Positions 1 to 40,853 of a stretch of DNA of 40,853 bases are shown here, one piece after another. The position numbers and the translations under genes are program-made. The notes under the pieces were generated by a model that saw only the letters and a list, made by a program, of their open reading frames with translations, ran no database searches and was not told where the DNA came from. The stretch covers positions 1-40,853 of the forward strand of contig JBMFRC010000025.1 of assembly GCA_049968235.1 (NCBI GenBank). Direction: 5' to 3'. This DNA is from Candidatus Hydrogenedens sp. (GTDB lineage Bacteria > Hydrogenedentota > Hydrogenedentia > Hydrogenedentales > Hydrogenedentaceae). The first letter of the stretch is position 1. Each line of letters opens with the position of its first letter.

Positions 1-111
1 GTAGTACTTTGATTTTATTCTCATAAGATTAACAAAACCGCCGGTGCCTTCAATCTTTGCTCCGATAAATACATCTTGAAGTGACTGATAAAATTTTTGT
101 TCTTTGGTCAT
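1..111 (-). CDS. 5' end of a gene running off the window. N-terminus is MTKEQKFYQSLQDVFIGAKIEGTGGFVNLMRIKSKYY; product unknown.
   Basis: Reverse complement of 1-111 gives an ATG-initiated open frame. A GAGGT Shine-Dalgarno sits 8 nt upstream on the minus strand. No family recognised from 37 aa. Confidence 0.4.
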   Translation of the reverse strand, partial: MTKEQKFYQSLQDVFIGAKIEGTGGFVNLMRIKSKYY

Positions 112-356
112 GCTATTACCTCAATATTTTGCTTATTCTATATCTTTTTATCTTTAATCCCAGTATAAACAAACGATGGGATATAAGATACGTTTGTATA
201 AATATAAAATAGGTAGGAGATTAGGATAAAACAGATAATATTAGGAAAGCAATAAGAGGAAATATAATCTGATGAAAATATTAATTCCTGCACAAATAAT
301 CTATTAGATCGGCAGTTAGTTTAGTGCGATGAGATATGAACTAGGAAGATATATAG

Positions 357-430
357 TGGGCGATACTGGACTTGAACCAGTGGCCTCTGCCGTGTGAAAG
401 CAGCGCTCTAACCAGCTGAGCTAATCGCCC
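357..430 (-). tRNA. tRNA-Val, anticodon CAC
   Basis: Hand-folded minus-strand cloverleaf: acceptor GGGCGAT/ATCGCCC, D-arm GCTC-AGCTGGTTA-GAGC, anticodon stem CTGCT/GGCAG with loop TTCACAC, T-arm ACTGG-TTCAAGT-CCAGT, discriminator A. CCA is not encoded. Confidence 0.8.
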
Positions 431-585
431 GCAGTAGATAATAGCATATCAAAAATAGGCGTTTTTTGCAAGTTCTATGAATTTTAGATAAATTGTAAGT
501 ATTCTGTGATAGTTAATAAGGGGTTATTTGAAAATAAGAATGTATTTTTGTTATTATATGCTTCCAAAATTTTTGATAAATCAGC

Positions 586-663
586 GTCCCCATCGTCTAG
601 CCTGGCCTAGGACATCGCCCTTTCACGGCGGCAACAGGGGTTCAAATCCCCTTGGGGACGCCA
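586..663 (+). tRNA. tRNA-Glu, anticodon TTC, CCA encoded
   Basis: GTCCCCA...TGGGGAC acceptor, anticodon loop CTTTCAC, T-loop TTCAAAT. Near-identical in layout to canonical bacterial tRNA-Glu (GTCCCC...CCCTTTCACGGCGG...GGGGACGCCA). Confidence 0.9.
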
Positions 664-759
664 GTTTTTTTTACATGTATTTACTGTTTTAATGGTGATT
701 GAAAATGGGTATGGATTTGAAAATAGAATTCATTTTTTTATATACTTTGAAATTACAAT

Positions 760-835
760 TGGGGCGTCGCCAAGTTGGTAAGGCACCGGGTTTTGGTCCC
801 GGCATTCGTTGGTTCGAATCCAGCCGCCCCAGCCA
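760..835 (+). tRNA. tRNA-Gln, anticodon TTG, CCA encoded
   Basis: TGGGGCG/CGCCCCA acceptor, D-arm CGCCAAGTTGGTAAGGCA, anticodon stem CCGGG/CCCGG with loop TTTTGGT, T-loop TTCGAAT. Resembles enterobacterial tRNA-Gln(UUG). Confidence 0.85.
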
Positions 836-893
836 TTTTTTTCTATAAACAGTTTTTTAGAATGAATAAACTTTTTTAATTGTGAGACCTAAA

Positions 894-1853
894 ATGACTT
901 GTGCGGGCGATTTACTGGTTTTTTCTGGGAATGCGTCTCGAACGCTTACAAAGAATATATGTGAGTGTTTAGGGATAGTTCCCGGGAATGCGATTGTGGA
1001 CCGTTTCAGTGATGGAGAGGTTCATGTGCAGATATGTGAGCATGTCCGTGGTAGAGATATTTTCTTAGTAAATAGCACCTGTCCACCGGTGAATGACCAT
1101 TTAATGGAACTGCTTATTATGATAGATGCAGTTCGGCGTGCTTCTGCTGACCGAATTACAGCGGTTATTCCCTATTTTGGTTATGCCCGTCAGGACCGTA
1201 AGGATAAAGGGAGAGTTCCAATCACCGCTAAATTGGTGGCAAATTTAATTACTGCGGCAGGTGCCAACCGTGTTCTAACGGTGGATTTACATTGTGGACA
1301 AATTCAGGGTTTTTTTGATATACCTCTTGACCATTTAAGGGGCGATGTTGTTTTTGTCGAAGAATTTGCAAAAAGAAAATATAAAGATGATTATGTTGTT
1401 GTTTCGCCGGATATGGGTAGTGTAGCTCGTGCCCGCGAGTTTGCTTCCCGTTTAGGATTACCCTTAGCAATTGTGGATAAGCGTCGTCCCAAAGAAAATC
1501 AATCTGAAGTGATGAATATTATTGGTGAAATAGAAGGATATCATGCTATCCTTTTTGATGATATGGTAGATACCGCAGGGACATTAGTAAAAGCGGCATT
1601 TGCATTAAAAGAACAGGGAGCGTTGAGTGTTTGTGCTTGTGCAACCCATCCTGTTTTAAGTGGAAAAGCGATAAAGACAATTATTGATTCTCCTATTGAG
1701 GAAATCTTTTTTTGTAATTCTATTGAGTTAAGAGAAGAAGCTCAAAAAAGTGATAAGTTTAAAGTGTTAAATCTCGCTCCGCTTATTGCAAAGGCTATTC
1801 GAAATATTCATGATGAACAATCTGTTAGTAGTTTATTAACACAAAACACATAA
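894..1853 (+). CDS. prs: Ribose-phosphate pyrophosphokinase (PRPP synthetase)
   Basis: Full-length colinear similarity to Prs: LVFSGNAS, RFSDGEVHVQI, PYFGYARQDRK, and a DLHCGQIQGFFDIP PRPP-binding region. In-frame GTG at 882 is an alternative start; ATG 894 aligns better with known N-termini. Confidence 0.93.
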   Translation: MTCAGDLLVFSGNASRTLTKNICECLGIVPGNAIVDRFSDGEVHVQICEHVRGRDIFLVNSTCPPVNDHLMELLIMIDAVRRASADRITAVIPYFGYARQDRKDKGRVPITAKLVANLITAAGANRVLTVDLHCGQIQGFFDIPLDHLRGDVVFVEEFAKRKYKDDYVVVSPDMGSVARAREFASRLGLPLAIVDKRRPKENQSEVMNIIGEIEGYHAILFDDMVDTAGTLVKAAFALKEQGALSVCACATHPVLSGKAIKTIIDSPIEEIFFCNSIELREEAQKSDKFKVLNLAPLIAKAIRNIHDEQSVSSLLTQNT

Positions 1854-1875
1854 ATTGTTTATGGAGAAAGGACTT

Positions 1876-2523
1876 ATGGAAATACCGGTCATAAAGGCAC
1901 AACTTCGGACAAAAGAAGGGAAATCTTCTACAAAAAAGGTAAGAAAAGAGGGGAATATCCCTTCTGTATTATATGGAATGAAAGAACAGACAGTACCCTT
2001 AAAAATGGATGCTAAAACATTTTTGAGAACACTTTCTCATCTGGAAGGGAAACATCCCATCGTAAAACTGGAAATTGAAGGAGATGCCCATCCGGATTTC
2101 CCGGCAATTATAAAAGAGATACAACGGGAACCCGTAACGAATGCTATTATTCATGTGGATTTCCAGAAGATACGATTAGACCAAAAGATTCATACTTCAG
2201 TCCCCGTTGTCCTGGTAGGACAATCAGAAGGTGTGAAAATGGGTGGTGTTTTAGACCATCAATTACGCGAGTTGGAGATAGAATGCCTTGCTTTACAGGT
2301 TCCTGCCCATTTTGAAATTGATGTGACAAATTTAGTTTTAGGGCATTCAATCCATGTAGCAGATATTACTCCTCCCGAAGGGATTAAGATTTTAACGGAT
2401 CCAGACCGTGTGGTTGTATCTATCCATGTGCCTCGAACGCTTGAGGCTAAGGCGGCAACCGAAGAAGAAAAAGCAGAAGAAGGTGCCGAGGAAACCAAAG
2501 AAGCCGAAGAAGAAAAGGAATAA
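1876..2523 (+). CDS. rplY: 50S ribosomal protein L25, long Ctc/general-stress form with acidic C-terminal tail
   Basis: KAQLRTKEGKSSTKKVRKEGNIPSVLYG is the L25/TL5/Ctc N-terminal signature. GGAGAAAGG Shine-Dalgarno precedes ATG 1876. The conserved prs-ctc-pth gene order supports the call. In-frame ATG at 1855 is less likely. Confidence 0.85.
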   Translation: MEIPVIKAQLRTKEGKSSTKKVRKEGNIPSVLYGMKEQTVPLKMDAKTFLRTLSHLEGKHPIVKLEIEGDAHPDFPAIIKEIQREPVTNAIIHVDFQKIRLDQKIHTSVPVVLVGQSEGVKMGGVLDHQLRELEIECLALQVPAHFEIDVTNLVLGHSIHVADITPPEGIKILTDPDRVVVSIHVPRTLEAKAATEEEKAEEGAEETKEAEEEKE

Positions 2524-2652
2524 TTATCCCTTTTATATATCGTTCGAGGTGCATGGCAGACGAAGCATCCCAACTTTTCTATTCGAGAAAAGTTTTGAGA
2601 TGCTTTTTATTTTATTTATCATAAGAAAAATTTTCTTTGGAATTGCAAAGAG

Positions 2653-3258
2653 ATGAAAGTAATTGTAGGATTAGGGAATCCGGGAAAAAGATATGTTCAA
2701 ACGAGACATAATATAGGATTTCGAGTAGTGGATTTTCTATCAGCCAAAATAAAATGTCCTATTTCCCGTGAAGATTTCTATGCAGACGTCGGTTATACAA
2801 GAATAGGGAATGAAAAAATATGTCTGCTGAAGCCCACGACCTTTATGAATTTAAGTGGCAAATCGGTGAAGAGTATTATGGATTACTTTTCCCTTGCTCC
2901 TCAGGATTTTTTAATAATCCTTGATGATGTAGAATTGCCGTTAGGTGCAATACGATTACGACCTCAGGGCAGTTCAGGAGGACATAAAGGGCTTCAATCT
3001 ATTATTGAATGTTGTAAGACAGATACTTTTCCTCGATTGCGATTGGGAGTAGGAAAGCCTACACATCCCATAGATTTAGCCGATTATGTGCTGATGCCTT
3101 TTGATGATACAGAGAAACCTGTTGTTGATATGATGATACAGGAAGCAGGTTTAGCAGTAGAAAGTTGGATTTCCAATGGAATTGAGATAACAATGAACCG
3201 CTTTAACAAGAAAGAAAATAATAATAAGAAGGAAAAAGACTATGACAACAAAGAATGA
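2653..3258 (+). CDS. pth: Peptidyl-tRNA hydrolase
   Basis: MKVIVGLGNPGKRYVQTRHNIGF, plus the HKGLQSI and DD motifs of Pth. Correct length for the family. Confidence 0.93.
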   Translation: MKVIVGLGNPGKRYVQTRHNIGFRVVDFLSAKIKCPISREDFYADVGYTRIGNEKICLLKPTTFMNLSGKSVKSIMDYFSLAPQDFLIILDDVELPLGAIRLRPQGSSGGHKGLQSIIECCKTDTFPRLRLGVGKPTHPIDLADYVLMPFDDTEKPVVDMMIQEAGLAVESWISNGIEITMNRFNKKENNNKKEKDYDNKE

Positions 3259-3778
3259 ACAAACACATACCATCAGTATTCTTGTTGAAAACCATTTTGG
3301 GGTTCTGGCTCGTGTCTCAGGCTTGTTCAGTGCCCGGGGATACAATATTGATAGCCTTTGTGTCGGTGAAACGGAAAACCCTGAAATTTCTCGCATGACA
3401 GTAACCGTTCGTGGAAGCGAAAATGTCTTAAATCAGATTATAAAACAATTAAATAAACTGGTAGATGTAATTGAAGTTCAAGACTTAACGCAATCCGCTT
3501 TTGTCGAACGCGAACTGGTAATGGTAAAAGTAAAAGCGGACCGTAAAACAAGAGCAGAAGTGGTAGAAATTTCCAATATATTCCGTGCTCGCGTTGTAGA
3601 TGTAGGCACACATGCTATGATTATCATGATTACAGGAGCCAAAAGTAAGGTAGAAGCCTTCATAGATATGATGAAGGCCTTTGGAATTATTGAAGTAGTC
3701 CGAACAGGAACAATTGCAATTGAACGGTGCGGTTCAAATGGGTATAATATTAGTCCTAATACTGAAAATGATGACTAA
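3242..3778 (+). CDS. ilvH: ACT-domain protein resembling acetolactate synthase small (regulatory) subunit
   Basis: HTISILVENHFGVLARVSGLFSARGYNIDSLCVGETENPEISRMTV and the C-terminal AFGIIEVVRTG resemble IlvH/IlvN along the full length. Overlaps the pth stop by 17 nt, suggesting translational coupling. No ilvB/ilvC nearby. Confidence 0.65.
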   Translation: MTTKNEQTHTISILVENHFGVLARVSGLFSARGYNIDSLCVGETENPEISRMTVTVRGSENVLNQIIKQLNKLVDVIEVQDLTQSAFVERELVMVKVKADRKTRAEVVEISNIFRARVVDVGTHAMIIMITGAKSKVEAFIDMMKAFGIIEVVRTGTIAIERCGSNGYNISPNTENDD

Positions 3779-3922
3779 AATTGAAAATGAAGTTACAACA
3801 AAAACGGAAAGTGATATTGAAATGCAAAGATGGAATAACCCGAAAAAAATTGTTGGACGGAACAATTTGGGTAAAAGCATTCCATGCCGATGCAGACACT
3901 TTCAAGGACGGCATTGAAAGGT

Positions 3923-3957
3923 AAAGCCACAGCAAATTTTGCTGTGGCTTTTTTTTT
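3923..3957 (+). terminator. Rho-independent terminator ending the prs-ctc-pth-ilvH unit
   Basis: Perfect 11-bp stem GCCACAGCAAA/TTTGCTGTGGC followed by a T9 run. Confidence 0.75.
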
Positions 3958-3979
3958 AGATACATAAAGGAAAGAATAT

Positions 3980-4729
3980 ATGAAGACACAAATAAAAAAT
4001 TTATTGGAATTACAGGATATTGATTTACAAATAGAAGCATTGCTCTCCAAAGAAAAAGAAATACCCAAACAGAAAGAAAAATTGCAAATACAGGAAAAAA
4101 AGTTAAAACAGGAAATAGAAGATAACGAAAAGACTCATAAAAAACTTATATTGGACCAGAGGGAATGTGAACGGCAAATTACCCAATTACAGGAACAAAT
4201 AAAAAAATATAACAATCAATTGCAAGGGGTAAAAAAGAACGAAGAATATCAGGCTTTGCTAAAAGAAATTGATGATATAAAAAAACAAATAGGGCTGAAG
4301 GAAGAAGAACAAATCAAAATAATGCTTCAAATGGACGAAGCAAATCTGTTCTTTCTGGAAGCAAAAAAAAGAATTGAAACAGAAATCCAGCAATTGAAAA
4401 AACAGGAGGAGAAAATAGATAAAGAACTTCAGGAAGTTATACAGGAACGGAAAGAACTGGAACAAAAAAAATTAGAGGCTCAAAAATCAGTTAACCCGGA
4501 ATTGCTCAGTCACTATTTACGAGTGAAACAAAGAAGGAAAACGGGACCTGTTGTTGTTCCATTAAAAGACGAAATTTGTTCCGGCTGTTATATGCAGATA
4601 CTCCCTCAGGTTGTAAATGAGATTATGGCAAGCGAGAAGATACACACATGCAGGCATTGTGGTAGAATTCTCTATTATCCAAATTTGCTCGATGAACAAG
4701 AGCCTGTTATCATTCCCGGTGATACATAA
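3980..4729 (+). CDS. Coiled-coil protein with C-terminal C4 zinc ribbon (COG1579/zf-RING_7-like)
   Basis: Long K/E/Q-rich heptad-like region. C-terminal CSGCYMQ...CRHCGRIL forms a CxxC...CxxC ribbon. Confidence 0.65.
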   Translation: MKTQIKNLLELQDIDLQIEALLSKEKEIPKQKEKLQIQEKKLKQEIEDNEKTHKKLILDQRECERQITQLQEQIKKYNNQLQGVKKNEEYQALLKEIDDIKKQIGLKEEEQIKIMLQMDEANLFFLEAKKRIETEIQQLKKQEEKIDKELQEVIQERKELEQKKLEAQKSVNPELLSHYLRVKQRRKTGPVVVPLKDEICSGCYMQILPQVVNEIMASEKIHTCRHCGRILYYPNLLDEQEPVIIPGDT

Positions 4730-4776
4730 TATCCAAATCTATCTTTATGAAATATCTCATATAAAGAAAATTTTTT

Positions 4777-6081
4777 ATGGATGTCTATTCAAAAGGTTTG
4801 CCTGCTGAAGATATAGATTTTCTAAAAACACTGGTTTTACACGGTGTTAAATTGGGTCTGGAAAATATAAGGAATATCCTCTCCTATGTGGGAGATCCCC
4901 ATAAAAAATTTTTATCTATTCATGTAGGCGGGACAAATGGTAAAGGTAGTACAGTTGCTTATATTGATAGAATTTTTCGAGAGCAGGGTATTCGAACAGG
5001 AAAGTTTACAAGTCCACACCTTATAGATTTGGCAGAGCGGTTCCAAATAAATGGACAGCCGATACCTTCTGAAGACTTACATGAACAAATCTTTTTCTTT
5101 AAAAAAATTACGGAAGAAATTGGAACACTTCCAACATTTTTTGAATTTTGCACTGCGATTGCTTTCCATTGGTTTGCTTTACAAAAAGTAGAATGGGCGA
5201 TAGTTGAAGTTGGAATGGGAGGAAGATTGGACTCTACCAATGTAATAACCCCTGAGGTCTGTGCAATTACCAATATTGGATTGGAACATACGCAGTATCT
5301 CGGTGATACAGTAGAAAAAATTGCATGGGAAAAGGCAGGGATTATAAAAGAGAAAATACCGGTAGTTATCGGTGAAAAAAAACAAGAAGCAATAAATGTT
5401 TTTTATAAAAAGACAAAAGATTTATCTTCTCCATTATGGCAAATAGAAAAGGATTTTTATATTCAATGGGAAAGAACTCTGGAAGGAGCAAAACTAACAT
5501 ATAAAAGTCCTGTTCGAGAGATAAAAGGAGCCTTCTCAAGACTTTCCGCATTATATCAGCGTGAAAATGCAGGAGTAGCCATAGCGGTGATAGATTGGCT
5601 TAGCCAGAGAGGTGTTACGATAAAAGAAAATGCTCTTCTTCGCGGGCTCGCAAACGCACATTGGCCCGGAAGATTTGATGTAATTTCTCAATCTCCATGG
5701 ATATTATTAGACTCCGCCCATAATCCGGATGGGATGGAAAGGTTGGTAGAAAACCTTGAAGATAAAATGCTGGTAGTGTTCTCTGTCGCAGATGATAAAA
5801 ATGTTGAAGATATTATCAAAATACTGACACCCCATGTCGATGAGTTTATAATCACTCAATTTTACGGAAAACGAGCCATGTCTACGGATAAAATAAAAGA
5901 AATAGTTGCAAAAACAAATGTCCCTTTTTTTATTGAACAGGATTTTCATTCTGCTCTGGAACATGGCTGGCAAAAAGCCCAACAAGGACAAAAATTGCTT
6001 ATTACAGGTTCTATCTATGCAATTGGACAGACCTATGAATGGCTTATTAATAAAGGAGTGATAAAGAAAATAGAGTTTTAA
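4777..6081 (+). CDS. folC: Folylpolyglutamate synthase / dihydrofolate synthase (Mur ligase family)
   Basis: HVGGTNGKGST P-loop and the layout of the Mur-ligase middle and C-terminal domains. Correct length. Confidence 0.85.
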   Translation: MDVYSKGLPAEDIDFLKTLVLHGVKLGLENIRNILSYVGDPHKKFLSIHVGGTNGKGSTVAYIDRIFREQGIRTGKFTSPHLIDLAERFQINGQPIPSEDLHEQIFFFKKITEEIGTLPTFFEFCTAIAFHWFALQKVEWAIVEVGMGGRLDSTNVITPEVCAITNIGLEHTQYLGDTVEKIAWEKAGIIKEKIPVVIGEKKQEAINVFYKKTKDLSSPLWQIEKDFYIQWERTLEGAKLTYKSPVREIKGAFSRLSALYQRENAGVAIAVIDWLSQRGVTIKENALLRGLANAHWPGRFDVISQSPWILLDSAHNPDGMERLVENLEDKMLVVFSVADDKNVEDIIKILTPHVDEFIITQFYGKRAMSTDKIKEIVAKTNVPFFIEQDFHSALEHGWQKAQQGQKLLITGSIYAIGQTYEWLINKGVIKKIEF

Positions 6082-6148
6082 CTCCATCTTTTTTTAATAT
6101 ATACTCTAATTCATATTGTTTAATTTATAAAATTTGGAGAAAAATAAT

Positions 6149-7132
6149 ATGGCAAAGAAAATTCGAGTAGGTTTTATCGGTGCCGGAGGTATATCTATTT
6201 TGCACCATCATCGTTTCTCAACGATTAAACAAGCCGAAATAGTGGCATTAAACGAACCCAATTCAAGTTCTTTAGAAAGATTTTATAAACATTGTCCCGG
6301 TTCTGAAAGCCTACCTGTCTATTCGAGTTATAAGGATATGATAAAAAAAGAGAATCTGGACGCCGTAGTTATTTTAAGTCCTCATACCTTACATTATGAG
6401 CAAATTATGTATTCTTTAAATTGCGGTTTACATGTATTAACAGAGAAGCCAATGGTATGTTCCATTGGCCATGCAAAAGAGGTTATCCAGAAAGCCAAAA
6501 AAGTCAATAAAATCTTAATGATTTCCTATCAGAGACATTTCGAGCCACCATTCCGTTATATGCGGGAACAGGTACAAAAGGGTGCTATTGGAGAAGTTCA
6601 GTTTGTGCAGGCTTTATTGTCTCAGGAGTGGTTACGTTTAACACGCAATACATGGCGACAGATTCCGAAACTTTCCGGTGGCGGGCAATTAAACGACTCC
6701 GGTAGTCATTTCATTGATATTATGATGTGGATGACAGGTATGAAAGTAAAGGAAGTGTTTGCTAAGGTAGAAAAATTTGATGTGCCTGTGGATATTAACT
6801 CCGCTCTAACCTTAAAATTTGAGAACGGTGCTTTAGGAAACCTATCTGTTATTGGGAATGCACCAGGCTGGTATGAAGACCATACAATTGTAGGCAGTAA
6901 AGGGGCTTTATTCCTCAGACAGGGTATTGGTGTTTTACAGCAGGATGAATTAGGTAAACCTGTTAAAGTAAAACTTCCGAAAATGTCCAGCGACCCTGAC
7001 CGAAATTTTATTATGAGCATTTTAGGAAAAGAACAACCTGAAGTCCCACCCGAATGTGGACTGAGAACAATGGAAGTTACAGAGTCCGCATGGAAATCCG
7101 CAAAAACAGGCAAACCCATCCGTGTCCCATGA
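6149..7132 (+). CDS. Gfo/Idh/MocA family NAD(P)-dependent oxidoreductase, cytoplasmic
   Basis: IRVGFIGAGGI Rossmann motif and a GFO-type C-terminal alpha/beta domain. GGAG Shine-Dalgarno is placed for ATG 6149; ATG 6134 is an alternative start. No signal peptide. Confidence 0.85.
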   Translation: MAKKIRVGFIGAGGISILHHHRFSTIKQAEIVALNEPNSSSLERFYKHCPGSESLPVYSSYKDMIKKENLDAVVILSPHTLHYEQIMYSLNCGLHVLTEKPMVCSIGHAKEVIQKAKKVNKILMISYQRHFEPPFRYMREQVQKGAIGEVQFVQALLSQEWLRLTRNTWRQIPKLSGGGQLNDSGSHFIDIMMWMTGMKVKEVFAKVEKFDVPVDINSALTLKFENGALGNLSVIGNAPGWYEDHTIVGSKGALFLRQGIGVLQQDELGKPVKVKLPKMSSDPDRNFIMSILGKEQPEVPPECGLRTMEVTESAWKSAKTGKPIRVP

Positions 7133-7141
7133 ATAAATTAA

Positions 7142-9199
7142 ATGAACGGGATAAAAGTATATATATTTATTTTATGTTCCAGTTGTTTATTATTCCGTAT
7201 TGATGCTCAGAATTTAGAGGAAGAAATATTTGAAAATTTCAAAAAAGGTGTTTTTACTCAAGAAAAGGGAGATTTTAAATCAGCATTAAGTTATTTTGAA
7301 AGTATAAAAGACAATGAGTCATATATTTTCCCTTTTACTCAATTACGGATTGCCCAGTGTAAAGATGCCCTGAATCAAACAGAAGAAGGAATACATATTC
7401 TTGAGGAACTCATATCTAAGAATGAAAAAGAATCCGCATGGAGTTTGCCTGTTAACTATCACCTTGCCAGATACTATGAAAAGCAAGGCAATGATAAATT
7501 AGCATGTGCATACTATAACAAAATATATCCCCCATCATTTTTACCATGGTGGTTAGCGGCATATTTAACAGATTGTGGAATATTTTTAGTAAACACACGG
7601 GAATTTCAAAAAGTAGGTGCTGATTGCCTGCGAAAGGTAGTGAATTATGGAGGATATAATCCCTACCGGAAAAATGCTCTTTTAAGTTTATGCCTTTCAT
7701 CAGAGGATGAAGACAAAATCTTTGCAATTCGCTTTTTACTCAAAAGCGGTTATCTTTCAGAAGCATGGTTTATTCTATATAACAATGTAACATCTGAGTT
7801 TCTTACTTATGTAGGTCCTTCAAATGCGATTGAGAAATGGAAAATATTTGAAGATGCGGGGAAGGGTTTTATTTCACAGGTAAAACAAAACAGGCAAATA
7901 GAATATGTCTCCTTGCTTTATGAATATGCATTGCGATGTGCTATTTCATCTGCGAAATATCATATAGCGGATACTTTGTTTGATTTAATGAATAATGATT
8001 TCCCTTTAAATTTTGACGCAGGTGAATATTTATATTGGGCAGGACAAAAAGCAGAGAAAAACAAAAGCGAGGAACATGTAATTTCATACTACAACCTTTT
8101 GTTAAACCGTTTTCCTCAACATAAAAGGGTTCCGGATGTTTTGTTCCTATTAGGTTTCTGGTTCTATAACAAAGGTGACTGGAAAAAGGCACAGAAATAT
8201 TTTGAAACGATAGAAAAAAACTACCCCCAGTCTTCTTATTATTCCCGAACTATATATTTATTATCATCTATATTTGAAAGAAAAGGGGAGAAAGTAAAAG
8301 CAAAAGCATATTATCAAAAAGCAATACAGGGAAACATTGGAGATTATTATGTTCATAGTTCTGCAGAAAAATTGATAAAAGGGTTTAATAGTAGTGAAGA
8401 AAAAATGAAAATAGTCCCATTAAAACACCTCCCTGTATCTGTGCTTGTGAAAAATGCACTGTTATCGATGGATGATAATGAAATTAAGGAACAAATTAAA
8501 ACAGATACAGAATTAAAATGGTTATTCTATTTTAGCCAATTGGGAACGGAAGAAAAAGAATGGATAGCGTATTATATCTGCAATCAAATTCAAACCGGGA
8601 AACGAGATGAAAAAGTTCTGGTATTATTAGCCCATGCAGGTTCTTCTCAGGTCGTCTGGGATTATATATATTCCATTCGTCCTCAGGGATTTACAGATAT
8701 TCCGGAGGAAAATAAAAACCAGATTTTATTTCCACTTCCTTACTATAAATCTGTTATTCAATGGGCAAAAACAATGGCTGTTGACCCCTATTTGATATGG
8801 TCTATCATGAAGCAGGAAAGTTCCTATCGTACATCAGTAATATCCACTTCAAATGCAAAAGGACTTTTACAACTTATTCCCACCACATCAGAATGGGTTA
8901 TAAAAAAGGAGAACCAGTTAAAAGAGATAGACCCGTTGCTATGGAAATATCCAGACTATAACATCGCATTGGGAACCACATACTTTCGATATCTGCTGAA
9001 CCGATTTAATGGAAATATGATATATGCAATAGCTGGGTATAATGCGGGTCCTGGCAGAGTAGACCAATGGAAGAAAAACATGAAAAACAATGACATGGAA
9101 GCATTTATTGAAAATATCCCATTTACAGAAACACGCAATTATGTGAAAAAAGTTTTAGGCAATTATGCAGGCTATCATTCTATTTACAAAGGCTTTTAG
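7142..9199 (+). CDS. Secreted lytic murein transglycosylase (Slt domain) with N-terminal TPR/superhelical region
   Basis: Signal peptide. TPR-like repeats. C-terminal SIMKQESSYR...AKGLLQLIP...AGYNAGPGRV contains the catalytic Glu and family-1 lytic-transglycosylase motifs. Confidence 0.85.
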   Translation: MNGIKVYIFILCSSCLLFRIDAQNLEEEIFENFKKGVFTQEKGDFKSALSYFESIKDNESYIFPFTQLRIAQCKDALNQTEEGIHILEELISKNEKESAWSLPVNYHLARYYEKQGNDKLACAYYNKIYPPSFLPWWLAAYLTDCGIFLVNTREFQKVGADCLRKVVNYGGYNPYRKNALLSLCLSSEDEDKIFAIRFLLKSGYLSEAWFILYNNVTSEFLTYVGPSNAIEKWKIFEDAGKGFISQVKQNRQIEYVSLLYEYALRCAISSAKYHIADTLFDLMNNDFPLNFDAGEYLYWAGQKAEKNKSEEHVISYYNLLLNRFPQHKRVPDVLFLLGFWFYNKGDWKKAQKYFETIEKNYPQSSYYSRTIYLLSSIFERKGEKVKAKAYYQKAIQGNIGDYYVHSSAEKLIKGFNSSEEKMKIVPLKHLPVSVLVKNALLSMDDNEIKEQIKTDTELKWLFYFSQLGTEEKEWIAYYICNQIQTGKRDEKVLVLLAHAGSSQVVWDYIYSIRPQGFTDIPEENKNQILFPLPYYKSVIQWAKTMAVDPYLIWSIMKQESSYRTSVISTSNAKGLLQLIPTTSEWVIKKENQLKEIDPLLWKYPDYNIALGTTYFRYLLNRFNGNMIYAIAGYNAGPGRVDQWKKNMKNNDMEAFIENIPFTETRNYVKKVLGNYAGYHSIYKGF

Positions 9200-9312
9200 T
9201 TTTTTGCAACCATGAGAATTTATTTTTTCTATGTATTTATGCTACAATATGGATTGTTTCAACAAATCTCCTATCGTTCAAGATTAAAAACCTTTTTTTG
9301 GAGGAAAAATTT

Positions 9313-10413
9313 ATGCGTATGGTTCAAGTTCTTTTTATTTCAGCCATGTTATTGGTTGGTGGCTATTCCGCAATGGCTCAGGATGTTGCTGAAGGACAGT
9401 GGATAAACCTGTTCGATGGCGAATCTCTTTTCGGCTGGGTTCAGTTCGGTGATGTTGACTGGAGTGTTCAAAACGGTGTTCTTACTGCAACAAAAGGTAG
9501 TGGTGGATGGCTTGCTACCACCTGTCCCTTTGCTAATTTTGAATTATCAGCAAAGGTAAAGGTATCCGGCGATGGCACTGCTGGACTGGCGATTCGGGTT
9601 CCATTAGAAGGGCATTATTCGGACAATGGTGGAGGTGCCATTATATTGCAAGCCGGTGGCGAATATGATATTTCTGTTAGGGCAGTAGGAAATTCTGTAT
9701 CAGCATCCGTTAATGGCAATCCTGTAGAAGGATTAAATATCACCAATGCCAAAGGACACATCGGTATTCTCTATCATAAATATCATGATAAGAAAAAGCC
9801 TGCTAAAATCGAAGTACAATCCATAAAATTAAAACCTGTTCAACTAAAATCTTTATTCAATGGTGTTGACCTCACAGGCTGGAATATTATTCCCGACCAT
9901 AAATCTGTTTTCTCGGTTGTTGATGGTGCATTGAATATTAAAGATGGCAATGGGCAGATTGAAACGGCGGATGTATATAAAGATTTCCTTTTACAATTAG
10001 ATATTTTCGTAAACGGTAAAGCACTAAACAGTGGTGTATTCTTCCGTGGTCCGAAAGGTGTATTCTGGAAAGGTTATGAGTCTCAGGTCAAGAACGCATG
10101 GCTTAGTAACGACCGCACAAAACCCGTAGACTTTGGAACTGGTGGAATTTATGGTGTTCAAGAATCACGCAAAGTTGTATCAAACGATAAGGAATGGTAT
10201 ACCAAGACTATCGTTTGTGATGGGAATCACATGGCAGTGTGGTTAAACGGCTATTTAGTAAGTGATTTATATGATACTCGCCCTGTTCATCCTGAAGGAG
10301 ATGGTAAAAATGGTTATGTCCCATCCGCAGGAACCATACATTTACAAGGACACGACCCGACAACTGATTTGTCATTCAAAAACATAAATATACAGGTATA
10401 TCCTGAGAAATAA
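9313..10413 (+). CDS. Secreted tandem DUF1080 (PF06439, 3-keto-disaccharide-hydrolase-like) beta-sandwich protein
   Basis: Signal peptide ending AMAQ. Two repeated modules matching the DUF1080 pattern: WINLFDGESLFGW...GDVDWSVQNGVL, and SLFNGVDLTGWNIIPDHKSVFSVVDGAL...GHDPTTDLSFKNINIQ. GGAGG Shine-Dalgarno precedes ATG 9313; the ORF track extends to TTG 9298. Confidence 0.7.
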   Translation: MRMVQVLFISAMLLVGGYSAMAQDVAEGQWINLFDGESLFGWVQFGDVDWSVQNGVLTATKGSGGWLATTCPFANFELSAKVKVSGDGTAGLAIRVPLEGHYSDNGGGAIILQAGGEYDISVRAVGNSVSASVNGNPVEGLNITNAKGHIGILYHKYHDKKKPAKIEVQSIKLKPVQLKSLFNGVDLTGWNIIPDHKSVFSVVDGALNIKDGNGQIETADVYKDFLLQLDIFVNGKALNSGVFFRGPKGVFWKGYESQVKNAWLSNDRTKPVDFGTGGIYGVQESRKVVSNDKEWYTKTIVCDGNHMAVWLNGYLVSDLYDTRPVHPEGDGKNGYVPSAGTIHLQGHDPTTDLSFKNINIQVYPEK

Positions 10414-10440
10414 GAAATATTTGTTATTAAACATTCCTGA

Positions 10441-10478
10441 GAAGGAGCGGATAGTTATTCGCTCCTTCTTATTTTTTT
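10441..10478 (+). terminator. Rho-independent terminator after the DUF1080 gene
   Basis: Stem GAAGGAGCG/CGCTCCTTC with a 10-nt loop, followed by TTATTTTTTT. Confidence 0.65.
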
Positions 10479-10672
10479 AGGGGATTATTTGTACTACTTG
10501 CGTCTAACAAAGTAGTAGAAACATTTTCCCTTTTATACTCTTTTAATCTATTCACACCCATGCGATACCCTTTATATACAGGCTTCTCTTTCTACATTTT
10601 TTGCAAAATGAATAACCAAAAAGATAACCTAATAAAAAGATGAAATTAAAAATTTTTTCAAGGAGATTGACA

Positions 10673-12115
10673 ATGGATACGAGGGCAACCCGTTATCAAA
10701 ATTGTTTAAAGCGATATGTTACCGCATTACGGAATGAAAAACCTGATTGTGTCCCTATTCGCCCATTTGTAGCGGAGTTCACTGCCCATTATTGCGGATT
10801 TACCTGCCAACAGGTAACCCATGATTATCGAATTGCTTTTGATGCGGTTTGTCAAACAGTGCAAGATTTTGATTGGGATGCAGTCGTTCCGAATATGGTA
10901 TATGTATGGACGGGCTTGGCTCAATCTTTAGGCTTAAAATACTACGGAATTCCCGGGATTGAACTCGACCCAAATACAGGTTTTCAATACAAAGAACCGC
11001 CTGAAGACCAGGCGTTTATGAAAGAAGATGAATATGACGCATTAATTGCTGACCCAACCGGTTTTTTATACGAAAAATGGCTCCCTCGGGTATCGACGGA
11101 AGTAGTTGAACCGGGCAAGCCTGCAAAAGTAAGGACTTATCAAGCATTGGTAAAAACATCTATGGCAATGTATGACTACTTTTATGCATTCGGTCCTCAA
11201 TTTGAACGACTTAAAACCGAATGTGGAACCGCATCAGCCATTGCAGGGATTTTTAAAGCACCGTTAGATATTATTGCAGATAAATTGCGTGGTTATATCG
11301 GTTTAACGATGGATTTGTTAATTCAACCGGATAAAGTGCTAAAGGCATGTGAAGCCTTGATGCCACATCTATATCATGTGGCAAAAACTACGGCTGACCC
11401 TAATAAATTAGTTCCTATTGGTTTCTGGATGCATCGCGGTTGCACTCCATTTGTAACCCGGGAACAATTCCATAAATTTTACTGGTCCACATTGAAACCT
11501 ATTATTGAGGAACTCTGGTATGATAAACATCAGGTTCTATTCTATGCGGAAGGAAATTGGGATGAACACTTAGAATCTTTTGCAGAACTTCCCGAAAAAA
11601 GTATTGTGTTCCACATTGACCGTAGTTCTCCGGAAAAAGCAAAAGAGATATTAAGTGAAAAATTTTGTCTTAGCGGTGGTTTACCCAATGCACTTCTTGC
11701 TGTGGGAACACCTAAAGAAGTGCGTGAACATTGTAAAAAATTGATAAAACTTTTAGCACAAGATGGCGGATATATTATGGACGCCAGTGCTATTATACAA
11801 AATGATGCAAAGGTTGAGAATATTCAGGCTATGACAGAGGCAACCCGAGAATATGGAATATACAACGTACCAGCGTGGTCAGGAATTGATAAGATTTTAG
11901 ATAGTGAAATTGATAATTCAACACACGATGTCATACATAGACAAAAACCCTCATGGTTAACGGGCTATCCCCCTGCTGGTGTGTGTTTGCCCTGGCAAGA
12001 AAAACGGAAAGAAATACCCCAAATCAAGGGAGATGAATTATTAGTTGAACAAATCTGGAACGGAATCGAGGCACATGGCTATACCTTTATCTGGCAAATG
12101 TTACTTTCCTTTTAG
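10673..12115 (+). CDS. Uroporphyrinogen-decarboxylase (URO-D) family protein, long non-HemE-type paralogue
   Basis: N-terminal KRYVTALRNEKPDCVPIRPF and overall TIM-barrel URO-D/MtaA-like organisation. AAGGAG Shine-Dalgarno precedes ATG 10673; ATG 10640 is an alternative start. No heme-pathway context, so probably not HemE. Confidence 0.55.
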   Translation: MDTRATRYQNCLKRYVTALRNEKPDCVPIRPFVAEFTAHYCGFTCQQVTHDYRIAFDAVCQTVQDFDWDAVVPNMVYVWTGLAQSLGLKYYGIPGIELDPNTGFQYKEPPEDQAFMKEDEYDALIADPTGFLYEKWLPRVSTEVVEPGKPAKVRTYQALVKTSMAMYDYFYAFGPQFERLKTECGTASAIAGIFKAPLDIIADKLRGYIGLTMDLLIQPDKVLKACEALMPHLYHVAKTTADPNKLVPIGFWMHRGCTPFVTREQFHKFYWSTLKPIIEELWYDKHQVLFYAEGNWDEHLESFAELPEKSIVFHIDRSSPEKAKEILSEKFCLSGGLPNALLAVGTPKEVREHCKKLIKLLAQDGGYIMDASAIIQNDAKVENIQAMTEATREYGIYNVPAWSGIDKILDSEIDNSTHDVIHRQKPSWLTGYPPAGVCLPWQEKRKEIPQIKGDELLVEQIWNGIEAHGYTFIWQMLLSF

Positions 12116-12122
12116 TCTTAGG

Positions 12123-13322
12123 GAAGATTAAATGTTTAAATTTCTTCGACTCTTTATTGTCTGGGCGATTGTATTTATCCTGATATTTTCAGTTTTGGAG
12201 TTAGGTTCTATTTTTTACATCCATTATTTTTTAGATGAAGAAGAATTCGGACATTATGCATCGGTCAAACAAATTGTCAATCGGATGCGAAAAAAATAGG
12301 GATTATTTTAAGATTACATTCCATTCCTATGTAGGGTATATGCCTACACCTAATTATAAGAAAGGGGAGAATAAACATAACTCATATGGATTTCGTGGAG
12401 AAGAATTGAGTAATAAAAAAGAGGGGGAAATCTGGATAGCCTGTTTGGGGGAATCTACAACATACGACTCTGACCTAGAATGCTGGGAGAAAGCCTATCC
12501 TGCCCAATTAGAAAGATACCTGAACGAACAGGGAATCAAAGCGAAAGTTATCAATACGGGAGTGGACGGCTGGACCAGTTTTGAAATTTTGATTGATTTC
12601 AATCTCCGTGTTTCACGCTTACCTATTGATATAATAATTTACTATGGCGGATTCAATGATATAATATTTACCCGGTTGGTGTATCCAATCCCTGAGAAAC
12701 CATTAGAGAGAGATATTACACATGCTCGTTGGGGAATAGACGGTATGTTTCTTTATCCCTTCTGGGAAAATAGTTCTATACTACGAATTATACTTGTGAA
12801 ATTTAGACATATTATTCCGCATTTTGACCTATTTTTATGCATTTAAGCACGGAAAATCATTTTACAGAGTTCGTTGTCCAATTATTGAACCATTCCTACC
12901 CCAAAGGTATTTTTAAGGATACTCCAGTAGAAAAAATGTTGTTAAACAATCCTCCAATATGGTTTGAACAAAACTTAACTAATCTTGTTTTACTTGCTAA
13001 ATCCAAATCGATAATTCCTGTTTTAACTACTTATGCTTTAAACAAATCCGGACATAATAATCATTTCATAGCAAGGGATGCCGAATCTATTTCTATTATT
13101 AATCAAATTATGACATCTGCCATAAAAGAAATGAATGCCGTCATAGAAAAAACCGCAACAGAACAACATATCCCTTTTATAGATATAGATAATTCCTATC
13201 CTGTTGACGGAAATCTATTTACTGATTTGATTCACAATAATGAGCAAGGAGCCAGAGTAAAAGCAGAGTTAATTGGTAAGTTTTTGATTGATTCAGGACT
13301 TGTAAAATTTAAATACCATTAA
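12123..13322 (+). pseudogene. Membrane-anchored SGNH/GDSL-family hydrolase interrupted by two +/-1 frameshifts (three ORF fragments: 12123-12290, 12235-12846, 12837-13322)
   Basis: Fragment 1 encodes a TM anchor, MFKFLRLFIVWAIVFILIFSVLEL.... Fragment 2 carries SGNH block I (IACLGESTTYDSD) and block III (YYGGFNDI). Fragment 3 carries block V (DLIHNNEQG, a DxxH motif). Frame changes map to an A7 run (12281-12287) and a T5 run (12832-12836). Removing or adding one base restores a continuous ~399-aa reading frame. Confidence 0.6.
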
Positions 13323-13397
13323 TTGAAACAAAAATTATCTTTACCAATAATCAAAAGTAAAAATAAAAAGTATTTATCGATGATATTTTGATATTCC

Positions 13398-13412
13398 CGA
13401 AAAAAAAAAAAA
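13398..13412. repeat. A15 homopolymeric tract in the intergenic region upstream of the second URO-D-like gene
   Basis: 15 consecutive A residues read directly from the sequence. Confidence 0.9.
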
Positions 13413-13518
13413 AACAATAGATGTTGGTACTTCCTTATGCTGAAAAATATCATGATTTAGTGTTGGTAATTTCTGTAATATTTGTAAGAATATAATACGA
13501 AGAAAAGGAGTTGTTTTA

Positions 13519-14637
13519 ATGCTATATGACACATCTTATACAGGCTTGTCTCCTCAGGGTAAAAATATAAAGCGAATGATGTTTTATGACTATCCAAAGT
13601 GGGTCCCTGTGGAGGTCTTTTTTTTACCTGCCTGCTTAAACAAATACAAGACAGATATGAATGACCTAATGGAAAGGCACAGACGATTATTCCCTCAATA
13701 TGATAGAGTTGATAAAAATAGTTCTGTGGAATACAAAGATTTTTATGTTGAAGGTGATGTTACCGATTGTTGGGGATGCATTTGGAAAAATTTACATGGG
13801 GGTATGGTCGGAAAAGTAGTAGGGCATCCGCTGGAAAATTGGGACTATTTTGAAGAATGGAAAAAACATATCCCCAGTCCGGAAACGGATGGTATTTTGG
13901 GACCTAAGGATTGGAATGGTATAGCAAAAGACATTCAAAATAAAAAGGAAGAAGGTATTTTCTCTCCAGATTTCCCACTCCCTCATGGATTCCATTTTAT
14001 GCTTCTCTGGGATTTGCGAGGTTTTGAAAATTTTATGTTAGATATGCTTACAGAAGAACCCCGTCTTATGGAATTAATACATATTATCATGGAGTATAAC
14101 AACTATTCTGTAAGAAGAATATTGGATTTGAAAACACCCTTTTTAGGACTTGCAGAGGATTTGGGAATACAAAATAATTTACCTATTAGTAAAGAATTAT
14201 GGGATAGATATGTAAAACCGGGTTATGAAATAACTGTAGGCGAAGCCAGAAAACGCGGAATCCCTGTTTATTTACATTCTGATGGACATATTTTACCTAT
14301 CATACAGGAACTCATTGATATGGGAGTAACCTTGCTCAATCCACAGTCTCGTGCCAATGGTATTTACCCACTGCGAGAGCAGGTTTTTAGAAAGGTAGCT
14401 ATAAATCTTGACCTTGACCGTCAATTATTCCCTGTTGCAGAAAAATCCGATATACAAAGACATGTCCATGAAATTTTTAATGCCTTTTATCTCCCGGAAG
14501 GAGGTTTAATGTTGAATATTGAAATTAATGAAGATGTTCCACTTGAGATAATGGATTATTTATTCTCAATTGTAGAAGATTATTGTTCACTGCCTAATCC
14601 TGAAGATACGAATTTTTCAAAAATAGGATTGTTTTAA
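13519..14637 (+). CDS. Uroporphyrinogen-decarboxylase (URO-D) family protein, second paralogue
   Basis: C-terminal GIPVYLHSDGHILPIIQELIDMGVTLLNPQ resembles the URO-D/MtaA barrel end. AAAGGAG Shine-Dalgarno lies 7 nt upstream. Confidence 0.5.
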   Translation: MLYDTSYTGLSPQGKNIKRMMFYDYPKWVPVEVFFLPACLNKYKTDMNDLMERHRRLFPQYDRVDKNSSVEYKDFYVEGDVTDCWGCIWKNLHGGMVGKVVGHPLENWDYFEEWKKHIPSPETDGILGPKDWNGIAKDIQNKKEEGIFSPDFPLPHGFHFMLLWDLRGFENFMLDMLTEEPRLMELIHIIMEYNNYSVRRILDLKTPFLGLAEDLGIQNNLPISKELWDRYVKPGYEITVGEARKRGIPVYLHSDGHILPIIQELIDMGVTLLNPQSRANGIYPLREQVFRKVAINLDLDRQLFPVAEKSDIQRHVHEIFNAFYLPEGGLMLNIEINEDVPLEIMDYLFSIVEDYCSLPNPEDTNFSKIGLF

Positions 14638-14746
14638 GGTTATTAAAAGTCTATAATAGCAATAGTGAATTTTTTAACGTACTATTAAAACACTTAACAA
14701 AATGTATTTGTTTTGATAGCGAATTTCAAATTAAAGGATTATAAAA

Positions 14747-15322
14747 ATGATTTACTACCAACAAATAGCAAAGCAATGGGACCGATTAAATGCTCTTTCC
14801 CCAGAAGATTCGAAAATGCTAAACAACTCAATTGAAGATGGGGTTTTTGAGGGTTTTAATCAATTTTCCACACAATTAATGAATAATCTAACGAGAGACT
14901 TTCCAATTGTGAACAATTTAGCATATCACGATATAAAACAAATAAAATCAGGTTTCTCAAACGCGGTATTTTCAGGATATCTTATTTATGTTGCGTATCA
15001 AATAATTTCAAATATAAAAAGACCTTTGTTTCAACAGGGTTTTAAATATGACCCCACAGTAATGAATGAATACAATGATATAATTGTTCCTGAACGACCT
15101 AATGTTAAAAGCGAAAGATTTTTCAGTATACTTGATGAACATCCCGCTATCGAACTCCTTTTTGAAAAGGTAACATCTATAGAATTAAATATCTTAAGAA
15201 AAAATAATCCGGGTATAGGTGATTTGTCCGCTAATATAGGGTTTATGATAAAAGACCTTATGGCTCGTGGAGTATTTATGGGCTATGGGCTTGGTTTCGC
15301 AGAAAATTGTCTAAGAGGATAG
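14747..15322 (+). CDS. Hypothetical protein (191 aa), no family recognised; low-GC codon usage
   Basis: Clean ORF with its own start, flanked by AT-rich spacers. No motif recognised. Confidence 0.45.
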   Translation: MIYYQQIAKQWDRLNALSPEDSKMLNNSIEDGVFEGFNQFSTQLMNNLTRDFPIVNNLAYHDIKQIKSGFSNAVFSGYLIYVAYQIISNIKRPLFQQGFKYDPTVMNEYNDIIVPERPNVKSERFFSILDEHPAIELLFEKVTSIELNILRKNNPGIGDLSANIGFMIKDLMARGVFMGYGLGFAENCLRG

Positions 15323-15534
15323 AGTTAAAATTCTTCAATATCCTTACATGTAATATAATAAATAAGCAATAAGTATAATTTTGATGATGTATTTTTTTTT
15401 TTAAATATTACAAATATCACAAAAACTCAGATAATAGATATAAAACAATAGAATTAAATATACTTATGTTTCTAAAGATGTTATTTACAATTTAATCAGA
15501 TAATAAAAATTATCGAAAAACAAATCTGGGCATT

Positions 15535-16473
15535 ATGAAGGGTATGAAAATGAAAAATGGTTCTTTATTTCTCTGTATATTATTTTTAATATTATTTCCT
15601 ATGATTGTTTCGGCGGAAAGTATTAATCTCACAATAACCGATGAATTTCTATCTTTTTTGTGTGGTCCTCGAAAAATTGCAGATTATCGCTATACAAAAG
15701 TGCCTTTTAAACCATATCTCAAAAGATTTTTTACCCCATCTGGAATACAAATTCTGGAAGATGCTCCTCATGACCACTTACATCATCATGGGTTAATGTT
15801 CGCTGTCGCAGTTAATGATATAAATTACTGGGAGGAAATCGAAAAAAGTGGACATCAAATCCATCAGCAATTCTCCAATATCAATGTAAATGAAAAATTA
15901 CCAATTCCAATGAGTTCTTTTGTCGAAGAATTAGTATGGAAAAGTCCCGGAAATGATGCTCCGCAATTAACAGAGATACGAAAAATTTCCTCCGGTTATT
16001 GGGAACAAGAAAATGCAAATATAATTCTCTGGGAAACACAATTAAAGAATCCATCAGACACAAATACTGCAAAACTTACAGGGCATCATTATTTTGGATT
16101 GGGGATAAGGCTTTTAACAACACCATTAGAAAATGTGGAAATAATATCTCCTGCTGAGGATAATCTTGAGAACGTACGGGGCGATGAATACCTGCGCAGT
16201 ACGCCGTGGTGTGCCGTTGTAGTTAAGAATGAAACGGGTACTTTTACCTTATTGATAATTGATTCGCCGGAGAGTGTGCGTTATCCGGCTCGTTGGTTTA
16301 CCATGCGAATGCCTTTCGTGTATATTTCTGCAACCCGAAATTTATGGAAAGAACCACTTGAAATATCACCCGGAGATAGAGTTTTGTGTAAATGTATATT
16401 TGTTTTATGGGATGGTGAAAAGACAAAAGAGGCACTGGGGAAGGCTGTAGAAGAAATCAATAGTAAAAAATAA
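15535..16473 (+). CDS. Secreted PmoA-like (DUF6807/PF14100-like) protein
   Basis: Signal peptide (LFLCILFLILFPMIVSA). His-rich motif DAPHDHLHHHGLMFAVAVND resembles the DHPHHRGLWF signature of the PmoA-like family that commonly neighbours Gfo/Idh/MocA genes. Assigned from memory of the family, not verified. Confidence 0.55.
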   Translation: MKGMKMKNGSLFLCILFLILFPMIVSAESINLTITDEFLSFLCGPRKIADYRYTKVPFKPYLKRFFTPSGIQILEDAPHDHLHHHGLMFAVAVNDINYWEEIEKSGHQIHQQFSNINVNEKLPIPMSSFVEELVWKSPGNDAPQLTEIRKISSGYWEQENANIILWETQLKNPSDTNTAKLTGHHYFGLGIRLLTTPLENVEIISPAEDNLENVRGDEYLRSTPWCAVVVKNETGTFTLLIIDSPESVRYPARWFTMRMPFVYISATRNLWKEPLEISPGDRVLCKCIFVLWDGEKTKEALGKAVEEINSKK

Positions 16474-16494
16474 ATTTTCATAAGGAGAATACCT

Positions 16495-17775
16495 ATGAAA
16501 CAATCTCAGACAAATCAAAATCAAGGTATAAGTCGTCGAACTTTTATCAAAACTACAACTGCAGGACTTATTGCCACTGCAAGTGTGTCCGCAGTGAAAA
16601 GTGCAACCGCTCAAAATAACCGATTAGGTATTGGTGTAATAGGCTGTGGTGGCAGAGGAAGTTATTTATCTCAGGTAATAAAGCATTTGCAGGATAATGA
16701 TAAAACAGTCCAATTCAAAGCCTTTTGTGATATATATCGCCCCCGATTGAATAAATTAGCGGATATTTACGGGGGAAAGAAGTATATGGATTATCGTGAA
16801 TTACTAAATGACAAAGAGGTAGATGTTGTAATTATTGCCACCCCCGACCACCACCATGCTCGCCAGACAATAGAAGCGGTAAAAGCAGGCAAGCATGTGT
16901 ATTGTGAAAAGCCCATGACACACTGGACGCAATGGGAATTGGCAAAGCAAATGACAGAAACAGTAAGACAGTCCAATTGTGTTTTCCAGATAGGTACACA
17001 AGCCATGTCCGATAGTGTATGGAAACAAATGAAAGAATTGGTAGAACAAGGGAAAATTGGTCAGCCTGTGCATGTAGAATGCGGATATTTTCGTTTAGGG
17101 GATTGGGGTGAAAGAGGTATGCCGATTGATGACCCGAATGCTAAGCCAGGTCCCGATTTAAATTGGGATGCATTTTTAGAAGATGCTCCGAAACGGGATT
17201 TTGATGTAAGTCGCTTTTTCCGCTGGAGAATGTATGCGGACTATGCCGGTGGTATGTCCACAGATTTGTATCCGCATATATTAACGCCTGTTGTTTATAC
17301 TATCGGAGTACATATGCCGAAGATTGTTGTAGGTATCGGTGGAAAATTACGCTATGAAGAAAGGGAAATCCCGGATACTTTTGATATGCTCATTAACTAT
17401 AACGATAAAACGGACTTGGCACTTTTAGGTACTCAGGCAAATGAATATCAGGGGACCGCACTTCGCGGGCAGAATCGTGTTCCCGTTATTCGGGGTTGGG
17501 AAGGCACATTAACGATAAATGAGGAAAACATAGTTTACTGGCCTGCCAATGCTTTGAAAACTCAAAATCCAGAAAAAATACCCATTCAAAAAGGAGAAAA
17601 TTTAACGGATTATATCCGTAGTTTTATAGATTGTTGTATGCATAAGGACAAAAACACATTAAGCCCTATTGATATGGCTTTTGAAGTCCAGACAACATTG
17701 ATTATGGGTATGTTGTCATGGAAAGATAGTAAGATGTATACCTATAAAGATGATACAGGACCCGTAGCCTTATAA
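16495..17775 (+). CDS. Tat-secreted Gfo/Idh/MocA family oxidoreductase (glycoside/sugar dehydrogenase type)
   Basis: Twin-arginine signal SRRTFIKTTTAGLIATASVSA. GIGVIGCGGRG Rossmann motif. EKP catalytic region (YCEKPMT). AAGGAGAA Shine-Dalgarno. Confidence 0.85.
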   Translation: MKQSQTNQNQGISRRTFIKTTTAGLIATASVSAVKSATAQNNRLGIGVIGCGGRGSYLSQVIKHLQDNDKTVQFKAFCDIYRPRLNKLADIYGGKKYMDYRELLNDKEVDVVIIATPDHHHARQTIEAVKAGKHVYCEKPMTHWTQWELAKQMTETVRQSNCVFQIGTQAMSDSVWKQMKELVEQGKIGQPVHVECGYFRLGDWGERGMPIDDPNAKPGPDLNWDAFLEDAPKRDFDVSRFFRWRMYADYAGGMSTDLYPHILTPVVYTIGVHMPKIVVGIGGKLRYEEREIPDTFDMLINYNDKTDLALLGTQANEYQGTALRGQNRVPVIRGWEGTLTINEENIVYWPANALKTQNPEKIPIQKGENLTDYIRSFIDCCMHKDKNTLSPIDMAFEVQTTLIMGMLSWKDSKMYTYKDDTGPVAL

Positions 17776-17803
17776 TAAAACTCGAAATAGAAAGGATAAT
17801 TTT

Positions 17804-18643
17804 ATGGGAAAAATAGGTATCGGAATTAATATGGAATTTGTCCGACATGCAGACAAACCCTTTGAATGGGGTGTAGATAAAGCGGCTGAATTAGGCTATG
17901 AATATGTAGAACCTATGGTGCATTGGGGCAGAGAATTACTCAGCGAAGCAGGTTATTTTCATAGCGTTTCAATGTTAGATGACCCCTATCGAATTAAAAA
18001 GGCATGTGAAAATGCAGGGATTAAATTATCGGGACTTTCTTCTCATTCCCCTCTCTGTAAACCTGAAATTAGTACGGAATACTTGAAGCAGGGGGTTCGA
18101 TTTGCAGAGGAATGTGGTGCTCCTGTTATTAACACTGATGAAGGACCTAAACCTAAATGGACTACTGTGGAAGAAGACCATGTTTTGATGAGATATGTTC
18201 TTATGGAAGTTTGTGCAGTGGCGGAACCTCGTGGAATTTTAATCGGATTAGAACCTCATCAGCAATATAGTAAATCCCCCGAAGGATTAGACCGAATTTA
18301 TTCTCTCGTAAAATCTCCCATTTTAGGTATCAATTTTGACACGGGTAATAGTTTTTTAAGTGGACAGGACCCCATTGCCTGGTTGGAACATGTGAGTGAT
18401 AGATTGGTGCATTTACATGCAAAAGATATAGCCTTGCAACAGGCGGAAGCAGAACGAGGAAAAGTAACCGGAACACCGGTGGGATGTGCTTGCGGGGATG
18501 GAGTTATTGACTGGACAAAAGTTATATCCATTTTAAAAAAATCGCCTCGCAACATTGTAATGAGTGTCGAATGTGGAACAATTGAACAGGCGGAACGCAG
18601 TATAAAATATCTGAAAGAATTATTGAAGAAAATCGAAGATTAA
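17804..18643 (+). CDS. Sugar phosphate isomerase/epimerase (xylose-isomerase-like TIM barrel) family protein
   Basis: Pattern typical of the AP-endonuclease-2/xylose-isomerase-like TIM barrel: GYEYVEP, metal-ligand-like E/H/D residues (LHAKD, GINFDTGN), and length ~280 aa. The start lies 28 nt after the oxidoreductase stop. Confidence 0.75.
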   Translation: MGKIGIGINMEFVRHADKPFEWGVDKAAELGYEYVEPMVHWGRELLSEAGYFHSVSMLDDPYRIKKACENAGIKLSGLSSHSPLCKPEISTEYLKQGVRFAEECGAPVINTDEGPKPKWTTVEEDHVLMRYVLMEVCAVAEPRGILIGLEPHQQYSKSPEGLDRIYSLVKSPILGINFDTGNSFLSGQDPIAWLEHVSDRLVHLHAKDIALQQAEAERGKVTGTPVGCACGDGVIDWTKVISILKKSPRNIVMSVECGTIEQAERSIKYLKELLKKIED

Positions 18644-18660
18644 TTGAGAATATTGTTTTG

Positions 18661-18712
18661 GACCCCGAATAAGGAATTAATAAATCTATTCGGGGTCTAT
18701 TTTTATATTTTT
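18661..18712 (+). terminator. Rho-independent terminator after the three-gene PmoA-like/oxidoreductase/TIM-barrel operon
   Basis: Stem GACCCCGAATA/TATTCGGGGTC with a 15-nt loop, followed by TATTTTTATATTTTT. Confidence 0.65.
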
Positions 18713-18837
18713 GTTTAAATTTTATATCCATAAAAATTATTGAAATATTTTCTGTTATTTATTCATAGAAAATTTTGTTTTTTTTATATGTTAGTAGTAA
18801 GATTGTGAGAAGATAAAAAACTAACAGGAGACTTTTT

Positions 18838-20286
18838 ATGAAACAGAAAATATCGCAAATTTGGTTTTCTTTGGTATTGATATTCTTAACACTACCAGTT
18901 GTCCAAGCACAGGATTCCATTTCAAATGCCCAAAAATCGGATGTAAAACAATCAGTGACAACCCTTCAAGACCAGATGGATGTTGCTGTTACGATATATA
19001 ACAATGACCGTGCACTGGTAAGGGAAAAACGGAAAATAAAATTACCCCGGGGGGAAAGTTATTTAAAATTTATGGATGTGCCGGAGCATATTCTTCCTGA
19101 GACAGTAAGTCTAAAATCCTTAATACAGGCAGGGAGTTTACAAATTCTGGAACAAAATTATGAATATGATTTAATTAGTCCATCCAAATTGATGGAAAAG
19201 TATGTGGGTAAGGAGGTAAAACTGGTAAATAAGAATAAAGATATGGATTTTTATGAAGTTACTGCGAAACTGTTAAGTGTAAACGAATCCCCAGTATTTC
19301 AGGTAGAAAATCAGATTTATTTGGGACATCCGGGAAATGTTGTTTTGCCAGAACTCCCATCAGAATTGATTGCGAAACCTACATTAATATGGATGCTGGA
19401 TAATAAATTAGAAGAACAGGAATTGGAGGCTACCTATTTGACCTCAGGTATTTCATGGAAGGCAGATTATGTACTTGTATATGATGAACCTAAAAATGCA
19501 ATGGATTTAGAAGGCTGGATAACACTTAATAATAACTCCGGTGCTACTTATCAGAACGCAAAATTAAAATTGGTAGCAGGGGAAGTGAATATTGTTCCTG
19601 TCCAGGCACCTGCACCCATGATGGACCGTATGATGGTAGGTGCGGCAAAATCTATGGAAGTTCGAGAGGAATCGTTCGCTGAGTATCACCTCTATACCGT
19701 ACCACGAAGAACAACAATTAAACAAAATCAATCAAAGCAGGTAAGTCTGTTATCTGCCAATGGTGTCAAGGCAAATAAAATTTATGAATATCGTGGAAAT
19801 ACCGCATTCTATAATAGCCAGATGAATCCTATCCGGAACGAGAATATTGATACTTTTTTAATTTTTAAGAATGCAGAAAATAACCAGTTAGGATTACCTT
19901 TGCCGGAGGGGATTATTCGTGTGTATCAAGAAGATAGTGAAGAAATGTTACAATTTGCAGGCGAAGACCGTATTAAACATACACCCAAAGATGAAGAAGT
20001 TCGATTACGATTAGGAAAAGCGTTTGATATAATTGGTGAAAGAACCCAGACAGATTTTCAGAAATTAGGTCCTAATATTGTAGAATGTGAATTTGAAGTT
20101 ACTATAAGAAATCACAAGAAAAATGATATTACGGTAGATATTGTGGAACCGATGATAGGCGACTGGCAAATTGTTAAATCATCTATGGATTATGAAAAGA
20201 AAGATGCTTTTTCCGTAATTTTCCATGTGCCTGTGAAAACCGAAGGTTCCGGAAAAGTGTCTTATCGTGTGCGAATTCGGTTCTAA
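18838..20286 (+). CDS. Secreted DUF4139 family protein (DUF4140 N-terminal region; 'mucoidy inhibitor MuiA'-type conserved hypothetical)
   Basis: Signal peptide. N-terminal VTIYNNDRALVREKRKIKLPRGESYLKFMDVPEHILPETVSL resembles the DUF4140/DUF4139 family architecture. Length ~480 aa. Confidence 0.55.
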   Translation: MKQKISQIWFSLVLIFLTLPVVQAQDSISNAQKSDVKQSVTTLQDQMDVAVTIYNNDRALVREKRKIKLPRGESYLKFMDVPEHILPETVSLKSLIQAGSLQILEQNYEYDLISPSKLMEKYVGKEVKLVNKNKDMDFYEVTAKLLSVNESPVFQVENQIYLGHPGNVVLPELPSELIAKPTLIWMLDNKLEEQELEATYLTSGISWKADYVLVYDEPKNAMDLEGWITLNNNSGATYQNAKLKLVAGEVNIVPVQAPAPMMDRMMVGAAKSMEVREESFAEYHLYTVPRRTTIKQNQSKQVSLLSANGVKANKIYEYRGNTAFYNSQMNPIRNENIDTFLIFKNAENNQLGLPLPEGIIRVYQEDSEEMLQFAGEDRIKHTPKDEEVRLRLGKAFDIIGERTQTDFQKLGPNIVECEFEVTIRNHKKNDITVDIVEPMIGDWQIVKSSMDYEKKDAFSVIFHVPVKTEGSGKVSYRVRIRF

Positions 20287-20329
20287 TTATATTGTTGAAA
20301 CGCAAAATAATATATGATGGAGTAATACT

Positions 20330-21079
20330 GTGTCTATAACATACCTTACCGTTCAACAGATGCGTGAAGTTGATAGACGCTGTATAGAGGAAATAGGTAT
20401 CCCTGGGGTTGTTCTGATGAACAATGCAGGGAGTGCCGTTTTTAGAGAATTAGAGCCAGGACCTGTAACTATTTTGTGTGGTAAAGGGAATAATGGTGGA
20501 GATGGCTTTGTAGTAGCACGATTGGCACTAACCGCAGGATGGACGGTAAAAGTACTTTTGTTGACAGACCCTTCCCATATACACGGCGATGCAAAAGTTT
20601 TTATGAATGCATATCTACGGTTAGGTGGAAAAATGATTGCCTGTGTAAACGATAATGATGTGCGTAGGGAGATTGATAAATTAACCAGAGATGAAACATG
20701 TGTGGATGCTCTTTTAGGCACAGGGACTAAGGGAGAAGTAACGGGACTTATACGGACCACTATAGAAAGTATAAATAAATTAAGTAATATTGTTTCTGTA
20801 GATTTACCTTCCGGAATGAATGCAGATACAGGAGAAATTTGCGGTGTTTGTGTCCATGCCCGGAAAACGATAACTTTCCAATATCCTAAAATTGGTTTCA
20901 AGAATCCTTCCGCAAAGGAATATCTCGGAGAATTAATTGTAGCGGACATAGGTATTCCACCTGTTTGTGCTGATGATAATCTATGGTTTGAACTAACACA
21001 AAGAACCAGCAAATTTAGTAACTCAAACAGGTTAGGCTTCTCTGGCAATATTAACAGGTCGGATAAACCAGAAGGGTAA
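20330..21079 (+). CDS. NAD(P)H-hydrate epimerase (YjeF N-terminal domain only)
   Basis: LCGKGNNGGDGFVVAR signature of the YjeF-N domain. GTG start with GGAG 8 nt upstream. No fused C-terminal dehydratase domain. Confidence 0.8.
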   Translation: MSITYLTVQQMREVDRRCIEEIGIPGVVLMNNAGSAVFRELEPGPVTILCGKGNNGGDGFVVARLALTAGWTVKVLLLTDPSHIHGDAKVFMNAYLRLGGKMIACVNDNDVRREIDKLTRDETCVDALLGTGTKGEVTGLIRTTIESINKLSNIVSVDLPSGMNADTGEICGVCVHARKTITFQYPKIGFKNPSAKEYLGELIVADIGIPPVCADDNLWFELTQRTSKFSNSNRLGFSGNINRSDKPEG

Positions 21080-21082
21080 ATT

Positions 21083-21661
21083 ATGAGTGAAGAATCCTAT
21101 CGTGCTTTTATTGCTATAGAAATTCCTTCCGATGTGAGGGAAATAATCTGGAATAATATCAAGCCTGCTTCGGGAATGCTCAAATCTCTGGTAAAATGGG
21201 TTCCACCTGAAAATATGCATTTAACATTACGATTTTTAGGAGCGATAACACTCAGCATAAGTGATAAATTACGAGAAAATTTGCGACAAATATCAGTCCA
21301 GTTTAATCCTGTAAAATTTAAATTAAGTGTTCCGGGTGTTTTTCCTTCATGGAAAGAGCCAAGAGTTTTATGGGTAGGTTTGGATATTATAGAAGGAGAT
21401 ATAAATCAAATACAGAGTAAAATTGAACAACAGGCGCAAATGGTCGGTTTGCCACAAGAAAAGCAAAAATTCCATCCACATATTACCGTAGGTAGAGTTA
21501 AAACGCCTTCTCCATTTCTATCCAATACATGGAAAAATGTTAAAATACAACAAACCCCCGAATTTATTGTGGATAAAATAACATTATTTAAAAGCACATT
21601 AAATCCGGATGGCGCTTTTTACGAGGTTATAGATACTTTTCAATTCAAAGAAAAAGGATAG
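21083..21661 (+). CDS. thpR: RNA 2',3'-cyclic phosphodiesterase (2H family, LigT/ThpR)
   Basis: Two H-x-T-x motifs (HLTLRFLG and HITVGRV) at the expected spacing. ~190 aa. Confidence 0.8.
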   Translation: MSEESYRAFIAIEIPSDVREIIWNNIKPASGMLKSLVKWVPPENMHLTLRFLGAITLSISDKLRENLRQISVQFNPVKFKLSVPGVFPSWKEPRVLWVGLDIIEGDINQIQSKIEQQAQMVGLPQEKQKFHPHITVGRVKTPSPFLSNTWKNVKIQQTPEFIVDKITLFKSTLNPDGAFYEVIDTFQFKEKG

Positions 21662-21664
21662 AGT

Positions 21665-21913
21665 TTGTTTATCCGAGATTTGTTATATACTTTGTTTACA
21701 CTATACATGCTTGCCATCTTAGCAGTATGGTTAGGTCCATATATCGATTTTGACTTGCGACAACGGAGATGGGGCCTTTGGATAGTTAGAGTAGTTGACC
21801 CCCCTATTCAAATCATAAGAAAAAACCTGCCATATATCGGACCTTTCAATTGGGCTCCTATCATAGCATTATTAATTGTCTGGTTAATGAGAAAAATTAT
21901 TGTTGGAATTTAA
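21665..21913 (+). CDS. YggT-family small membrane protein
   Basis: Two predicted TM segments and the C-terminal NWAPIIALLIVWLMRKIIVGI pattern of YggT. TTG start as in the ORF track; an internal ATG is an alternative. Confidence 0.55.
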   Translation: MFIRDLLYTLFTLYMLAILAVWLGPYIDFDLRQRRWGLWIVRVVDPPIQIIRKNLPYIGPFNWAPIIALLIVWLMRKIIVGI

Positions 21914-22043
21914 TGGCTCATTATTTTTAGAATTTGCATTCTTTTTATTCATTATGATAAAAGATTAAGATTTATATTCAGGCATATTTATAAATAAAAT
22001 AGAATAAGATAAAATGCAAAAAGATAATCAAAGGAGAAAAATA

Positions 22044-23627
22044 ATGGATTTAAAATCATGGTTTAACAAAAAACAAATTTCATGTAGGAAGATATTTAGA
22101 AATTTAAGCGTCCCGGAACTTTATGAAAGTTCATTACAAAAAGGTGAAGGAAAATTAGGTGCTAATGGAACTCTGTTGGTAAACACGGGTAAACGAACAG
22201 GTAGGTCTCCCGAAGACCGTTTTGTTGTGCAAGATGAATACTCAAAAGATGCTGTAGATTGGAACAAAGTAAATCTACCTACAACAGAGGATGTCTATCA
22301 TCATATATATAATAGGATACGGGGGTTTTTAAATGGTAAAGATGTTTATGTTTTTGATGGTTTTGTGGGTGCTGATGAAAAGTATCGTATAAAAGTACGA
22401 GTTGTGGCAGAAAAAGCATGGCATGCTTTATTTGCACGAACATTGTTTTTAAGACCTACACCTGAACAATTAGAAAATTTCGGAGAGCCAGATTTTTGTG
22501 TTTTTGCCTGTGGCGGATTAAAATTAGAGGGAGAGAAGGATAAGGTTAAGACAGATACAGCCATTATTCTAAATCTGAAAGAAAAAACCATCTTAATTTG
22601 TGGTTCGGATTATGGTGGTGAGATAAAGAAAAGTATTTTTACCGTAATGAATTTTATTATGCCAGAACAAAATGTGATGCCAATGCATTGTTCTGCCAAT
22701 GTCGGAAAAGACGATGATAGTGCAATTTTCTTCGGTCTTTCTGGCACGGGAAAAACAACTCTTTCCGCAGACCCATCGCGGTATCTCATCGGGGATGATG
22801 AACATGGCTGGAGTGAAGATGGTATTTTTAATTTTGAAGGGGGGTGTTATGCCAAAATAATTAAACTAAGGAAAGAATCAGAACCATTAATTTACAATGC
22901 TATCCGGTTTGGTTCCATAGCGGAAAATGTGGTATATGACCCCTCAACACGGGAAATAGATTTCGATGATGGTAGTATTACAGAAAATACACGGACTACA
23001 TATCCTGTGGAATTCATTCCAAATGTAGTACTTAGCGGAAAAGCCGGACATCCTCGAAATATTTTCCTTTTAACCGCAGATGCTTTCGGAATTTTACCTC
23101 CAATAGCCAGATTAACCCCTGAAGGAGCGATGTATCATTTCCTTTCTGGTTATACAGCGAAACTTGCAGGAACAGAAGTAGGTGTGGTTGAACCTCAAGC
23201 AACTTTCTCTACCTGTTTTGGTGCCCCATTTATGATTCGCAGTCCTTGGGTATACGCTCGTTTACTGGCAGATAAGATGAAAAGACATAGCGCCGATTGC
23301 TGGTTGATTAATACGGGCTGGTCTGGCGGTCCTTATGGTGTTGGAAAACGAATGTCTATTGAATTGACACGCTCAATTCTATCATCAGTACTGGATGGAA
23401 AATTAAAGAATGTCAAGTTCATAAAATTAGATAAATTAAATTTGATGGTCCCTGAAGCCATAGAAGGTTTCGAAGACCAGCGTGTATTAATTCCTGAACA
23501 TACCTGGCAGGATAAATCTGCATATCAGCAAAAAATGGAACACCTTGTCAGTTTATTCATGAAAAATTTCGAACGATTTAAGGCTCAGGCAGACCATGCA
23601 GTATTAGAAGCAGGTCCCAATTTATAA
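22044..23627 (+). CDS. pckA: Phosphoenolpyruvate carboxykinase (ATP)
   Basis: Colinear with E. coli PckA over the whole length: GRSPEDRF, HCSANVGKDDDSAIFFGLSGTGKTTLS kinase-1a, LIGDDEHGW, NTGWSG. AAGGAG Shine-Dalgarno precedes ATG 22044; ATG 22014 is in frame upstream. Confidence 0.95.
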   Translation: MDLKSWFNKKQISCRKIFRNLSVPELYESSLQKGEGKLGANGTLLVNTGKRTGRSPEDRFVVQDEYSKDAVDWNKVNLPTTEDVYHHIYNRIRGFLNGKDVYVFDGFVGADEKYRIKVRVVAEKAWHALFARTLFLRPTPEQLENFGEPDFCVFACGGLKLEGEKDKVKTDTAIILNLKEKTILICGSDYGGEIKKSIFTVMNFIMPEQNVMPMHCSANVGKDDDSAIFFGLSGTGKTTLSADPSRYLIGDDEHGWSEDGIFNFEGGCYAKIIKLRKESEPLIYNAIRFGSIAENVVYDPSTREIDFDDGSITENTRTTYPVEFIPNVVLSGKAGHPRNIFLLTADAFGILPPIARLTPEGAMYHFLSGYTAKLAGTEVGVVEPQATFSTCFGAPFMIRSPWVYARLLADKMKRHSADCWLINTGWSGGPYGVGKRMSIELTRSILSSVLDGKLKNVKFIKLDKLNLMVPEAIEGFEDQRVLIPEHTWQDKSAYQQKMEHLVSLFMKNFERFKAQADHAVLEAGPNL

Positions 23628-23655
23628 CCTGCTATTTTATTAATTGATAGTATTT

Positions 23656-23693
23656 AGAGTACACTATTTGAAAAGTAGTGTACTCTTTTTTTA
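23656..23693 (+). terminator. Rho-independent terminator after pckA
   Basis: Stem AGAGTACACTA/TAGTGTACTCT with a 9-nt loop, followed by a T7 run. Confidence 0.7.
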
Positions 23694-23734
23694 TGTTTAT
23701 TTAATCTATGGAGATAATTATAAGGAACATAAAA

Positions 23735-26700
23735 ATGAACAAAAACTTCTATTTTACATCATGTATCTGCTTTATGATTCTGTTTAACGCAAATATCTTT
23801 GCTGAAAACGCACCTGTTTTTTCTATACAGGAAGGCGTTTTTATCAAAGAATGGCTTGTTTGTGGACCTTTTCCTAATCCATTGAAGGAAGGGGTCGTGG
23901 AATTTCGTCATGATGAAACAACATTAGGCTTTTATATCGATTACCTTGCCAGGGCGGGAGGAGAAAGTAATGTAACTCCGGAAGAAGGCATGTCTGTTCA
24001 GCCAGAAGAAGGTATCACACGGGTATGGAAGAAATATATATCCCCTGAGGATTATATAAATTTTAATAAGGTATTTGAGGATAATCAAGGTGGCAAAGTG
24101 GCGTATGCCTTTTGTTACTTAAAAAGTGATACGGACAAGGATGTCGTTTTAGGTATAGGAAGTAATGATGGAGTCCGTATCTGGCTAAATGGGGAACGAA
24201 TCTGGGATAACCATTGTGCAAGAGGTGCCGTTGCTGACGATGACTGTTTTATCGTATCACTAAAAAGCGGATTAAATCCCCTTCTGATAAAAGTAGACCA
24301 GGGATTTGGGAACTGGGGTTTTTATGCTCGTATCTTAAATAGAGAAGAAGTTCTGAAGAAACTCAAAGAATTACCTGATTTAAGAGCAGATATAACCTAT
24401 GTTCAGGAAAATAATTCCATACGGGCATGGATGGCTCGCTATTCTAAATACTGCTTATTAGACCCACCCGTTCAATACACTTTGCAATTATTAAATGCAA
24501 ATAATGAAGTTATACAAAAAAATTCTGCAAATTTAGGACAGCCGGTAACCTTTTCTCTTGAAGGACTTCCAGAAGGTCCCTATAGAATAGAAGGAAAGTT
24601 TGCAATTCCTGACGGAATGACTTTTGAGAAAGAAAGTTTCTATTATCATGGAAAATCCACAGTGGTTATAAATTTAGGGGCATTTTATGAAAAATTATCT
24701 AATAAGAGAGTAGAACTTTTATTTGATAGTAATCAAAACAAACTAAAAGATAGCGAAATACTAAAAAGTCCTGATTATATGCCTGTATTAGAACCTGTAT
24801 CCGGTGGAATACAGGAATTTAGTGGAGGAAAATATGCAATCTTAAGAACAGATTTGTCCCCGTTATGGATACGCGTATTATTGCCCGCACCGGGTTTAGG
24901 ATATGAATGGTTTATGTTAAACGATAGTGGCTACAAATTTAAAACTCAAGAAGTTCAAGAAATCGATGCTTTAAGTGAAATTGAGAAGACTTTGCGAAAT
25001 CGACTTTCTACTGCATTGGAGAACGGTTATTTCCCCAACTCAGAATGGTTATTTCAGTCTTATAGCCAAAGACTTATGCTAACACCGGTGCGACAGGCAA
25101 AAGGAGAAATTTCACCCGAAGAACGATTAAGAAAAATACACCGTCTTTCCTCACTTAAAGCCAAAATAGCTGAGAATGATTCTATGTCAGTATGGTTTTC
25201 CCCCGCAATAGAAAAGGTAGGTAAAGATGAACCTGTACCCGATTGTTCACTGGAATATTTCCCATTAGATATTGCCCGGAATGAATACGAAGCATTTCAA
25301 GTTGTTATAAGTCCCAAAGGAAACATTTCATCCCTAAAAATAAATGTTTCAGAAGGTAAAACTAAGGACGGTTACACATTGCCCGCTGACCAATTTAAAG
25401 TTTTTGAGGTAAATTATGTGCCAATCCAAACTGTATCCGATTATTATGGTGACCTAAAAGAATATCCAGACCCTATAGTGCCTGTAAAAGATGCTATTAA
25501 TGTTTCATCGGAAGGGAATATTGTGCTATGGGTTCGTTTGTATGTTGGAAAAGGGCAACCGCCGGGTATTTATGAAGGGAAGATACAAATAAATTCAGTG
25601 GGATTAAATGTGGAAGTTCCATATAAAATTCAAGTTTTTAATTATGTATTACCACCGTATACAAGCACAGAAACTGCCTATGGAGTTTCGCCGGATTACT
25701 CCTGGCATGGACCCTTAACAGATGACCAGAAAAAAGAAGTTTTCGATTTATATATGAAAACCTGTATGGAATATCGAATATCCCCATATACTCCTCATGC
25801 TTTTGCACCTATAAAATGGACATTTGAAGGAACACCACCAGAAGCAGTATTAGATTTTTCTGAATTCGATAAAGCAATGGAGAAATATCTAAATCAGTAT
25901 AATTTTAATGCCTTTAATATAGGCGGTTTACCTTCAGAACTCAATGGAGAACCGATGTATTCGAAAGAATATAATAGACTGTTTACTTCAATATATAGCA
26001 AGGTTCAGGAACATTTACGGGAGAAAGGTTGGTTATATAAGGCGTATTGGTATTGGGTGGATGAACCTCCTCCCGCAGAATATCCTAATGTTAAAAAAGG
26101 GATGGAATTATTACAGTCCGCCTGCCCTGATATACGCAGGCTTTTAACCTGCAATCAAGAATTAGCACCTGTACCCTATTTCTGGGGAGTGGTTAATCTC
26201 TGGGTTCCAATATTTAATATGTATGAAGAAACACGAGCACAATGGAGGCAGAGTTTAGGAGAAACGGTGTGGTGGTATGTATGCACTGCTCCAAGGGCTC
26301 CATATGCAAACAATTTTGTTGACCATCCCGCAATAAATCACCGAATCCGTTACTGGCAGGTAGATAAATATAATCTGGATGGCGATTTATTCTGGTCAAT
26401 TACATATTGGTCACAAAATCCATGGGAAGAAGCCATGTCCATGAGTCCTGACGGACAAAGGTGGGGTAACGGAGATGGCCGGTTATTATATCCACCACGA
26501 AAGGAGAAGCCTACAGAAACTATTATAGAACCACCTGTGCCTTCTATACGATTGGAATGTTTACGTGATGGTCTGGAAGACCGAGAATATTTGTTAGTTT
26601 TAGAACGCGTATCCGCAAGAAAAGCACCTATCGGAGTTTTAGCCCGTAGAGAAAGAGCAGAAGCATTAAATAAACTCTCCTCTTCCTTAAAGGTTTATGA

Positions 26701-26779
26701 ACAAAATCCGCTACTTTTCTATTATTACAGAACAAGAATTATGAATCTTGTAGCACGAATTGTTCAAGGAGGTTCATAA
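23735..26779 (+). CDS. Large secreted glycoside-hydrolase-like protein: N-terminal lectin-like beta-sandwich plus C-terminal region reminiscent of DUF4091/GH123-like proteins
   Basis: Signal peptide. The WLVCGPFPNP...VRIWLNGERIW...LLIKVDQGFGNWGFYARI N-terminal module is common in PVC glycosidases. The C-terminal YWYWVDEPP...GDGRLLYPPR pattern is recalled from DUF4091. Family call is tentative. Confidence 0.45.
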   Translation: MNKNFYFTSCICFMILFNANIFAENAPVFSIQEGVFIKEWLVCGPFPNPLKEGVVEFRHDETTLGFYIDYLARAGGESNVTPEEGMSVQPEEGITRVWKKYISPEDYINFNKVFEDNQGGKVAYAFCYLKSDTDKDVVLGIGSNDGVRIWLNGERIWDNHCARGAVADDDCFIVSLKSGLNPLLIKVDQGFGNWGFYARILNREEVLKKLKELPDLRADITYVQENNSIRAWMARYSKYCLLDPPVQYTLQLLNANNEVIQKNSANLGQPVTFSLEGLPEGPYRIEGKFAIPDGMTFEKESFYYHGKSTVVINLGAFYEKLSNKRVELLFDSNQNKLKDSEILKSPDYMPVLEPVSGGIQEFSGGKYAILRTDLSPLWIRVLLPAPGLGYEWFMLNDSGYKFKTQEVQEIDALSEIEKTLRNRLSTALENGYFPNSEWLFQSYSQRLMLTPVRQAKGEISPEERLRKIHRLSSLKAKIAENDSMSVWFSPAIEKVGKDEPVPDCSLEYFPLDIARNEYEAFQVVISPKGNISSLKINVSEGKTKDGYTLPADQFKVFEVNYVPIQTVSDYYGDLKEYPDPIVPVKDAINVSSEGNIVLWVRLYVGKGQPPGIYEGKIQINSVGLNVEVPYKIQVFNYVLPPYTSTETAYGVSPDYSWHGPLTDDQKKEVFDLYMKTCMEYRISPYTPHAFAPIKWTFEGTPPEAVLDFSEFDKAMEKYLNQYNFNAFNIGGLPSELNGEPMYSKEYNRLFTSIYSKVQEHLREKGWLYKAYWYWVDEPPPAEYPNVKKGMELLQSACPDIRRLLTCNQELAPVPYFWGVVNLWVPIFNMYEETRAQWRQSLGETVWWYVCTAPRAPYANNFVDHPAINHRIRYWQVDKYNLDGDLFWSITYWSQNPWEEAMSMSPDGQRWGNGDGRLLYPPRKEKPTETIIEPPVPSIRLECLRDGLEDREYLLVLERVSARKAPIGVLARRERAEALNKLSSSLKVYEQNPLLFYYYRTRIMNLVARIVQGGS

Positions 26780-26831
26780 TATAATATAAAGAATTTTTTT
26801 GTATATTTTTTTGCAGTAAAAGGTTGTGTAT

Positions 26832-27749
26832 ATGAGTGATACAGCAATTGTATTCCGTGAGGAAGGTCTTTTTCACGATACAGGACCCTATCATCCCGAA
26901 AAGCCAGCAAGATTAGAGGCAATACTAAATGCTTTTGAACAGCATAAAATAGACCCCCCTTTTCTGGATATAGAACCGGCTACTCGTGAAGACTTATTGA
27001 GAATTCATACCGTTCAACATGTGGATACGATTGAACGAACATGTAAAAATAATCTAGATTATTCCGACCCGGATACCGTTATGGGAGAGGCATCATGGGC
27101 TGCGGCTCTATTATCTGCCGGAGGGGCTATATCTGCATGCAAAGCGGTTTTAGAAGGTAAATATAAAAGCGTTTTTGAAATAATGAGACCTCCCGGACAT
27201 CATGCAGAGCCGAATCGGGCTATGGGTTTTTGTTTATTCAATAATGTTGCAATAGCGGGACGATGGTTAACAGATGTAGCAGGATTGAAACGGGTAGCTA
27301 TTTTTGATTTTGATGTTCATCATGGAAATGGAACACAGAAAGTCTTTTATAATGATGATAGAGTTTACTATATAAGTATTCATCAGTTCCCTCATTATCC
27401 CGGGACAGGATTCCCAGAAGAGAGGGGAAAAAATAATACCAATTTAAATATACAAATGATGCCCGGTGTCCCGGAAGAGTTATGGCATTCCGCCATCGAA
27501 AATTTAGTATTACCTGAATTAAAAAGATTTCAACCCGAGTTTTTACTTATATCCGCAGGATTTGATGCACATCGAAAAGACCCGTTAGGAAGTCAAAATT
27601 TGGGCGAGGAGGATTTCGCAAAGATAACCCATGCAATCAAAAGAATTGCAGGAGGGCGAATCGTATCTGTATTAGAAGGTGGATATAATTTAGATGCATT
27701 GGGAGAATCATGCGTAGCCCATTATCTCGCATTGAGGGATGAGATTTAA
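26832..27749 (+). CDS. Histone-deacetylase-family (arginase/deacetylase fold) Zn-dependent deacetylase, AcuC/acetylpolyamine-amidohydrolase-like
   Basis: FDFDVHHGNGTQ, PPGHHAE, and the ISAGFDAH...VLEGGYN motifs in the canonical HDAC order. AAGAGG Shine-Dalgarno lies 8 nt upstream of ATG 26832. Confidence 0.85.
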   Translation: MSDTAIVFREEGLFHDTGPYHPEKPARLEAILNAFEQHKIDPPFLDIEPATREDLLRIHTVQHVDTIERTCKNNLDYSDPDTVMGEASWAAALLSAGGAISACKAVLEGKYKSVFEIMRPPGHHAEPNRAMGFCLFNNVAIAGRWLTDVAGLKRVAIFDFDVHHGNGTQKVFYNDDRVYYISIHQFPHYPGTGFPEERGKNNTNLNIQMMPGVPEELWHSAIENLVLPELKRFQPEFLLISAGFDAHRKDPLGSQNLGEEDFAKITHAIKRIAGGRIVSVLEGGYNLDALGESCVAHYLALRDEI

Positions 27750-27808
27750 TATAACAGCAAACAGAAAGGATGTTTCAAAAACAACTTCATGTTTACAGGA
27801 TGAAAATT

Positions 27809-29119
27809 ATGGTAACCCGCAGAGAGATGTTGAAAAATATATCTATGGCGGGAGGAGTTCTTTTTCTTCCATTATGTGAAATAGCCCGTGCAGAAGATAT
27901 CCCATATATATCGGGAGATGAACTGTCTGGAAATTACGAAAAAAAGCAATGTCATGTTACCGTGGGACCTTGTGATAGTGAAGCAGATTTTAGAGGAAGT
28001 ATGCAAAAGGTTATTCAATCTGCTATAGATTATATTGCGAGATATGGTGGAGGAACTATTCAAATACTGCCGGGCGTTTATCGTTTTTCCAATGCAATCT
28101 ATTTATCAAGTCATACTAAAATTATAGGAAACGGTCCATCATCAATATTTGTTAAAGAGCCCTCTGTGGAAACCGAATTTATTAAAGATGCGGATTGGTA
28201 TGAGCAGAGTATTTCTGTCGCACATCCGGAACGGTTTAAGATAGGGGACGGTTTATGCATACGGACAAAAAACCCTCATCATGGAGGAGTAGTTGTCATC
28301 AAAAGAACGATTATTTCTATTGATGGGAATCGTCTCATATTGGATAAAGCATTACGGGAAAATGTTTGGCTTGGACAGGAAACTACAATTGCCACTTTAT
28401 TCCCATTGATAAGTGGAGAGTTTGTGGAAAATATTACGATTAAAAACCTTGTCCTGGATGGAAATAAAGAGAATAACTTAAATTTAGATGGAAATTATGC
28501 AGGTTGTATCTGGTTGCAAGATTGTAAAAAAGTTTCTATCCGCAATGTAGAAGCAAGAAATTATAATGGAGATGGTATAAGTTGGCAGATTGTCCATGAT
28601 GTTGTTGTGGATAATTGCTATTCCCACGATAATACAGGTTTGGGCTTACATCCCGGGTCAGGTTCTCAAAGACCTAAGATGATAAATAATCAAATTGAAA
28701 ATAATGATATTGGGATTTTTTTCTGTGGGGGAGTGCAAAATGGGGTTGCAGAGGGAAATCAGATACAAAACAATCGTGTGGGTATTTCGATAGGACACCG
28801 CGATAATAATAATTGGATTCATAAGAATATCATTACAGATTCCCGAGAATGTGGAATACTTTTCCGTGAAGAACAAGAGAGATTTACTGCAATAGGAAAT
28901 AAGATTGAAGAAAATGTAATTAGAAATATAAAGTTAAACAACGGAACAGGAATATCTATTCTGGGTCTCACAAAGGGCAATGAGATATGTAACAGTAAAA
29001 TTTTAGAAAATGGTGAGAAGAATGAAAAGGTAGGGATTCGAATTGCAAAAACGGCTCAAGATAATGTCGTCAAAGATAACAAAATAAAGGGATTTGCAAA
29101 GGATATTGTGGTAGACTAA
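27809..29119 (+). CDS. Tat-signal right-handed parallel beta-helix repeat protein (pectin-lyase-fold; NosD/polysaccharide-lyase-like)
   Basis: TRREMLKNISMAGGVLFLPL twin-arginine signal. Repeated ~22-aa N-x-I-x-N-N/G...GI turns (NNQIENNDIGIFF, GNQIQNNRVGISI, KNIITDSRECGILF). Start is ambiguous among 27770, 27800 and 27809. Confidence 0.7.
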   Translation: MVTRREMLKNISMAGGVLFLPLCEIARAEDIPYISGDELSGNYEKKQCHVTVGPCDSEADFRGSMQKVIQSAIDYIARYGGGTIQILPGVYRFSNAIYLSSHTKIIGNGPSSIFVKEPSVETEFIKDADWYEQSISVAHPERFKIGDGLCIRTKNPHHGGVVVIKRTIISIDGNRLILDKALRENVWLGQETTIATLFPLISGEFVENITIKNLVLDGNKENNLNLDGNYAGCIWLQDCKKVSIRNVEARNYNGDGISWQIVHDVVVDNCYSHDNTGLGLHPGSGSQRPKMINNQIENNDIGIFFCGGVQNGVAEGNQIQNNRVGISIGHRDNNNWIHKNIITDSRECGILFREEQERFTAIGNKIEENVIRNIKLNNGTGISILGLTKGNEICNSKILENGEKNEKVGIRIAKTAQDNVVKDNKIKGFAKDIVVD

Positions 29120-29163
29120 TAGGAATTTTATTTAACATAGAAACTTTTTAGATGGAGGTAACT

Positions 29164-31326
29164 ATGGAGAATTCTCCTTCGATATTTCAGATTATCTTAT
29201 GGGAATTACAAAAATTTGCTAATCAACACGACCTTAGATATCTAATCCCATCGCTCACAATACTTATCCTTATTGGATTGGTGATTTTAAGTCGGAAATG
29301 GGTTATTTCATATTTAGGACCTGCTGTATCGGGAATTACGAGAGGAGTATTGCTCGCATCTTTGTGTATTTGTGCTTTTCTGGCAGTAGGAAATTACATA
29401 GATAGTTTCGGACAATGGAGGTATGGCACTTTTTTTAATGCGTATGAATTTTACCACTATTACTTAGGTTCAAAATATGCGAAAGAGATTGGTTATACGA
29501 GACTTTATGCAGCAAGTCTGATTGCGGATGATGAGACAGACCGAAAGTATTCTAATCCTCAAAATAATATTCGTAATCTTGTGAATGGAACATATATCAC
29601 CGTAGATGATGTATTAAAAAATAAAGAACAATACAAAAGTCGGTTTTCTCCAGAACGCTGGGAGGAATGGTTGAAGGATATTCGATTTTTCAAACGCGAA
29701 TTAACGACAAGCCGTTGGAATAATGTTTTGAGAGATAAAGGGTATAATGCCTCTCCTATCTGGTCGATGCTGGTAGGAGGTTTTCTGAGCAATCCCATTT
29801 CCACGGATAACCGAAATCATATGCTAATTCTGGCTTCATTGGATTTAATTCTTATTGGAATTACAACGTTGGTTGTGCTATATGCCTTTGGTCTTCGTCC
29901 TGCTATGTTCATGCTTATATTAATTGGGACCCATTATATGATGCGATTTTCGCACATGAAAGGGGCTTTTTTAAGAACTGATTTTGCAATGTGTCTTGTG
30001 CTTTCTGCATGTATGATTAAATTAAACCGTTACAAATGGGCGGGAATCTTTACAGCATATTCTGTAATTTCCCGTGTGTTTCCTGCTGTTTTTCTTTTTG
30101 GTCCGGGAACGCGACTGTTTTGGGATTTATGTAAAATGGTAAGGATAGGATATGATGAATTAAAAATTCGTTTCTACGACCGTAAGCAGAGACTATTTAT
30201 TATTGGCGGATTTGCACTTCTGAATTTTATAATTTCGTTTGTGGGTAGTCTCATTCTCAGGAGATTTCCGTCCCGTTTGTTTGAAGGGTTCACAATTCCA
30301 TGGCCTCTTCCGCTATTTATCCATCTTATTTTATTTATTCCTATTATCTTCTTTGGAATGGTATTGCTTTGGGCAGGGCTTTGGGGTTATTTTGCCGGAA
30401 GAATGGAACGAAATTGGATAAATTATTTCATCTCTTTTACAGTAACAATTACAATTCTTTTTGTCGCTTCTTTTGGTTACTATGGAGGGATGTACCAATG
30501 GCGGGATTATGCCGATAAAATAGGACGACATAATCGGGATATTTCACCATGGCGTGTTGGATATAAATATATTTTTATTGCACAATATCCCAAAAATTTA
30601 GACCTGAAACAATCATTAAAAGATATATCCGGAATTATAGGTAACGCCTTATTAGGCAGACCTATAACAGCCCCTACACCATCCGTTACAACCAATAATC
30701 AGCAGACACCACTAACCAGGAATCCTTCCGCTCCTAAGCCTGTTGTTAAAACCACTACAAATGAACCACTAACCTTTGCTTCAGCAATGAGGAAGGTAAT
30801 ATCCCCATGGAAACCTTTTACGCGAAGTATTATTTATACGGAACAAGCACGAAGGTGGTGGACTACAATGGCAATTGTATTGGTTCTGTGTTTAATCGCA
30901 TCGCGACGACTTTCTCCTTATGAAAGTTTTGTGTTCGGTTTTGTCCCATGTTTCTTTTTAGTTTCACCTACTTATTATTATTACATTATGCTGGCAGTGC
31001 CTTTATTGTTTTTCTCTCCTAAGTCGGATTATATACCCCGTGCTATTGCAATTATCTGGTTGTATATCACCGCTATGGCGGGTTATTTCTTCTATACTAT
31101 GTGGGAACAGGAATTCGCCACATACTACTGGTTAGGCTGTATGCTCTTTGTTCTGTGTATTTATATGCTGATTATTGCATTACTGAACAGTTTGCCTCTT
31201 GAATATACGAAACCATGGATAAATAAAATTAAAGGTTATATTTTAGATAGATTTAAGAAAAAGGAAAGTAGCGATAATAAATCACAGATATTAGAGGAAC
31301 ACCAAGTAGGGGATTCAATTCAATAA
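29164..31326 (+). CDS. Large polytopic membrane protein (>=12 predicted TM segments) with internal Pro/Thr-rich linker; family unknown, possibly a GT-C-like glycosyltransferase or polymerase-type transporter
   Basis: Hydrophobic helices throughout. TAPTPSVTTNNQQTPLTRNPSAPKPVVKTTT linker at ~aa 505-535. GGAGGT Shine-Dalgarno precedes ATG 29164. Only 32 nt separate it from the upstream beta-helix gene. Confidence 0.5.
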   Translation: MENSPSIFQIILWELQKFANQHDLRYLIPSLTILILIGLVILSRKWVISYLGPAVSGITRGVLLASLCICAFLAVGNYIDSFGQWRYGTFFNAYEFYHYYLGSKYAKEIGYTRLYAASLIADDETDRKYSNPQNNIRNLVNGTYITVDDVLKNKEQYKSRFSPERWEEWLKDIRFFKRELTTSRWNNVLRDKGYNASPIWSMLVGGFLSNPISTDNRNHMLILASLDLILIGITTLVVLYAFGLRPAMFMLILIGTHYMMRFSHMKGAFLRTDFAMCLVLSACMIKLNRYKWAGIFTAYSVISRVFPAVFLFGPGTRLFWDLCKMVRIGYDELKIRFYDRKQRLFIIGGFALLNFIISFVGSLILRRFPSRLFEGFTIPWPLPLFIHLILFIPIIFFGMVLLWAGLWGYFAGRMERNWINYFISFTVTITILFVASFGYYGGMYQWRDYADKIGRHNRDISPWRVGYKYIFIAQYPKNLDLKQSLKDISGIIGNALLGRPITAPTPSVTTNNQQTPLTRNPSAPKPVVKTTTNEPLTFASAMRKVISPWKPFTRSIIYTEQARRWWTTMAIVLVLCLIASRRLSPYESFVFGFVPCFFLVSPTYYYYIMLAVPLLFFSPKSDYIPRAIAIIWLYITAMAGYFFYTMWEQEFATYYWLGCMLFVLCIYMLIIALLNSLPLEYTKPWINKIKGYILDRFKKKESSDNKSQILEEHQVGDSIQ

Positions 31327-31331
31327 GTACA

Positions 31332-32245
31332 TTATGAACTTTTAGAATATTTGAGTAAAAAATGTCTAAGTGTTTCTTTGAATTTCGGCGAGAGAGGTGC
31401 TGTGATATGGTTTTTTCTTTGTATGATAGTTAGTTGTGATTGTGGTAGGATGTTTTTTAAGTTTTCTGCTCCTTTACATAGTGGATCATTCTCCCCTACA
31501 ATCATACATATAGGGATATGAATCTCTTTTATTTCATCTTTACCGACCTTGAGTTCAGAGACACCCTTTAATACTCCAATTAATGCTTTGGAGTCATTAA
31601 AAAAATGTGTTAATATTTTTACCCAAAGGAAATGAACAAATCCCAGTTTCCTTCTATTCATATCAAAATGTGTACTTACAGGTTCGATACCTGAACTTTT
31701 TCTAATTTTTTGATGAGCTGATGTATTGATGAAAGGAAGTGGTTTTGGTTGGGCTGTTCCCAACCAGAACCAAGAGAAGATAAGGTAATTACTCGGTCAG
31801 GATAAAGTGTAACTAATTTTATAGCAATAAAACCTCCCAATGAATAACCAGCAATATGTGCTTTGTCTATTTTTAAATAGTCCATTAAGTTGATTATGTC
31901 TTTAACCATTTTTATTCCATATTCGTTTGAACCGTATGGTTTGGAACTAAGTTCATGACCACGGAGGTCAACCGCAATAATACGAAAGTTAATCTTGAGA
32001 TAATCAATTATTCCCGGTTTTCGCCAGTTAAGGTCAGAATTAACAGCAAATCCATGTGTTAAAATTATAGGTTCTCCTTGACCTTCATCTGTGTAGTGAA
32101 TTTTTATACCATCTGAGTTAAAGAAATTTCTTTTGGTTCGGTGTGTAATTTGGTAATAGATTAATAAAGAACAAAAAAAGAAAACAATGAGAACAAAGGT
32201 AAATAAAACAAACAGATAGGAAATTATCTTTTTCCATTTAGGCAT
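31332..32245 (-). pseudogene. Membrane-anchored alpha/beta-fold hydrolase split by a single frameshift (fragments 31676-32245 and 31332-31763)
   Basis: The N-terminal fragment has a TM anchor, HGF oxyanion region and the GYSLGG nucleophile elbow. The C-terminal fragment has the acid (VGENDP) and His (KNHIT) of the catalytic triad. The 88-nt overlap contains T5/T6 runs. Confidence 0.6.
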
Positions 32246-32366
32246 ATATGTTTAGTATTTCCTGTAAAAAAGTTTGTTTTGTCAATTGCTAATAAATAGA
32301 AATATTTATCTTATTTTAACCATATATGGAAAAAGAGAACGCCAACAAACATTTTTTTTTCTATAT

Positions 32367-35198
32367 TTACGGTTTGGGACAGTAATTATCCTCACCGAGT
32401 CCGGGACAGTAGTAATAACCGCCCGAATTGAAAATTTGAATGAGACGAAGAAGTTCTGACAAATCAAATTTCCAATCTTGGGGTTTGTAATCCGAAGTAT
32501 GGGGGAGACAATCATAATCAATCCCATCCCCGGGAGCATAACCATCTTCAGAATTTGTTTGACAGTGATAACTTCCCAAATTAAACAATTGAATAACACG
32601 GAGCAGTTCACTTAAATCTATGATGCCATCGTTATTTTTATCGGCACTATGATAGGTCCGGATAATTTCTCCCTCTGTGCTTCCTTCTGAAATACCTTCC
32701 CCTTCGAGTCCATCAGGACTGCCATCAGGAGAACCTTCGATTATACCTTCCCCTTCCGGTACCCCCTCACCTTCAGAGTTGCCTTCCGTAATTCCATCAA
32801 CACTTCCTTCTCCTTCGAGTCCTTCAGGACTGCCTTCAGGAGAACCTTCGATTATGCCTTCCCCTTCCGGTACCCCTTCACCTTCAGAGTTACCTTCCGT
32901 AATCCCATCAACACTTCCTTCTCCTTCGAGTCCTTCTGGACTGCCATCAGGAGAACCTTCGATTATGCCTTCCCCTTCCGGTACCCATTCACCTTCAAGA
33001 CCTTCTGTGGTCCCCTCAATACTTCCTTCTGGAGGACAGGGTCCGGTAGATATAATCAGATTAATAGATGTCCCATAAGGAACCTCAATACCTGCGGATG
33101 GTTCCTGACTAATTACACTATTCTCCGGAATTGTATTATCACATGTATATTCAGTCTTCCCGATAGTAAGCCCAATTGATGTAATTTGATTTTCTGCTTC
33201 TGTATAGTTCAATCCTGATACATTTGGGACGATGACTGGACAGTGACCTGATGATACAACTAAATTCACCTGTGTTCCATATGGAACCGATGTGCCGGCT
33301 TGTGGCGATTGGGAGATAACAGAACCGTCCGGCACAGAATTACTGCATAACTCGCTTGTTTGTCCTTGAGTTAAACCCGATGAAGTTATAGTTGATACAG
33401 CCTCTTGCAATATTTTACCTACAACATTGGGAACAGTTACATTGACTGAATTTCCTGATATGGATATATCATCAATGTTCCAGCCTGCATAGGTATCGAT
33501 ATAATCCGTGGGACCCATAACCCAGCGAATGAGTAATAGCGGTTGTCGGTCTGCAATAGCGGAAATATCATAGGTTTTTAGTGACCAAGAATTTTCCTGA
33601 ATTGTCCCCGTGTTATGGTTCCAGATAGTAGTCCATGTAGTTCCATTTGTACTTACATCAATCCGTGCATGGTCATAGGAGGAAGATTCAATACCTAACC
33701 AGCGATAGAAAGATAATACTACGTTCTGAATATTCGAGCAATCAATTGGAACAGAAGTTAGTATTTCTTCGTTCATATCGTTTTCATAAGAGCCATTCAA
33801 GTTATAACCATATACATATTGACCTGTATGTCCAGATGATGGGTCTCCATCGATACCTGCTGGTATGCCAAAAGCCCAATTTCCCGTTTTATCCCAGCCG
33901 GGGTCACTATTCAATAAGAATGAAATGGGGGATAAATAGGCTCTTTTAAGTTTGAGAGTAAAATTCTGAGTATTCTGTGTAACTGTATTTGTTATTGAAA
34001 AAGTTTTGGTGTAGGTTCCAGATTGGGTAGGTCGTTGAGTAACAGTTAATTGAATGATTATATTTTCACCTGGCCTCAAAGTCCCTGATGAAGGATTTAG
34101 AGCAATACCCTCATCAGTGGTAGATGTCCAGTTAATATTATATTCACTGATATTTTCAAGACGAATAGCGATAGATGAAGGGGAAATAAAATTATTAGAA
34201 CTTAGATAGAACAACAAATCCTGTTGAGGTTGTATTAACAATGTATCCGAAGGTGTTCCATATTCAATGTAATCTGCTCCATAACCAATTTGGGACGAAC
34301 CGTAAGCAATGTATCCATAACCATTTTCTCCCCAGTAAGTGCCCCATGAGTTGCGTATAATAAATGAACCTCCGCCATAATTATCATCCCAACCAACAAT
34401 TACAACCATGTGATTAGGTGTTGCTTTCGAGTTCAGATTGTCGTTATATACCCCACCTTTATATGCCAGGAACGATTCCTTTGCTTCCATAGAAGCGACA
34501 ATGGGTCCGTAACGGTATATAGCGGTTTTAAGAGCATCCAGAGAAGGTATGCCTAACATGGGTCCTACATAATGCCAGTCATTGATAGTATAGTAGTGAG
34601 GTTTCGGACAACCACAACTACCTTGATAATCGACATAAGGATAATCCGTTTCAAGAACTGCACCATATCCACCACACGAATCCGTCCTGCTTCCTTTATG
34701 CCAGTCATGAGCAGATATGCCCCCATCACACCCATACCAGAATAAACCTTGTGCACAATCTACTAACCATTGTTCGGATAAATCGACATTAATTCCATCT
34801 TTAATTTTGATTGCACATTCTAATGCCCCAACCGTAGCAAAAGCCCAACAAGAACCACAAGAACCCTGGTCCCGAATAGGAGGTAATCCTCCGGGTATTT
34901 TTTCTCGCCAGTCCCAACGAGAAGGAAGTTTTTCAGTGGAAATAATAGGCTTATCTGCATGAGGTTGTAATTCATCTAAATATTGAGGGTCGGGAGGAAT
35001 ATATCCGGTTAACCGATTCAGACTTCTTTGGGTTGCAGAAGTTTCTCCCACCTCGAATGTCCAGTTATTATTCAAGGCTTCCTGTTTTAACCTCTGAATA
35101 TCTTCCTGAGATAACTGAGCATAAGAGACTGGAACAAGTAGGGACAAAAGAAATAATAAAATCATGCTGTAGATAGGAATATATAATTTTTTCATCAT
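32367..35198 (-). CDS. Secreted multidomain papain-family (C1A) cysteine peptidase: signal/pro-region, C1 catalytic domain, MAM-like beta-sandwich, two PASTA-like domains, acidic GE/SP-rich tandem repeats, and an EF-hand/dockerin-like C-terminus
   Basis: QGSCGSCWAFATVGALE (catalytic Cys), NHMVVIVGWDD (His), NSWGTYWGENGY (Asn). WAFGIPAG...LSFYRW...VSTNGTTWTT...NIDDISI matches a MAM/anchor-J-like domain. Two VPNVVG/VPNVSG...GS(V)ISQ(S/E)P(Q/S)AG...NL(V/I)(V/I)S(S/T)G modules match PASTA. Three 38-aa repeats. DKNNDGIIDLSE is a canonical EF-hand loop, and the LSELLR(V/L)IQ(L/I)FN duplication is dockerin-like. Confidence 0.85.
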   Translation of the reverse strand: MMKKLYIPIYSMILLFLLSLLVPVSYAQLSQEDIQRLKQEALNNNWTFEVGETSATQRSLNRLTGYIPPDPQYLDELQPHADKPIISTEKLPSRWDWREKIPGGLPPIRDQGSCGSCWAFATVGALECAIKIKDGINVDLSEQWLVDCAQGLFWYGCDGGISAHDWHKGSRTDSCGGYGAVLETDYPYVDYQGSCGCPKPHYYTINDWHYVGPMLGIPSLDALKTAIYRYGPIVASMEAKESFLAYKGGVYNDNLNSKATPNHMVVIVGWDDNYGGGSFIIRNSWGTYWGENGYGYIAYGSSQIGYGADYIEYGTPSDTLLIQPQQDLLFYLSSNNFISPSSIAIRLENISEYNINWTSTTDEGIALNPSSGTLRPGENIIIQLTVTQRPTQSGTYTKTFSITNTVTQNTQNFTLKLKRAYLSPISFLLNSDPGWDKTGNWAFGIPAGIDGDPSSGHTGQYVYGYNLNGSYENDMNEEILTSVPIDCSNIQNVVLSFYRWLGIESSSYDHARIDVSTNGTTWTTIWNHNTGTIQENSWSLKTYDISAIADRQPLLLIRWVMGPTDYIDTYAGWNIDDISISGNSVNVTVPNVVGKILQEAVSTITSSGLTQGQTSELCSNSVPDGSVISQSPQAGTSVPYGTQVNLVVSSGHCPVIVPNVSGLNYTEAENQITSIGLTIGKTEYTCDNTIPENSVISQEPSAGIEVPYGTSINLIISTGPCPPEGSIEGTTEGLEGEWVPEGEGIIEGSPDGSPEGLEGEGSVDGITEGNSEGEGVPEGEGIIEGSPEGSPEGLEGEGSVDGITEGNSEGEGVPEGEGIIEGSPDGSPDGLEGEGISEGSTEGEIIRTYHSADKNNDGIIDLSELLRVIQLFNLGSYHCQTNSEDGYAPGDGIDYDCLPHTSDYKPQDWKFDLSELLRLIQIFNSGGYYYCPGLGEDNYCPKP
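32690..33035. repeat. Three near-identical ~114-bp tandem repeats inside the protease gene, encoding the acidic repeat EGEGVPEGEGIIEGSPDGSPEGLEGEGSVDGITEGNS
   Basis: Direct inspection: three units with only a few substitutions. They create the spurious antisense PS-rich ORF 32677-33078. Confidence 0.85.
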
Positions 35199-35426
35199 AG
35201 GAACAGTATTTTTATATGGTTATTATTTTCATACATAATTTTACCTAAAAAATAACCCAATAATAAATTTTTGTGGTATTATTTCTAATTTTTTAGAGTA
35301 AGATGTTTTAAGACAAATTTATTTTTTTGAAGGAATGAGATAGATATATTTGTAAATTTTTGAAAAAAGTGAATAGTTAGAAGATATACCTATCATTACT
35401 GAATTACTTTGGAGAGTATTCTCTTT

Positions 35427-37568
35427 TCACTTATGCGATTTCCTGTTTTTCTGACTTTCCTTCATGCGGATTGAATAAGCACACTTGTTTACTTTCTCTG
35501 CAGATTTCGTAAGTTCTGCATAAGGATGATTGGTTACATCTACCAATCCGATATTATAATTTTCTCCATCGAAATGTCTACCTGTAATGGGTTGGTCTGC
35601 CCATTGGAACCAATGACAGCCAATAAACAAAGGATGTGTTACAACACTTCTTATATAATTAGCATATTTATCTGCACGGTCTTTCTGGTTTTTACATGCG
35701 ACCAATCCGGTATGAAACATGCCCCGGTCTAATGCCCCAAAATGAAACTCTCCTATAATTATTGGTTTCCTGGCAATATCGAACATAGCATGTTCCCGTG
35801 GAATTTCCTTTCGATACATATTGATGCTAACTACATCTGCATACTTTTGTGCAGACTTCCATACGAATTCTGGGGGAAATCCCGCAAAACGACAACCCAT
35901 ATATAATTGGTTAGAAGCATATTTTTTTATTGCTTTGGCTATCACTGAAAAATATGTATCTGCAAATTTCGTCAAATATTCATCTCTATCTTTTTTGAAT
36001 GCATCCGTTTCTTTTTCTGGCTTATTTATATCTGACCAGTTTGCAAAAGATGTATCCCAATTCTGGTTCAAGTTCTCAATAGTCCCATATTTCGCTTTAC
36101 ATTGTTCGATAAATTCCTTTTTACAGGGTTGTTCCATAGTATTCTTTATGGTTCCTTCCCATACTCCATCCCATGACAGTTCATTATTTACAAAATAGCC
36201 AATACAAAATGGATTATCTTTATAATTTGTTACCCCTTTTTGGATACTATTATCAACAATCTTTTCGTAATTTGGGTCAAAAACATCATACATAGGTCCC
36301 CAATATCCCGGAGCATTATTAATTCTTGACACATTCCCCAGTCCTAAAATAACAATAAAAGGTATTTTTTTATCTACAAATAGATGGACGGAACTCCATG
36401 CTCCTATGGTATTAAATCCCCATTTTTTTAATCGCGCTGTGGTTTGTTCACTCCATGGCTGTTCCCATGTATCCCCAAACTGACGAATCATATTTGCTTT
36501 GTAAAAAGAAAATAATGACCCCTCGTCTAAAATATGTCCAAACCAATGTCCTCCCTTTCCTGCATAACCAAAACAAGATTTGAATTTCGGGTCATTTATA
36601 TCAGGGATGTAGTCGAACCAATTTTCCCGTTTTGTAATAAAAGTTAAGTCGTTCAATCCAATGCAATCCACACCAATTGATAAAAACAAATGTCCCTCCG
36701 GTGTTACAAGCCACCAATACCCATCTATTAATTCTGTTCGAAACCACCCCGTTGCTTTTAATAAGGGACCTTTTTTCCATCCTCCATATATGTCAAAAAC
36801 TTTATCCTCGGAAGAATGTTTTTTTATCTTTTGAAGTTCTTTCCTGGTTCTTTCCATCATCGCCTTTTCTGAATGTGTTTTCCCTTTCCAATCCGCATAT
36901 TTATACTGTCCTAACATGTCAACAAAAGGCAAAGGGAAATCCGGCAAATCGTATTGTTTTTCAAGTTTTATCTGGCGAATTATCAGATGGGTAGGTACTG
37001 CAGGTTGAGCCAGAAAAATCTGGAAAGCAATAACCTTAGATAAATCGAATTTTTCTCCTTTTGCTTCTACAAAATTGCCCGGTGCTCGACGCATGCCCCA
37101 TAAGGGATGTTTGGAATAAACATCTAATCTCTCTTTATCTTCTGGAATGGTAAAAGGATATGAGGAATTAGGTAAAAGAAATGGAATTGACTTTTCTTCT
37201 TTAGGGGGTAAGTGGTAACTACCTGTAATGCAGTGTGTCCATCCATCTGCCCCTGCATTATCAATTCTTACATTCACGCGAATTCCATTCCTTTCTGGAT
37301 TATATATCTTTACCACAAGCCAGCAATATTCTGACCAGTCCCAACTCTCTGATTGTGAACTAAATAACACATTAGGGAAATTCGCTACATTAAATTTTAC
37401 TCTAAATCCATCTTGAGATTTAGCATCACTTTTTTGTAATTCGACATTATTACATACGATATTAGCCTTAAAAGGACTACCACTGATAACAAATTCTTGG
37501 AAATCTTCACAAAGTGCCATACAACAAAAAAACATAACAATGCAAGATAATAGGATTTCTTTTTTCAT
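35427..37568 (-). CDS. Secreted clan GH-A-like (TIM-barrel) glycoside hydrolase with N-terminal beta-sandwich domain; family not assigned
   Basis: Signal peptide. Candidate acid/base FVNNELSW (NE-x motif) and nucleophile IIIGEFHFG at the spacing typical of GH-A enzymes. CHWFQWADQP aromatic platform. ~710 aa. Confidence 0.5.
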   Translation of the reverse strand: MKKEILLSCIVMFFCCMALCEDFQEFVISGSPFKANIVCNNVELQKSDAKSQDGFRVKFNVANFPNVLFSSQSESWDWSEYCWLVVKIYNPERNGIRVNVRIDNAGADGWTHCITGSYHLPPKEEKSIPFLLPNSSYPFTIPEDKERLDVYSKHPLWGMRRAPGNFVEAKGEKFDLSKVIAFQIFLAQPAVPTHLIIRQIKLEKQYDLPDFPLPFVDMLGQYKYADWKGKTHSEKAMMERTRKELQKIKKHSSEDKVFDIYGGWKKGPLLKATGWFRTELIDGYWWLVTPEGHLFLSIGVDCIGLNDLTFITKRENWFDYIPDINDPKFKSCFGYAGKGGHWFGHILDEGSLFSFYKANMIRQFGDTWEQPWSEQTTARLKKWGFNTIGAWSSVHLFVDKKIPFIVILGLGNVSRINNAPGYWGPMYDVFDPNYEKIVDNSIQKGVTNYKDNPFCIGYFVNNELSWDGVWEGTIKNTMEQPCKKEFIEQCKAKYGTIENLNQNWDTSFANWSDINKPEKETDAFKKDRDEYLTKFADTYFSVIAKAIKKYASNQLYMGCRFAGFPPEFVWKSAQKYADVVSINMYRKEIPREHAMFDIARKPIIIGEFHFGALDRGMFHTGLVACKNQKDRADKYANYIRSVVTHPLFIGCHWFQWADQPITGRHFDGENYNIGLVDVTNHPYAELTKSAEKVNKCAYSIRMKESQKNRKSHK

Positions 37569-37747
37569 TTTCTTTTCCTTTTAATCTTAGGTATAATAAT
37601 ATAAGTAACTTATATTAAGATAATTACAAATCCTGAAATATTGGAACAAATTTGAGACAGGTAAAGTCAAAACTTAGTTGCACTTTAGGTTTTATAGGTA
37701 TATCTCTAACCAAATTTTTAATTACTATTAGAGAGTAAAGGCATAAT

Positions 37748-40153
37748 ATGTCTGAAAAGAATTTTAGTTTAGGGGGTGGAAAACATTTTGAACATAAAAA
37801 GGATAACATAAGCCCGAGTTCAATCTCTTTTTGCGAGTTAAGTCATTTTGAAGAACTATATAAGTATTGCCTTGAATCTACACCTGTTACTGCTGTTCAG
37901 GGATATTCCCCGGAGGGACAAATTTTCTTCTGGAATAAAGCCAGTGAATTACTCTATGGTTATTCTAACAACGAGGTTATCGGAAAAGACATAAAAGAAA
38001 TATTACTTCCTCCTGAAGAATGGGATACTTTTAATAAAATTGTTCAAGATATAATCCAGCGAGGGGTACCAACAGAACCGCAAAAATGGACAGTGAAAGT
38101 AAGAACGGGTGATGAGAAACATGTCCTTTCCTTTATGATACCTGCAAAAATTAAGGATACATCATATATTTTCTGTATGGATGTAGATGTTACTGAACTT
38201 ACGAATATTCAGGATAGATTAAGAGAAAGTGAACAGAAATATCGAACAATTGTTGAATCTGCTCATGAAGGAATATGGGTGGTAGATGAGGAATTTAAAA
38301 CTGTTTTTATTAATCAAAAAATGGCGGATATTCTTGGTTTTTCTCCCGAAGAAATGATTGGCAAATCTACTTTAGAATTTATACCTCCGGATGAATACTC
38401 TGATGTACAAAAACAAAGAGCGGAACGGCTAAAAGGGTATATGGGGCAATATGAACGAACACTGATATGTGCCGATAAGTCCAGACGGATATTCCTTGTA
38501 AATGCATCTCCGATTTATGACGCTTCAAACAAATTTAAAGGTACTATTTTTTTATTTTCGGATATCACCCAGAGAAAAGAATTTGAAAACATACTGAGAA
38601 GAGAACATGACCGATTACAGGAATTTTTGAATCTATCCCCTTCGTTATTTATCGTATTAGATAGAGATGGGAATATTCAGTATTTGAATAATACTGCTTA
38701 TGCAACATTGAAATGTAATAACTCTGTAATAGGGAAGAACTGGTTCTCGACTTTCGTTGCACCTTCACAGAAAAACAATCTTCAAACACATTTTGAAGAA
38801 ACCATGAAAGAAAAAACAATCTCGGATTTAGAAGATATTGTTCATGTTATAAACACAAAAAACGAAGAAAGGGTACTTATCTTGAGACATGCCTTTTTAT
38901 ATAGTGATGAGGGGACGATTAGCGGACTTATATGTTCCGGTATGGACATAACCGATAAAATTCAAGCAGAAAAAGAACGACGGGCTATGGAAGAGAAAAT
39001 ACGACAGACCCAGCGTTTAGAAAGTATCGGAATTCTTGCGGGAGGTATGGCTCATGACTTCAACAACCTGCTTGTGGGAATTATTGGGAATGCGGATTTA
39101 GCTCTTATGGAAATCCCACCCGATTCGTCAGCCAATTATTACTTAAAAGAAATTATTCGCATTTCTAAAGAACTTACCCATCTATCTCAACAACTATTAG
39201 CATATGCAGGTAAGGGAAAAACTTTCGTTAAACCCATTTCCTTGACGGCACTTATTAAAAATATTGAAACACTAATTATACTCTCCGTCCCTAAAAAAGT
39301 TGCAGTTAAATTCGATTTGGATGAAAATCTTCCGTTGATTAATGCTGACCCTGCCCATCTACAACAGTTAATTATTAATTTGATTCTCAATGCGGCGGAA
39401 GCCATAGGGGATAAATCGGGGGTTATTACAATTGTTACAAAATATATGTATTGCGATAAGAAATACTGGCAAACAACTTATTTCGGCGAAAATTGTAAAG
39501 AAGGAACTTATATCTATTTAGAAATTATTGATAACGGGTCGGGTATATCAAAAGATGTTAAAGACCGTATGTTCGAACCATTCTTCACAACAAAATTTAT
39601 CGGCAGGGGGTTAGGACTCTCCGCTGTAGCAGGAATTGTCAGAGCCCACAATGGTGCTATTAAAGTCTATACGGAAATGGGGAAGGGGACTTCTTTCAAG
39701 GTTTTCTTCCCTGCCATAGAGGAAACTAAAAACTATCCCAAAACCATTGAATCTAAACAGGAAGAATTGGGACAAAAAACAGAGAAAAAACAAATACTCG
39801 TTGTTGACGATGAAAAGTTAGTGCGGGATACTGTAAAAAACATGCTTGAAATTGGTGGTTATCATATTCTTCTCGCTTCCAACGGTGAGGAAGCCATAAA
39901 AATTTACAAAGAGAACAATGACCAAATCGCACTGGTGTTATTAGATATGACCATGCCTATTATGGATGGAGAAGAAACTTTTCGTGAATTGCGTCGTATT
40001 AATCCCGAAGTAAAAGTTCTCTTATCCAGTGGCTACAACGAAAAGGATATTTTAGAACGATTCATCGGCAAGGGACTTACCGGATTTATTCAAAAGCCTT
40101 TTATTCTGTCCTCACTGTTGGAAAGTATAAAGAAAGCCTTAGAAGAAGTTTGA
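37748..40153 (+). CDS. Hybrid sensor histidine kinase/response regulator with three PAS domains (PAS-PAS-PAS-HisKA-HATPase_c-REC)
   Basis: PAS-like blocks at ~aa 40-150, 160-280 and 290-400. H-box GGMAHDFNNLL. N, G1 and G2 boxes (INLILNAAEA, DNGSGI, GRGLGLS). Receiver domain with VVDDE...LLDMTMPIMDG...LSSGY. Confidence 0.9.
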   Translation: MSEKNFSLGGGKHFEHKKDNISPSSISFCELSHFEELYKYCLESTPVTAVQGYSPEGQIFFWNKASELLYGYSNNEVIGKDIKEILLPPEEWDTFNKIVQDIIQRGVPTEPQKWTVKVRTGDEKHVLSFMIPAKIKDTSYIFCMDVDVTELTNIQDRLRESEQKYRTIVESAHEGIWVVDEEFKTVFINQKMADILGFSPEEMIGKSTLEFIPPDEYSDVQKQRAERLKGYMGQYERTLICADKSRRIFLVNASPIYDASNKFKGTIFLFSDITQRKEFENILRREHDRLQEFLNLSPSLFIVLDRDGNIQYLNNTAYATLKCNNSVIGKNWFSTFVAPSQKNNLQTHFEETMKEKTISDLEDIVHVINTKNEERVLILRHAFLYSDEGTISGLICSGMDITDKIQAEKERRAMEEKIRQTQRLESIGILAGGMAHDFNNLLVGIIGNADLALMEIPPDSSANYYLKEIIRISKELTHLSQQLLAYAGKGKTFVKPISLTALIKNIETLIILSVPKKVAVKFDLDENLPLINADPAHLQQLIINLILNAAEAIGDKSGVITIVTKYMYCDKKYWQTTYFGENCKEGTYIYLEIIDNGSGISKDVKDRMFEPFFTTKFIGRGLGLSAVAGIVRAHNGAIKVYTEMGKGTSFKVFFPAIEETKNYPKTIESKQEELGQKTEKKQILVVDDEKLVRDTVKNMLEIGGYHILLASNGEEAIKIYKENNDQIALVLLDMTMPIMDGEETFRELRRINPEVKVLLSSGYNEKDILERFIGKGLTGFIQKPFILSSLLESIKKALEEV

Positions 40154-40267
40154 TTAAACATCATAAAAAACCTATTTGGATTTTTACCCCAATAACTCAT
40201 TATAATATCCATCATTTTATTTTTAATCGTGCTAAAAAACGAAATCATTCCTCATATCAAGTCATGC

Positions 40268-40357
40268 GGAGAGATGTCCGAGTGGCTTAAGGAGCACGCT
40301 TGGAAAGCGTGTGTACGGGAAACCGTACCGAGGGTTCGAATCCCTCTCTCTCCGCCA
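40268..40357 (+). tRNA. tRNA-Ser, anticodon GGA, long variable arm, CCA encoded
   Basis: Acceptor GGAGAGA/TCTCTCC. Anticodon stem CACGC/GCGTG with loop TTGGAAA. Variable-arm hairpin GTACGG-GAAA-CCGTAC. T-arm GAGGG-TTCGAAT-CCCTC. Discriminator G + CCA. Confidence 0.85.
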
Positions 40358-40569
40358 ATTGGAATTTAAGGTAGCTGGCTCGCCCTATGCGAGGGCTCGC
40401 CAACAGATTTTAGGCGCAAAATTGAATTTTTTGTCTTTGTCCCGCAAAGCGGGACGCCAGAAGCGGGCCTTTCTTATCTTTCTTGATTGATTTTAATTTA
40501 TTTGTTTTCATTATATTGAAAGTAAGGGTTGTAAATAGTACAATAATATACTATCAAATTATTGAAAAT

Positions 40570-40776
40570 ATGGCAAGAGAAAATAACATTGGAGAAAATA
40601 TAAAGAAATACCGTACAAAACAAGGATTGTCGCAGGAAGATTTTGCTAGAAAATCCGGCGTCAAATATACCACCTTGACCAAAATTGAAAGCGGAGTTAT
40701 TAAAAAACCTTCTGTCTTGGTTATGGCAAAAATAGCCAAAGCATTAGGTGTTAATATTGAGGAGTTAATAAAATAA
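40570..40776 (+). CDS. Small XRE-family helix-turn-helix transcriptional regulator (68 aa)
   Basis: IGENIKKYRTKQGLSQEDFARKSGVKYTTLTKIESG is a classic HTH_3/Cro-C1 motif. The upstream in-frame extension to 40483 is hydrophobic and low-complexity, so it is judged not coding. Confidence 0.7.
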   Translation: MARENNIGENIKKYRTKQGLSQEDFARKSGVKYTTLTKIESGVIKKPSVLVMAKIAKALGVNIEELIK

Positions 40777-40781
40777 AATTA

Positions 40782-40853
40782 TGGAAAACAACAGAATTGT
40801 AAAAATTCTTCAAGATTTTTGGCCAAGAAACAAAGCAAAGGGTTTGCTGGCCC
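40782..40853 (+). CDS. 5' fragment of an ORF (MENNRIVKILQDFWPRNKAKGLLA...) starting 5 nt after the XRE stop; truncated by window end
   Basis: ATG 5 nt downstream of the XRE stop codon, suggesting operon coupling. Only 24 codons are visible. Confidence 0.3.

What the first reader, a model, noticed from the sequence alone, without database searches (positions are those of the whole stretch)
10673..15322. Lower-GC cluster with two URO-D-like paralogues flanking a frameshifted membrane-anchored SGNH esterase and an unknown ORF
Two divergent uroporphyrinogen-decarboxylase-family proteins sit here with no heme-biosynthesis context. This family also includes methylcobamide/methyl-ether methyltransferases (MtaA/MtbA, O-demethylase MT-I). 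They flank a GDSL/SGNH hydrolase, which typically acts as a carbohydrate O-acetyl esterase, and a 191-aa unknown protein. From about 12.1 to 15.5 kb the sequence looks visibly more AT-rich than the flanks (by eye ~33-35% vs ~40-42%). It carries long homopolymers and AT-rich spacers, which suggests a horizontally acquired or fast-evolving segment. Possible role: removal of methyl or acetyl decorations from glycans ahead of the glycosidases and oxidoreductases encoded nearby. No corrinoid protein is present, so a methyltransferase role is unsupported here.
Basis: partly seen in the sequence, partly recalled or inferred. Interest (0 to 1): 0.5.

Follow-up and report, generated by a model that had tools for sequence, protein, structure and literature searches.

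The report
Methyltransferase-like gene pair, decaying esterase
In a Hydrogenedentota sugar-catabolism locus, two very different URO-D-fold genes that are probably vitamin-B12-dependent methyl-group transferases rather than heme enzymes flank a broken esterase gene, and the low-GC stretch is native DNA shaped by gene loss, not a foreign insert.

Summary
URO-D1 is 10673-12115 and URO-D2 is 13519-14637. The membrane-anchored SGNH esterase (12132-13322) has two frameshifts, not one. A conserved 191-aa orphan ORF lies at 14747-15322.

The GC dip is real: 32.2% against 36.5% for the window. It comes from AT-rich spacers and amino-acid composition. GC3 and codon usage are ordinary.

Related Hydrogenedentota genomes keep the same gene order around this spot. 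One lacks the SGNH gene and another lacks URO-D2 plus orf191. This is differential loss in a native locus, not horizontal acquisition.

Neither URO-D protein is HemE. URO-D1 belongs to a family about 60% identical across bacterial and archaeal phyla. Its only solved relative is CdmB, a substrate:corrinoid methyltransferase (E 5e-47). In 7 of 80 genomes, all labelled or grouping as Verrucomicrobiota, its orthologue sits directly behind a corrinoid-protein gene. A RACo corrinoid activator follows in three of these.

The window itself has no corrinoid protein. URO-D2 is a deeply divergent URO-D fold, and Asp and Glu appear to replace the MtaA zinc-binding cysteines. The methyl donor is unknown. 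The glycan-degrading neighbourhoods suggest a methylated sugar, but that is inference.

The parts
9298..10413 (+). Upstream neighbour: exported 3-keto-disaccharide hydrolase (DUF1080-type). It is part of the conserved syntenic block.
   Evidence: PF06439, E 3.5e-48. Same position in L001, L003 and L005.
10438..10471 (+). Terminator-like hairpin (15-bp stem followed by T7) that separates the upstream gene from URO-D1.
   Evidence: This is a consensus scan only.
10673..12115 (+). URO-D1, about 480 aa; the mechanical ORF starts at 10640. It is an MT-I-like member of the UroD superfamily (CdmB/MtoB/MtvB side). It carries a conserved C-terminal motif of about 45 aa (PGVCxPWEEK...GD...IW...YIWQxLLSF) that CdmB lacks.
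   Evidence: PF01208, E 4e-21. CdmB (9rui) at E 1.6e-35 with the single sequence and 4.8e-47 with the family profile; no HemE or MtaA chain at E<=1. Alignment A2. dN/dS 0.059.
12132..13322 (+). Membrane-anchored SGNH/GDSL esterase gene, read in three frame segments: 12132 to about 12296, 12301-12834 and 12837-13322. It is a pseudogene or carries two homopolymer errors. Catalytic blocks GESTT, GGFND and DLIHN are retained.
   Evidence: Pfam halves. tblastn of the intact 393-397-aa orthologues of L001 and L003 covers all three pieces. The gene is absent from the closest relatives L005/L006.
12290..12296 (+). Frameshift site 1: one extra base in or next to an A7 run, compared with three intact homologues.
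   Evidence: DNA alignment.
12832..12837 (+). Frameshift site 2: one base missing at a T5 run. This restores the original frame.
   Evidence: DNA alignment; the only gap against L001 SGNHb between 12300 and 13300.
13323..13518 (.). AT-rich spacer (22% GC) containing the A15 run at 13400-13414.
13519..14637 (+). URO-D2, 372 aa. It is a deeply divergent URO-D-fold protein with invariant DCWG, LPHG, EDLGxQ, LHSDG, NPQ, DLDRQ and GGL...E motifs. No Cys occupies the apparent MtaA zinc-ligand positions (judged by eye).
   Evidence: PF01208, 28.8 bits. No sequence hit in the PDB, even with the family profile. AlphaFold model pLDDT 94.8. Foldseek top hits are M. mazei MtaA-type methyltransferase 4ay8 and HemE structures, all at E about 1e-9 and TM about 0.59. 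Alignment A1. dN/dS 0.070.
14747..15322 (+). orf191: a conserved all-alpha orphan protein found in Hydrogenedens-like genomes and a few MAGs labelled Myxococcota or Deltaproteobacteria. It is not a conserved partner of the URO-D genes.
15323..15534 (.). AT-rich spacer (18% GC) containing the T11 run at 15392-15402.
15535..18643 (+). Downstream neighbours, probably an operon: DUF6807, a TAT-signal GFO/IDH/MocA oxidoreductase and a xylose-isomerase-like TIM barrel. The spacers between them are 21 and 28 bp.
   Evidence: Pfam. Same order in L003 and L005.

Best explanation
The segment is a native, variable spot inside a conserved sugar-catabolic gene block of a Hydrogenedens-like (Hydrogenedentota) genome.

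URO-D1 is the substrate-binding methyltransferase (MT-I) of a corrinoid-dependent methyl-transfer system. It would bind a methylated compound and present the methyl group to Co(I) of a corrinoid protein. In this genome that corrinoid protein, its reductive activator and the methyl acceptor enzyme must be encoded elsewhere. This is inferred, not shown.

URO-D2 is a second, very divergent URO-D-fold protein that is repeatedly adjacent to URO-D1 in Hydrogenedentota. It is most likely a second methyltransferase of the same system. It could be an MT-I for another donor, or an MT-II-like enzyme whose thiol-activating zinc cysteines have been replaced by Asp and Glu. Its exact role is open.

The methyl donor is unknown. 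URO-D1 has invariant polar residues where CdmB has hydrophobic ones, and both families recur in glycan-degrading neighbourhoods. A polar donor such as a methylated sugar or sugar derivative is therefore the leading guess.

The SGNH esterase was ancestrally coupled to URO-D1 (16-bp spacing) and is being lost. It carries two frameshifts here and is already deleted in the closest relatives. orf191 is an unrelated orphan gene that happens to lie here.
For: Shown by tool results:
1. URO-D1 and its family profile hit only CdmB among solved structures (E 1.6e-35 and 4.8e-47, near full length). CdmB is an experimentally characterised substrate:corrinoid methyltransferase of the UroD superfamily (PMC13222342).
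2. HemE and MtaA NCBIfam models score 23 and 15 bits against cut-offs of 303 and 400.
3. Neighbour clustering around 80 orthologues (58-85% identical, median 61%) found a 204-229-aa protein in 7 loci, directly upstream of URO-D1 in six. Pfam confirms a representative as B12-binding plus B12-binding_2. A Fer2 + Raco_middle + RACo_C_ter activator lies downstream in 3 loci. MtaA-like URO-D genes with HxC...C motifs lie nearby in L020, L025 and L029, and also in L026, a Hydrogenedentes locus without a corrinoid protein. L020 also has a homocysteine S-methyltransferase.
5. True URO-D2 orthologues lie directly after URO-D1 in L005, L006, L007, L015, L016, L044, L061 and L093, and just before it in Kiritimatiellota (L009/L024). 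They lie within a few genes in L062. More distant URO-D2-like genes lie near URO-D1 in Bathyarchaeia (L070, L074).
6. URO-D2-family genes lie within 6 kb of a corrinoid protein in 3 of 67 metagenome loci.
7. The URO-D2 model is confident and its best structural match is an MtaA-type methyltransferase, tied with HemE.
8. Native origin rests on synteny, codon usage and dN/dS.
9. Recurrent neighbours of the two families are GFO/IDH/MocA (26/80 and 10/67), DUF1080 (16/80), sulfatase (7/80 and 3/67), GH38 (3/80, plus L008) and GH29 (4/67).
Against: - No corrinoid protein, RACo, tetrahydrofolate- or homocysteine-methyltransferase or cobalamin gene occurs in the 40.8-kb window.
- None appears within 6-10 kb in any Hydrogenedentota locus examined.
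- Corrinoid-protein linkage is confined to one phylum and 9% of loci. Characterised MT-I genes usually sit beside their corrinoid protein.
- URO-D1's active-site residues differ from those of CdmB, so a change of chemistry cannot be excluded.
- URO-D2 lacks the zinc-thiolate motif and matches HemE as well as MtaA structurally.
- No experiment exists for either family. Literature searches found none.
Confidence: 0.5

Rival explanations
1. The two URO-D-fold proteins are corrinoid-independent enzymes, such as decarboxylases or metal-dependent transferases or lyases. They would act directly on oxidised sugar intermediates of the neighbouring 3-keto-sugar pathway.
For: - There is no corrinoid protein in the window or in any Hydrogenedentota locus.
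- 73 of 80 URO-D1 loci and 64 of 67 URO-D2 loci lack a nearby corrinoid protein.
- GFO/IDH/MocA, DUF1080 and xylose-isomerase-like neighbours recur.
- URO-D1 has invariant His, Arg, Cys, Glu and Asp where CdmB is hydrophobic.
- URO-D2 has a His/Asp/Glu set in place of His/Cys/Cys and matches HemE as well as MtaA.
- The UroD superfamily does include corrinoid-independent enzymes: UroD, MetE and epoxyalkane:CoM transferase (PMC10418091).
Against: - URO-D1's only detectable solved relative is a corrinoid MT-I, over nearly its full length.
- Orthologues at 61-63% identity, with the same invariant residues, lie inside corrinoid protein/RACo operons.
- The HemE model is not matched: URO-D1 scores 23 bits against a cut-off of 303 and URO-D2 gives no hit. 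No HemE N-terminal motif was seen by eye.
Confidence: 0.22
2. The SGNH frameshifts are homopolymer sequencing or assembly errors. The esterase would then be intact, and the locus would work as in L001 and L003, with an active URO-D1-SGNH operon plus URO-D2.
For: - Both shifts sit at homopolymers (A7 and T5). They are +1 and -1, so the frame is restored.
- No stop codon interrupts the correct local frames, and all catalytic blocks are kept.
- dN/dS against L001 SGNHb is 0.09 and 0.16.
- A second gene, the alpha/beta-hydrolase at 31332-32245 (-), also appears split near an A6 run.
Against: - 287 runs of 5 or more bases, and 82 runs of 6 or more, lie inside intact ORFs of the same window without any shift.
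- All housekeeping genes are intact.
- The closest relatives L005/L006 have lost the gene completely, leaving a 36-bp junction. The gene is therefore dispensable in this lineage.
Confidence: 0.35
3. The low-GC segment is a horizontally acquired island.
For: - It is close to the lowest-GC 3.4-kb stretch of the window (32.2% against 36.5%).
- It holds the longest homopolymers and AT-rich spacers.
- Gene content at this spot varies between relatives.
Against: - GC3 and codon usage are ordinary.
- No integrase, transposase or other mobility domain appeared among the Pfam hits for the window.
- URO-D2 and orf191 sit at the same position in L005/L006, at 84% nucleotide identity and under strong purifying selection.
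- The URO-D1-URO-D2 pair is also adjacent in the more distant L007, L015, L016, L044 and L061.
- The closest URO-D2 and orf191 homologues that carry a source name are from Hydrogenedens.
Confidence: 0.05

Closest known systems
CdmB, and the related MT-I enzymes MtoB, MtvB, OdmB and VdmB: substrate:corrinoid methyltransferases of the UroD superfamily (PMC13222342)
   Same: URO-D1 is homologous over nearly the whole CdmB chain (family profile E 4.8e-47) and has the same TIM-barrel family (PF01208). In Verrucomicrobiota its orthologues have the same operon logic: corrinoid protein, RACo activator and a second methyltransferase.
   Different: - There is no corrinoid protein, activator or MT-II in this window.
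- URO-D1 has invariant polar residues (H265, R266, C268, E304, H310, H325, N350, D381, Q387) where CdmB has hydrophobic ones. CdmB's cavity is aromatic and metal-free.
- URO-D1 has an extra conserved C-terminal motif of about 45 aa after a variable linker.
- Its neighbourhoods are glycan catabolism, not Wood-Ljungdahl methylotrophy.
MtaA/MtbA-type methylcobamide:CoM methyltransferases (SCMTs; PDB 4ay7/4ay8) and their bacterial homologues, the Mlp proteins (PMC10418091)
   Same: URO-D2's best structural match is the M. mazei MtaA-type enzyme (E 1e-9, TM 0.59). Its size is similar (372 aa). The His at the end of the 'LHxxG' strand is kept.
   Different: - Sequence identity is 13%, and there is no sequence-level PDB hit even with a profile.
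- The NCBIfam MtaA model is not matched.
- By eye, against the MtaA-like proteins of L020 and L029, the zinc-ligand cysteines (HxC...C) are replaced by Asp255 and probably Glu335.
- The genuine MtaA-like proteins next to URO-D1 in Verrucomicrobiota score only 23-50 bits against the URO-D2 profile.
HemE, uroporphyrinogen III decarboxylase
   Same: Same fold and the same Pfam family.
   Different: - TIGR01464 scores 23 bits against a cut-off of 303 for URO-D1 and gives no hit for URO-D2.
- By eye, neither N-terminus shows the conserved HemE motif recalled from memory as PxWxMRQAGR; no pattern search was run.
- There are no heme genes nearby.
SGNH/GDSL carbohydrate esterases
   Same: Blocks I (GESTT), III (GGFND) and V (DLIHN) are present. 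Pfam PF13472 matches both halves.
   Different: - The gene is interrupted by two frameshifts.
- It has an N-terminal membrane anchor and a long helical insertion, giving about 395 aa.
- There is no match to a curated esterase family. The only hit is AxeA1 at 16 bits against a cut-off of 700.

Membership tests
HemE (uroporphyrinogen decarboxylase) | Scores above the curated equivalog model TIGR01464 | tested here: not met
   URO-D1 scores 23.3 bits against a cut-off of 302.95. URO-D2 gives no hit.
HemE (uroporphyrinogen decarboxylase) | URO-D TIM-barrel fold | tested here: met
   PF01208 matches both proteins. The URO-D2 model matches HemE structures at E about 1e-9 and TM about 0.6.
HemE (uroporphyrinogen decarboxylase) | Heme or tetrapyrrole biosynthesis gene context | tested here: not met
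   No tetrapyrrole gene appears among the Pfam hits of the window ORFs.
Corrinoid-dependent MT-I of the UroD superfamily (CdmB/MtoB/MtvB/OdmB type) | Significant full-length homology to a biochemically characterised MT-I | tested here: met
   For URO-D1: CdmB (9rui) at E 1.6e-35 (sequence) and 4.8e-47 (profile), covering profile positions 4-72 and 91-398. Not met for URO-D2.
Corrinoid-dependent MT-I of the UroD superfamily (CdmB/MtoB/MtvB/OdmB type) | Cognate corrinoid protein (PF02310 + PF02607) encoded nearby | tested here: not met
   None in the 40.8-kb window. tblastn with 7 corrinoid proteins finds only a response-regulator receiver domain at E about 0.02. Met for orthologues in 7 of 80 genomes.
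Corrinoid-dependent MT-I of the UroD superfamily (CdmB/MtoB/MtvB/OdmB type) | Reductive activator (RACo/RamA) and an MT-II in the genome | not testable with these tools
   Absent from the window. The rest of the genome is not available. Present beside orthologues in L025, L028 and L037.
Corrinoid-dependent MT-I of the UroD superfamily (CdmB/MtoB/MtvB/OdmB type) | Methyl transfer from a substrate to Co(I) | not testable with these tools
   This needs biochemistry.
MtaA-type MT-II (methylcobamide:thiol methyltransferase) | Zinc-ligand motif HxC...C | tested here: not met
   URO-D2 has invariant H253-S-D255 and E335 and no Cys at these positions. The positional equivalence was judged by eye, not by a computed alignment. 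The MtaA-like proteins of L020 and L029 have LHICG...GCE and LHNCA...GCD.
MtaA-type MT-II (methylcobamide:thiol methyltransferase) | Scores above the curated model NF040654 or NF004889 | tested here: not met
   URO-D2 gives no hit. URO-D1 scores 15.5 and 24.5 bits against cut-offs of 400 and 244.
SGNH hydrolase | Conserved blocks with catalytic Ser, Gly, Asn and Asp-x-x-His | tested here: met
   GESTT, GGFND and DLIHN can be read in the correct local frames.
SGNH hydrolase | Uninterrupted reading frame | tested here: not met
   One +1 and one -1 shift relative to three intact homologues.
Horizontally acquired genomic island | Deviant codon usage or GC3, mobility genes, and absence from related genomes at this site | tested here: not met
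   GC3 and codon distance are within the window's range. No mobility domains were found. Relatives carry the same genes at the same site.

The most novel reading that the evidence does not exclude
URO-D1 (perhaps together with URO-D2) is the catalytic core of a so far undescribed anaerobic demethylase for methylated carbohydrates, acting on sugar methyl ethers or methyl esters. It would pass the methyl group to a corrinoid carrier. This system would be widespread in glycan-degrading Hydrogenedentota, Verrucomicrobiota, Planctomycetota, Kiritimatiellota, Bathyarchaeia and Brockarchaeota. It would be the oxygen-independent counterpart of the P450 sugar demethylases of aerobic bacteria.
Probability: 0.15. 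Interest if true: 0.75.

Novelty: new variant of a known kind. Interest (0 to 1): 0.42.

Why it matters
If URO-D1 is a corrinoid-dependent methyltransferase for a polar, sugar-derived methyl donor, it would name an enzyme for a step with no known anaerobic catalyst. That step is the removal of O-methyl groups from algal, plant and microbial glycans in anoxic sediments, digesters and guts.

The family is large. It has more than 4000 clusters at 90% identity and matches at least 590 stretches in the one-genome-per-species collection. It is unusually conserved, at about 60% identity between bacteria and archaea, and it is entirely uncharacterised. One biochemical assignment would therefore annotate thousands of genes.

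For this particular window the practical lessons are more modest. 'Uroporphyrinogen decarboxylase family protein' is a misleading name here. The GC dip is not foreign DNA. The esterase should be annotated as a probable pseudogene.

Tried and rejected
- Exact-sequence look-up of URO-D1 found nothing on record.
- BLASTP of URO-D1 against URO-D2 showed no real similarity, so the recent-paralogue idea was dropped.
- The URO-D2 family profile found nothing meaningful in the PDB, only chance hits at E>=0.035.
- The large ABC-ATPase neighbour cluster (11/80 loci) first looked like the cobalt transporter CbiO. Pfam shows only a generic ABC_tran domain and the sizes are heterogeneous, so no cobalt link is claimed.
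- Several high-ranking neighbour clusters were antisense ORF artefacts of high-GC genomes and were ignored.
- The 'U2-like' proteins next to URO-D1 in Verrucomicrobiota are ordinary MtaA-like URO-D proteins, not URO-D2 orthologues.
- The SGNH gene beside the corrinoid protein and URO-D1 in L034 shares only 24% identity over 94 aa with the window type (E 0.006). jackhmmer does not link them, so a cross-phylum SGNH-URO-D1 association is not claimed.
- The afdb50 library was unavailable.
- The promoter scan was at chance level.
- Literature searches for a described function of either family in PVC bacteria or Hydrogenedentota, or for corrinoid-dependent sugar demethylation, found nothing. The Bathyarchaeia MtgB is a different family of about 300 aa.

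Full report
**Anatomy**

All genes of the segment are on the + strand.
- A 3-keto-disaccharide-hydrolase gene (9298-10413) ends in a strong terminator-like hairpin at 10438-10471.
- URO-D1 follows. It ends at 12115.
- Sixteen bases later an SGNH/GDSL gene begins at 12132 with a transmembrane anchor (MFKFLRLFIVWAIVFILIF...) and runs to 13322.
- After a 196-bp spacer of 22% GC that carries an A15 run comes URO-D2 (13519-14637).
- After 109 bp comes orf191 (14747-15322).
- After a 212-bp spacer of 18% GC with a T11 run comes a tight DUF6807 / GFO-IDH-MocA / xylose-isomerase-like TIM-barrel trio (15535-18643).
- The rest of the window holds housekeeping genes (prs, L25, pth, ilvN, folC, PEPCK) and glycan-related genes (GH123, GH42-like, beta-helix, a deacetylase-family protein).
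- No ORF in the window has a B12-binding, RACo, pterin-binding or tetrapyrrole-synthesis domain. tblastn with seven corrinoid proteins and three RACo proteins finds nothing.

**The GC observation**

The dip is real. The stretch 12116-15534 is 32.2% GC against 36.5% for the window. It is close to the lowest-GC stretch of that size; the minimum, 31.8%, starts at 12701.

It does not reflect foreign origin.
- GC3 of SGNH, URO-D2 and orf191 is 0.25-0.34, against a window mean of 0.294 (sd 0.026).
- Their codon-usage distances (0.089-0.134) fall inside the spread of the other genes (0.057-0.144).
- The dip comes from three long spacers of 18-22% GC and from lower GC1/GC2 in two short genes.
- Homopolymer density is not elevated: 3.5 per kb against 3.1 per kb. 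The two longest runs of the window do lie in these spacers.

**Comparative genomics settles the origin**

The named close homologues of URO-D2 and orf191 are from Candidatus Hydrogenedens and Hydrogenedentota MAGs.
- L005 and L006 align with the window at 84-85% nucleotide identity from 2167 to 12128 and from 13492 to 24622. They have URO-D1, URO-D2, orf191 and DUF6807 in the same order. A 36-bp junction replaces the SGNH gene.
- L003 has 78% URO-D1 protein identity and shares the whole block from prs to GH123. It has URO-D1, an intact 396-aa SGNH and then DUF6807 directly, with no URO-D2 or orf191.
- L001, L002 and L013 have URO-D1 followed by two tandem SGNH genes.

The window therefore holds the fullest version of a site where relatives have lost different genes.

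dN/dS against L005 is 0.059 for URO-D1, 0.070 for URO-D2 and 0.060 for orf191. These are functional genes, not a fast-evolving segment.

**The esterase**

tblastn with the intact orthologues covers the whole gene in three frame segments. A DNA alignment with three intact homologues shows one extra base in or next to the A7 run at 12290-12296. It shows one missing base at the T5 run near 12836. The catalytic blocks GESTT, GGFND and DLIHN are all kept.

Both shifts lie at homopolymers and they compensate, so sequencing error is a real possibility. A second accessory gene, the alpha/beta-hydrolase at 31332-32245 (-), also appears split near an A6 run.

Two points argue against error. 287 runs of 5 or more bases inside intact ORFs show no shift. 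The nearest relatives have deleted this gene outright. I put real pseudogenisation at about 0.6.

The N-terminal 55 residues resemble the first tandem copy of L001 (45% against 29%). The rest resembles the second copy (75-78% against 47-72%). This hints at a recombination that collapsed a tandem pair.

**What URO-D1 is**

- It is not HemE. TIGR01464 gives 23 bits against a cut-off of 303.
- Its only solved relative is CdmB of Acetobacterium, at E 1.6e-35 for the sequence and 4.8e-47 for the family profile, over nearly the whole chain. No HemE or MtaA chain reaches E<=1.
- CdmB is the chloromethane:corrinoid methyltransferase of the cdmBCA system. It groups with the O-demethylase MT-I enzymes MtoB, MtvB, OdmB and VdmB in the UroD superfamily (PMC13222342).
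- The URO-D1 family is very large and unusually conserved. More than 4000 clusters at 90% identity were scored.
- Identity is about 60% throughout. Carriers include Hydrogenedentota, Verrucomicrobiota, Kiritimatiellota, Lentisphaerae, Planctomycetota, Armatimonadota, Bacteroidota and Ignavibacteria, Bathyarchaeia and Brockarchaeota.
- It carries a conserved C-terminal motif of about 45 aa after a variable linker. CdmB lacks this.

**The corrinoid link**

I clustered all ORFs within 6 kb of URO-D1 in 80 species genomes.
- In seven loci (L020, L025, L028, L029, L031, L034, L037) a 204-229-aa protein lies upstream of URO-D1, directly upstream in six. Pfam identifies a representative as B12-binding_2 plus B12-binding. 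All seven fall in the Verrucomicrobiota clade of the tree, although L031 is labelled Bifidobacteriaceae.
- In three of these loci a 2Fe-2S/RACo reductive activator follows URO-D1.
- L020, L025 and L029 also encode classical MtaA-like URO-D proteins with LHICG...GCE or LHNCA...GCD motifs.
- L020 has a homocysteine S-methyltransferase between the corrinoid-protein gene and the MtaA-like gene.
- L026, a Hydrogenedentes genome, has an MtaA-like gene about 1.8 kb upstream of URO-D1 but no corrinoid protein.
- These orthologues are 61-63% identical to the window protein. Four of them are in alignment A2 and share its invariant residues.

This is the canonical MT-I / corrinoid protein / MT-II / activator layout described in the literature (PMC10989822; PMC10418091). 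The family-level inference that URO-D1 is a corrinoid-dependent MT-I is therefore reasonably strong.

It remains an inference for this genome. 73 of the 80 loci, and every Hydrogenedentota locus, lack a nearby corrinoid protein.

**Active site and substrate (inferred)**

In the alignment with CdmB, URO-D1's invariant H265, R266, C268, E304, H310, H325, N350, D381 and Q387 face hydrophobic CdmB residues. CdmB's cavity is aromatic, metal-free and built for haloalkanes. URO-D1 therefore probably binds a polar donor, a metal, or both.

Recurrent neighbours:

| Neighbour | Loci (of 80) |
|---|---|
| GFO/IDH/MocA oxidoreductase | 26 |
| DUF1080 / 3-keto-disaccharide hydrolase | 16 |
| Sulfatase | 7 |
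| GH38 alpha-mannosidase | 3 |

GH127 and esterases also occur beside it in L009. This supports a carbohydrate-derived methyl donor but does not identify it.

**What URO-D2 is**

- It passes the Pfam URO-D threshold only narrowly (28.8 bits against 23.9). It hits nothing in NCBIfam and nothing in the PDB by sequence or profile.
- A confident AlphaFold model (pLDDT 94.8) matches an M. mazei MtaA-type methyltransferase and HemE structures equally. All are at E about 1e-9, TM about 0.59 and 11-14% identity. MetE follows.
- Its family (1401 hits) has invariant D83-C84-W85, H156, D214, G216, Q218, H253, D255, G256, N274-P275-Q276, D298, R301, Q302 and E335; E213 is nearly invariant.
- Compared by eye with the MtaA-like proteins of L020 and L029, the zinc ligands HxC...C appear to correspond to H253, D255 and E335. 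Any metal site would then not be the thiolate-activating type.
- True orthologues lie directly after URO-D1 in L005, L006, L007, L015, L016, L044, L061 and L093. In Kiritimatiellota (L009/L024) the URO-D2-family gene lies just upstream of URO-D1. In L062 it lies within a few genes.
- More distant URO-D2-like genes lie near URO-D1 in Bathyarchaeia (L070, L074).
- Across 67 informative metagenome loci the family usually stands apart from URO-D1. Its neighbours there are GFO/IDH/MocA (10), a 359-aa protein with no Pfam hit (9), GH29 fucosidase (4) and sulfatase (3). In three loci it lies in a row with a nucleoside-hydrolase-like gene, that 359-aa protein and a corrinoid protein.

I conclude it is a second methyltransferase-like component. 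Whether it acts as MT-I or MT-II is undetermined.

**orf191**

It is a real gene: dN/dS is 0.06, and 28 homologues of 187-211 aa share 42-92% identity. It has a confident all-alpha model and no informative structural match. Its homologues elsewhere are not near URO-D genes. It is an unrelated orphan.

**Verdict**

The horizontal-transfer reading is wrong.

The thing itself is an uncharacterised, polar-active-site variant of a known enzyme kind, paired with a very divergent relative, beside a decaying esterase. Interest is moderate. The locus is ordinary genome dynamics, but URO-D1 marks a large untested family with a concrete, testable hypothesis.

Noticed in passing
window 31332-32245 (-): An alpha/beta-hydrolase appears split into two overlapping ORFs of 189 and 143 aa. 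The junction region contains an A6 run near 31705. This would be a second frameshifted accessory gene in the window. Only the N-terminal ORF has a clear Pfam hit; the C-terminal ORF has only a weak one (E 0.15).
   Followed up: partly
L020, L025, L028, L029, L031, L034, L037 (Verrucomicrobiota clade; URO-D1 orthologue at about 8001-9440 in most): An operon-like row of a corrinoid protein, the URO-D1 orthologue and a RACo activator, with MtaA-like URO-D genes nearby. In L020 a homocysteine S-methyltransferase (PF02574) lies between the corrinoid-protein gene and the MtaA-like gene. This suggests the methyl group may end up on homocysteine, as in a split, alternative-donor methionine synthase. 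A B12-binding radical-SAM gene lies just upstream in L020.
   Followed up: partly
window 11990-12112 (URO-D1 residues about 447-491): A C-terminal motif, PGVCxPWEEK..GD..IW..YIWQxLLSF, is conserved across the family after a variable linker. CdmB lacks it. Its function is unknown.
   Followed up: partly
window 12132-13322 compared with L001 11495-13866: The window's single SGNH gene looks chimeric relative to the tandem pair in L001. The N-terminus resembles the first copy (45% against 29%). The remainder resembles the second copy (75-78% against 47-72%). This fits a recombinational collapse of a tandem duplication.
   Followed up: partly
window 14747-15322: orf191 belongs to a 28-member orphan family restricted to Hydrogenedens-like genomes and a few MAGs labelled Myxococcota or Deltaproteobacteria. 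It has a confident all-alpha model and no PDB fold match.
   Followed up: yes
window 32367-35198 (-): A 943-aa protein combines a papain-family C1 peptidase domain with PASTA domains (Pfam reports two matched stretches). This is an unusual architecture.
   Followed up: no
window 29152-31326 (+): A 724-aa ORF has no Pfam hit even at E<=1. It lies downstream of the GH123, deacetylase-family and beta-helix genes.
   Followed up: no
L036, L085, L090 (two archaeal MAGs, one labelled Brockarchaeota, and a MAG labelled Anaerolineales) and L008: GH38 alpha-mannosidase genes lie next to URO-D1 orthologues in three loci. One lies directly upstream of a URO-D2-family gene in an 8.6-Mb genome (L008). This is a possible hint toward methylated mannosides.
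   Followed up: partly
L014 (= contig of L003), L016, L039, L044: Several contigs whose gene content is syntenic with Hydrogenedentota, or whose URO-D1 groups with Hydrogenedentota sequences in the tree, are labelled 'uncultured Nitrospirales' or 'Nitrospiraceae' in their records. These are probably automatic mis-classifications.
   Followed up: no

What the first reader, a model, noticed from the sequence alone, without database searches (positions are those of the whole stretch)
15535..18712. Three-gene operon: secreted PmoA-like protein, Tat-exported Gfo/Idh/MocA oxidoreductase, xylose-isomerase-like TIM-barrel enzyme. Candidate periplasmic oxidative (3-keto) glycoside-processing module.
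The three genes sit 21 and 28 nt apart on one strand. An AT-rich promoter region (15323-15534) lies upstream, and a strong terminator follows (18661-18712). Established knowledge: Tat-exported Gfo/Idh/MocA enzymes act as glycoside 3-dehydrogenases. Xylose-isomerase-like TIM barrels act as lyases/hydratases on 3-keto-glycosides. DUF1080/PF06439 proteins are 3-keto-disaccharide hydrolases. A tandem DUF1080 gene and a second Gfo/Idh/MocA gene lie 6-9 kb upstream in this window (6149-7132, 9313-10413). The PmoA-like partner has no assigned biochemical role. Its histidine-rich DHLHHHG motif suggests a metal site. The constant pairing of this protein family with Gfo/Idh/MocA dehydrogenases is not understood; it might act as an electron-acceptor or accessory subunit. 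This reads as a complete but functionally uncharacterised cassette.
Basis: partly seen in the sequence, partly recalled or inferred. Interest (0 to 1): 0.62.

Follow-up and report, generated by a model that had tools for sequence, protein, structure and literature searches.

The report
Conserved DUF6807–dehydrogenase–TIM barrel sugar operon
A three-gene operon in an uncultured Hydrogenedens bacterium pairs an exported sugar dehydrogenase with an unstudied partner protein (DUF6807) and a highly conserved cytoplasmic enzyme; it is most likely a new version of the recently described "oxidise, then cut" route for breaking down glycosides, and it gives testable ideas for what DUF6807 does.

Summary
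Three same-strand genes, 21 and 28 nt apart, follow a 17.9 % GC spacer and end at a 13-bp hairpin with a U-tract. They encode a Sec-exported DUF6807 protein, a Tat-exported Gfo/Idh/MocA (GFO) oxidoreductase and a xylose-isomerase-like TIM barrel.

- The GFO's nearest characterised relative is the BT2158/AL3 glycoside 3-dehydrogenase. It keeps 5 of 6 AL3 sugar-pocket residues but scores far below the equivalog cut-off.
- DUF6807 sits next to such a GFO in 31 of 33 informative loci (15 of 15 sequence clusters). The TIM barrel lies within 6 kb in 28 of 33.
- DUF6807 is not PmoA-like. Its model (pLDDT 90) is a galactose-mutarotase-like β-sandwich with invariant His/His/Glu/Arg/Tyr/Arg residues.
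- DUF6807 occurs fused to ThuA (partner of the ThuB disaccharide 3-dehydrogenase), to an enolase-superfamily domain and to cytochrome c.
- The TIM barrel has no signal peptide, so the module is not wholly periplasmic. It is 74–81 % identical across phyla where DUF6807 is only 25–39 %.

Best reading: an oxidative keto-sugar/glycoside module in which DUF6807 is a catalytic partner of the dehydrogenase. Its exact reaction is unresolved. I class it as a new variant of a known kind.

The parts
15323..15534 (+). AT-rich intergenic spacer and putative promoter region of the operon
   Evidence: 17.9 % GC against 36.5 % for the window. Three sigma-70-like hexamer pairs at 15407-15513, but the count is not above the shuffle expectation. 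No Rfam element.
15535..16473 (+). DUF6807 (PF14100) protein of 312 aa. Sec signal peptide about residues 1-27 (NCBI starts the gene at 15550). The mature part is predicted to be a galactose-mutarotase-like beta-sandwich with core residues D80, H81, H84, E101, E147, R149, Y186 and R192.
16482..16487 (+). Shine-Dalgarno-like AAGGAG, 7 nt upstream of the GFO start codon
   Evidence: Sequence read
16495..17775 (+). Tat-exported Gfo/Idh/MocA oxidoreductase of 426 aa. Twin-arginine motif SRRTFIK at residues 13-19 (nt 16531-16551), EKP lysine K139, D257-x3-H261, and AL3-like pocket residues Q169, R200 and W204.
17804..18643 (+). Xylose-isomerase-like TIM-barrel metalloenzyme (PF01261) of 279 aa with no signal peptide. 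Metal tetrad E150/D179/H205/E256 and an invariant C228-A-C230. It belongs to a very large and highly conserved orthogroup.
18659..18712 (+). Intrinsic terminator: 13-bp stem, 15-nt loop, U-rich tail
   Evidence: dG -19.6 kcal/mol, z -3.7; sequence
9298..10413 (+). Possibly related, not shown to be: Sec-exported protein with two DUF1080/PF06439 domains (family of the AL2/BT2157 3-keto-alpha-glucoside lyase/hydratase). It is syntenic with the operon throughout Hydrogenedentes.
   Evidence: A DUF1080 gene lies within 6 kb of DUF6807 in 21 of 33 loci.
6134..7132 (+). Possibly related, not shown to be: cytoplasmic Gfo/Idh/MocA oxidoreductase, in the position of AL4/BT2159 but not a member of that equivalog (42 against 650 bits)

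Best explanation
The three genes form one transcription unit encoding a conserved module for stepwise oxidative processing of sugars or glycosides.

Proposed mechanism:
1. The Tat-exported GFO enzyme, folded around a bound NAD(P) before export, oxidises a ring hydroxyl of a periplasmic glycoside to a ketone. By analogy with AL3/BT2158 this is most likely C3. The family assignment and the conserved pocket are shown; the substrate and regiochemistry are inferred.
2. The Sec-exported DUF6807 protein works directly with this dehydrogenase on the keto-sugar. It is a sugar-binding, probably metal-dependent enzyme with a mutarotase-type beta-sandwich and an invariant His-His-Glu / Arg / Tyr / Arg constellation. 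It either catalyses beta-elimination and/or hydration (a functional analogue of the AL1/AL2 lyases), or it converts the released 3-keto-sugar into the ring form that the enzyme-bound NAD(P)H can reduce. Either activity would close a redox-neutral cycle. All of this step is inferred.
3. The cytoplasmic TIM-barrel metalloenzyme acts on a small, invariant keto-sugar product after uptake, by metal-assisted enolate chemistry (epimerisation, isomerisation, dehydration or hydration). Acting on an invariant product would explain why it is far more conserved than its two exported partners. This step is inferred from its location and conservation.
For: Operon anatomy.

Families.

GFO:
- The top NCBIfam hit is the BT_2158 glycoside 3-dehydrogenase family (E 2e-40), well above IolG and others.
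- The top PDB hits are 8tdf/8tdh at E 1e-26 and DgpA at 4e-23.
- Five of six AL3 sugar-pocket residues align and are kept in 52-57 of 57 DUF6807-adjacent GFOs.
- The RR motif is invariant.

Linkage:
- Adjacent GFO in 31 of 33 loci and 15 of 15 clusters; TIM barrel within 6 kb in 28 of 33 loci and 11 of 15 clusters.
- Gene order is shuffled between phyla, which argues for selection rather than inherited synteny.
- The pairing also holds for cytoplasmic versions in Nonomuraea.
- Starting from TIM orthologues, 2 of 3 sampled loci have DUF6807 next door.

DUF6807 as an enzyme:
- H81, H84, E147, R149, Y186 and R192 are invariant in 32 of 32 diverse members.
- Fusions to ThuA (three, plus L100), to an enolase-superfamily domain, and to the carbohydrate-binding PA14 and F5/8-C domains.

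Precedent:
- The AL/BT pathway has a Tat-GFO with tightly bound NAD that is recycled by reducing 3-keto-glucose.
- That system is slow in vitro and the authors suspected a missing component. 3-keto-glucose isomerises to an inactive furanose form.
- In Caulobacter, cytoplasmic 'sugar epimerases' plus a reductase are genetically required downstream of periplasmic 3-keto-glycoside cleavage.

TIM barrel: 74-81 % identity across phyla against 25-39 % for DUF6807 and 40-57 % for the GFO. It has no signal peptide and an intact E-D-H-E tetrad.
Against: - No biochemical data exist for any DUF6807 protein and none has a solved structure.
- The GFO is far below the BT2158 equivalog cut-off (139 against 750 bits). 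Only profile positions 1-271 of 487 align, and the sixth pocket residue (AL3 Tyr349) could not be aligned. Substrate and regiochemistry are therefore open.
- The TIM barrel shows no preferential similarity to AL1/BT1 lyases.
- No transporter is encoded in the operon to link the periplasmic and cytoplasmic steps.
- Fusion to an enolase-superfamily domain fits an aldose-1-oxidation or sugar-acid pathway as well as a 3-keto pathway.
- Fusion to cytochrome c domains hints at a redox role in some relatives.
- I could not inspect model coordinates, so it is not shown that the invariant residues form one pocket.
- The neighbourhood sample covers mainly relatives at 33 % identity or more. The wider family rests on a few examples.
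Confidence: 0.55

Rival explanations
1. DUF6807 is a redox or recycling accessory of the exported dehydrogenase. It would bind a metal through its histidine cluster and re-oxidise the GFO's trapped NAD(P)H, passing electrons on to cytochromes or quinones.
For: The Tat-GFO with non-exchangeable NAD needs a re-oxidant, and cytochromes were suggested as one option. One relative, P0222, fuses DUF6807 to PA14 and several cytochrome c domains, with cytochrome-containing neighbours. ThuA, another unexplained GFO partner, is fused to DUF6807. The pairing with GFO is constant.
Against: The fold is a sugar-binding mutarotase-type sandwich, not a known redox fold. There are no CxxCH proteins in the window or in 90 of 91 loci. 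Candidate copper ligands C226, M88 and M257 are lost in distant members. The pairing persists in cytoplasmic actinobacterial versions, where NAD exchanges freely. CBM-type fusions (PA14, F5/8-C) are typical of carbohydrate-active enzymes.
Confidence: 0.15
2. The module is an aldose-1-oxidation or sugar-acid pathway, not a 3-keto pathway. The GFO would oxidise a free aldose at C1 to a lactone. DUF6807 would be a divergent mutarotase or a metal-dependent lactonase. The TIM barrel would work downstream, in other lineages together with an enolase-type dehydratase.
For: Mutarotase-like fold. An MR_MLE (enolase superfamily)-DUF6807 fusion is directly followed by a GFO in L096, and the same families are neighbours in the Lac161 cosmid. 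GFO-family aldose 1-dehydrogenases exist, for example the Gfo6 model hit.
Against: The GFO scores much better against the glycoside 3-dehydrogenase family (139 bits) than against xylose 1-dehydrogenase Gfo6 (50 bits). AL3-type pocket residues are conserved. ThuA fusions point to 3-keto-disaccharide chemistry. There is no profile similarity to GalM, and the GalM-like catalytic-His position (H185) is not conserved.
Confidence: 0.15
3. The GFO is itself a complete NAD-dependent glycosidase of the GH109/GH4 type, doing oxidation, elimination, hydration and reduction in one active site. DUF6807 is then a non-catalytic carbohydrate-binding or scaffolding partner.
For: GH109 enzymes are Tat-exported proteins with the GFO fold, and a GH109 chain is hit (6t2b, E 2.7e-6). 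In other lineages the neighbours include sulfatases and GH-like genes. Mutarotase-like sandwiches are often non-catalytic domains of glycoside hydrolases.
Against: Similarity to GH109 is about 20 orders of magnitude weaker than to AL3. DUF6807 has many invariant polar residues, typical of an active site. It is an independent, separately exported protein.
Confidence: 0.08
4. The module is a cyclitol/inositol-type pair (IolG-like dehydrogenase plus IolE-like dehydratase) with an unrelated neighbour.
For: Second-best NCBIfam hits are IolG (96 bits) for the GFO and IolE (44.7 bits) for the TIM barrel. IolE structures are among the top fold matches.
Against: Both scores are far below their cut-offs of 355 and 290 bits. 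The GFO is Tat-exported. No other iol genes are in the window. DUF6807 co-conservation would be left unexplained.
Confidence: 0.05

Closest known systems
AL1-AL4 / BT2156-BT2159 stepwise glycoside-cleavage system of Alistipes and Bacteroides thetaiotaomicron (Nasseri et al., bioRxiv 10.1101/2024.03.25.586180; Liu et al. 2021, PMC8121099)
   Same: Both have a Tat-exported GFO dehydrogenase, and the window's GFO is closest to this family, with 5 of 6 pocket residues kept. Both have a PF01261 TIM-barrel metalloenzyme in the same gene cluster. In the window an exported DUF1080 protein and a cytoplasmic second GFO lie 6-9 kb away.
   Different: The AL/BT clusters have no DUF6807. The window's GFO is not an equivalog (139 against 750 bits; 426 against about 487 aa). 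The TIM barrel here is cytoplasmic, whereas AL1 has a Sec signal, and it is no closer to AL1 than to ketose epimerases. DUF1080 is not in the operon.
ThuAB disaccharide (trehalose/sucrose/maltitol) 3-dehydrogenase of Sinorhizobium and Agrobacterium
   Same: A GFO-family dehydrogenase (ThuB) depends on a partner of unknown mechanism (ThuA). ThuA is found fused to DUF6807 in at least four relatives, in two cases next to the same TIM orthologue and a Tat-GFO.
   Different: The window has no ThuA domain. DUF6807 has a mutarotase-like sandwich fold, and ThuA is a separate Pfam family (PF06283).
Aldose 1-epimerase / galactose mutarotase superfamily (GalM, YeaD hexose-6-phosphate mutarotase, PnsB2)
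   Different: Sequence identity is 6-12 % and there is no profile similarity (hhalign probability 0.7 %). The GalM His/His/Asp/Glu catalytic set is not recognisably kept. DUF6807 has its own invariant set (H81, H84, E147, R149, Y186, R192).
GFO + TIM-barrel pairs of other keto-sugar pathways: DgpA/DgpBC (C-glycosides), LgdA/LgdB (levoglucosan), IolG/IolE (inositol)
   Same: The chemical logic is the same: a GFO enzyme makes a ring ketone and a PF01261 metal enzyme does enolate chemistry next to it. DgpA, levoglucosan dehydrogenase and IolG all appear in the GFO hit lists.
   Different: Those systems are cytoplasmic and lack DUF6807. All scores are far below family cut-offs.
PmoA, subunit of particulate methane monooxygenase (former name of PF14100)
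   Same: Nothing beyond the historical database label.
   Different: From general knowledge, PmoA is a polytopic membrane protein. The protein here is a soluble all-beta sandwich behind a cleavable signal peptide.

Membership tests
Pfam PF14100 (DUF6807, formerly 'PmoA') | Score above the Pfam gathering threshold over the full-length model | tested here: met
   121.3 bits against a cut-off of 27, covering profile positions 4-268 of 270.
Particulate methane monooxygenase PmoA | Integral membrane protein with several transmembrane helices | tested here: not met
   The AF2 model is all-beta apart from the signal peptide and one C-terminal helix. The fold matches soluble mutarotase-like sandwiches.
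Gfo/Idh/MocA oxidoreductases | N-terminal Rossmann domain (PF01408), the EKP lysine and a D-x3-H catalytic pair | tested here: met
   PF01408 at 90.3 bits against a cut-off of 24. E138-K139-P140 and D257/H261 align to AL3 and are conserved in partner GFOs.
BT_2158 family glycoside 3-dehydrogenase (NCBIfam NF058561, equivalog) | Score at or above the curated cut-off of 750 bits over the whole 487-position model | tested here: not met
   138.8 bits, covering only profile positions 1-271. It is the closest named family, but the protein is not a member.
BT_2158/AL3-type glycoside 3-dehydrogenase (works-like criteria) | Twin-arginine export signal | tested here: met
   SRRTFIK followed by a hydrophobic region and AxA. 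RR is kept in 57 of 57 partner GFOs.
BT_2158/AL3-type glycoside 3-dehydrogenase (works-like criteria) | AL3 sugar-pocket residues Gln161, Arg192, Trp195, Asp248, His252 and Tyr349 | tested here: inconclusive
   Five of six align as Q169, R200, W204, D257 and H261. Tyr349 lies in the unaligned C-terminal half.
BT_2158/AL3-type glycoside 3-dehydrogenase (works-like criteria) | Tightly bound, non-exchanging NAD and C3 regiochemistry | not testable with these tools
   Needs purified protein and NMR or kinetic analysis.
Pfam PF01261 xylose-isomerase-like TIM barrel | Score above the gathering threshold, and the divalent-metal tetrad | tested here: met
   106.1 bits against 31.1. E150, D179, H205 and E256 are invariant and align to MJ1311. 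The model is a TIM barrel with pLDDT 89.
AL1/BT2156 3-keto-beta-glucoside 1,2-lyase | Specific sequence or structural relationship to AL1/BT1, and export to the periplasm | tested here: not met
   Not hit by the TIM profile in the PDB at E <= 0.01. Foldseek ranks it 13th at 18 % identity, behind UlaE, IolE and a DTE-like protein. There is no signal peptide, whereas AL1 has one.
Aldose 1-epimerase (PF01263-type mutarotase) | Mutarotase beta-sandwich fold | tested here: met
Aldose 1-epimerase (PF01263-type mutarotase) | Detectable sequence homology and the conserved catalytic His/Glu pair | tested here: not met
   hhalign against E. coli GalM gives probability 0.7 %. The His in the GalM-like 'HxYF' position (H185) is not conserved in distant DUF6807 members.
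ThuAB-type system | Presence of a ThuA (PF06283) component | tested here: not met
   No ThuA domain in any window ORF. ThuA occurs only in relatives, either fused to DUF6807 or as a neighbour in 6 of 91 loci (about 4 distinct contexts).
Single operon | Same strand, short gaps, ribosome-binding sites and a flanking terminator; co-transcription | tested here: inconclusive
   The anatomy is met. The promoter signal is not above chance. Co-transcription needs RNA data.

The most novel reading that the evidence does not exclude
DUF6807 is a previously unrecognised enzyme class with a mutarotase-type fold and a His/His/Glu metal site, and it is the obligate catalytic partner of exported, NAD-locked GFO sugar dehydrogenases. 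It would either be a third, non-homologous type of 3-keto-glycoside lyase/hydratase, or a keto-sugar ring isomerase that supplies the 'missing component' which makes the redox-neutral oxidative glycosidase cycle fast. Together with an ultra-conserved cytoplasmic TIM-barrel enzyme, it would define a widespread two-compartment glycan-degradation pathway in Planctomycetota, Hydrogenedentota and relatives.
Probability: 0.35. Interest if true: 0.75.

Novelty: new variant of a known kind. Interest (0 to 1): 0.57.

Why it matters
Stepwise oxidative (non-Koshland) glycoside cleavage was only recently established, and its authors noted that a component was missing and that the rate-limiting step was recycling of the exported dehydrogenase's bound NAD.

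DUF6807 is a sizeable family: about 2,600 clusters at 50 % identity. It has no function, structure or literature. It is almost always encoded beside a Tat-exported GFO dehydrogenase and is sometimes fused to ThuA, the equally unexplained partner of the classical ThuB 3-dehydrogenase.

If DUF6807 is the lyase/hydratase or the recycling factor, three things follow:
- It would assign a function to two orphan families at once.
- It would extend the oxidative pathway to abundant environmental glycan degraders (Planctomycetota, Hydrogenedentota), where it is often linked to sulfatases.
- It would supply new broad-specificity biocatalysts.

The unusually conserved cytoplasmic TIM enzyme has more than 7,500 clusters at 90 % identity, and the 120 best-scoring are all 77-91 % identical to the window protein. 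That points to an unknown but very common keto-sugar intermediate.

Tried and rejected
- **Genome scan:** I ran the genome-contig scan with a single protein instead of an alignment. I compensated with the look-up of encoding contigs and a metagenome scan using alignment A1.
- **Literature:** searches for DUF6807, PF14100 and 'PmoA family' found no functional study. The Nature DOI of Nasseri et al. is not held, so I used the bioRxiv version.
- **Sequence search of the PDB with DUF6807:** a single-sequence search found nothing, and a profile search found only His-tag artefacts.
- **Homology to mutarotases:** hhalign of the DUF6807 profile against E. coli GalM gave no signal. The apparent 'GHHYFGL' versus GalM 'NHVYFNL' catalytic-His resemblance is rejected, because H185 is not conserved in distant members while Y186 is.
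- **Blue-copper-type site (His/Cys/Met):** rejected, because C226, M88 and M257 are lost in distant members.
- **Cytochrome c partner near the module:** there is no CxxCH in the window and only 1 of 91 loci has one.
- **Scans:** the promoter scan is not above chance and the terminator scan missed the real hairpin because of its loop limit. Rfam found only four tRNAs and no riboswitch.
- **Unavailable library:** the AFDB50 fold library was not available.
- **Plasmid collection:** a single weak hit, Nonomuraea, with an unannotated record. It was still useful after manual ORF reading.
- **TIM-barrel function:** the profile and fold searches could not discriminate lyase, hydratase, epimerase or dehydratase.
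- **Model coordinates:** the tools do not expose them, so I could not check whether the invariant residues cluster in three dimensions.

Full report
**Source and observation**

The window is a complete 40,853-bp contig of a Candidatus Hydrogenedens sp. metagenome-assembled genome. The DUF6807 protein is 100 % identical to an NCBI MAG protein whose longest contig has that same length.

AAGGAG and AAGGA ribosome-binding sites precede genes 2 and 3.

The 212-nt upstream spacer is 17.9 % GC against 36.5 % overall. Sigma-70-like hexamers there are no more frequent than in shuffles, so a promoter is plausible but not demonstrated.

Downstream there is a perfect 13-bp hairpin with a U-rich tail (18659-18712; dG -19.6 kcal/mol, z = -3.7). 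Rfam finds nothing but four tRNAs in the window.

**Families**

Pfam confirms DUF6807/PF14100 (121 bits), GFO_IDH_MocA plus C-terminal domains, and the xylose-isomerase-like TIM barrel PF01261 (106 bits).

- DUF6807 has a Sec-type signal peptide (…MIVSA|E).
- The GFO has a textbook SRRTFIK twin-arginine signal.
- The TIM barrel starts directly with its first beta-strand and has no signal.

Elsewhere in the window there is a cytoplasmic GFO (6134-7132) and a Sec-exported double-DUF1080 protein (9298-10413). The rest of the window is a mix of housekeeping genes and glycan-related genes: GH123-like, beta-helix and GH42-like.

**Is the triad conserved?**

I collected 91 loci encoding relatives of the DUF6807 protein. 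I called ORFs and searched them with iterated profiles of the window proteins.

Among the 33 loci with at least 5 kb on both sides:

| Feature near DUF6807 | Loci (of 33) |
|---|---|
| Same-strand GFO gene immediately adjacent | 31 |
| TIM barrel within 6 kb | 28 |
| DUF1080 gene within 6 kb | 21 |
| Adjacent Tat-sulfatase-like gene | 17 |

Collapsed at 70 % DUF6807 identity, 15 of 15 clusters have the adjacent GFO and 11 of 15 have the TIM barrel. Nearly all of these GFOs carry (S/T)RRxF.

Gene order differs between lineages:
- DUF6807-GFO-TIM in Hydrogenedentes.
- TIM-(sulfatase)-DUF6807-GFO-(DUF1080) in Phycisphaerae-like contigs.
- TIM-DUF6807-GFO in others.
- TIM-GFO-DUF6807 in one Planctomycetota MAG.

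. The linkage is therefore selected, not merely inherited synteny.

In Nonomuraea a GFO and a DUF6807 gene without signal peptides are adjacent, next to LacI regulators and a long ORF I read as GH3-like but did not check. The pairing is thus independent of compartment.

Going the other way, 2 of 3 sampled TIM orthologues have DUF6807 next door. Cultured Thermogutta terrifontis does not.

One caveat applies. The sample covers mostly relatives at 33 % identity or more, and the wider family (about 2,600 clusters at 50 % identity) was probed only by examples.

**The dehydrogenase**

Its best NCBIfam match is NF058561 'BT_2158_fam, glycoside 3-dehydrogenase' (E 2e-40). At 139 bits against a cut-off of 750, and covering only the first 271 of 487 profile positions, it is a relative and not a member.

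Its best solved relatives are 8tdf/8tdh (E about 1e-26), followed by the C-glycoside 3-oxidoreductase DgpA. Residue types in 8tdf match the AL3 residues named in the Nasseri et al. preprint at a constant offset of 29. I therefore infer that 8tdf is Alistipes AL3.

In the alignment, AL3 Gln161, Arg192, Trp195, Asp248 and His252 correspond to Q169, R200, W204, D257 and H261 here. These are kept in 52-57 of 57 DUF6807-adjacent GFOs. R200 and W204 have no aligned counterpart in the window's cytoplasmic GFO. Tyr349 lies in the unaligned C-terminal half.

**What is known about such systems**

In B. thetaiotaomicron and Alistipes the four components are:

| Protein | Family | Role |
|---|---|---|
| BT2158/AL3 | Tat-exported GFO | Oxidises glycosides at C3 using tightly bound NAD |
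| BT2156/AL1 | TIM barrel, Co2+, Sec signal | 3-keto-beta-glucoside 1,2-lyase |
| BT2157/AL2 | DUF1080 | 3-keto-alpha-glucoside lyase and 2-hydroxy-3-keto-glucal hydratase |
| AL4 | Cytosolic GFO | Dispensable in vitro |

The bound NADH is recycled by reducing the 3-keto-glucose product. The authors found the reconstituted system extremely slow and suspected a missing component. They also noted that 3-keto-glucose isomerises to an inactive furanose form.

In Caulobacter, cytoplasmic 'sugar epimerases' and a reductase are genetically required downstream of periplasmic 3-keto-lactose cleavage.

**DUF6807**

No paper in the library assigns it a function, and no solved structure matches by sequence.

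An AlphaFold2 model from a 74-sequence alignment is confident (pLDDT 90.4). It is an all-beta galactose-mutarotase-like supersandwich:
- Foldseek agrees but gives only remote hits.

The old name 'PmoA' is therefore a misnomer.

There is no profile-level homology to GalM.

Across 32 diverse members, P78, H81, H84, E147, R149, Y186, G188, L189 and R192 are invariant. These members include 22-25 % identical relatives and all the fusion proteins. D80, E101 and several Trp residues are nearly invariant. H185, C226, M88 and M257 are not. This rejects the GalM catalytic-His analogy and a blue-copper-type site.

Two His plus carboxylates, with Arg/Tyr/Arg and Trp, is what one expects of a metal-assisted sugar-enolate enzyme. 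I could not inspect the coordinates, so clustering of these residues is inferred.

**Domain fusions (Rosetta-stone evidence)**

Among the top profile hits, Pfam shows:
- ThuA-DUF6807 fusions in P0141, P0181 and P0234. P0234 also carries an F5/8-type C domain.
- DUF6807 + PA14 + several cytochrome c domains in P0222 (1,765 aa).
- DUF6807 + a PQQ-like beta-propeller.
- Fusions to an M14 peptidase and to FG-GAP repeats.

A further ThuA-DUF6807 fusion, and the P0141 one, each lie directly after a TIM barrel gene; the L095 one is 79 % identical to the window's TIM. A downstream gene starts 2-26 nt after each fusion; in L095 it opens with a Tat motif, GLTRRNF.

L096 holds an enolase-superfamily (MR_MLE)-DUF6807 fusion followed by a GFO. 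This echoes the neighbouring enolase-like and PF14100 genes of a Verrucomicrobia cosmid selected for lactose use.

ThuA is the unexplained partner of the GFO-type ThuB disaccharide 3-dehydrogenase (PMC8121099). The ThuA fusions are independent support for a role in 3-keto-glycoside chemistry. The enolase and cytochrome fusions keep two rivals alive.

**The TIM barrel**

It is conserved far more strongly than its partners. Identity to the window proteins across phyla is:

| Protein | Identity across phyla |
|---|---|
| TIM barrel | 74-81 % |
| GFO | 40-57 % |
| DUF6807 | 25-39 % |

The orthogroup is huge: more than 7,500 clusters at 90 % identity, and the 120 best-scoring are 77-91 % identical to the query. 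The E150/D179/H205/E256 metal tetrad and a C228-x-C230 pair are invariant.

Sequence profiles hit only MJ1311, Art22, IolE and 3tva, and not AL1/BT1. The model (pLDDT 89.4) is equidistant from L-xylulose-5-phosphate 3-epimerase, IolE, D-tagatose 3-epimerase, Art22, AL1 lyase (rank 13), DgpBC and the AtHYD hydratase.

I can therefore say only that it does metal-assisted chemistry next to a sugar carbonyl. A cytoplasmic location combined with extreme conservation fits an invariant small product of the variable periplasmic steps. That is inference.

**Synthesis**

The best-supported reading (confidence about 0.55) is a conserved oxidative keto-sugar/glycoside module in three steps:
1. The Tat-GFO oxidises a periplasmic glycoside, probably at C3.
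2. DUF6807 is its catalytic partner acting on the keto-sugar, either as a lyase/hydratase analogue or as a ring isomerase that feeds the NADH-loaded enzyme.
3. The cytoplasmic TIM enzyme handles the imported product.

The rivals are a redox or recycling accessory (0.15), an aldose-1-oxidation or sugar-acid pathway (0.15), a GH109-like self-sufficient glycosidase with a non-catalytic partner (0.08), and a cyclitol pathway (0.05).

The main corrections concern compartment, the 'PmoA' label, the TIM function and the host phylum.

**Novelty and interest**

This is a new variant of a known kind of system. It uses the known stepwise oxidative logic and a BT2158-like enzyme, but with an uncharacterised, tightly linked DUF6807 partner and a cytoplasmic, ultra-conserved TIM enzyme that the characterised systems lack.

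It is of moderate to good interest (0.57). It gives concrete, cheap experiments that could assign a function to DUF6807, and indirectly to ThuA. It could also explain the 'missing component' of the oxidative glycosidase pathway.

Noticed in passing
window 10640-12115 and 13519-14637; L010 about 1546-5447; L099 5048-6574; L007 15513-16694: Genes of corrinoid-methyltransferase type recur beside the DUF6807/GFO/TIM module in unrelated lineages. The window has two URO-D/MtaA-like (PF01208) genes between the DUF1080 gene and the operon. L010 and L099 have divergent B12-binding and pterin-binding genes directly upstream of the TIM gene, and L010 also has MTHFR. L007 has a URO-D gene. This may hint at processing of methylated sugars.
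   Followed up: no
window 12235-12846 and 12837-13322: One GDSL-lipase domain is split over two overlapping ORFs (Pfam profile positions 1-78 and 87-177). This is probably a frameshift, pseudogene or assembly error. An intact 270-aa version exists in the syntenic locus L006.
   Followed up: partly
window 17804-18643 and relatives (P0269-P0388): The TIM-barrel protein belongs to an exceptionally conserved and abundant orthogroup: more than 7,500 clusters at 90 % identity, with the best 120 all 77-91 % identical to the query. It spans Planctomycetota, Hydrogenedentota and FCB-group MAGs and has an invariant GCACG motif. In cultured Thermogutta terrifontis (CP018477) it stands apart from DUF6807/GFO and is flanked by PQQ_2 beta-propeller genes.
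   Followed up: partly
L096 14607-16736 and 6001-11298: A marine contig carries two unusual DUF6807 fusions 3 kb apart. One is MR_MLE (enolase superfamily)-DUF6807, directly followed by a GFO gene. The other is a 1,765-aa DUF6807 + PA14 + multi-cytochrome c protein. Nearby are a sulfatase and HZS_alpha/HEAT/cytochrome proteins.
   Followed up: partly
L008 6538-7980, L007 6508-7968, and about 17 of 33 loci: In Phycisphaerae-like lineages a Tat-signal sulfatase gene is inserted directly upstream of DUF6807, between TIM and DUF6807. PQQ-like beta-propeller and HEAT-repeat proteins lie nearby. This suggests sulfated glycans are the substrates there. The window has no such sulfatase.
   Followed up: partly
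window 32367-35198 (- strand): A 943-aa protein combines a papain-family C1 cysteine peptidase domain with PASTA repeats, which is an uncommon architecture.
   Followed up: no
window 14747-15322 and 18838-20286: The operon is flanked by a 191-aa protein with no Pfam or NCBIfam hit, seen only in close Hydrogenedens relatives, and by an exported DUF4139/DUF4140 (MuiA-like) protein. Both are syntenic only within Hydrogenedentes and are probably not part of the module.
   Followed up: partly
window 1-900 and 40268-40354: There are four tRNA genes: three at the start of the contig (357-430 on the - strand, 586-660 and 760-832 on the + strand) and one near the end (40268-40354).
   Followed up: no

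What the first reader, a model, noticed from the sequence alone, without database searches (positions are those of the whole stretch)
26832..31326. Operon of HDAC-family deacetylase, Tat-exported parallel beta-helix protein and a 724-aa polytopic membrane protein
The three co-directional genes are 59 nt apart (27750-27808; 20 nt if the 27770 start is used) and 44 nt apart (29120-29163). Pairing a cytoplasmic HDAC-type deacetylase (no signal peptide) with a periplasmic beta-helix protein (pectin-lyase fold, typical of polysaccharide lyases, hydrolases and epimerases) and a very large multipass membrane protein with a Pro/Thr-rich periplasmic linker is not a gene set I recognise. A plausible hypothesis is a polysaccharide or glycoconjugate synthesis and modification module: deacetylation, polymer trimming or epimerisation, and membrane polymerase or export. 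That is inference only.
Basis: inference. Interest (0 to 1): 0.55.

Follow-up and report, generated by a model that had tools for sequence, protein, structure and literature searches.

The report
Genus-specific gene neighbours, not a module
Three real, co-directional genes (a zinc deacylase, a Tat-exported β-helix enzyme and a large membrane protein) are neighbours only in one genus of Hydrogenedentota and show no sign of working together; the modestly interesting part is that the membrane protein belongs to a large unannotated family with the GT-C (PimE/ALG6-like) glycosyltransferase fold.

Summary
Three co-directional genes lie at the stated coordinates with short gaps, the β-helix protein has a conserved twin-arginine signal, and the membrane protein has no Pfam or NCBIfam match. 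The co-directional run actually has four genes: a secreted GH123-like glycosidase lies upstream, just after a strong terminator.

- The genes are adjacent only where the membrane protein is at least 69% identical (genus Ca. Hydrogenedens). There the unrelated flanking genes (YjeF_N, LigT, YggT, PEPCK) keep the same order too.
- About 70 loci with membrane-protein homologues at 52% identity or less have none of the partner genes within 10 kb.
- The same holds for 78 of 80 β-helix loci and for three HDAC loci outside the genus.
- Inside the genus the β-helix gene is a remnant in three relatives and absent in two.

Identities:
- The HDAC is a class II-type zinc deacylase with all catalytic motifs, and it is not AcuC.
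- The β-helix protein has a generic pectin-lyase fold. It lacks the AlgE catalytic motif and is not NosD.

Overall this is ordinary, with one unannotated GT-C family worth noting.

The parts
23656..23686 (+). Intrinsic-terminator-like hairpin (14-bp stem plus T-run) after the PEPCK gene. It marks the likely upstream boundary of the co-directional run.
   Evidence: The only other terminator-like sites on the + strand before 31326 are weak 5-bp stems inside coding sequence.
23708..26779 (+). GH123-like secreted glycosidase (1,023 aa; the probable start is 23735, with an N-terminal Sec-type signal).
   Evidence: Pfam GH123_cat at E = 7.2e-27, 95 bits against a cutoff of 23.1. The signal-like N-terminus MNKNFYFTSCICFMILFNANIFA is shown. 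It is present upstream of the HDAC in all genus-level relatives.
26832..27749 (+). Class II-type (HdaH/HDAC6-like) zinc-dependent deacylase, 305 aa, with no signal peptide.
   Evidence: Pfam Hist_deacetyl at 1.5e-89. Closest solved structures are HDAC6 catalytic domains and the short bacterial enzymes 5ji5 and 5zmp ('lysine deacylase'). The motifs GHH122, DVHHGNG161, GFD243 and EGGY282 are all present.
27809..29119 (+). Tat-exported right-handed parallel β-helix protein, 436 aa (449 aa if 27770 is the start). It has a pectin-lyase-like fold and its specificity is unknown.
27809..27892 (+). Twin-arginine signal peptide: MVTRREMLKNISMAGGVLFLPLCEIARA, then ED.
   Evidence: The T-R-R-E-hydrophobic motif is conserved in intact orthologues. 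R4 is invariant and R5 is at least 90% conserved in alignment A4.
29164..31326 (+). Polytopic membrane protein (720 aa; 724 aa from 29152) with a GT-C glycosyltransferase fold. It belongs to a family that has no Pfam or NCBIfam model.
29398..29811 (+). Large first extracytoplasmic loop (residues 83-220, numbered from 29152). It carries the family's signature motifs (N-x-x-[DE]-x-x-H-Y-Y-x-G-x-K-Y and D-K-G-Y-N-A-[ST]-P-x-W) and is the inferred catalytic loop.
   Evidence: Conservation in alignments of 35 and 90 sequences: position 99 is D/E in 86 of 90, H102 and Y103 are each in 88 of 90, D176 is in 90 of 90, D195 in 89 of 90. The D/E-x3-Y spacing parallels D58/Y62 of PimE (PMC12041525). The structural equivalence is inferred and was not superposed.
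30652..30774 (+). Pro/Thr-rich, low-confidence linker (residues about 501-541). It lies inside a variable insertion that makes this protein longer than the 510-540 aa typical of the family.
   Evidence: pLDDT is 55-57 over residues 510-530 and DSSP shows coil. The periplasmic location is inferred from helix counting and the positive-inside rule.

Best explanation
The three genes, together with an upstream GH123-like gene, form a co-directional and probably co-transcribed run that is specific to the genus Candidatus Hydrogenedens. They are not a conserved functional module. Each gene belongs to a family that stands alone elsewhere.

(1) The HDAC is a cytoplasmic class II-type zinc deacylase. 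It is most likely a protein-lysine deacylase and is conserved at 60-70% identity throughout Hydrogenedentota.

(2) The β-helix protein is folded in the cytoplasm and exported by Tat. It is most likely a periplasmic or secreted glycan-active enzyme of unknown specificity. It is dispensable here, because close relatives have lost it.

(3) The membrane protein is a glycosyltransferase of the GT-C superfamily with about 14-15 transmembrane helices, from a family that has no model in Pfam or NCBIfam. By analogy with PimE and ALG6, it would take a sugar from a polyprenyl-phosphate-sugar donor in the outer leaflet and transfer it to a lipid, glycan or protein acceptor on the periplasmic face. A conserved acidic residue at the start of the first juxtamembrane helix (E99, held by Y103) would act as the base. 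Conserved basic residues on the inferred periplasmic side (K270, R275, R308, K456, H460) would bind the donor phosphate.

Shown here: the gene structure, the folds, the motif conservation and the lack of co-conservation. Inferred: co-transcription, membrane topology, catalytic roles, and the donor and acceptor.
For: Genes and domains.

Genus-only adjacency: a tblastn survey of 93 loci carrying membrane-protein homologues found HDAC and GH123 next to it only at 69% identity or more (L001, L004-7, L009, L014-16, L018-20). None of the roughly 70 loci at 52% identity or less has them within 10 kb. In the genus the unrelated genes YjeF_N, LigT, YggT and PEPCK are equally syntenic.

From the β-helix side: only 2 of 80 loci, both from the genus, carry HDAC, GT-C and GH123.

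From the HDAC side: three orthologues at 64-71% identity sit in three unrelated contexts.

No recurrent partner for either family: the best true neighbour of the GT-C family (the anaerobic reductase NrdD) occurs in 9 of about 76 loci, and the best neighbour of the β-helix family in 7 of 78.

β-helix gene loss: there are remnants of 135, 120 and 56 aa in relatives whose membrane protein is 85-90% identical, and the gene is absent in L001 and L018.

Conserved acidic and basic residues. PimE mechanism: PMC12041525.

HDAC class.

β-helix fold.
Against: - Short gaps (52, 20-59 and 32-44 nt) and the lack of any strong terminator make co-transcription likely. Co-transcribed genes are often functionally linked.
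- The GH123-HDAC-GT-C order persists across the whole genus, down to 69% identity. I cannot separate selection from inertia at that depth.
- GH123, the β-helix protein and GT-C all plausibly act on glycans outside the cytoplasm, so a lineage-specific functional link is not excluded.
- The GT-C assignment rests on a predicted structure with 7-13% sequence identity to solved enzymes.
- PIG-U shows that this fold can be non-catalytic.
Confidence: 0.72

Rival explanations
1. One reading: the genes form a dedicated polysaccharide or glycoconjugate synthesis and modification operon. The HDAC would deacetylate a precursor, the GT-C protein would polymerise or transfer sugars at the membrane, and the β-helix enzyme would trim or epimerise the product in the periplasm.
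For: The genes are co-directional with short gaps and no strong internal terminator. The membrane protein does have a glycosyltransferase fold. The closest folds to the β-helix protein are polysaccharide epimerases and lyases.
Against: There is no co-conservation outside one syntenic genus, tested from all three sides. The β-helix gene is lost or decayed in five close relatives while HDAC and GT-C stay intact. The HDAC's closest characterised relatives in the PDB search are lysine deacylases (HDAC6, HdaH, 5zmp), and no sugar deacetylase appears among the hits. The AlgE epimerase catalytic residues are absent. No sugar-nucleotide, polyprenyl-phosphate-sugar synthase, flippase or export genes lie in the run.
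Confidence: 0.08
2. A lineage-specific glycan-foraging (catabolic) cluster. The secreted GH123-like glycosidase and the Tat-exported β-helix enzyme would degrade an external acetylated glycan, while the HDAC and the membrane protein are bystanders or help with uptake and processing.
For: GH123 is a family of exo-acting N-acetylhexosaminidases. The β-helix fold is shared with many depolymerases. The window is rich in other glycan-active genes: a GH42-like protein, a 3-keto-disaccharide hydrolase and Gfo/Idh/MocA.
Against: GH123 and the β-helix protein are not adjacent outside the genus; there is only one weak 22% hit in 78 β-helix loci. The β-helix gene is repeatedly lost while GH123 is kept. 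The GT-C fold is biosynthetic, not a transporter fold.
Confidence: 0.1
3. The membrane protein has the GT-C fold but is not a glycosyltransferase. It could be a lipid-binding or scaffold subunit like PIG-U/GAB1 of GPI transamidase, or a polymerase or ligase acting on another lipid-linked substrate.
Against: The best structural matches are active transferases: PimE 19.0, ALG6 15.9, ALG3 15.2. The family keeps an acidic residue plus Tyr at the head of the first loop helix with the same spacing as the PimE catalytic pair, and it keeps invariant Arg and Asp residues in the loops. That pattern is expected for catalysis rather than scaffolding.
Confidence: 0.12

Closest known systems
PimE (GT87), the polyprenyl-phosphate-mannose-dependent mannosyltransferase of mycobacteria (PDB 9dm5/9dm7; PMC12041525)
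   Different: Sequence identity is only 9%. The window protein gives no Pfam GT87 hit even at E <= 1, and only 1 of 35 and 4 of 52 relatives give weak sub-threshold hits. It is nearly twice as long (720 against 383 aa), with an extra N-terminal helix, a much larger first loop of about 140 aa, a second large loop with a Pro/Thr linker, and extra C-terminal helices. The organisms (Hydrogenedentota and others) are not known to make phosphatidylinositol mannosides.
ALG6, ALG3 and PIG-M (eukaryotic dolichyl-phosphate-sugar-dependent GT-C transferases) and ArnT
   Different: Identity is 7-12% and there is no sequence-model membership. The bacterial context has no N-glycan, GPI or lipid A pathway genes nearby.
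Bacterial class II-type classical deacylases (HdaH/HDAH; 'cluster 1' of Graf et al. 2024, PMC11532494) and the HDAC6 catalytic domains
   Same: The HDAC matches these best (5ji5 at E = 1e-78, 5zmp 'lysine deacylase' at 2e-59, HDAH at 5e-53, HDAC6 at about 1e-102 over two domains). It keeps the tandem His, the Asp-His-Asp zinc ligands and the catalytic Tyr.
   Different: It is a compact 305-aa form without the extended L1 loop of the roughly 370-aa HdaH enzymes. The substrate is untested. It is not AcuC (cluster 2c) and not a cluster-4 polyamine deacetylase, judging by its PDB neighbours.
AlgE/AlgG mannuronan C5-epimerases and other pectin-lyase-fold carbohydrate enzymes (GH28, GH87, GH110, PL6, PL9, phage tailspike depolymerases); NosD
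   Different: Identity is 21% or less. The AlgE4 catalytic Y149, D152 and H154 align to D255, S258 and W259. The NosD family model scores 20.7 bits against a cutoff of 300, and no nos genes are nearby. The family has its own invariant set (C150, C239, C306, H263, H281, H330, D255, D264) and a Tat signal.

Membership tests
Conserved functional operon or module (HDAC + β-helix + membrane protein) | The genes are co-located in lineages beyond those that share general synteny | tested here: not met
   Adjacency occurs only at 69% membrane-protein identity or more, where the flanks are also syntenic. None of about 70 distant GT-C loci has the partners, 78 of 80 β-helix loci lack them, and none of 3 distant HDAC loci has them.
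Conserved functional operon or module (HDAC + β-helix + membrane protein) | All members are retained together (none dispensable) | tested here: not met
   The β-helix gene is reduced to remnants of 135, 120 and 56 aa in L004/5, L015 and L014, and is absent in L001 and L018. HDAC and the membrane protein remain intact in all of these.
Conserved functional operon or module (HDAC + β-helix + membrane protein) | Co-transcription | not testable with these tools
   Gaps of 52, 20-59 and 32-44 nt and the lack of a strong terminator are compatible with it. No expression data are available.
GT-C glycosyltransferase superfamily | Polytopic membrane protein with the GT-C core fold | tested here: met
GT-C glycosyltransferase superfamily | Catalytic acidic residue at the first juxtamembrane helix of the first extracytoplasmic loop | tested here: inconclusive
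   Position 99 is D/E in 86 of 90 members, and Y103 is present in 88 of 90. It lies at the start of predicted helix 97-108 in the loop after TM2. The spacing matches PimE D58/Y62. No residue-level superposition was possible.
GT-C glycosyltransferase superfamily | Uses a lipid-phosphate-linked sugar donor and is catalytically active | not testable with these tools
   This needs biochemistry.
GT87 (Pfam PF09594; PimE-like) | Scores above the family's sequence-model threshold | tested here: not met
   The window protein has no hit even at E <= 1. Only 1 of 35 and 4 of 52 relatives give weak hits, the best at E = 2.7e-4. A profile search of PDB sequences does not retrieve PimE.
Classical zinc-dependent deacylases (Pfam Hist_deacetyl), class II type | Domain model above threshold, with the catalytic His-His, the Asp/His/Asp zinc ligands and the catalytic Tyr | tested here: met
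   300.7 bits against a cutoff of 27.9. GHH122, D161-x-H163, D245 in GFD, and Y285 in EGGY are all present. The nearest solved structures are HDAC6, HdaH, 5ji5 and 5zmp.
AcuC of acetoin-utilisation operons | Class I-like AcuC sequence and an acuABC neighbourhood | tested here: not met
   The nearest structures are class II-type. No acuA or acuB genes appear in the window or in the six other contexts examined. 'AcuC-like' labels in JGI records are automatic names.
Tat-exported proteins | Twin-arginine motif, then a hydrophobic region and an A-x-A cleavage site | tested here: met
   The sequence is MVTRREMLKNISMAGGVLFLPLCEIARA, then ED. The RR pair is conserved across the family. Export itself was not tested.
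NosD (nitrous-oxide reductase maturation) | NosD family model above threshold, in a nosZDFYL context | tested here: not met
   TIGR04247 scores 20.7 bits against a cutoff of 300. No nos genes occur in the window or in 78 family loci. The Pfam NosD hit reflects generic β-helix repeats.
AlgE/AlgG mannuronan C5-epimerases | Catalytic Y-G-[FI]-D-P-H-[DE] motif (from knowledge of the family; AlgE4 Y149, D152, H154) | tested here: not met
   In the profile alignment to 2pyg, the motif aligns to the invariant N-G-D-G-I-S-W-Q (D255, S258, W259), so the Tyr, Asp and His are all replaced.
GH123 glycoside hydrolases (upstream gene) | Catalytic-domain model above threshold | tested here: met
   GH123_cat scores 95 bits against a cutoff of 23.1. 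Catalytic residues were not examined.

The most novel reading that the evidence does not exclude
The membrane protein represents a new sequence family of active GT-C glycosyltransferases. The family has about 2,450 cluster representatives at 50% identity, is found mainly in Hydrogenedentota, Planctomycetota, Acidobacteriota and Myxococcota, is absent from Pfam and NCBIfam, and is sometimes fused to a CapA/PGA_cap-like domain. It would build a still-unknown envelope glycoconjugate in these poorly studied phyla. Separately, the Tat-exported β-helix family, with its invariant Cys/His/Asp set, could be a new carbohydrate-active enzyme class.
Probability: 0.55. Interest if true: 0.45.

Novelty: new member of a known kind. 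Interest (0 to 1): 0.25.

Why it matters
As a proposed operon it does not matter much. The juxtaposition is genus-level synteny, so using it to infer a new polysaccharide pathway would mislead.

Two by-products have modest value. The first is a large, unannotated protein family that can now be placed with confidence in the GT-C superfamily. Its signature motifs (N-x-x-[DE]-x-x-H-Y-Y-x-G-x-K-Y, D-K-G-Y-N-A-[ST]-P, R275/D277, P-T-Y-Y-Y-Y) would allow a family model to be built and catalytic mutants to be designed. The second is a very conserved Tat-exported β-helix family that lacks the catalytic residues of its nearest structural relatives. Both occur in phyla whose envelope glycobiology is essentially unknown.

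Tried and rejected
- The AFDB fold library was unavailable.
- I looked for a conserved partner of the GT-C family in about 76 loci. The largest 'neighbour' cluster was the protein's own PGA_cap-fused extension. Two clusters were antisense ORF artefacts. The rest (NrdD, aldehyde dehydrogenase, Gfo/Idh/MocA, a second large membrane protein in 7 loci, an SDR, a kinase) each occur in 9 loci or fewer.
- I looked for a conserved partner of the β-helix family in 78 loci. The best was a DUF1501-like (by resemblance; not scanned) protein in 7 loci.
- NosD and AlgE/AlgG identities for the β-helix protein were considered and rejected.
- AcuC and polyamine-deacetylase identities for the HDAC were considered and rejected on PDB neighbours and context.
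- Defence-system models gave no hits for any of the four proteins.
- Rfam found no riboswitch or leader, only four tRNAs at the ends of the window.
- Promoter-like sites were no more frequent than in shuffled sequence: 39 found against 41.6 expected.
- A literature search for a description of this GT-C family found nothing specific.
Full report
**1. Observation**

The window (about 36% G+C) carries a long run of + strand genes. The three ORFs in the finding are present.
- The HDAC runs from 26832 to 27749. It is 305 aa from the ATG, the same length as all orthologues. A GTG six bases upstream is the mechanical ORF start.
- The β-helix gene runs from 27770 or 27809 to 29119.
- The membrane protein runs from 29152 or 29164 to 31326.

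The 27809 start (AGGA 9 nt upstream) fits the orthologues, which begin M-[MV]-T-R-R-E. The 29164 start has GGAGG 5 nt upstream, giving 720 aa rather than 724.

Pfam confirms Hist_deacetyl (1.5e-89) and Beta_helix/NosD repeats. Pfam and NCBIfam find nothing for the membrane protein. The twin-arginine signal is real and is conserved across the family.

A 1,023-aa GH123-like protein with a Sec-type signal lies at 23708-26779, 52 nt upstream of the HDAC. A strong terminator hairpin at 23656-23686, after the PEPCK gene, precedes it, and nothing comparable follows until the convergent genes after 31326. Named database hits place the window in Candidatus Hydrogenedentota, genus Ca. Hydrogenedens.

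**2. Is it a conserved module? No.**

I tested co-location from all three sides.

(a) The membrane protein. Neighbourhood look-ups for nine homologues, plus 80 genome loci with 10-kb flanks, were searched by tblastn with the window's HDAC, β-helix, GH123 and PEPCK proteins.
- HDAC and GH123 are adjacent only where the membrane protein is at least 69% identical (L001, L004-7, L009, L014-16, L018-20).
- None of the roughly 70 loci at 52% identity or less has any of them within 10 kb.
- In the genus-level relatives the functionally unrelated upstream genes (DUF4139, YjeF_N, LigT, YggT, PEPCK) and several downstream genes keep the same order. The adjacency therefore cannot be distinguished from plain synteny.

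(b) The β-helix protein. Of 80 metagenome loci encoding orthologues at 45-69% identity, only the two from the genus carry HDAC, GT-C and GH123.

(c) The HDAC. Orthologues at 71%, 65% and 64% identity lie in three unrelated contexts: next to a Y1 transposase and peptidases; upstream of a DinB-like gene and a SIR2 gene; and beside a V-type ATPase operon. None has GH123, β-helix, GT-C or acetoin genes.

Neither the GT-C family nor the β-helix family has any recurrent neighbour of its own.

**3. The β-helix gene is dispensable in this genus.**

It is intact in the window and in L006/7, L016, L019, L020 and L009, at 69% down to 52% identity. That makes it the fastest-evolving of the four genes.

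In the closest relatives (membrane protein 85-90% identical) only remnants of 135, 120 and 56 aa remain. The L004 remnant is an in-frame internal deletion that joins the Tat n-region to the last 135 residues. The gene is absent altogether in L001 and L018. HDAC and the membrane protein remain intact in all of these. This is not how an obligate partner behaves.

**4. What each gene is**

*HDAC.* Its closest solved relatives are the HDAC6 catalytic domains, the compact bacterial enzymes 5ji5 (315 aa) and 5zmp ('lysine deacylase', 307 aa), and HdaH/HDAH. In the survey of bacterial classical deacylases, class II HDACs and the HdaH enzymes form 'cluster 1'. AcuC is in cluster 2c, and the true polyamine deacetylases are in cluster 4 (PMC11532494). 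All catalytic motifs are present: GHH, D-x-H, GFD and EGGY. The most likely function is a cytoplasmic protein-lysine deacylase. That is an inference.

- The AlgE4 catalytic Tyr, Asp and His align to D255, S258 and W259, so it is not an epimerase of that type.
- The NosD family model scores 20.7 bits against a cutoff of 300.
- The family is very large (more than 4,500 hits) and unusually conserved, with a mean column identity of 64% across Planctomycetota, Hydrogenedentota and Acidobacteriota. It has its own invariant Cys, His and Asp residues.
- The best reading is a Tat-exported glycan-active enzyme of unknown specificity.

*Membrane protein.* It has 229 word-indexed homologues, all 'hypothetical' and almost all without Pfam domains. 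An exhaustive profile search finds 2,450 cluster representatives at E <= 1e-3 and 1,495 at E <= 1e-30. Typical members are 510-540 aa.
- The AF2 model is confident (pLDDT 90.9, pTM 0.89).
- A few relatives give weak sub-threshold Pfam hits to GT87, PIG-U and PIG-M.
- Conservation is concentrated in the first large loop (E/D99, H102, Y103, K108, Y109, E112, D176, D195, G197, N199, P202), in short loops (K270, R275, D277, R308), and after the tenth helix (K456, H460).
- By helix counting and the positive-inside rule, all of these fall on the periplasmic side. The inferred topology is N-terminus out and C-terminus in, with about 15 helices. The PGA_cap-fused members are consistent with this, because they insert one extra transmembrane helix before that domain, which is extracytoplasmic in CapA/PgsA proteins (background knowledge, not tested here). 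The topology is an inference.
- In PimE the catalytic base D58 sits at the tip of the first juxtamembrane helix and is held by Y62, while K195 and H322 bind the donor phosphate (PMC12041525). The E/D99-x3-Y103 pair at the start of helix 97-108 is the obvious counterpart, but I could not superpose the structures.

**5. Mechanism and rivals**

The best-supported picture has confidence of about 0.72. The four genes are probably co-transcribed but functionally independent, brought together in the Ca. Hydrogenedens lineage. The membrane protein most likely works like PimE or ALG6, transferring a sugar from a polyprenyl-phosphate-sugar donor to an unknown periplasmic acceptor.

The rivals are:
- a lineage-specific catabolic pairing of GH123 with the β-helix enzyme (about 0.10);
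- a non-catalytic, PIG-U-like role for the membrane protein (about 0.12).

The main caveat is that a functional link restricted to this genus cannot be excluded by comparative data alone.

**6. Comparison with known families, and novelty**

All parts belong to known superfamilies: classical zinc deacylases, pectin-lyase-fold proteins, GT-C and GH123.
- The membrane protein meets the fold criterion for GT-C, fails sequence-model membership of GT87, and has no model in Pfam or NCBIfam.
- The β-helix protein fails the defining tests for both NosD and AlgE-type epimerases.
- No paper describing either family was found, although the literature search was narrow.

I rate the finding 'new member of a known kind' with low-to-moderate interest. 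The proposed operon is ordinary synteny. The unannotated GT-C family and the conserved Tat-exported β-helix family are useful but not surprising annotations.

Noticed in passing
window 31332-32245 (- strand): The α/β-hydrolase gene immediately downstream is split into two overlapping ORFs (189 aa and 143 aa). The orthologue in L006 is a single 303-aa gene. This is a frameshift: either a pseudogene or an assembly error.
   Followed up: partly
GT-C family members, e.g. L063 9869-12526, P0254 and P0117: Twelve of 52 distant members of the GT-C-like family carry a C-terminal CapA/PGA_cap domain (Pfam PF09587, E down to 6e-79) after one extra transmembrane helix. Three carry F5/8 type C domains and one carries a sulfatase domain. 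The PGA_cap fusion could be a clue to the acceptor or pathway.
   Followed up: partly
window 27809-29119 and alignment A4: The Tat-exported β-helix family is unusually conserved, with 64% mean column identity across several phyla. It has invariant C150, C239, C306, H263, H281, H330, D255 and D264, which may indicate a metal or cofactor site that would explain Tat export. It has no conserved gene neighbour.
   Followed up: partly
L004/L005 7534-7968: In the closest relative the β-helix gene survives as an in-frame internal deletion that fuses the Tat n-region (MTRREMLKNI...) to the last 135 residues or so. It is still an open reading frame of about 144 aa.
   Followed up: yes
L176 7001-9378: In one Hydrogenedentota MAG the HDAC orthologue lies co-directionally upstream of a DinB-like gene and a SIR2 (sirtuin) gene, so two deacylase types sit side by side. 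This is consistent with a protein-deacylation role.
   Followed up: no
window 32367-35198 (- strand): A 943-aa secreted protein combines a papain-family C1 peptidase, two PASTA domains, long Gly/Glu/Ser/Pro repeats and a C-terminal EF-hand/dockerin-like segment. This unusual architecture is conserved next to the cluster in the genus.
   Followed up: no
window 23708-26779: In the GH123-like protein, the first 500 residues or so have no Pfam assignment; only the catalytic domain and weak GH123 N-terminal domains are recognised.
   Followed up: no
L057, L058, L060, L062, L065, L078, L079 (e.g. L058 7225-9858): In seven distant loci the GT-C-like gene lies next to a second large polytopic membrane protein of about 880 aa. 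Its family was not scanned and it may be another glycosyltransferase-like protein. It is the only hint of a recurrent partner, and it is confined to one subclade.
   Followed up: no
L021/L069, L026/L065, L055/L056, L025/L061: Several Hydrogenedentota MAGs encode two paralogues of the GT-C-like family on different contigs.
   Followed up: no

What the first reader, a model, noticed from the sequence alone, without database searches (positions are those of the whole stretch)
32367..35198. Secreted papain-like cysteine protease with an unusual domain architecture (C1A + MAM-like + 2x PASTA + acidic tandem repeats + EF-hand/dockerin-like tail)
The catalytic triad motifs of papain are intact: CGSCWAF, NHMVVIVGW and NSWG. 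PASTA modules normally occur in penicillin-binding proteins and eukaryote-like Ser/Thr kinases, where they bind peptidoglycan fragments. I do not recognise their fusion to a C1 protease as a described architecture. The C-terminal DKNNDGIIDLSE EF-hand loop is duplicated with LSELLR(V/L)IQ(L/I)FN. This looks like a type-I dockerin, which implies anchoring to a cohesin/scaffoldin partner, or Ca-dependent folding. Together these features suggest a cell-wall-targeted or surface-tethered protease, possibly directed at other bacteria's peptidoglycan-associated proteins. The three 38-aa acidic repeats form a flexible linker.
Basis: partly seen in the sequence, partly recalled or inferred. Interest (0 to 1): 0.65.

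Follow-up and report, generated by a model that had tools for sequence, protein, structure and literature searches.

The report
Modular secreted papain protease, dockerin-like tail
This is a real, intact gene for a secreted papain-type protease from an uncultured Hydrogenedens bacterium; most of its add-on domains are known types, and the most interesting part is a calcium-loop tail from a large, uncatalogued domain family that this phylum attaches to dozens of its exported proteins.

Summary
Window 32367..35198 (minus strand) is one 943-aa ORF. It reads: signal peptide, short pro-region, papain-family C1 domain (Pfam 2e-49; Q111/C117/H263/N283 intact), Ig/BACON-like domain, MAM-type jelly-roll, two PASTA domains (1.9e-28), a 3 x 37-aa acidic repeat linker (not 38 aa), and a ~95-aa Cys-containing tail.

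The tail belongs to a family with no Pfam or NCBIfam model: 2,999 representative clusters and at least 589 loci in reference genomes, with at least 12-18 copies in single MAGs. It is usually C-terminal after an acidic linker, on very diverse exported cargo.

C1+PASTA occurs in only about 13 protein clusters, those named being Hydrogenedentes, annotated generically. The same disulfide-stapled PASTA type also occurs in other tail-bearing proteins, including a GH25 muramidase.

Verdict: a new variant of a known kind (a modular, probably tethered exoprotease), of moderate interest. Peptidoglycan targeting and cohesin-type docking remain inferences.

The parts
32367..35198 (-). Whole gene: 943-aa secreted multidomain C1 peptidase (stop codon at 32367-32369)
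   Evidence: ORF list. 100% identical to NCBI MGC8739496.1 'C1 family peptidase [Candidatus Hydrogenedens sp.]' on a contig of 40853 bp, which is this window.
35118..35198 (-). Signal peptide, aa 1-27 (MMKK, hydrophobic core, VSYA|Q)
   Evidence: Read directly from the sequence, with a hydropathy scan. No SignalP was run. There is no lipobox Cys.
34929..35117 (-). Pro-region, aa 28-90, conserved with the C1 domain across phyla. Presumed inhibitory propeptide; not an I29 match
   Evidence: BLAST domain map: 32-87% identity in most of the 120 homologues. No I29 Pfam hit at E<=1. The alignment to pro-cathepsin H starts inside this region.
34290..34928 (-). Papain-family (C1A) catalytic domain, aa 91-303. 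Q111, C117 (nt 34848-34850), H263 (34410-34412), N283 (34350-34352)
   Evidence: Pfam PF00112 E=2e-49, 169 bits against a cut-off of 20.7. phmmer against PDB: cathepsin H 1.9e-33, then ficin, DPP1 and cathepsins K/L/S. Motif positions. Catalytic columns are nearly invariant in 47 homologues.
33939..34247 (-). Ig-like / BACON-like beta-sandwich, aa ~318-420
   Evidence: Sub-threshold Pfam hits HYDIN_VesB_CFA65-like_Ig (E 0.0018) and BACON_2 (E 0.01). BACON_2 is listed for orthologues and homologues.
33444..33938 (-). MAM-type jelly-roll (choice-of-anchor J / InhA-like MAM), aa 421-585
33036..33443 (-). Two PASTA domains, aa 586-653 and 654-721, each with a conserved Cys pair (C618/C653, C686/C721)
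   Evidence: Pfam PF03793 E=1.9e-28, 2 stretches. NCBIfam PknB_PASTA_kin partial match over aa 581-720. The Cys pair is conserved in every unit of all 13 C1+PASTA proteins.
32655..33035 (-). Acidic Gly/Glu-rich linker, aa 722-848. Contains 3 x 37-aa tandem repeats (aa 739-849; DNA array 32695-33030). No Lys or Arg
   Evidence: TRF period 111 nt, 3.1 copies, 92% match. Repeat register and composition. Linker length is 128-225 aa among orthologues. A 100%-identical allele lacks exactly one 37-aa unit (P0386).
32370..32654 (-). C-terminal module, aa 849-943: 2 x [Ca-type loop, 13-residue helix LSELLRxIQxFN, beta-hairpin with Cys pair]. Canonical EF loop at aa 853-864 (nt 32607-32642). Cys 879/897 and 931/940
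   Evidence: AF2 pLDDT 95.7, pTM 0.86. Best but weak structural neighbours are dockerins. Family of 2,999 representative clusters and at least 589 genome loci. Conservation statistics. Only sub-threshold EF-hand Pfam hits and no PF00404 hit.

Best explanation
The gene encodes a Sec-exported papain-family endopeptidase, made as a zymogen with a short N-terminal pro-region. The catalytic head is followed by three kinds of ligand-binding or spacer modules: an Ig/BACON-like domain, a MAM-type jelly-roll, and two disulfide-stapled PASTA domains. A long, flexible, strongly acidic repeat linker of variable length then leads to a ~95-aa calcium-loop module.

That terminal module is a general-purpose, autonomously folding tethering domain. 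Hydrogenedentota put it on dozens of exported proteins per genome. It most likely works like a dockerin, as a Ca2+-stabilised protein-protein (or protein-envelope) attachment module that holds the enzyme on the cell surface or in a multi-protein assembly, while the linker lets the catalytic head reach substrates. The MAM-type and PASTA modules most likely target the enzyme to glycan or peptidoglycan-containing particulate substrate such as cell-wall debris, for nutrient acquisition by a saprotrophic organism.

Shown: the domain identities, intact catalytic residues, the fold of the tail, the size of its family, its positions within proteins and its cargo diversity. Inferred: zymogen activation, Ca2+ binding, tethering, and peptidoglycan targeting.
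For: C1 domain with all catalytic residues, homologous to cathepsins at E~1e-33. Signal peptide. The core pro+C1+Ig+MAM-like is conserved across phyla.

PASTA x2 at E=1.9e-28. The same PASTA type is fused to a GH25 muramidase plus the same tail (P0333).

Family: 2,999 representative clusters, at least 12-18 copies per MAG, and 86 Pfam families among 61 cargo proteins. 84% of copies lie within 10 residues of the C-terminus, but N-terminal copies directly follow signal peptides and tandem copies exist. That fits a binding module better than a sorting signal.

Linker: variable length and a copy-number polymorphism fit an unconstrained spacer. Neighbouring genes are glycan-degrading enzymes (GH123, GH42-like, beta-helix), consistent with a degradative lifestyle.
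Against: No partner is known. No cohesin is encoded in the 40.8-kb window, and no recurrent neighbouring gene appears in 80 tail loci.

PASTA domains do not all bind peptidoglycan (own knowledge of the PASTA literature), and in other tail-bearing proteins PASTA sits next to non-cell-wall cargo such as LRR, so it may be only a spacer.

The gene context gives no functional link: the gene is convergent with its conserved neighbour, and the flanks differ on the other side. No biochemical data exist for any member.
Confidence: 0.5

Rival explanations
1. The tail is a C-terminal sorting signal for a dedicated export or attachment pathway, analogous to the T9SS C-terminal domain or PEP-CTERM. It would be recognised and possibly removed during secretion, and would not be a binding module.
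For: 84% of complete copies end within 10 residues of the C-terminus. There are dozens per genome on unrelated cargo, preceded by a flexible linker. In C1 homologues of other phyla the same slot can hold a T9SS Por_Secre_tail (P0050).
Against: 13 copies are N-terminal, immediately after a cleavable signal peptide. 26 are internal, and tandem arrays of 3-4 copies exist. The module is a well-folded, disulfide-containing Ca-loop domain whose nearest structural neighbours are dockerins, not beta-sandwich CTDs. No Por_Secre_tail or other sorting-domain HMM hits this protein.
Confidence: 0.2
2. The enzyme is a self-directed envelope maturation protease, analogous to Clostridioides difficile Cwp84. 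It would be held on the producer's own peptidoglycan by the PASTA pair and would process the cell's own surface proteins.
For: The architecture is analogous: C1A protease, then a beta-sandwich lectin-like domain, then cell-wall-binding repeats (Cwp84 from own knowledge). The organism makes peptidoglycan (Mur ligase and SLT lytic transglycosylase in the window). Membrane-anchored proteins with three tandem tails exist (P0239, P0246), which could mean the tail system operates close to the cytoplasmic membrane. The gene sits at a conserved chromosomal position.
Against: No S-layer or substrate gene is adjacent. PASTA-less paralogues with the same core and tail exist in the same phylum (P0013-P0017). 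The protease core is shared with many phyla that use quite different anchors (PKD, T9SS, dockerin), which is typical of digestive exoenzymes.
Confidence: 0.15
3. This is the first reader's version: an antagonistic or predatory weapon, docked through a classical cohesin-dockerin pair, that attacks peptidoglycan-associated proteins of other living bacteria.
For: PASTA modules are fused to a protease, and in a paralogous tail-bearing protein to a GH25 lysozyme. The tail has a dockerin-like core.
Against: The tail is not a PF00404 dockerin. No cohesin is found in the window. No immunity, toxin-delivery or predation genes are nearby. The published genome-based descriptions of the phylum that I found discuss polysaccharide metabolism and not predation.
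Confidence: 0.1
4. The accessory modules (Ig, MAM-like, PASTA) are only rigid spacers produced by domain shuffling and have no specific ligand. The architecture would have no targeting meaning.
For: Paralogues replace PASTA with other Ig-like modules (P0013-P0017). PASTA occurs next to unrelated cargo. Linker length varies freely.
Against: The PASTA pair and its Cys pairs are conserved at 46-80% identity across 12 orthologues. The MAM-type domain has 19 invariant positions across 47 homologues from several phyla. Its structural neighbours are ligand-binding modules such as CBMs, adhesins and MAM domains.
Confidence: 0.15

Closest known systems
Cwp84 of Clostridioides difficile (surface-anchored C1A protease; from own knowledge, not tested here)
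   Same: Signal peptide, propeptide, papain-family catalytic domain, a beta-sandwich lectin-like domain, then repeated cell-wall-binding modules. It is a papain-type enzyme held at the cell envelope.
   Different: Cwp84 uses three CWB2 repeats, not PASTA. It has no acidic repeat linker and no Ca-loop tail. It belongs to a monoderm Firmicute and has a defined substrate (the S-layer precursor). No substrate is known here.
Dockerin-bearing C1 peptidases of Zixibacteria, the FCB group and other uncultured phyla (e.g. P0061, P0092, P0104, P0115), and cellulosomal dockerin enzymes
   Same: Homologous pro+C1 core (47-57% identity in C1). A small duplicated Ca-loop+helix module sits at the extreme C-terminus (PF00404 above threshold). 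Dockerins are the nearest structural neighbours of the tail.
   Different: The tail here fails PF00404. It is ~95 aa rather than ~60. It has a beta-hairpin and a Cys pair after each helix, Glu rather than Asp at loop position 12, and a 13-residue second loop. No cohesin partner is known.
Gingipains (Kgp/RgpA) and immune inhibitor A (InhA2): secreted proteases with jelly-roll adhesin or MAM-like modules
   Different: The catalytic classes differ (C25, M6). Gingipains use a T9SS CTD. Neither has PASTA or this tail.
PASTA domains of PknB/PrkC-type Ser/Thr kinases and class B PBPs (PBP2x, SpoVD)
   Same: Clear sequence-family membership (PF03793 E=1.9e-28). The best NCBIfam match is the PASTA region of PknB_PASTA_kin. 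The units are tandem and extracytoplasmic.
   Different: They are not attached to a kinase or transpeptidase and the protein has no transmembrane helix. Each unit carries a conserved Cys pair. They occur in a secreted hydrolase of a candidate phylum outside the Firmicutes and Actinobacteria, where PASTA is typical (own knowledge). Ligand binding is untested.

Membership tests
Peptidase family C1 (papain), subfamily C1A | Match to the family HMM above the curated threshold | tested here: met
   PF00112 169.1 bits against a cut-off of 20.7, E=2e-49, aa 91-303.
Peptidase family C1 (papain), subfamily C1A | Catalytic Cys-His dyad plus Gln (oxyanion hole) and Asn, in papain order and motif context | tested here: met
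   Q111, C117 (CGSCWAF), H263 (NHMVVIVGW), N283 (NSWG). They align to the cathepsin H catalytic motifs and are nearly invariant in 47 homologues.
Peptidase family C1 (papain), subfamily C1A | I29-type (ERFNIN) inhibitory propeptide, typical of cathepsin-L-like members though not required for the family | tested here: not met
   No I29 hit at E<=1. A different, short conserved pro-region occupies aa 28-90.
Peptidase family C1 (papain), subfamily C1A | Cysteine-dependent, E-64-sensitive peptidase activity | not testable with these tools
   Requires enzymology.
PASTA domain (PF03793) | Match to the family HMM above the curated threshold, in tandem units of ~65-70 aa | tested here: met
   98.6 bits against a cut-off of 23.2, 2 stretches, E=1.9e-28. 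PknB_PASTA_kin partial match over aa 581-720 at E=5.9e-27.
PASTA domain (PF03793) | Binding of peptidoglycan fragments or beta-lactams | not testable with these tools
   Only circumstantial: the same PASTA type is fused to a GH25 muramidase in P0333.
MAM / choice-of-anchor J / InhA-like MAM jelly-roll | Direct HMM match on this protein | tested here: not met
   No MAM, PF20773 or NF038128 hit at E<=1 on the full protein or on the isolated domain.
MAM / choice-of-anchor J / InhA-like MAM jelly-roll | HMM match in clear homologues over the same region (transitive) | tested here: met
   NF038128 scores 31.7 bits against a cut-off of 30 on P0025 aa 437-587, whose mid region is 52% identical. PF20773 matches P0022, P0050, P0048 and P0051 over the homologous region.
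MAM / choice-of-anchor J / InhA-like MAM jelly-roll | MAM-type beta-sandwich fold | tested here: met
Dockerin type I (PF00404) | Match to the family HMM | tested here: not met
   No hit at E<=1. The tail profile finds no dockerin among PDB sequences. One other family member (P0239) reaches 21.3 bits against a cut-off of 22.9.
Dockerin type I (PF00404) | Two ~22-residue repeats, each with a 12-residue Ca-binding loop (DxNxDGxxxxxD) plus a helix, in a ~60-70-aa module | tested here: not met
   Loop 1 is a canonical EF loop but has Glu at position 12. Loop 2 has 13 residues and is non-canonical. The module is ~95 aa, with an added hairpin and Cys pair per repeat.
Dockerin type I (PF00404) | Profile-profile or fold similarity to dockerins | tested here: inconclusive
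Dockerin type I (PF00404) | A cohesin partner encoded in the genome | tested here: inconclusive
   No cohesin among the window ORFs of 150 aa or more. Only 40.8 kb of the genome is available, and no recurrent neighbour appears in 80 tail loci.
EF-hand | HMM match above threshold, or a canonical 12-residue loop | tested here: inconclusive
   EF-hand_1/6/5 score 15-16.5 bits against cut-offs of ~25. By direct reading, loop aa 853-864 (D-K-N-N-D-G-I-I-D-L-S-E) fits positions 1, 3, 5, 8 and 12, and this pattern is 92-100% conserved in the family. Ca2+ binding is untested.
C-terminal sorting domains (T9SS CTD, PEP-CTERM and similar) | HMM match, strictly C-terminal, single copy | tested here: not met
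   No such hit. 39 of 243 copies are N-terminal or internal, and tandem arrays exist.

The most novel reading that the evidence does not exclude
The ~95-aa tail is the 'dockerin' of an undescribed, phylum-wide, Ca2+-dependent exoprotein assembly or anchoring system in Hydrogenedentota. It would organise dozens of hydrolases, adhesins and binding proteins per cell. The receptor could be an unrecognised cohesin-like fold. Alternatively the interaction could be homotypic (tail-tail) with membrane-anchored proteins that carry three tandem tails (P0239, P0246). The C1-PASTA protease would then be one cargo of a non-cellulosomal 'degradosome' specialised for cell-wall debris.
Probability: 0.3. Interest if true: 0.7.

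Novelty: new variant of a known kind. Interest (0 to 1): 0.42.

Why it matters
The protease itself is a plausible but unremarkable digestive exoenzyme. The value lies in what it exposes. A very large domain family (about 3,000 clusters at 50% identity, dozens of copies per genome) has no model in Pfam (2025 copy) or NCBIfam (2026). It marks much of the exported proteome of a candidate phylum that is common in anaerobic digesters and sediments. A model for this module would improve annotation of thousands of 'hypothetical' proteins and fragments. It would also allow in-silico definition of the Hydrogenedentota surface or exoproteome, and it gives a concrete handle (a small, confidently modelled, Ca-loop domain) for finding how these uncultured bacteria display enzymes. 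The PASTA fusions (protease, GH25 lysozyme) offer a test of whether PASTA can act as a substrate-targeting module for hydrolases, outside its usual role in kinases and PBPs.

Tried and rejected
1. A search with the PASTA pair alone in the word-indexed protein database gave only 3 hits from 26 candidates. It said nothing about architecture. I replaced it with a local HMM built from orthologue PASTA units and searched against the tail-bearing proteins.

2. The tail profile against PDB sequences found nothing meaningful (best E 0.62, GIGANTEA and GTP cyclohydrolase).

3. The promoter/terminator scan around the gene gave fewer sites than the shuffled controls, so it is uninformative.

4. Neighbour mining of 80 tail loci for a recurrent partner or processing gene returned only off-frame ORFs across the repetitive linker DNA, with no candidate.

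5. Literature searches returned nothing describing this architecture or the tail. I tried Hydrogenedentes+protease, Hydrogenedent+dockerin, PASTA+papain-like, the motif string ELLRVIQF, and PASTA architectures. One Hydrogenedentota genome paper does not discuss peptidases or secretion.

6. The operon/partner hypothesis is rejected. The protease is convergent with its only conserved neighbour, and the other flank differs between orthologous loci.

7. 'Type-I dockerin' membership is rejected on the HMM result and on loop and size criteria. 'Dockerin-like' is kept only as a fold-level analogy.

8. I considered the acidic repeat as a functional Ca-binding or mineral-binding region. Nothing supports this beyond composition, and its length and sequence vary freely, so I treat it as a spacer.
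Full report
**1. Observation**

The stated interval is exactly one ORF on the minus strand: 32367..35198, 943 aa, ATG start. It is 100% identical to an NCBI MAG protein, MGC8739496.1, 'C1 family peptidase [Candidatus Hydrogenedens sp.]'. That protein's contig length (40,853 bp) equals the window.
- CGSCWAF at aa 114, giving catalytic C117, with Q111 upstream.
- NHMVVIVGW at aa 262, giving H263.
- NSWG at aa 283, giving N283.
- DKNNDGIIDLSE at aa 853.
- LSELLR at aa 862 and 913.

The N-terminus (MMKK, hydrophobic core, VSYA|Q) reads as a standard Sec signal peptide without a lipobox (no dedicated predictor was available).

**2. Domain by domain**

*C1 domain.* Pfam gives Peptidase_C1 over aa 91-303 at E=2e-49. 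The domain aligns to cathepsin H at 1.9e-33, and to ficin, DPP1 and cathepsins K/L/S, with the catalytic motifs in register.

*PASTA.* Pfam gives two PASTA stretches at E=1.9e-28. NCBIfam matches only the PASTA part of the PknB_PASTA_kin model.

*Ig-like domain.* Between the C1 domain and PASTA lie two beta domains. Residues ~318-420 give sub-threshold Ig-like hits, HYDIN/VesB-like Ig and BACON_2. BACON_2 is listed for homologues.

*MAM-type domain.* Residues 421-585 get no direct HMM hit, but three lines of evidence identify them:
- In P0025, 52% identical over this region, the same stretch passes NCBIfam choice-of-anchor J (31.7 bits against 30).
- In P0022, P0050, P0048 and P0051 the same stretch matches Pfam InhA-like_MAM.

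The 'MAM-like/anchor-J' guess is therefore correct at fold level and by transitive homology.

*Linker.* Tandem Repeats Finder gives a 111-nt period, which is 37 aa and not 38, with 3.1 copies at 92% identity over nt 32695-33030. At protein level the three units are aa 739-775, 776-812 and 813-849. The 123 residues from aa 723 to 845 (the linker proper is aa 722-848) are 28% Gly and 26% Glu with no Lys or Arg. Among orthologues the linker is 128-225 aa. Another MAG carries an allele that is 100% identical except for a precise deletion of one 37-aa unit (P0386, 906 aa). This is the behaviour of an unconstrained flexible spacer, although assembly collapse cannot be excluded.

**3. The C-terminal tail**

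Pfam gives only sub-threshold EF-hand hits (15-16.5 bits against cut-offs of ~25) and no dockerin hit at E<=1.

*Family size.* Searching with the tail alone returned 114 hits. Almost all are short or partial ORFs from Hydrogenedentes MAGs, always preceded by E/G-rich linker sequence, and at least four come from one MAG. An exhaustive profile search of 1.84 billion representatives found 2,999 proteins at E<=1e-3 and 1,300 at E<=1e-30. Among the best 80 alone, single MAGs contributed 18, 16, 12 and 12 loci.

*Position and conservation.* I analysed 243 complete copies in hand.
- 204 end within 10 residues of the C-terminus, 13 are N-terminal and 26 are internal.
- Loop 1 is a canonical EF loop: D 100%, N/D 92%, D/N 95%, I/V 94%, E 100% at positions 1, 3, 5, 8 and 12.
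- Loop 2 (D-Y-N-P-Q-D-W-x-I-x-L-S-E) is one residue longer, but its acidic residues are 90-100% conserved.
- Four Cys (81-99%) and two (T/S)EDG(Y/F) motifs (>92%) are also conserved.

*Structure.* The AlphaFold model from 80 sequences is very confident (pLDDT 95.7, pTM 0.86). It shows a duplicated loop, 13-residue helix and beta-hairpin.

*Relation to dockerins.*
- No solved structure matches by sequence.
- A profile-profile comparison with ten genuine dockerins taken from C1 homologues gives 58.7% probability over 27 columns, which is one loop plus one helix.
- One family member reaches 21.3 bits on Pfam Dockerin_1 against a cut-off of 22.9.

My reading is that the tail has a dockerin-like core (a duplicated F-hand) elaborated with hairpins and disulfides. 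It is a separate family and not a type-I dockerin.

*Cargo and placement.*
- Sixty-one tail-bearing proteins carry 86 different Pfam families: surface Ig-like domains, beta-helix, LRR, cadherin, PKD, CHRD, FGE-sulfatase, peptidases M14 and M4, and others.
- N-terminal copies follow directly after a cleavable signal peptide and precede LRR, sulfatase or FGE-sulfatase cargo.
- P0239 and P0246 are a hydrophobic anchor plus three tandem copies. P0238 has four copies.

This flexibility argues against an obligate C-terminal sorting signal and for a portable binding module. In C1 homologues from other phyla, the same terminal slot holds a true PF00404 dockerin, a T9SS tail or PKD domains.

**4. How unusual is C1+PASTA?**

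A BLAST domain map over the 120 best homologues shows three layers:
- The pro+C1+Ig+MAM-like core (~650 aa) is widespread in Phycisphaerae, Planctomycetota, Zixibacteria and others.
- The PASTA pair occurs only in P0001-P0012, plus one unit in P0018.
- The tail occurs only in P0001-P0018, which are Hydrogenedentes.

Paralogues P0013-P0017 keep the core and the tail but have other Ig-like modules in place of PASTA. C1+PASTA is therefore rare (about 13 clusters at 90% identity) and lineage-specific. The proteins are deposited only under generic names ('C1 family peptidase', 'PASTA domain-containing protein'). I found no paper on the architecture.

Each PASTA unit carries a Cys pair that is conserved in every unit of every orthologue. 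An HMM built from these units also finds them in other tail-bearing proteins:
- InlB-repeat and LRR proteins (P0298, P0313).
- GLUG/M26-like proteins (P0348, P0299).
- A Calx-beta + GH25 muramidase + PASTA + fn3 + tail protein (P0333).

PASTA is thus a shuffled accessory module of this secretome. Its fusion to a lysozyme is the only evidence, and it is circumstantial, for a peptidoglycan ligand.

**5. Genomic context**

The window is ordinary chromosome. It encodes PRPP synthetase, L25, Pth, a Mur ligase, an SLT transglycosylase, oxidoreductases, PEPCK, GH123, a deacetylase, a beta-helix protein, a GH42-like enzyme and a PAS histidine kinase. None of the ORFs of 150 aa or more is a cohesin.

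In two orthologous loci one flank is conserved: PEPCK, GH123, deacetylase, (beta-helix), then a ~715-aa membrane protein without Pfam hits, which is convergent with the protease. The other flank differs. The gene is probably monocistronic. The promoter/terminator scan was uninformative. Mining 80 tail loci for a recurrent neighbour found none.

**6. Mechanism**

Best supported (confidence about 0.5): a Sec-exported papain-type zymogen whose catalytic head is followed by ligand-binding modules and a long acidic spacer. The Ca-loop, dockerin-like module tethers it to the cell surface or to a multi-protein assembly. The probable role is degradation of proteinaceous or cell-wall-associated detritus.

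Shown:
- Domain identities and catalytic residues.
- The folds of the mid domain and the tail.
- The size of the tail family, its positions within proteins and its cargo diversity.
- Linker variability.

Inferred:
- Activation of the zymogen.
- Ca2+ binding.
- Tethering, and the identity of any partner.
- The PASTA ligand.

Rivals: the tail as a sorting signal; a Cwp84-like protease that processes the cell's own surface proteins; an antagonistic weapon using classical cohesin-dockerin docking; and accessory modules that are only spacers. Each is given in its own section with evidence and refutation criteria.

**7. Comparison with known systems, and novelty**

Functionally the protein resembles Cwp84 (C1A + lectin-like domain + wall-binding repeats; own knowledge). 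It also resembles the dockerin-bearing C1 peptidases of other uncultured phyla, and the gingipain and InhA proteases that carry jelly-roll adhesin modules.

Membership is met for C1 and PASTA. It is met for the MAM-type fold by structure and transitive HMM. It is not met for PF00404 dockerin. It is inconclusive for EF-hand at curated thresholds.

The protein is a new variant of a known kind. The tail is the most novel element: a large family with no model in either library searched, and a dockerin-like core.

Interest is moderate at 0.42. A specialist would not be very surprised by a modular exoprotease. The phylum-wide tail does suggest an undescribed surface-display system that could be tested.

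Noticed in passing
window 32370-32654 (-), and proteins P0121-P0384, loci L001-L080: The tail is a member of a very large domain family with no Pfam or NCBIfam model (2,999 representative clusters, at least 589 genome loci, at least 12-18 per MAG). Many database entries are short 'hypothetical' fragments, probably because the repetitive linker DNA upstream breaks assemblies.
   Followed up: yes
window 32695-33030; P0386 (MGC9054030.1): Another MAG carries a 100%-identical allele that lacks exactly one 37-aa repeat unit (906 vs 943 aa). This is either linker copy-number polymorphism or assembly collapse.
   Followed up: partly
window 31332-32245 (-): An alpha/beta-hydrolase gene (Abhydrolase_1) is split into two overlapping ORFs (31676-32245 and 31332-31763) by a frameshift near 31700. 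It is either a pseudogene or a MAG sequencing error. The gene is absent from this position in the two orthologous loci examined.
   Followed up: partly
window 29152-31326 (+): A 724-aa polytopic membrane protein has no Pfam hit. A ~710-aa counterpart, also without Pfam hits, is conserved next to, and convergent with, the protease gene in orthologous loci L081 and L082. Function unknown.
   Followed up: no
window 32677-33078 (+): A 133-aa Pro/Ser-rich ORF lies antisense to the linker repeats. It is a mechanical by-product of the GAAGG-rich repeat and not a gene. Similar off-frame ORFs dominated the clustering of the tail loci.
   Followed up: yes
P0333 (1616 aa): A Hydrogenedentota protein combines Calx-beta, a GH25 muramidase, PASTA, fn3 and the same tail. 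This lysozyme-PASTA fusion may be a better test case for PASTA as a substrate-targeting module.
   Followed up: partly
P0239 (356 aa), P0246 (657 aa), P0238 (2552 aa): Some proteins consist of an N-terminal hydrophobic anchor plus three tandem tail modules, or LRR/InlB repeats with four tails. They are possible scaffolds or anchors if the module self-associates.
   Followed up: partly
loci L003-L078 (CAYXPO01, CAYYRW01, CAZJTZ01, CAYMLC01, CAZZMK01, CAZLII01): Six MAGs titled 'uncultured Nitrospirales bacterium (binchicken...)' account for 36 of the best 80 tail loci (16 and 12 from the two richest). Either the module is not restricted to the phylum or these record titles are mis-assigned. Not verified.
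   Followed up: no
P0019, P0020 C-termini: More distant C1 homologues end in a different short tail, HPADTNxDxxxxxSEAxxYxxxWxxG. It also starts with an acidic linker and a Ca-loop-like motif, and could be a second related C-terminal module family.
   Followed up: no
window 356-835 and 40268-40357: A tRNA cluster (Val-CAC on the minus strand, Glu-TTC and Gln-TTG on the plus strand) lies at the window start, and a tRNA-Ser(GGA) near the end. GC skew changes sign around 31-32 kb, coinciding with the switch from plus-strand to minus-strand genes.
   Followed up: no
window 20353-21048 (-): A 231-aa ORF lies entirely antisense to the YjeF_N gene (20330-21079, +). It is most likely spurious.
   Followed up: no
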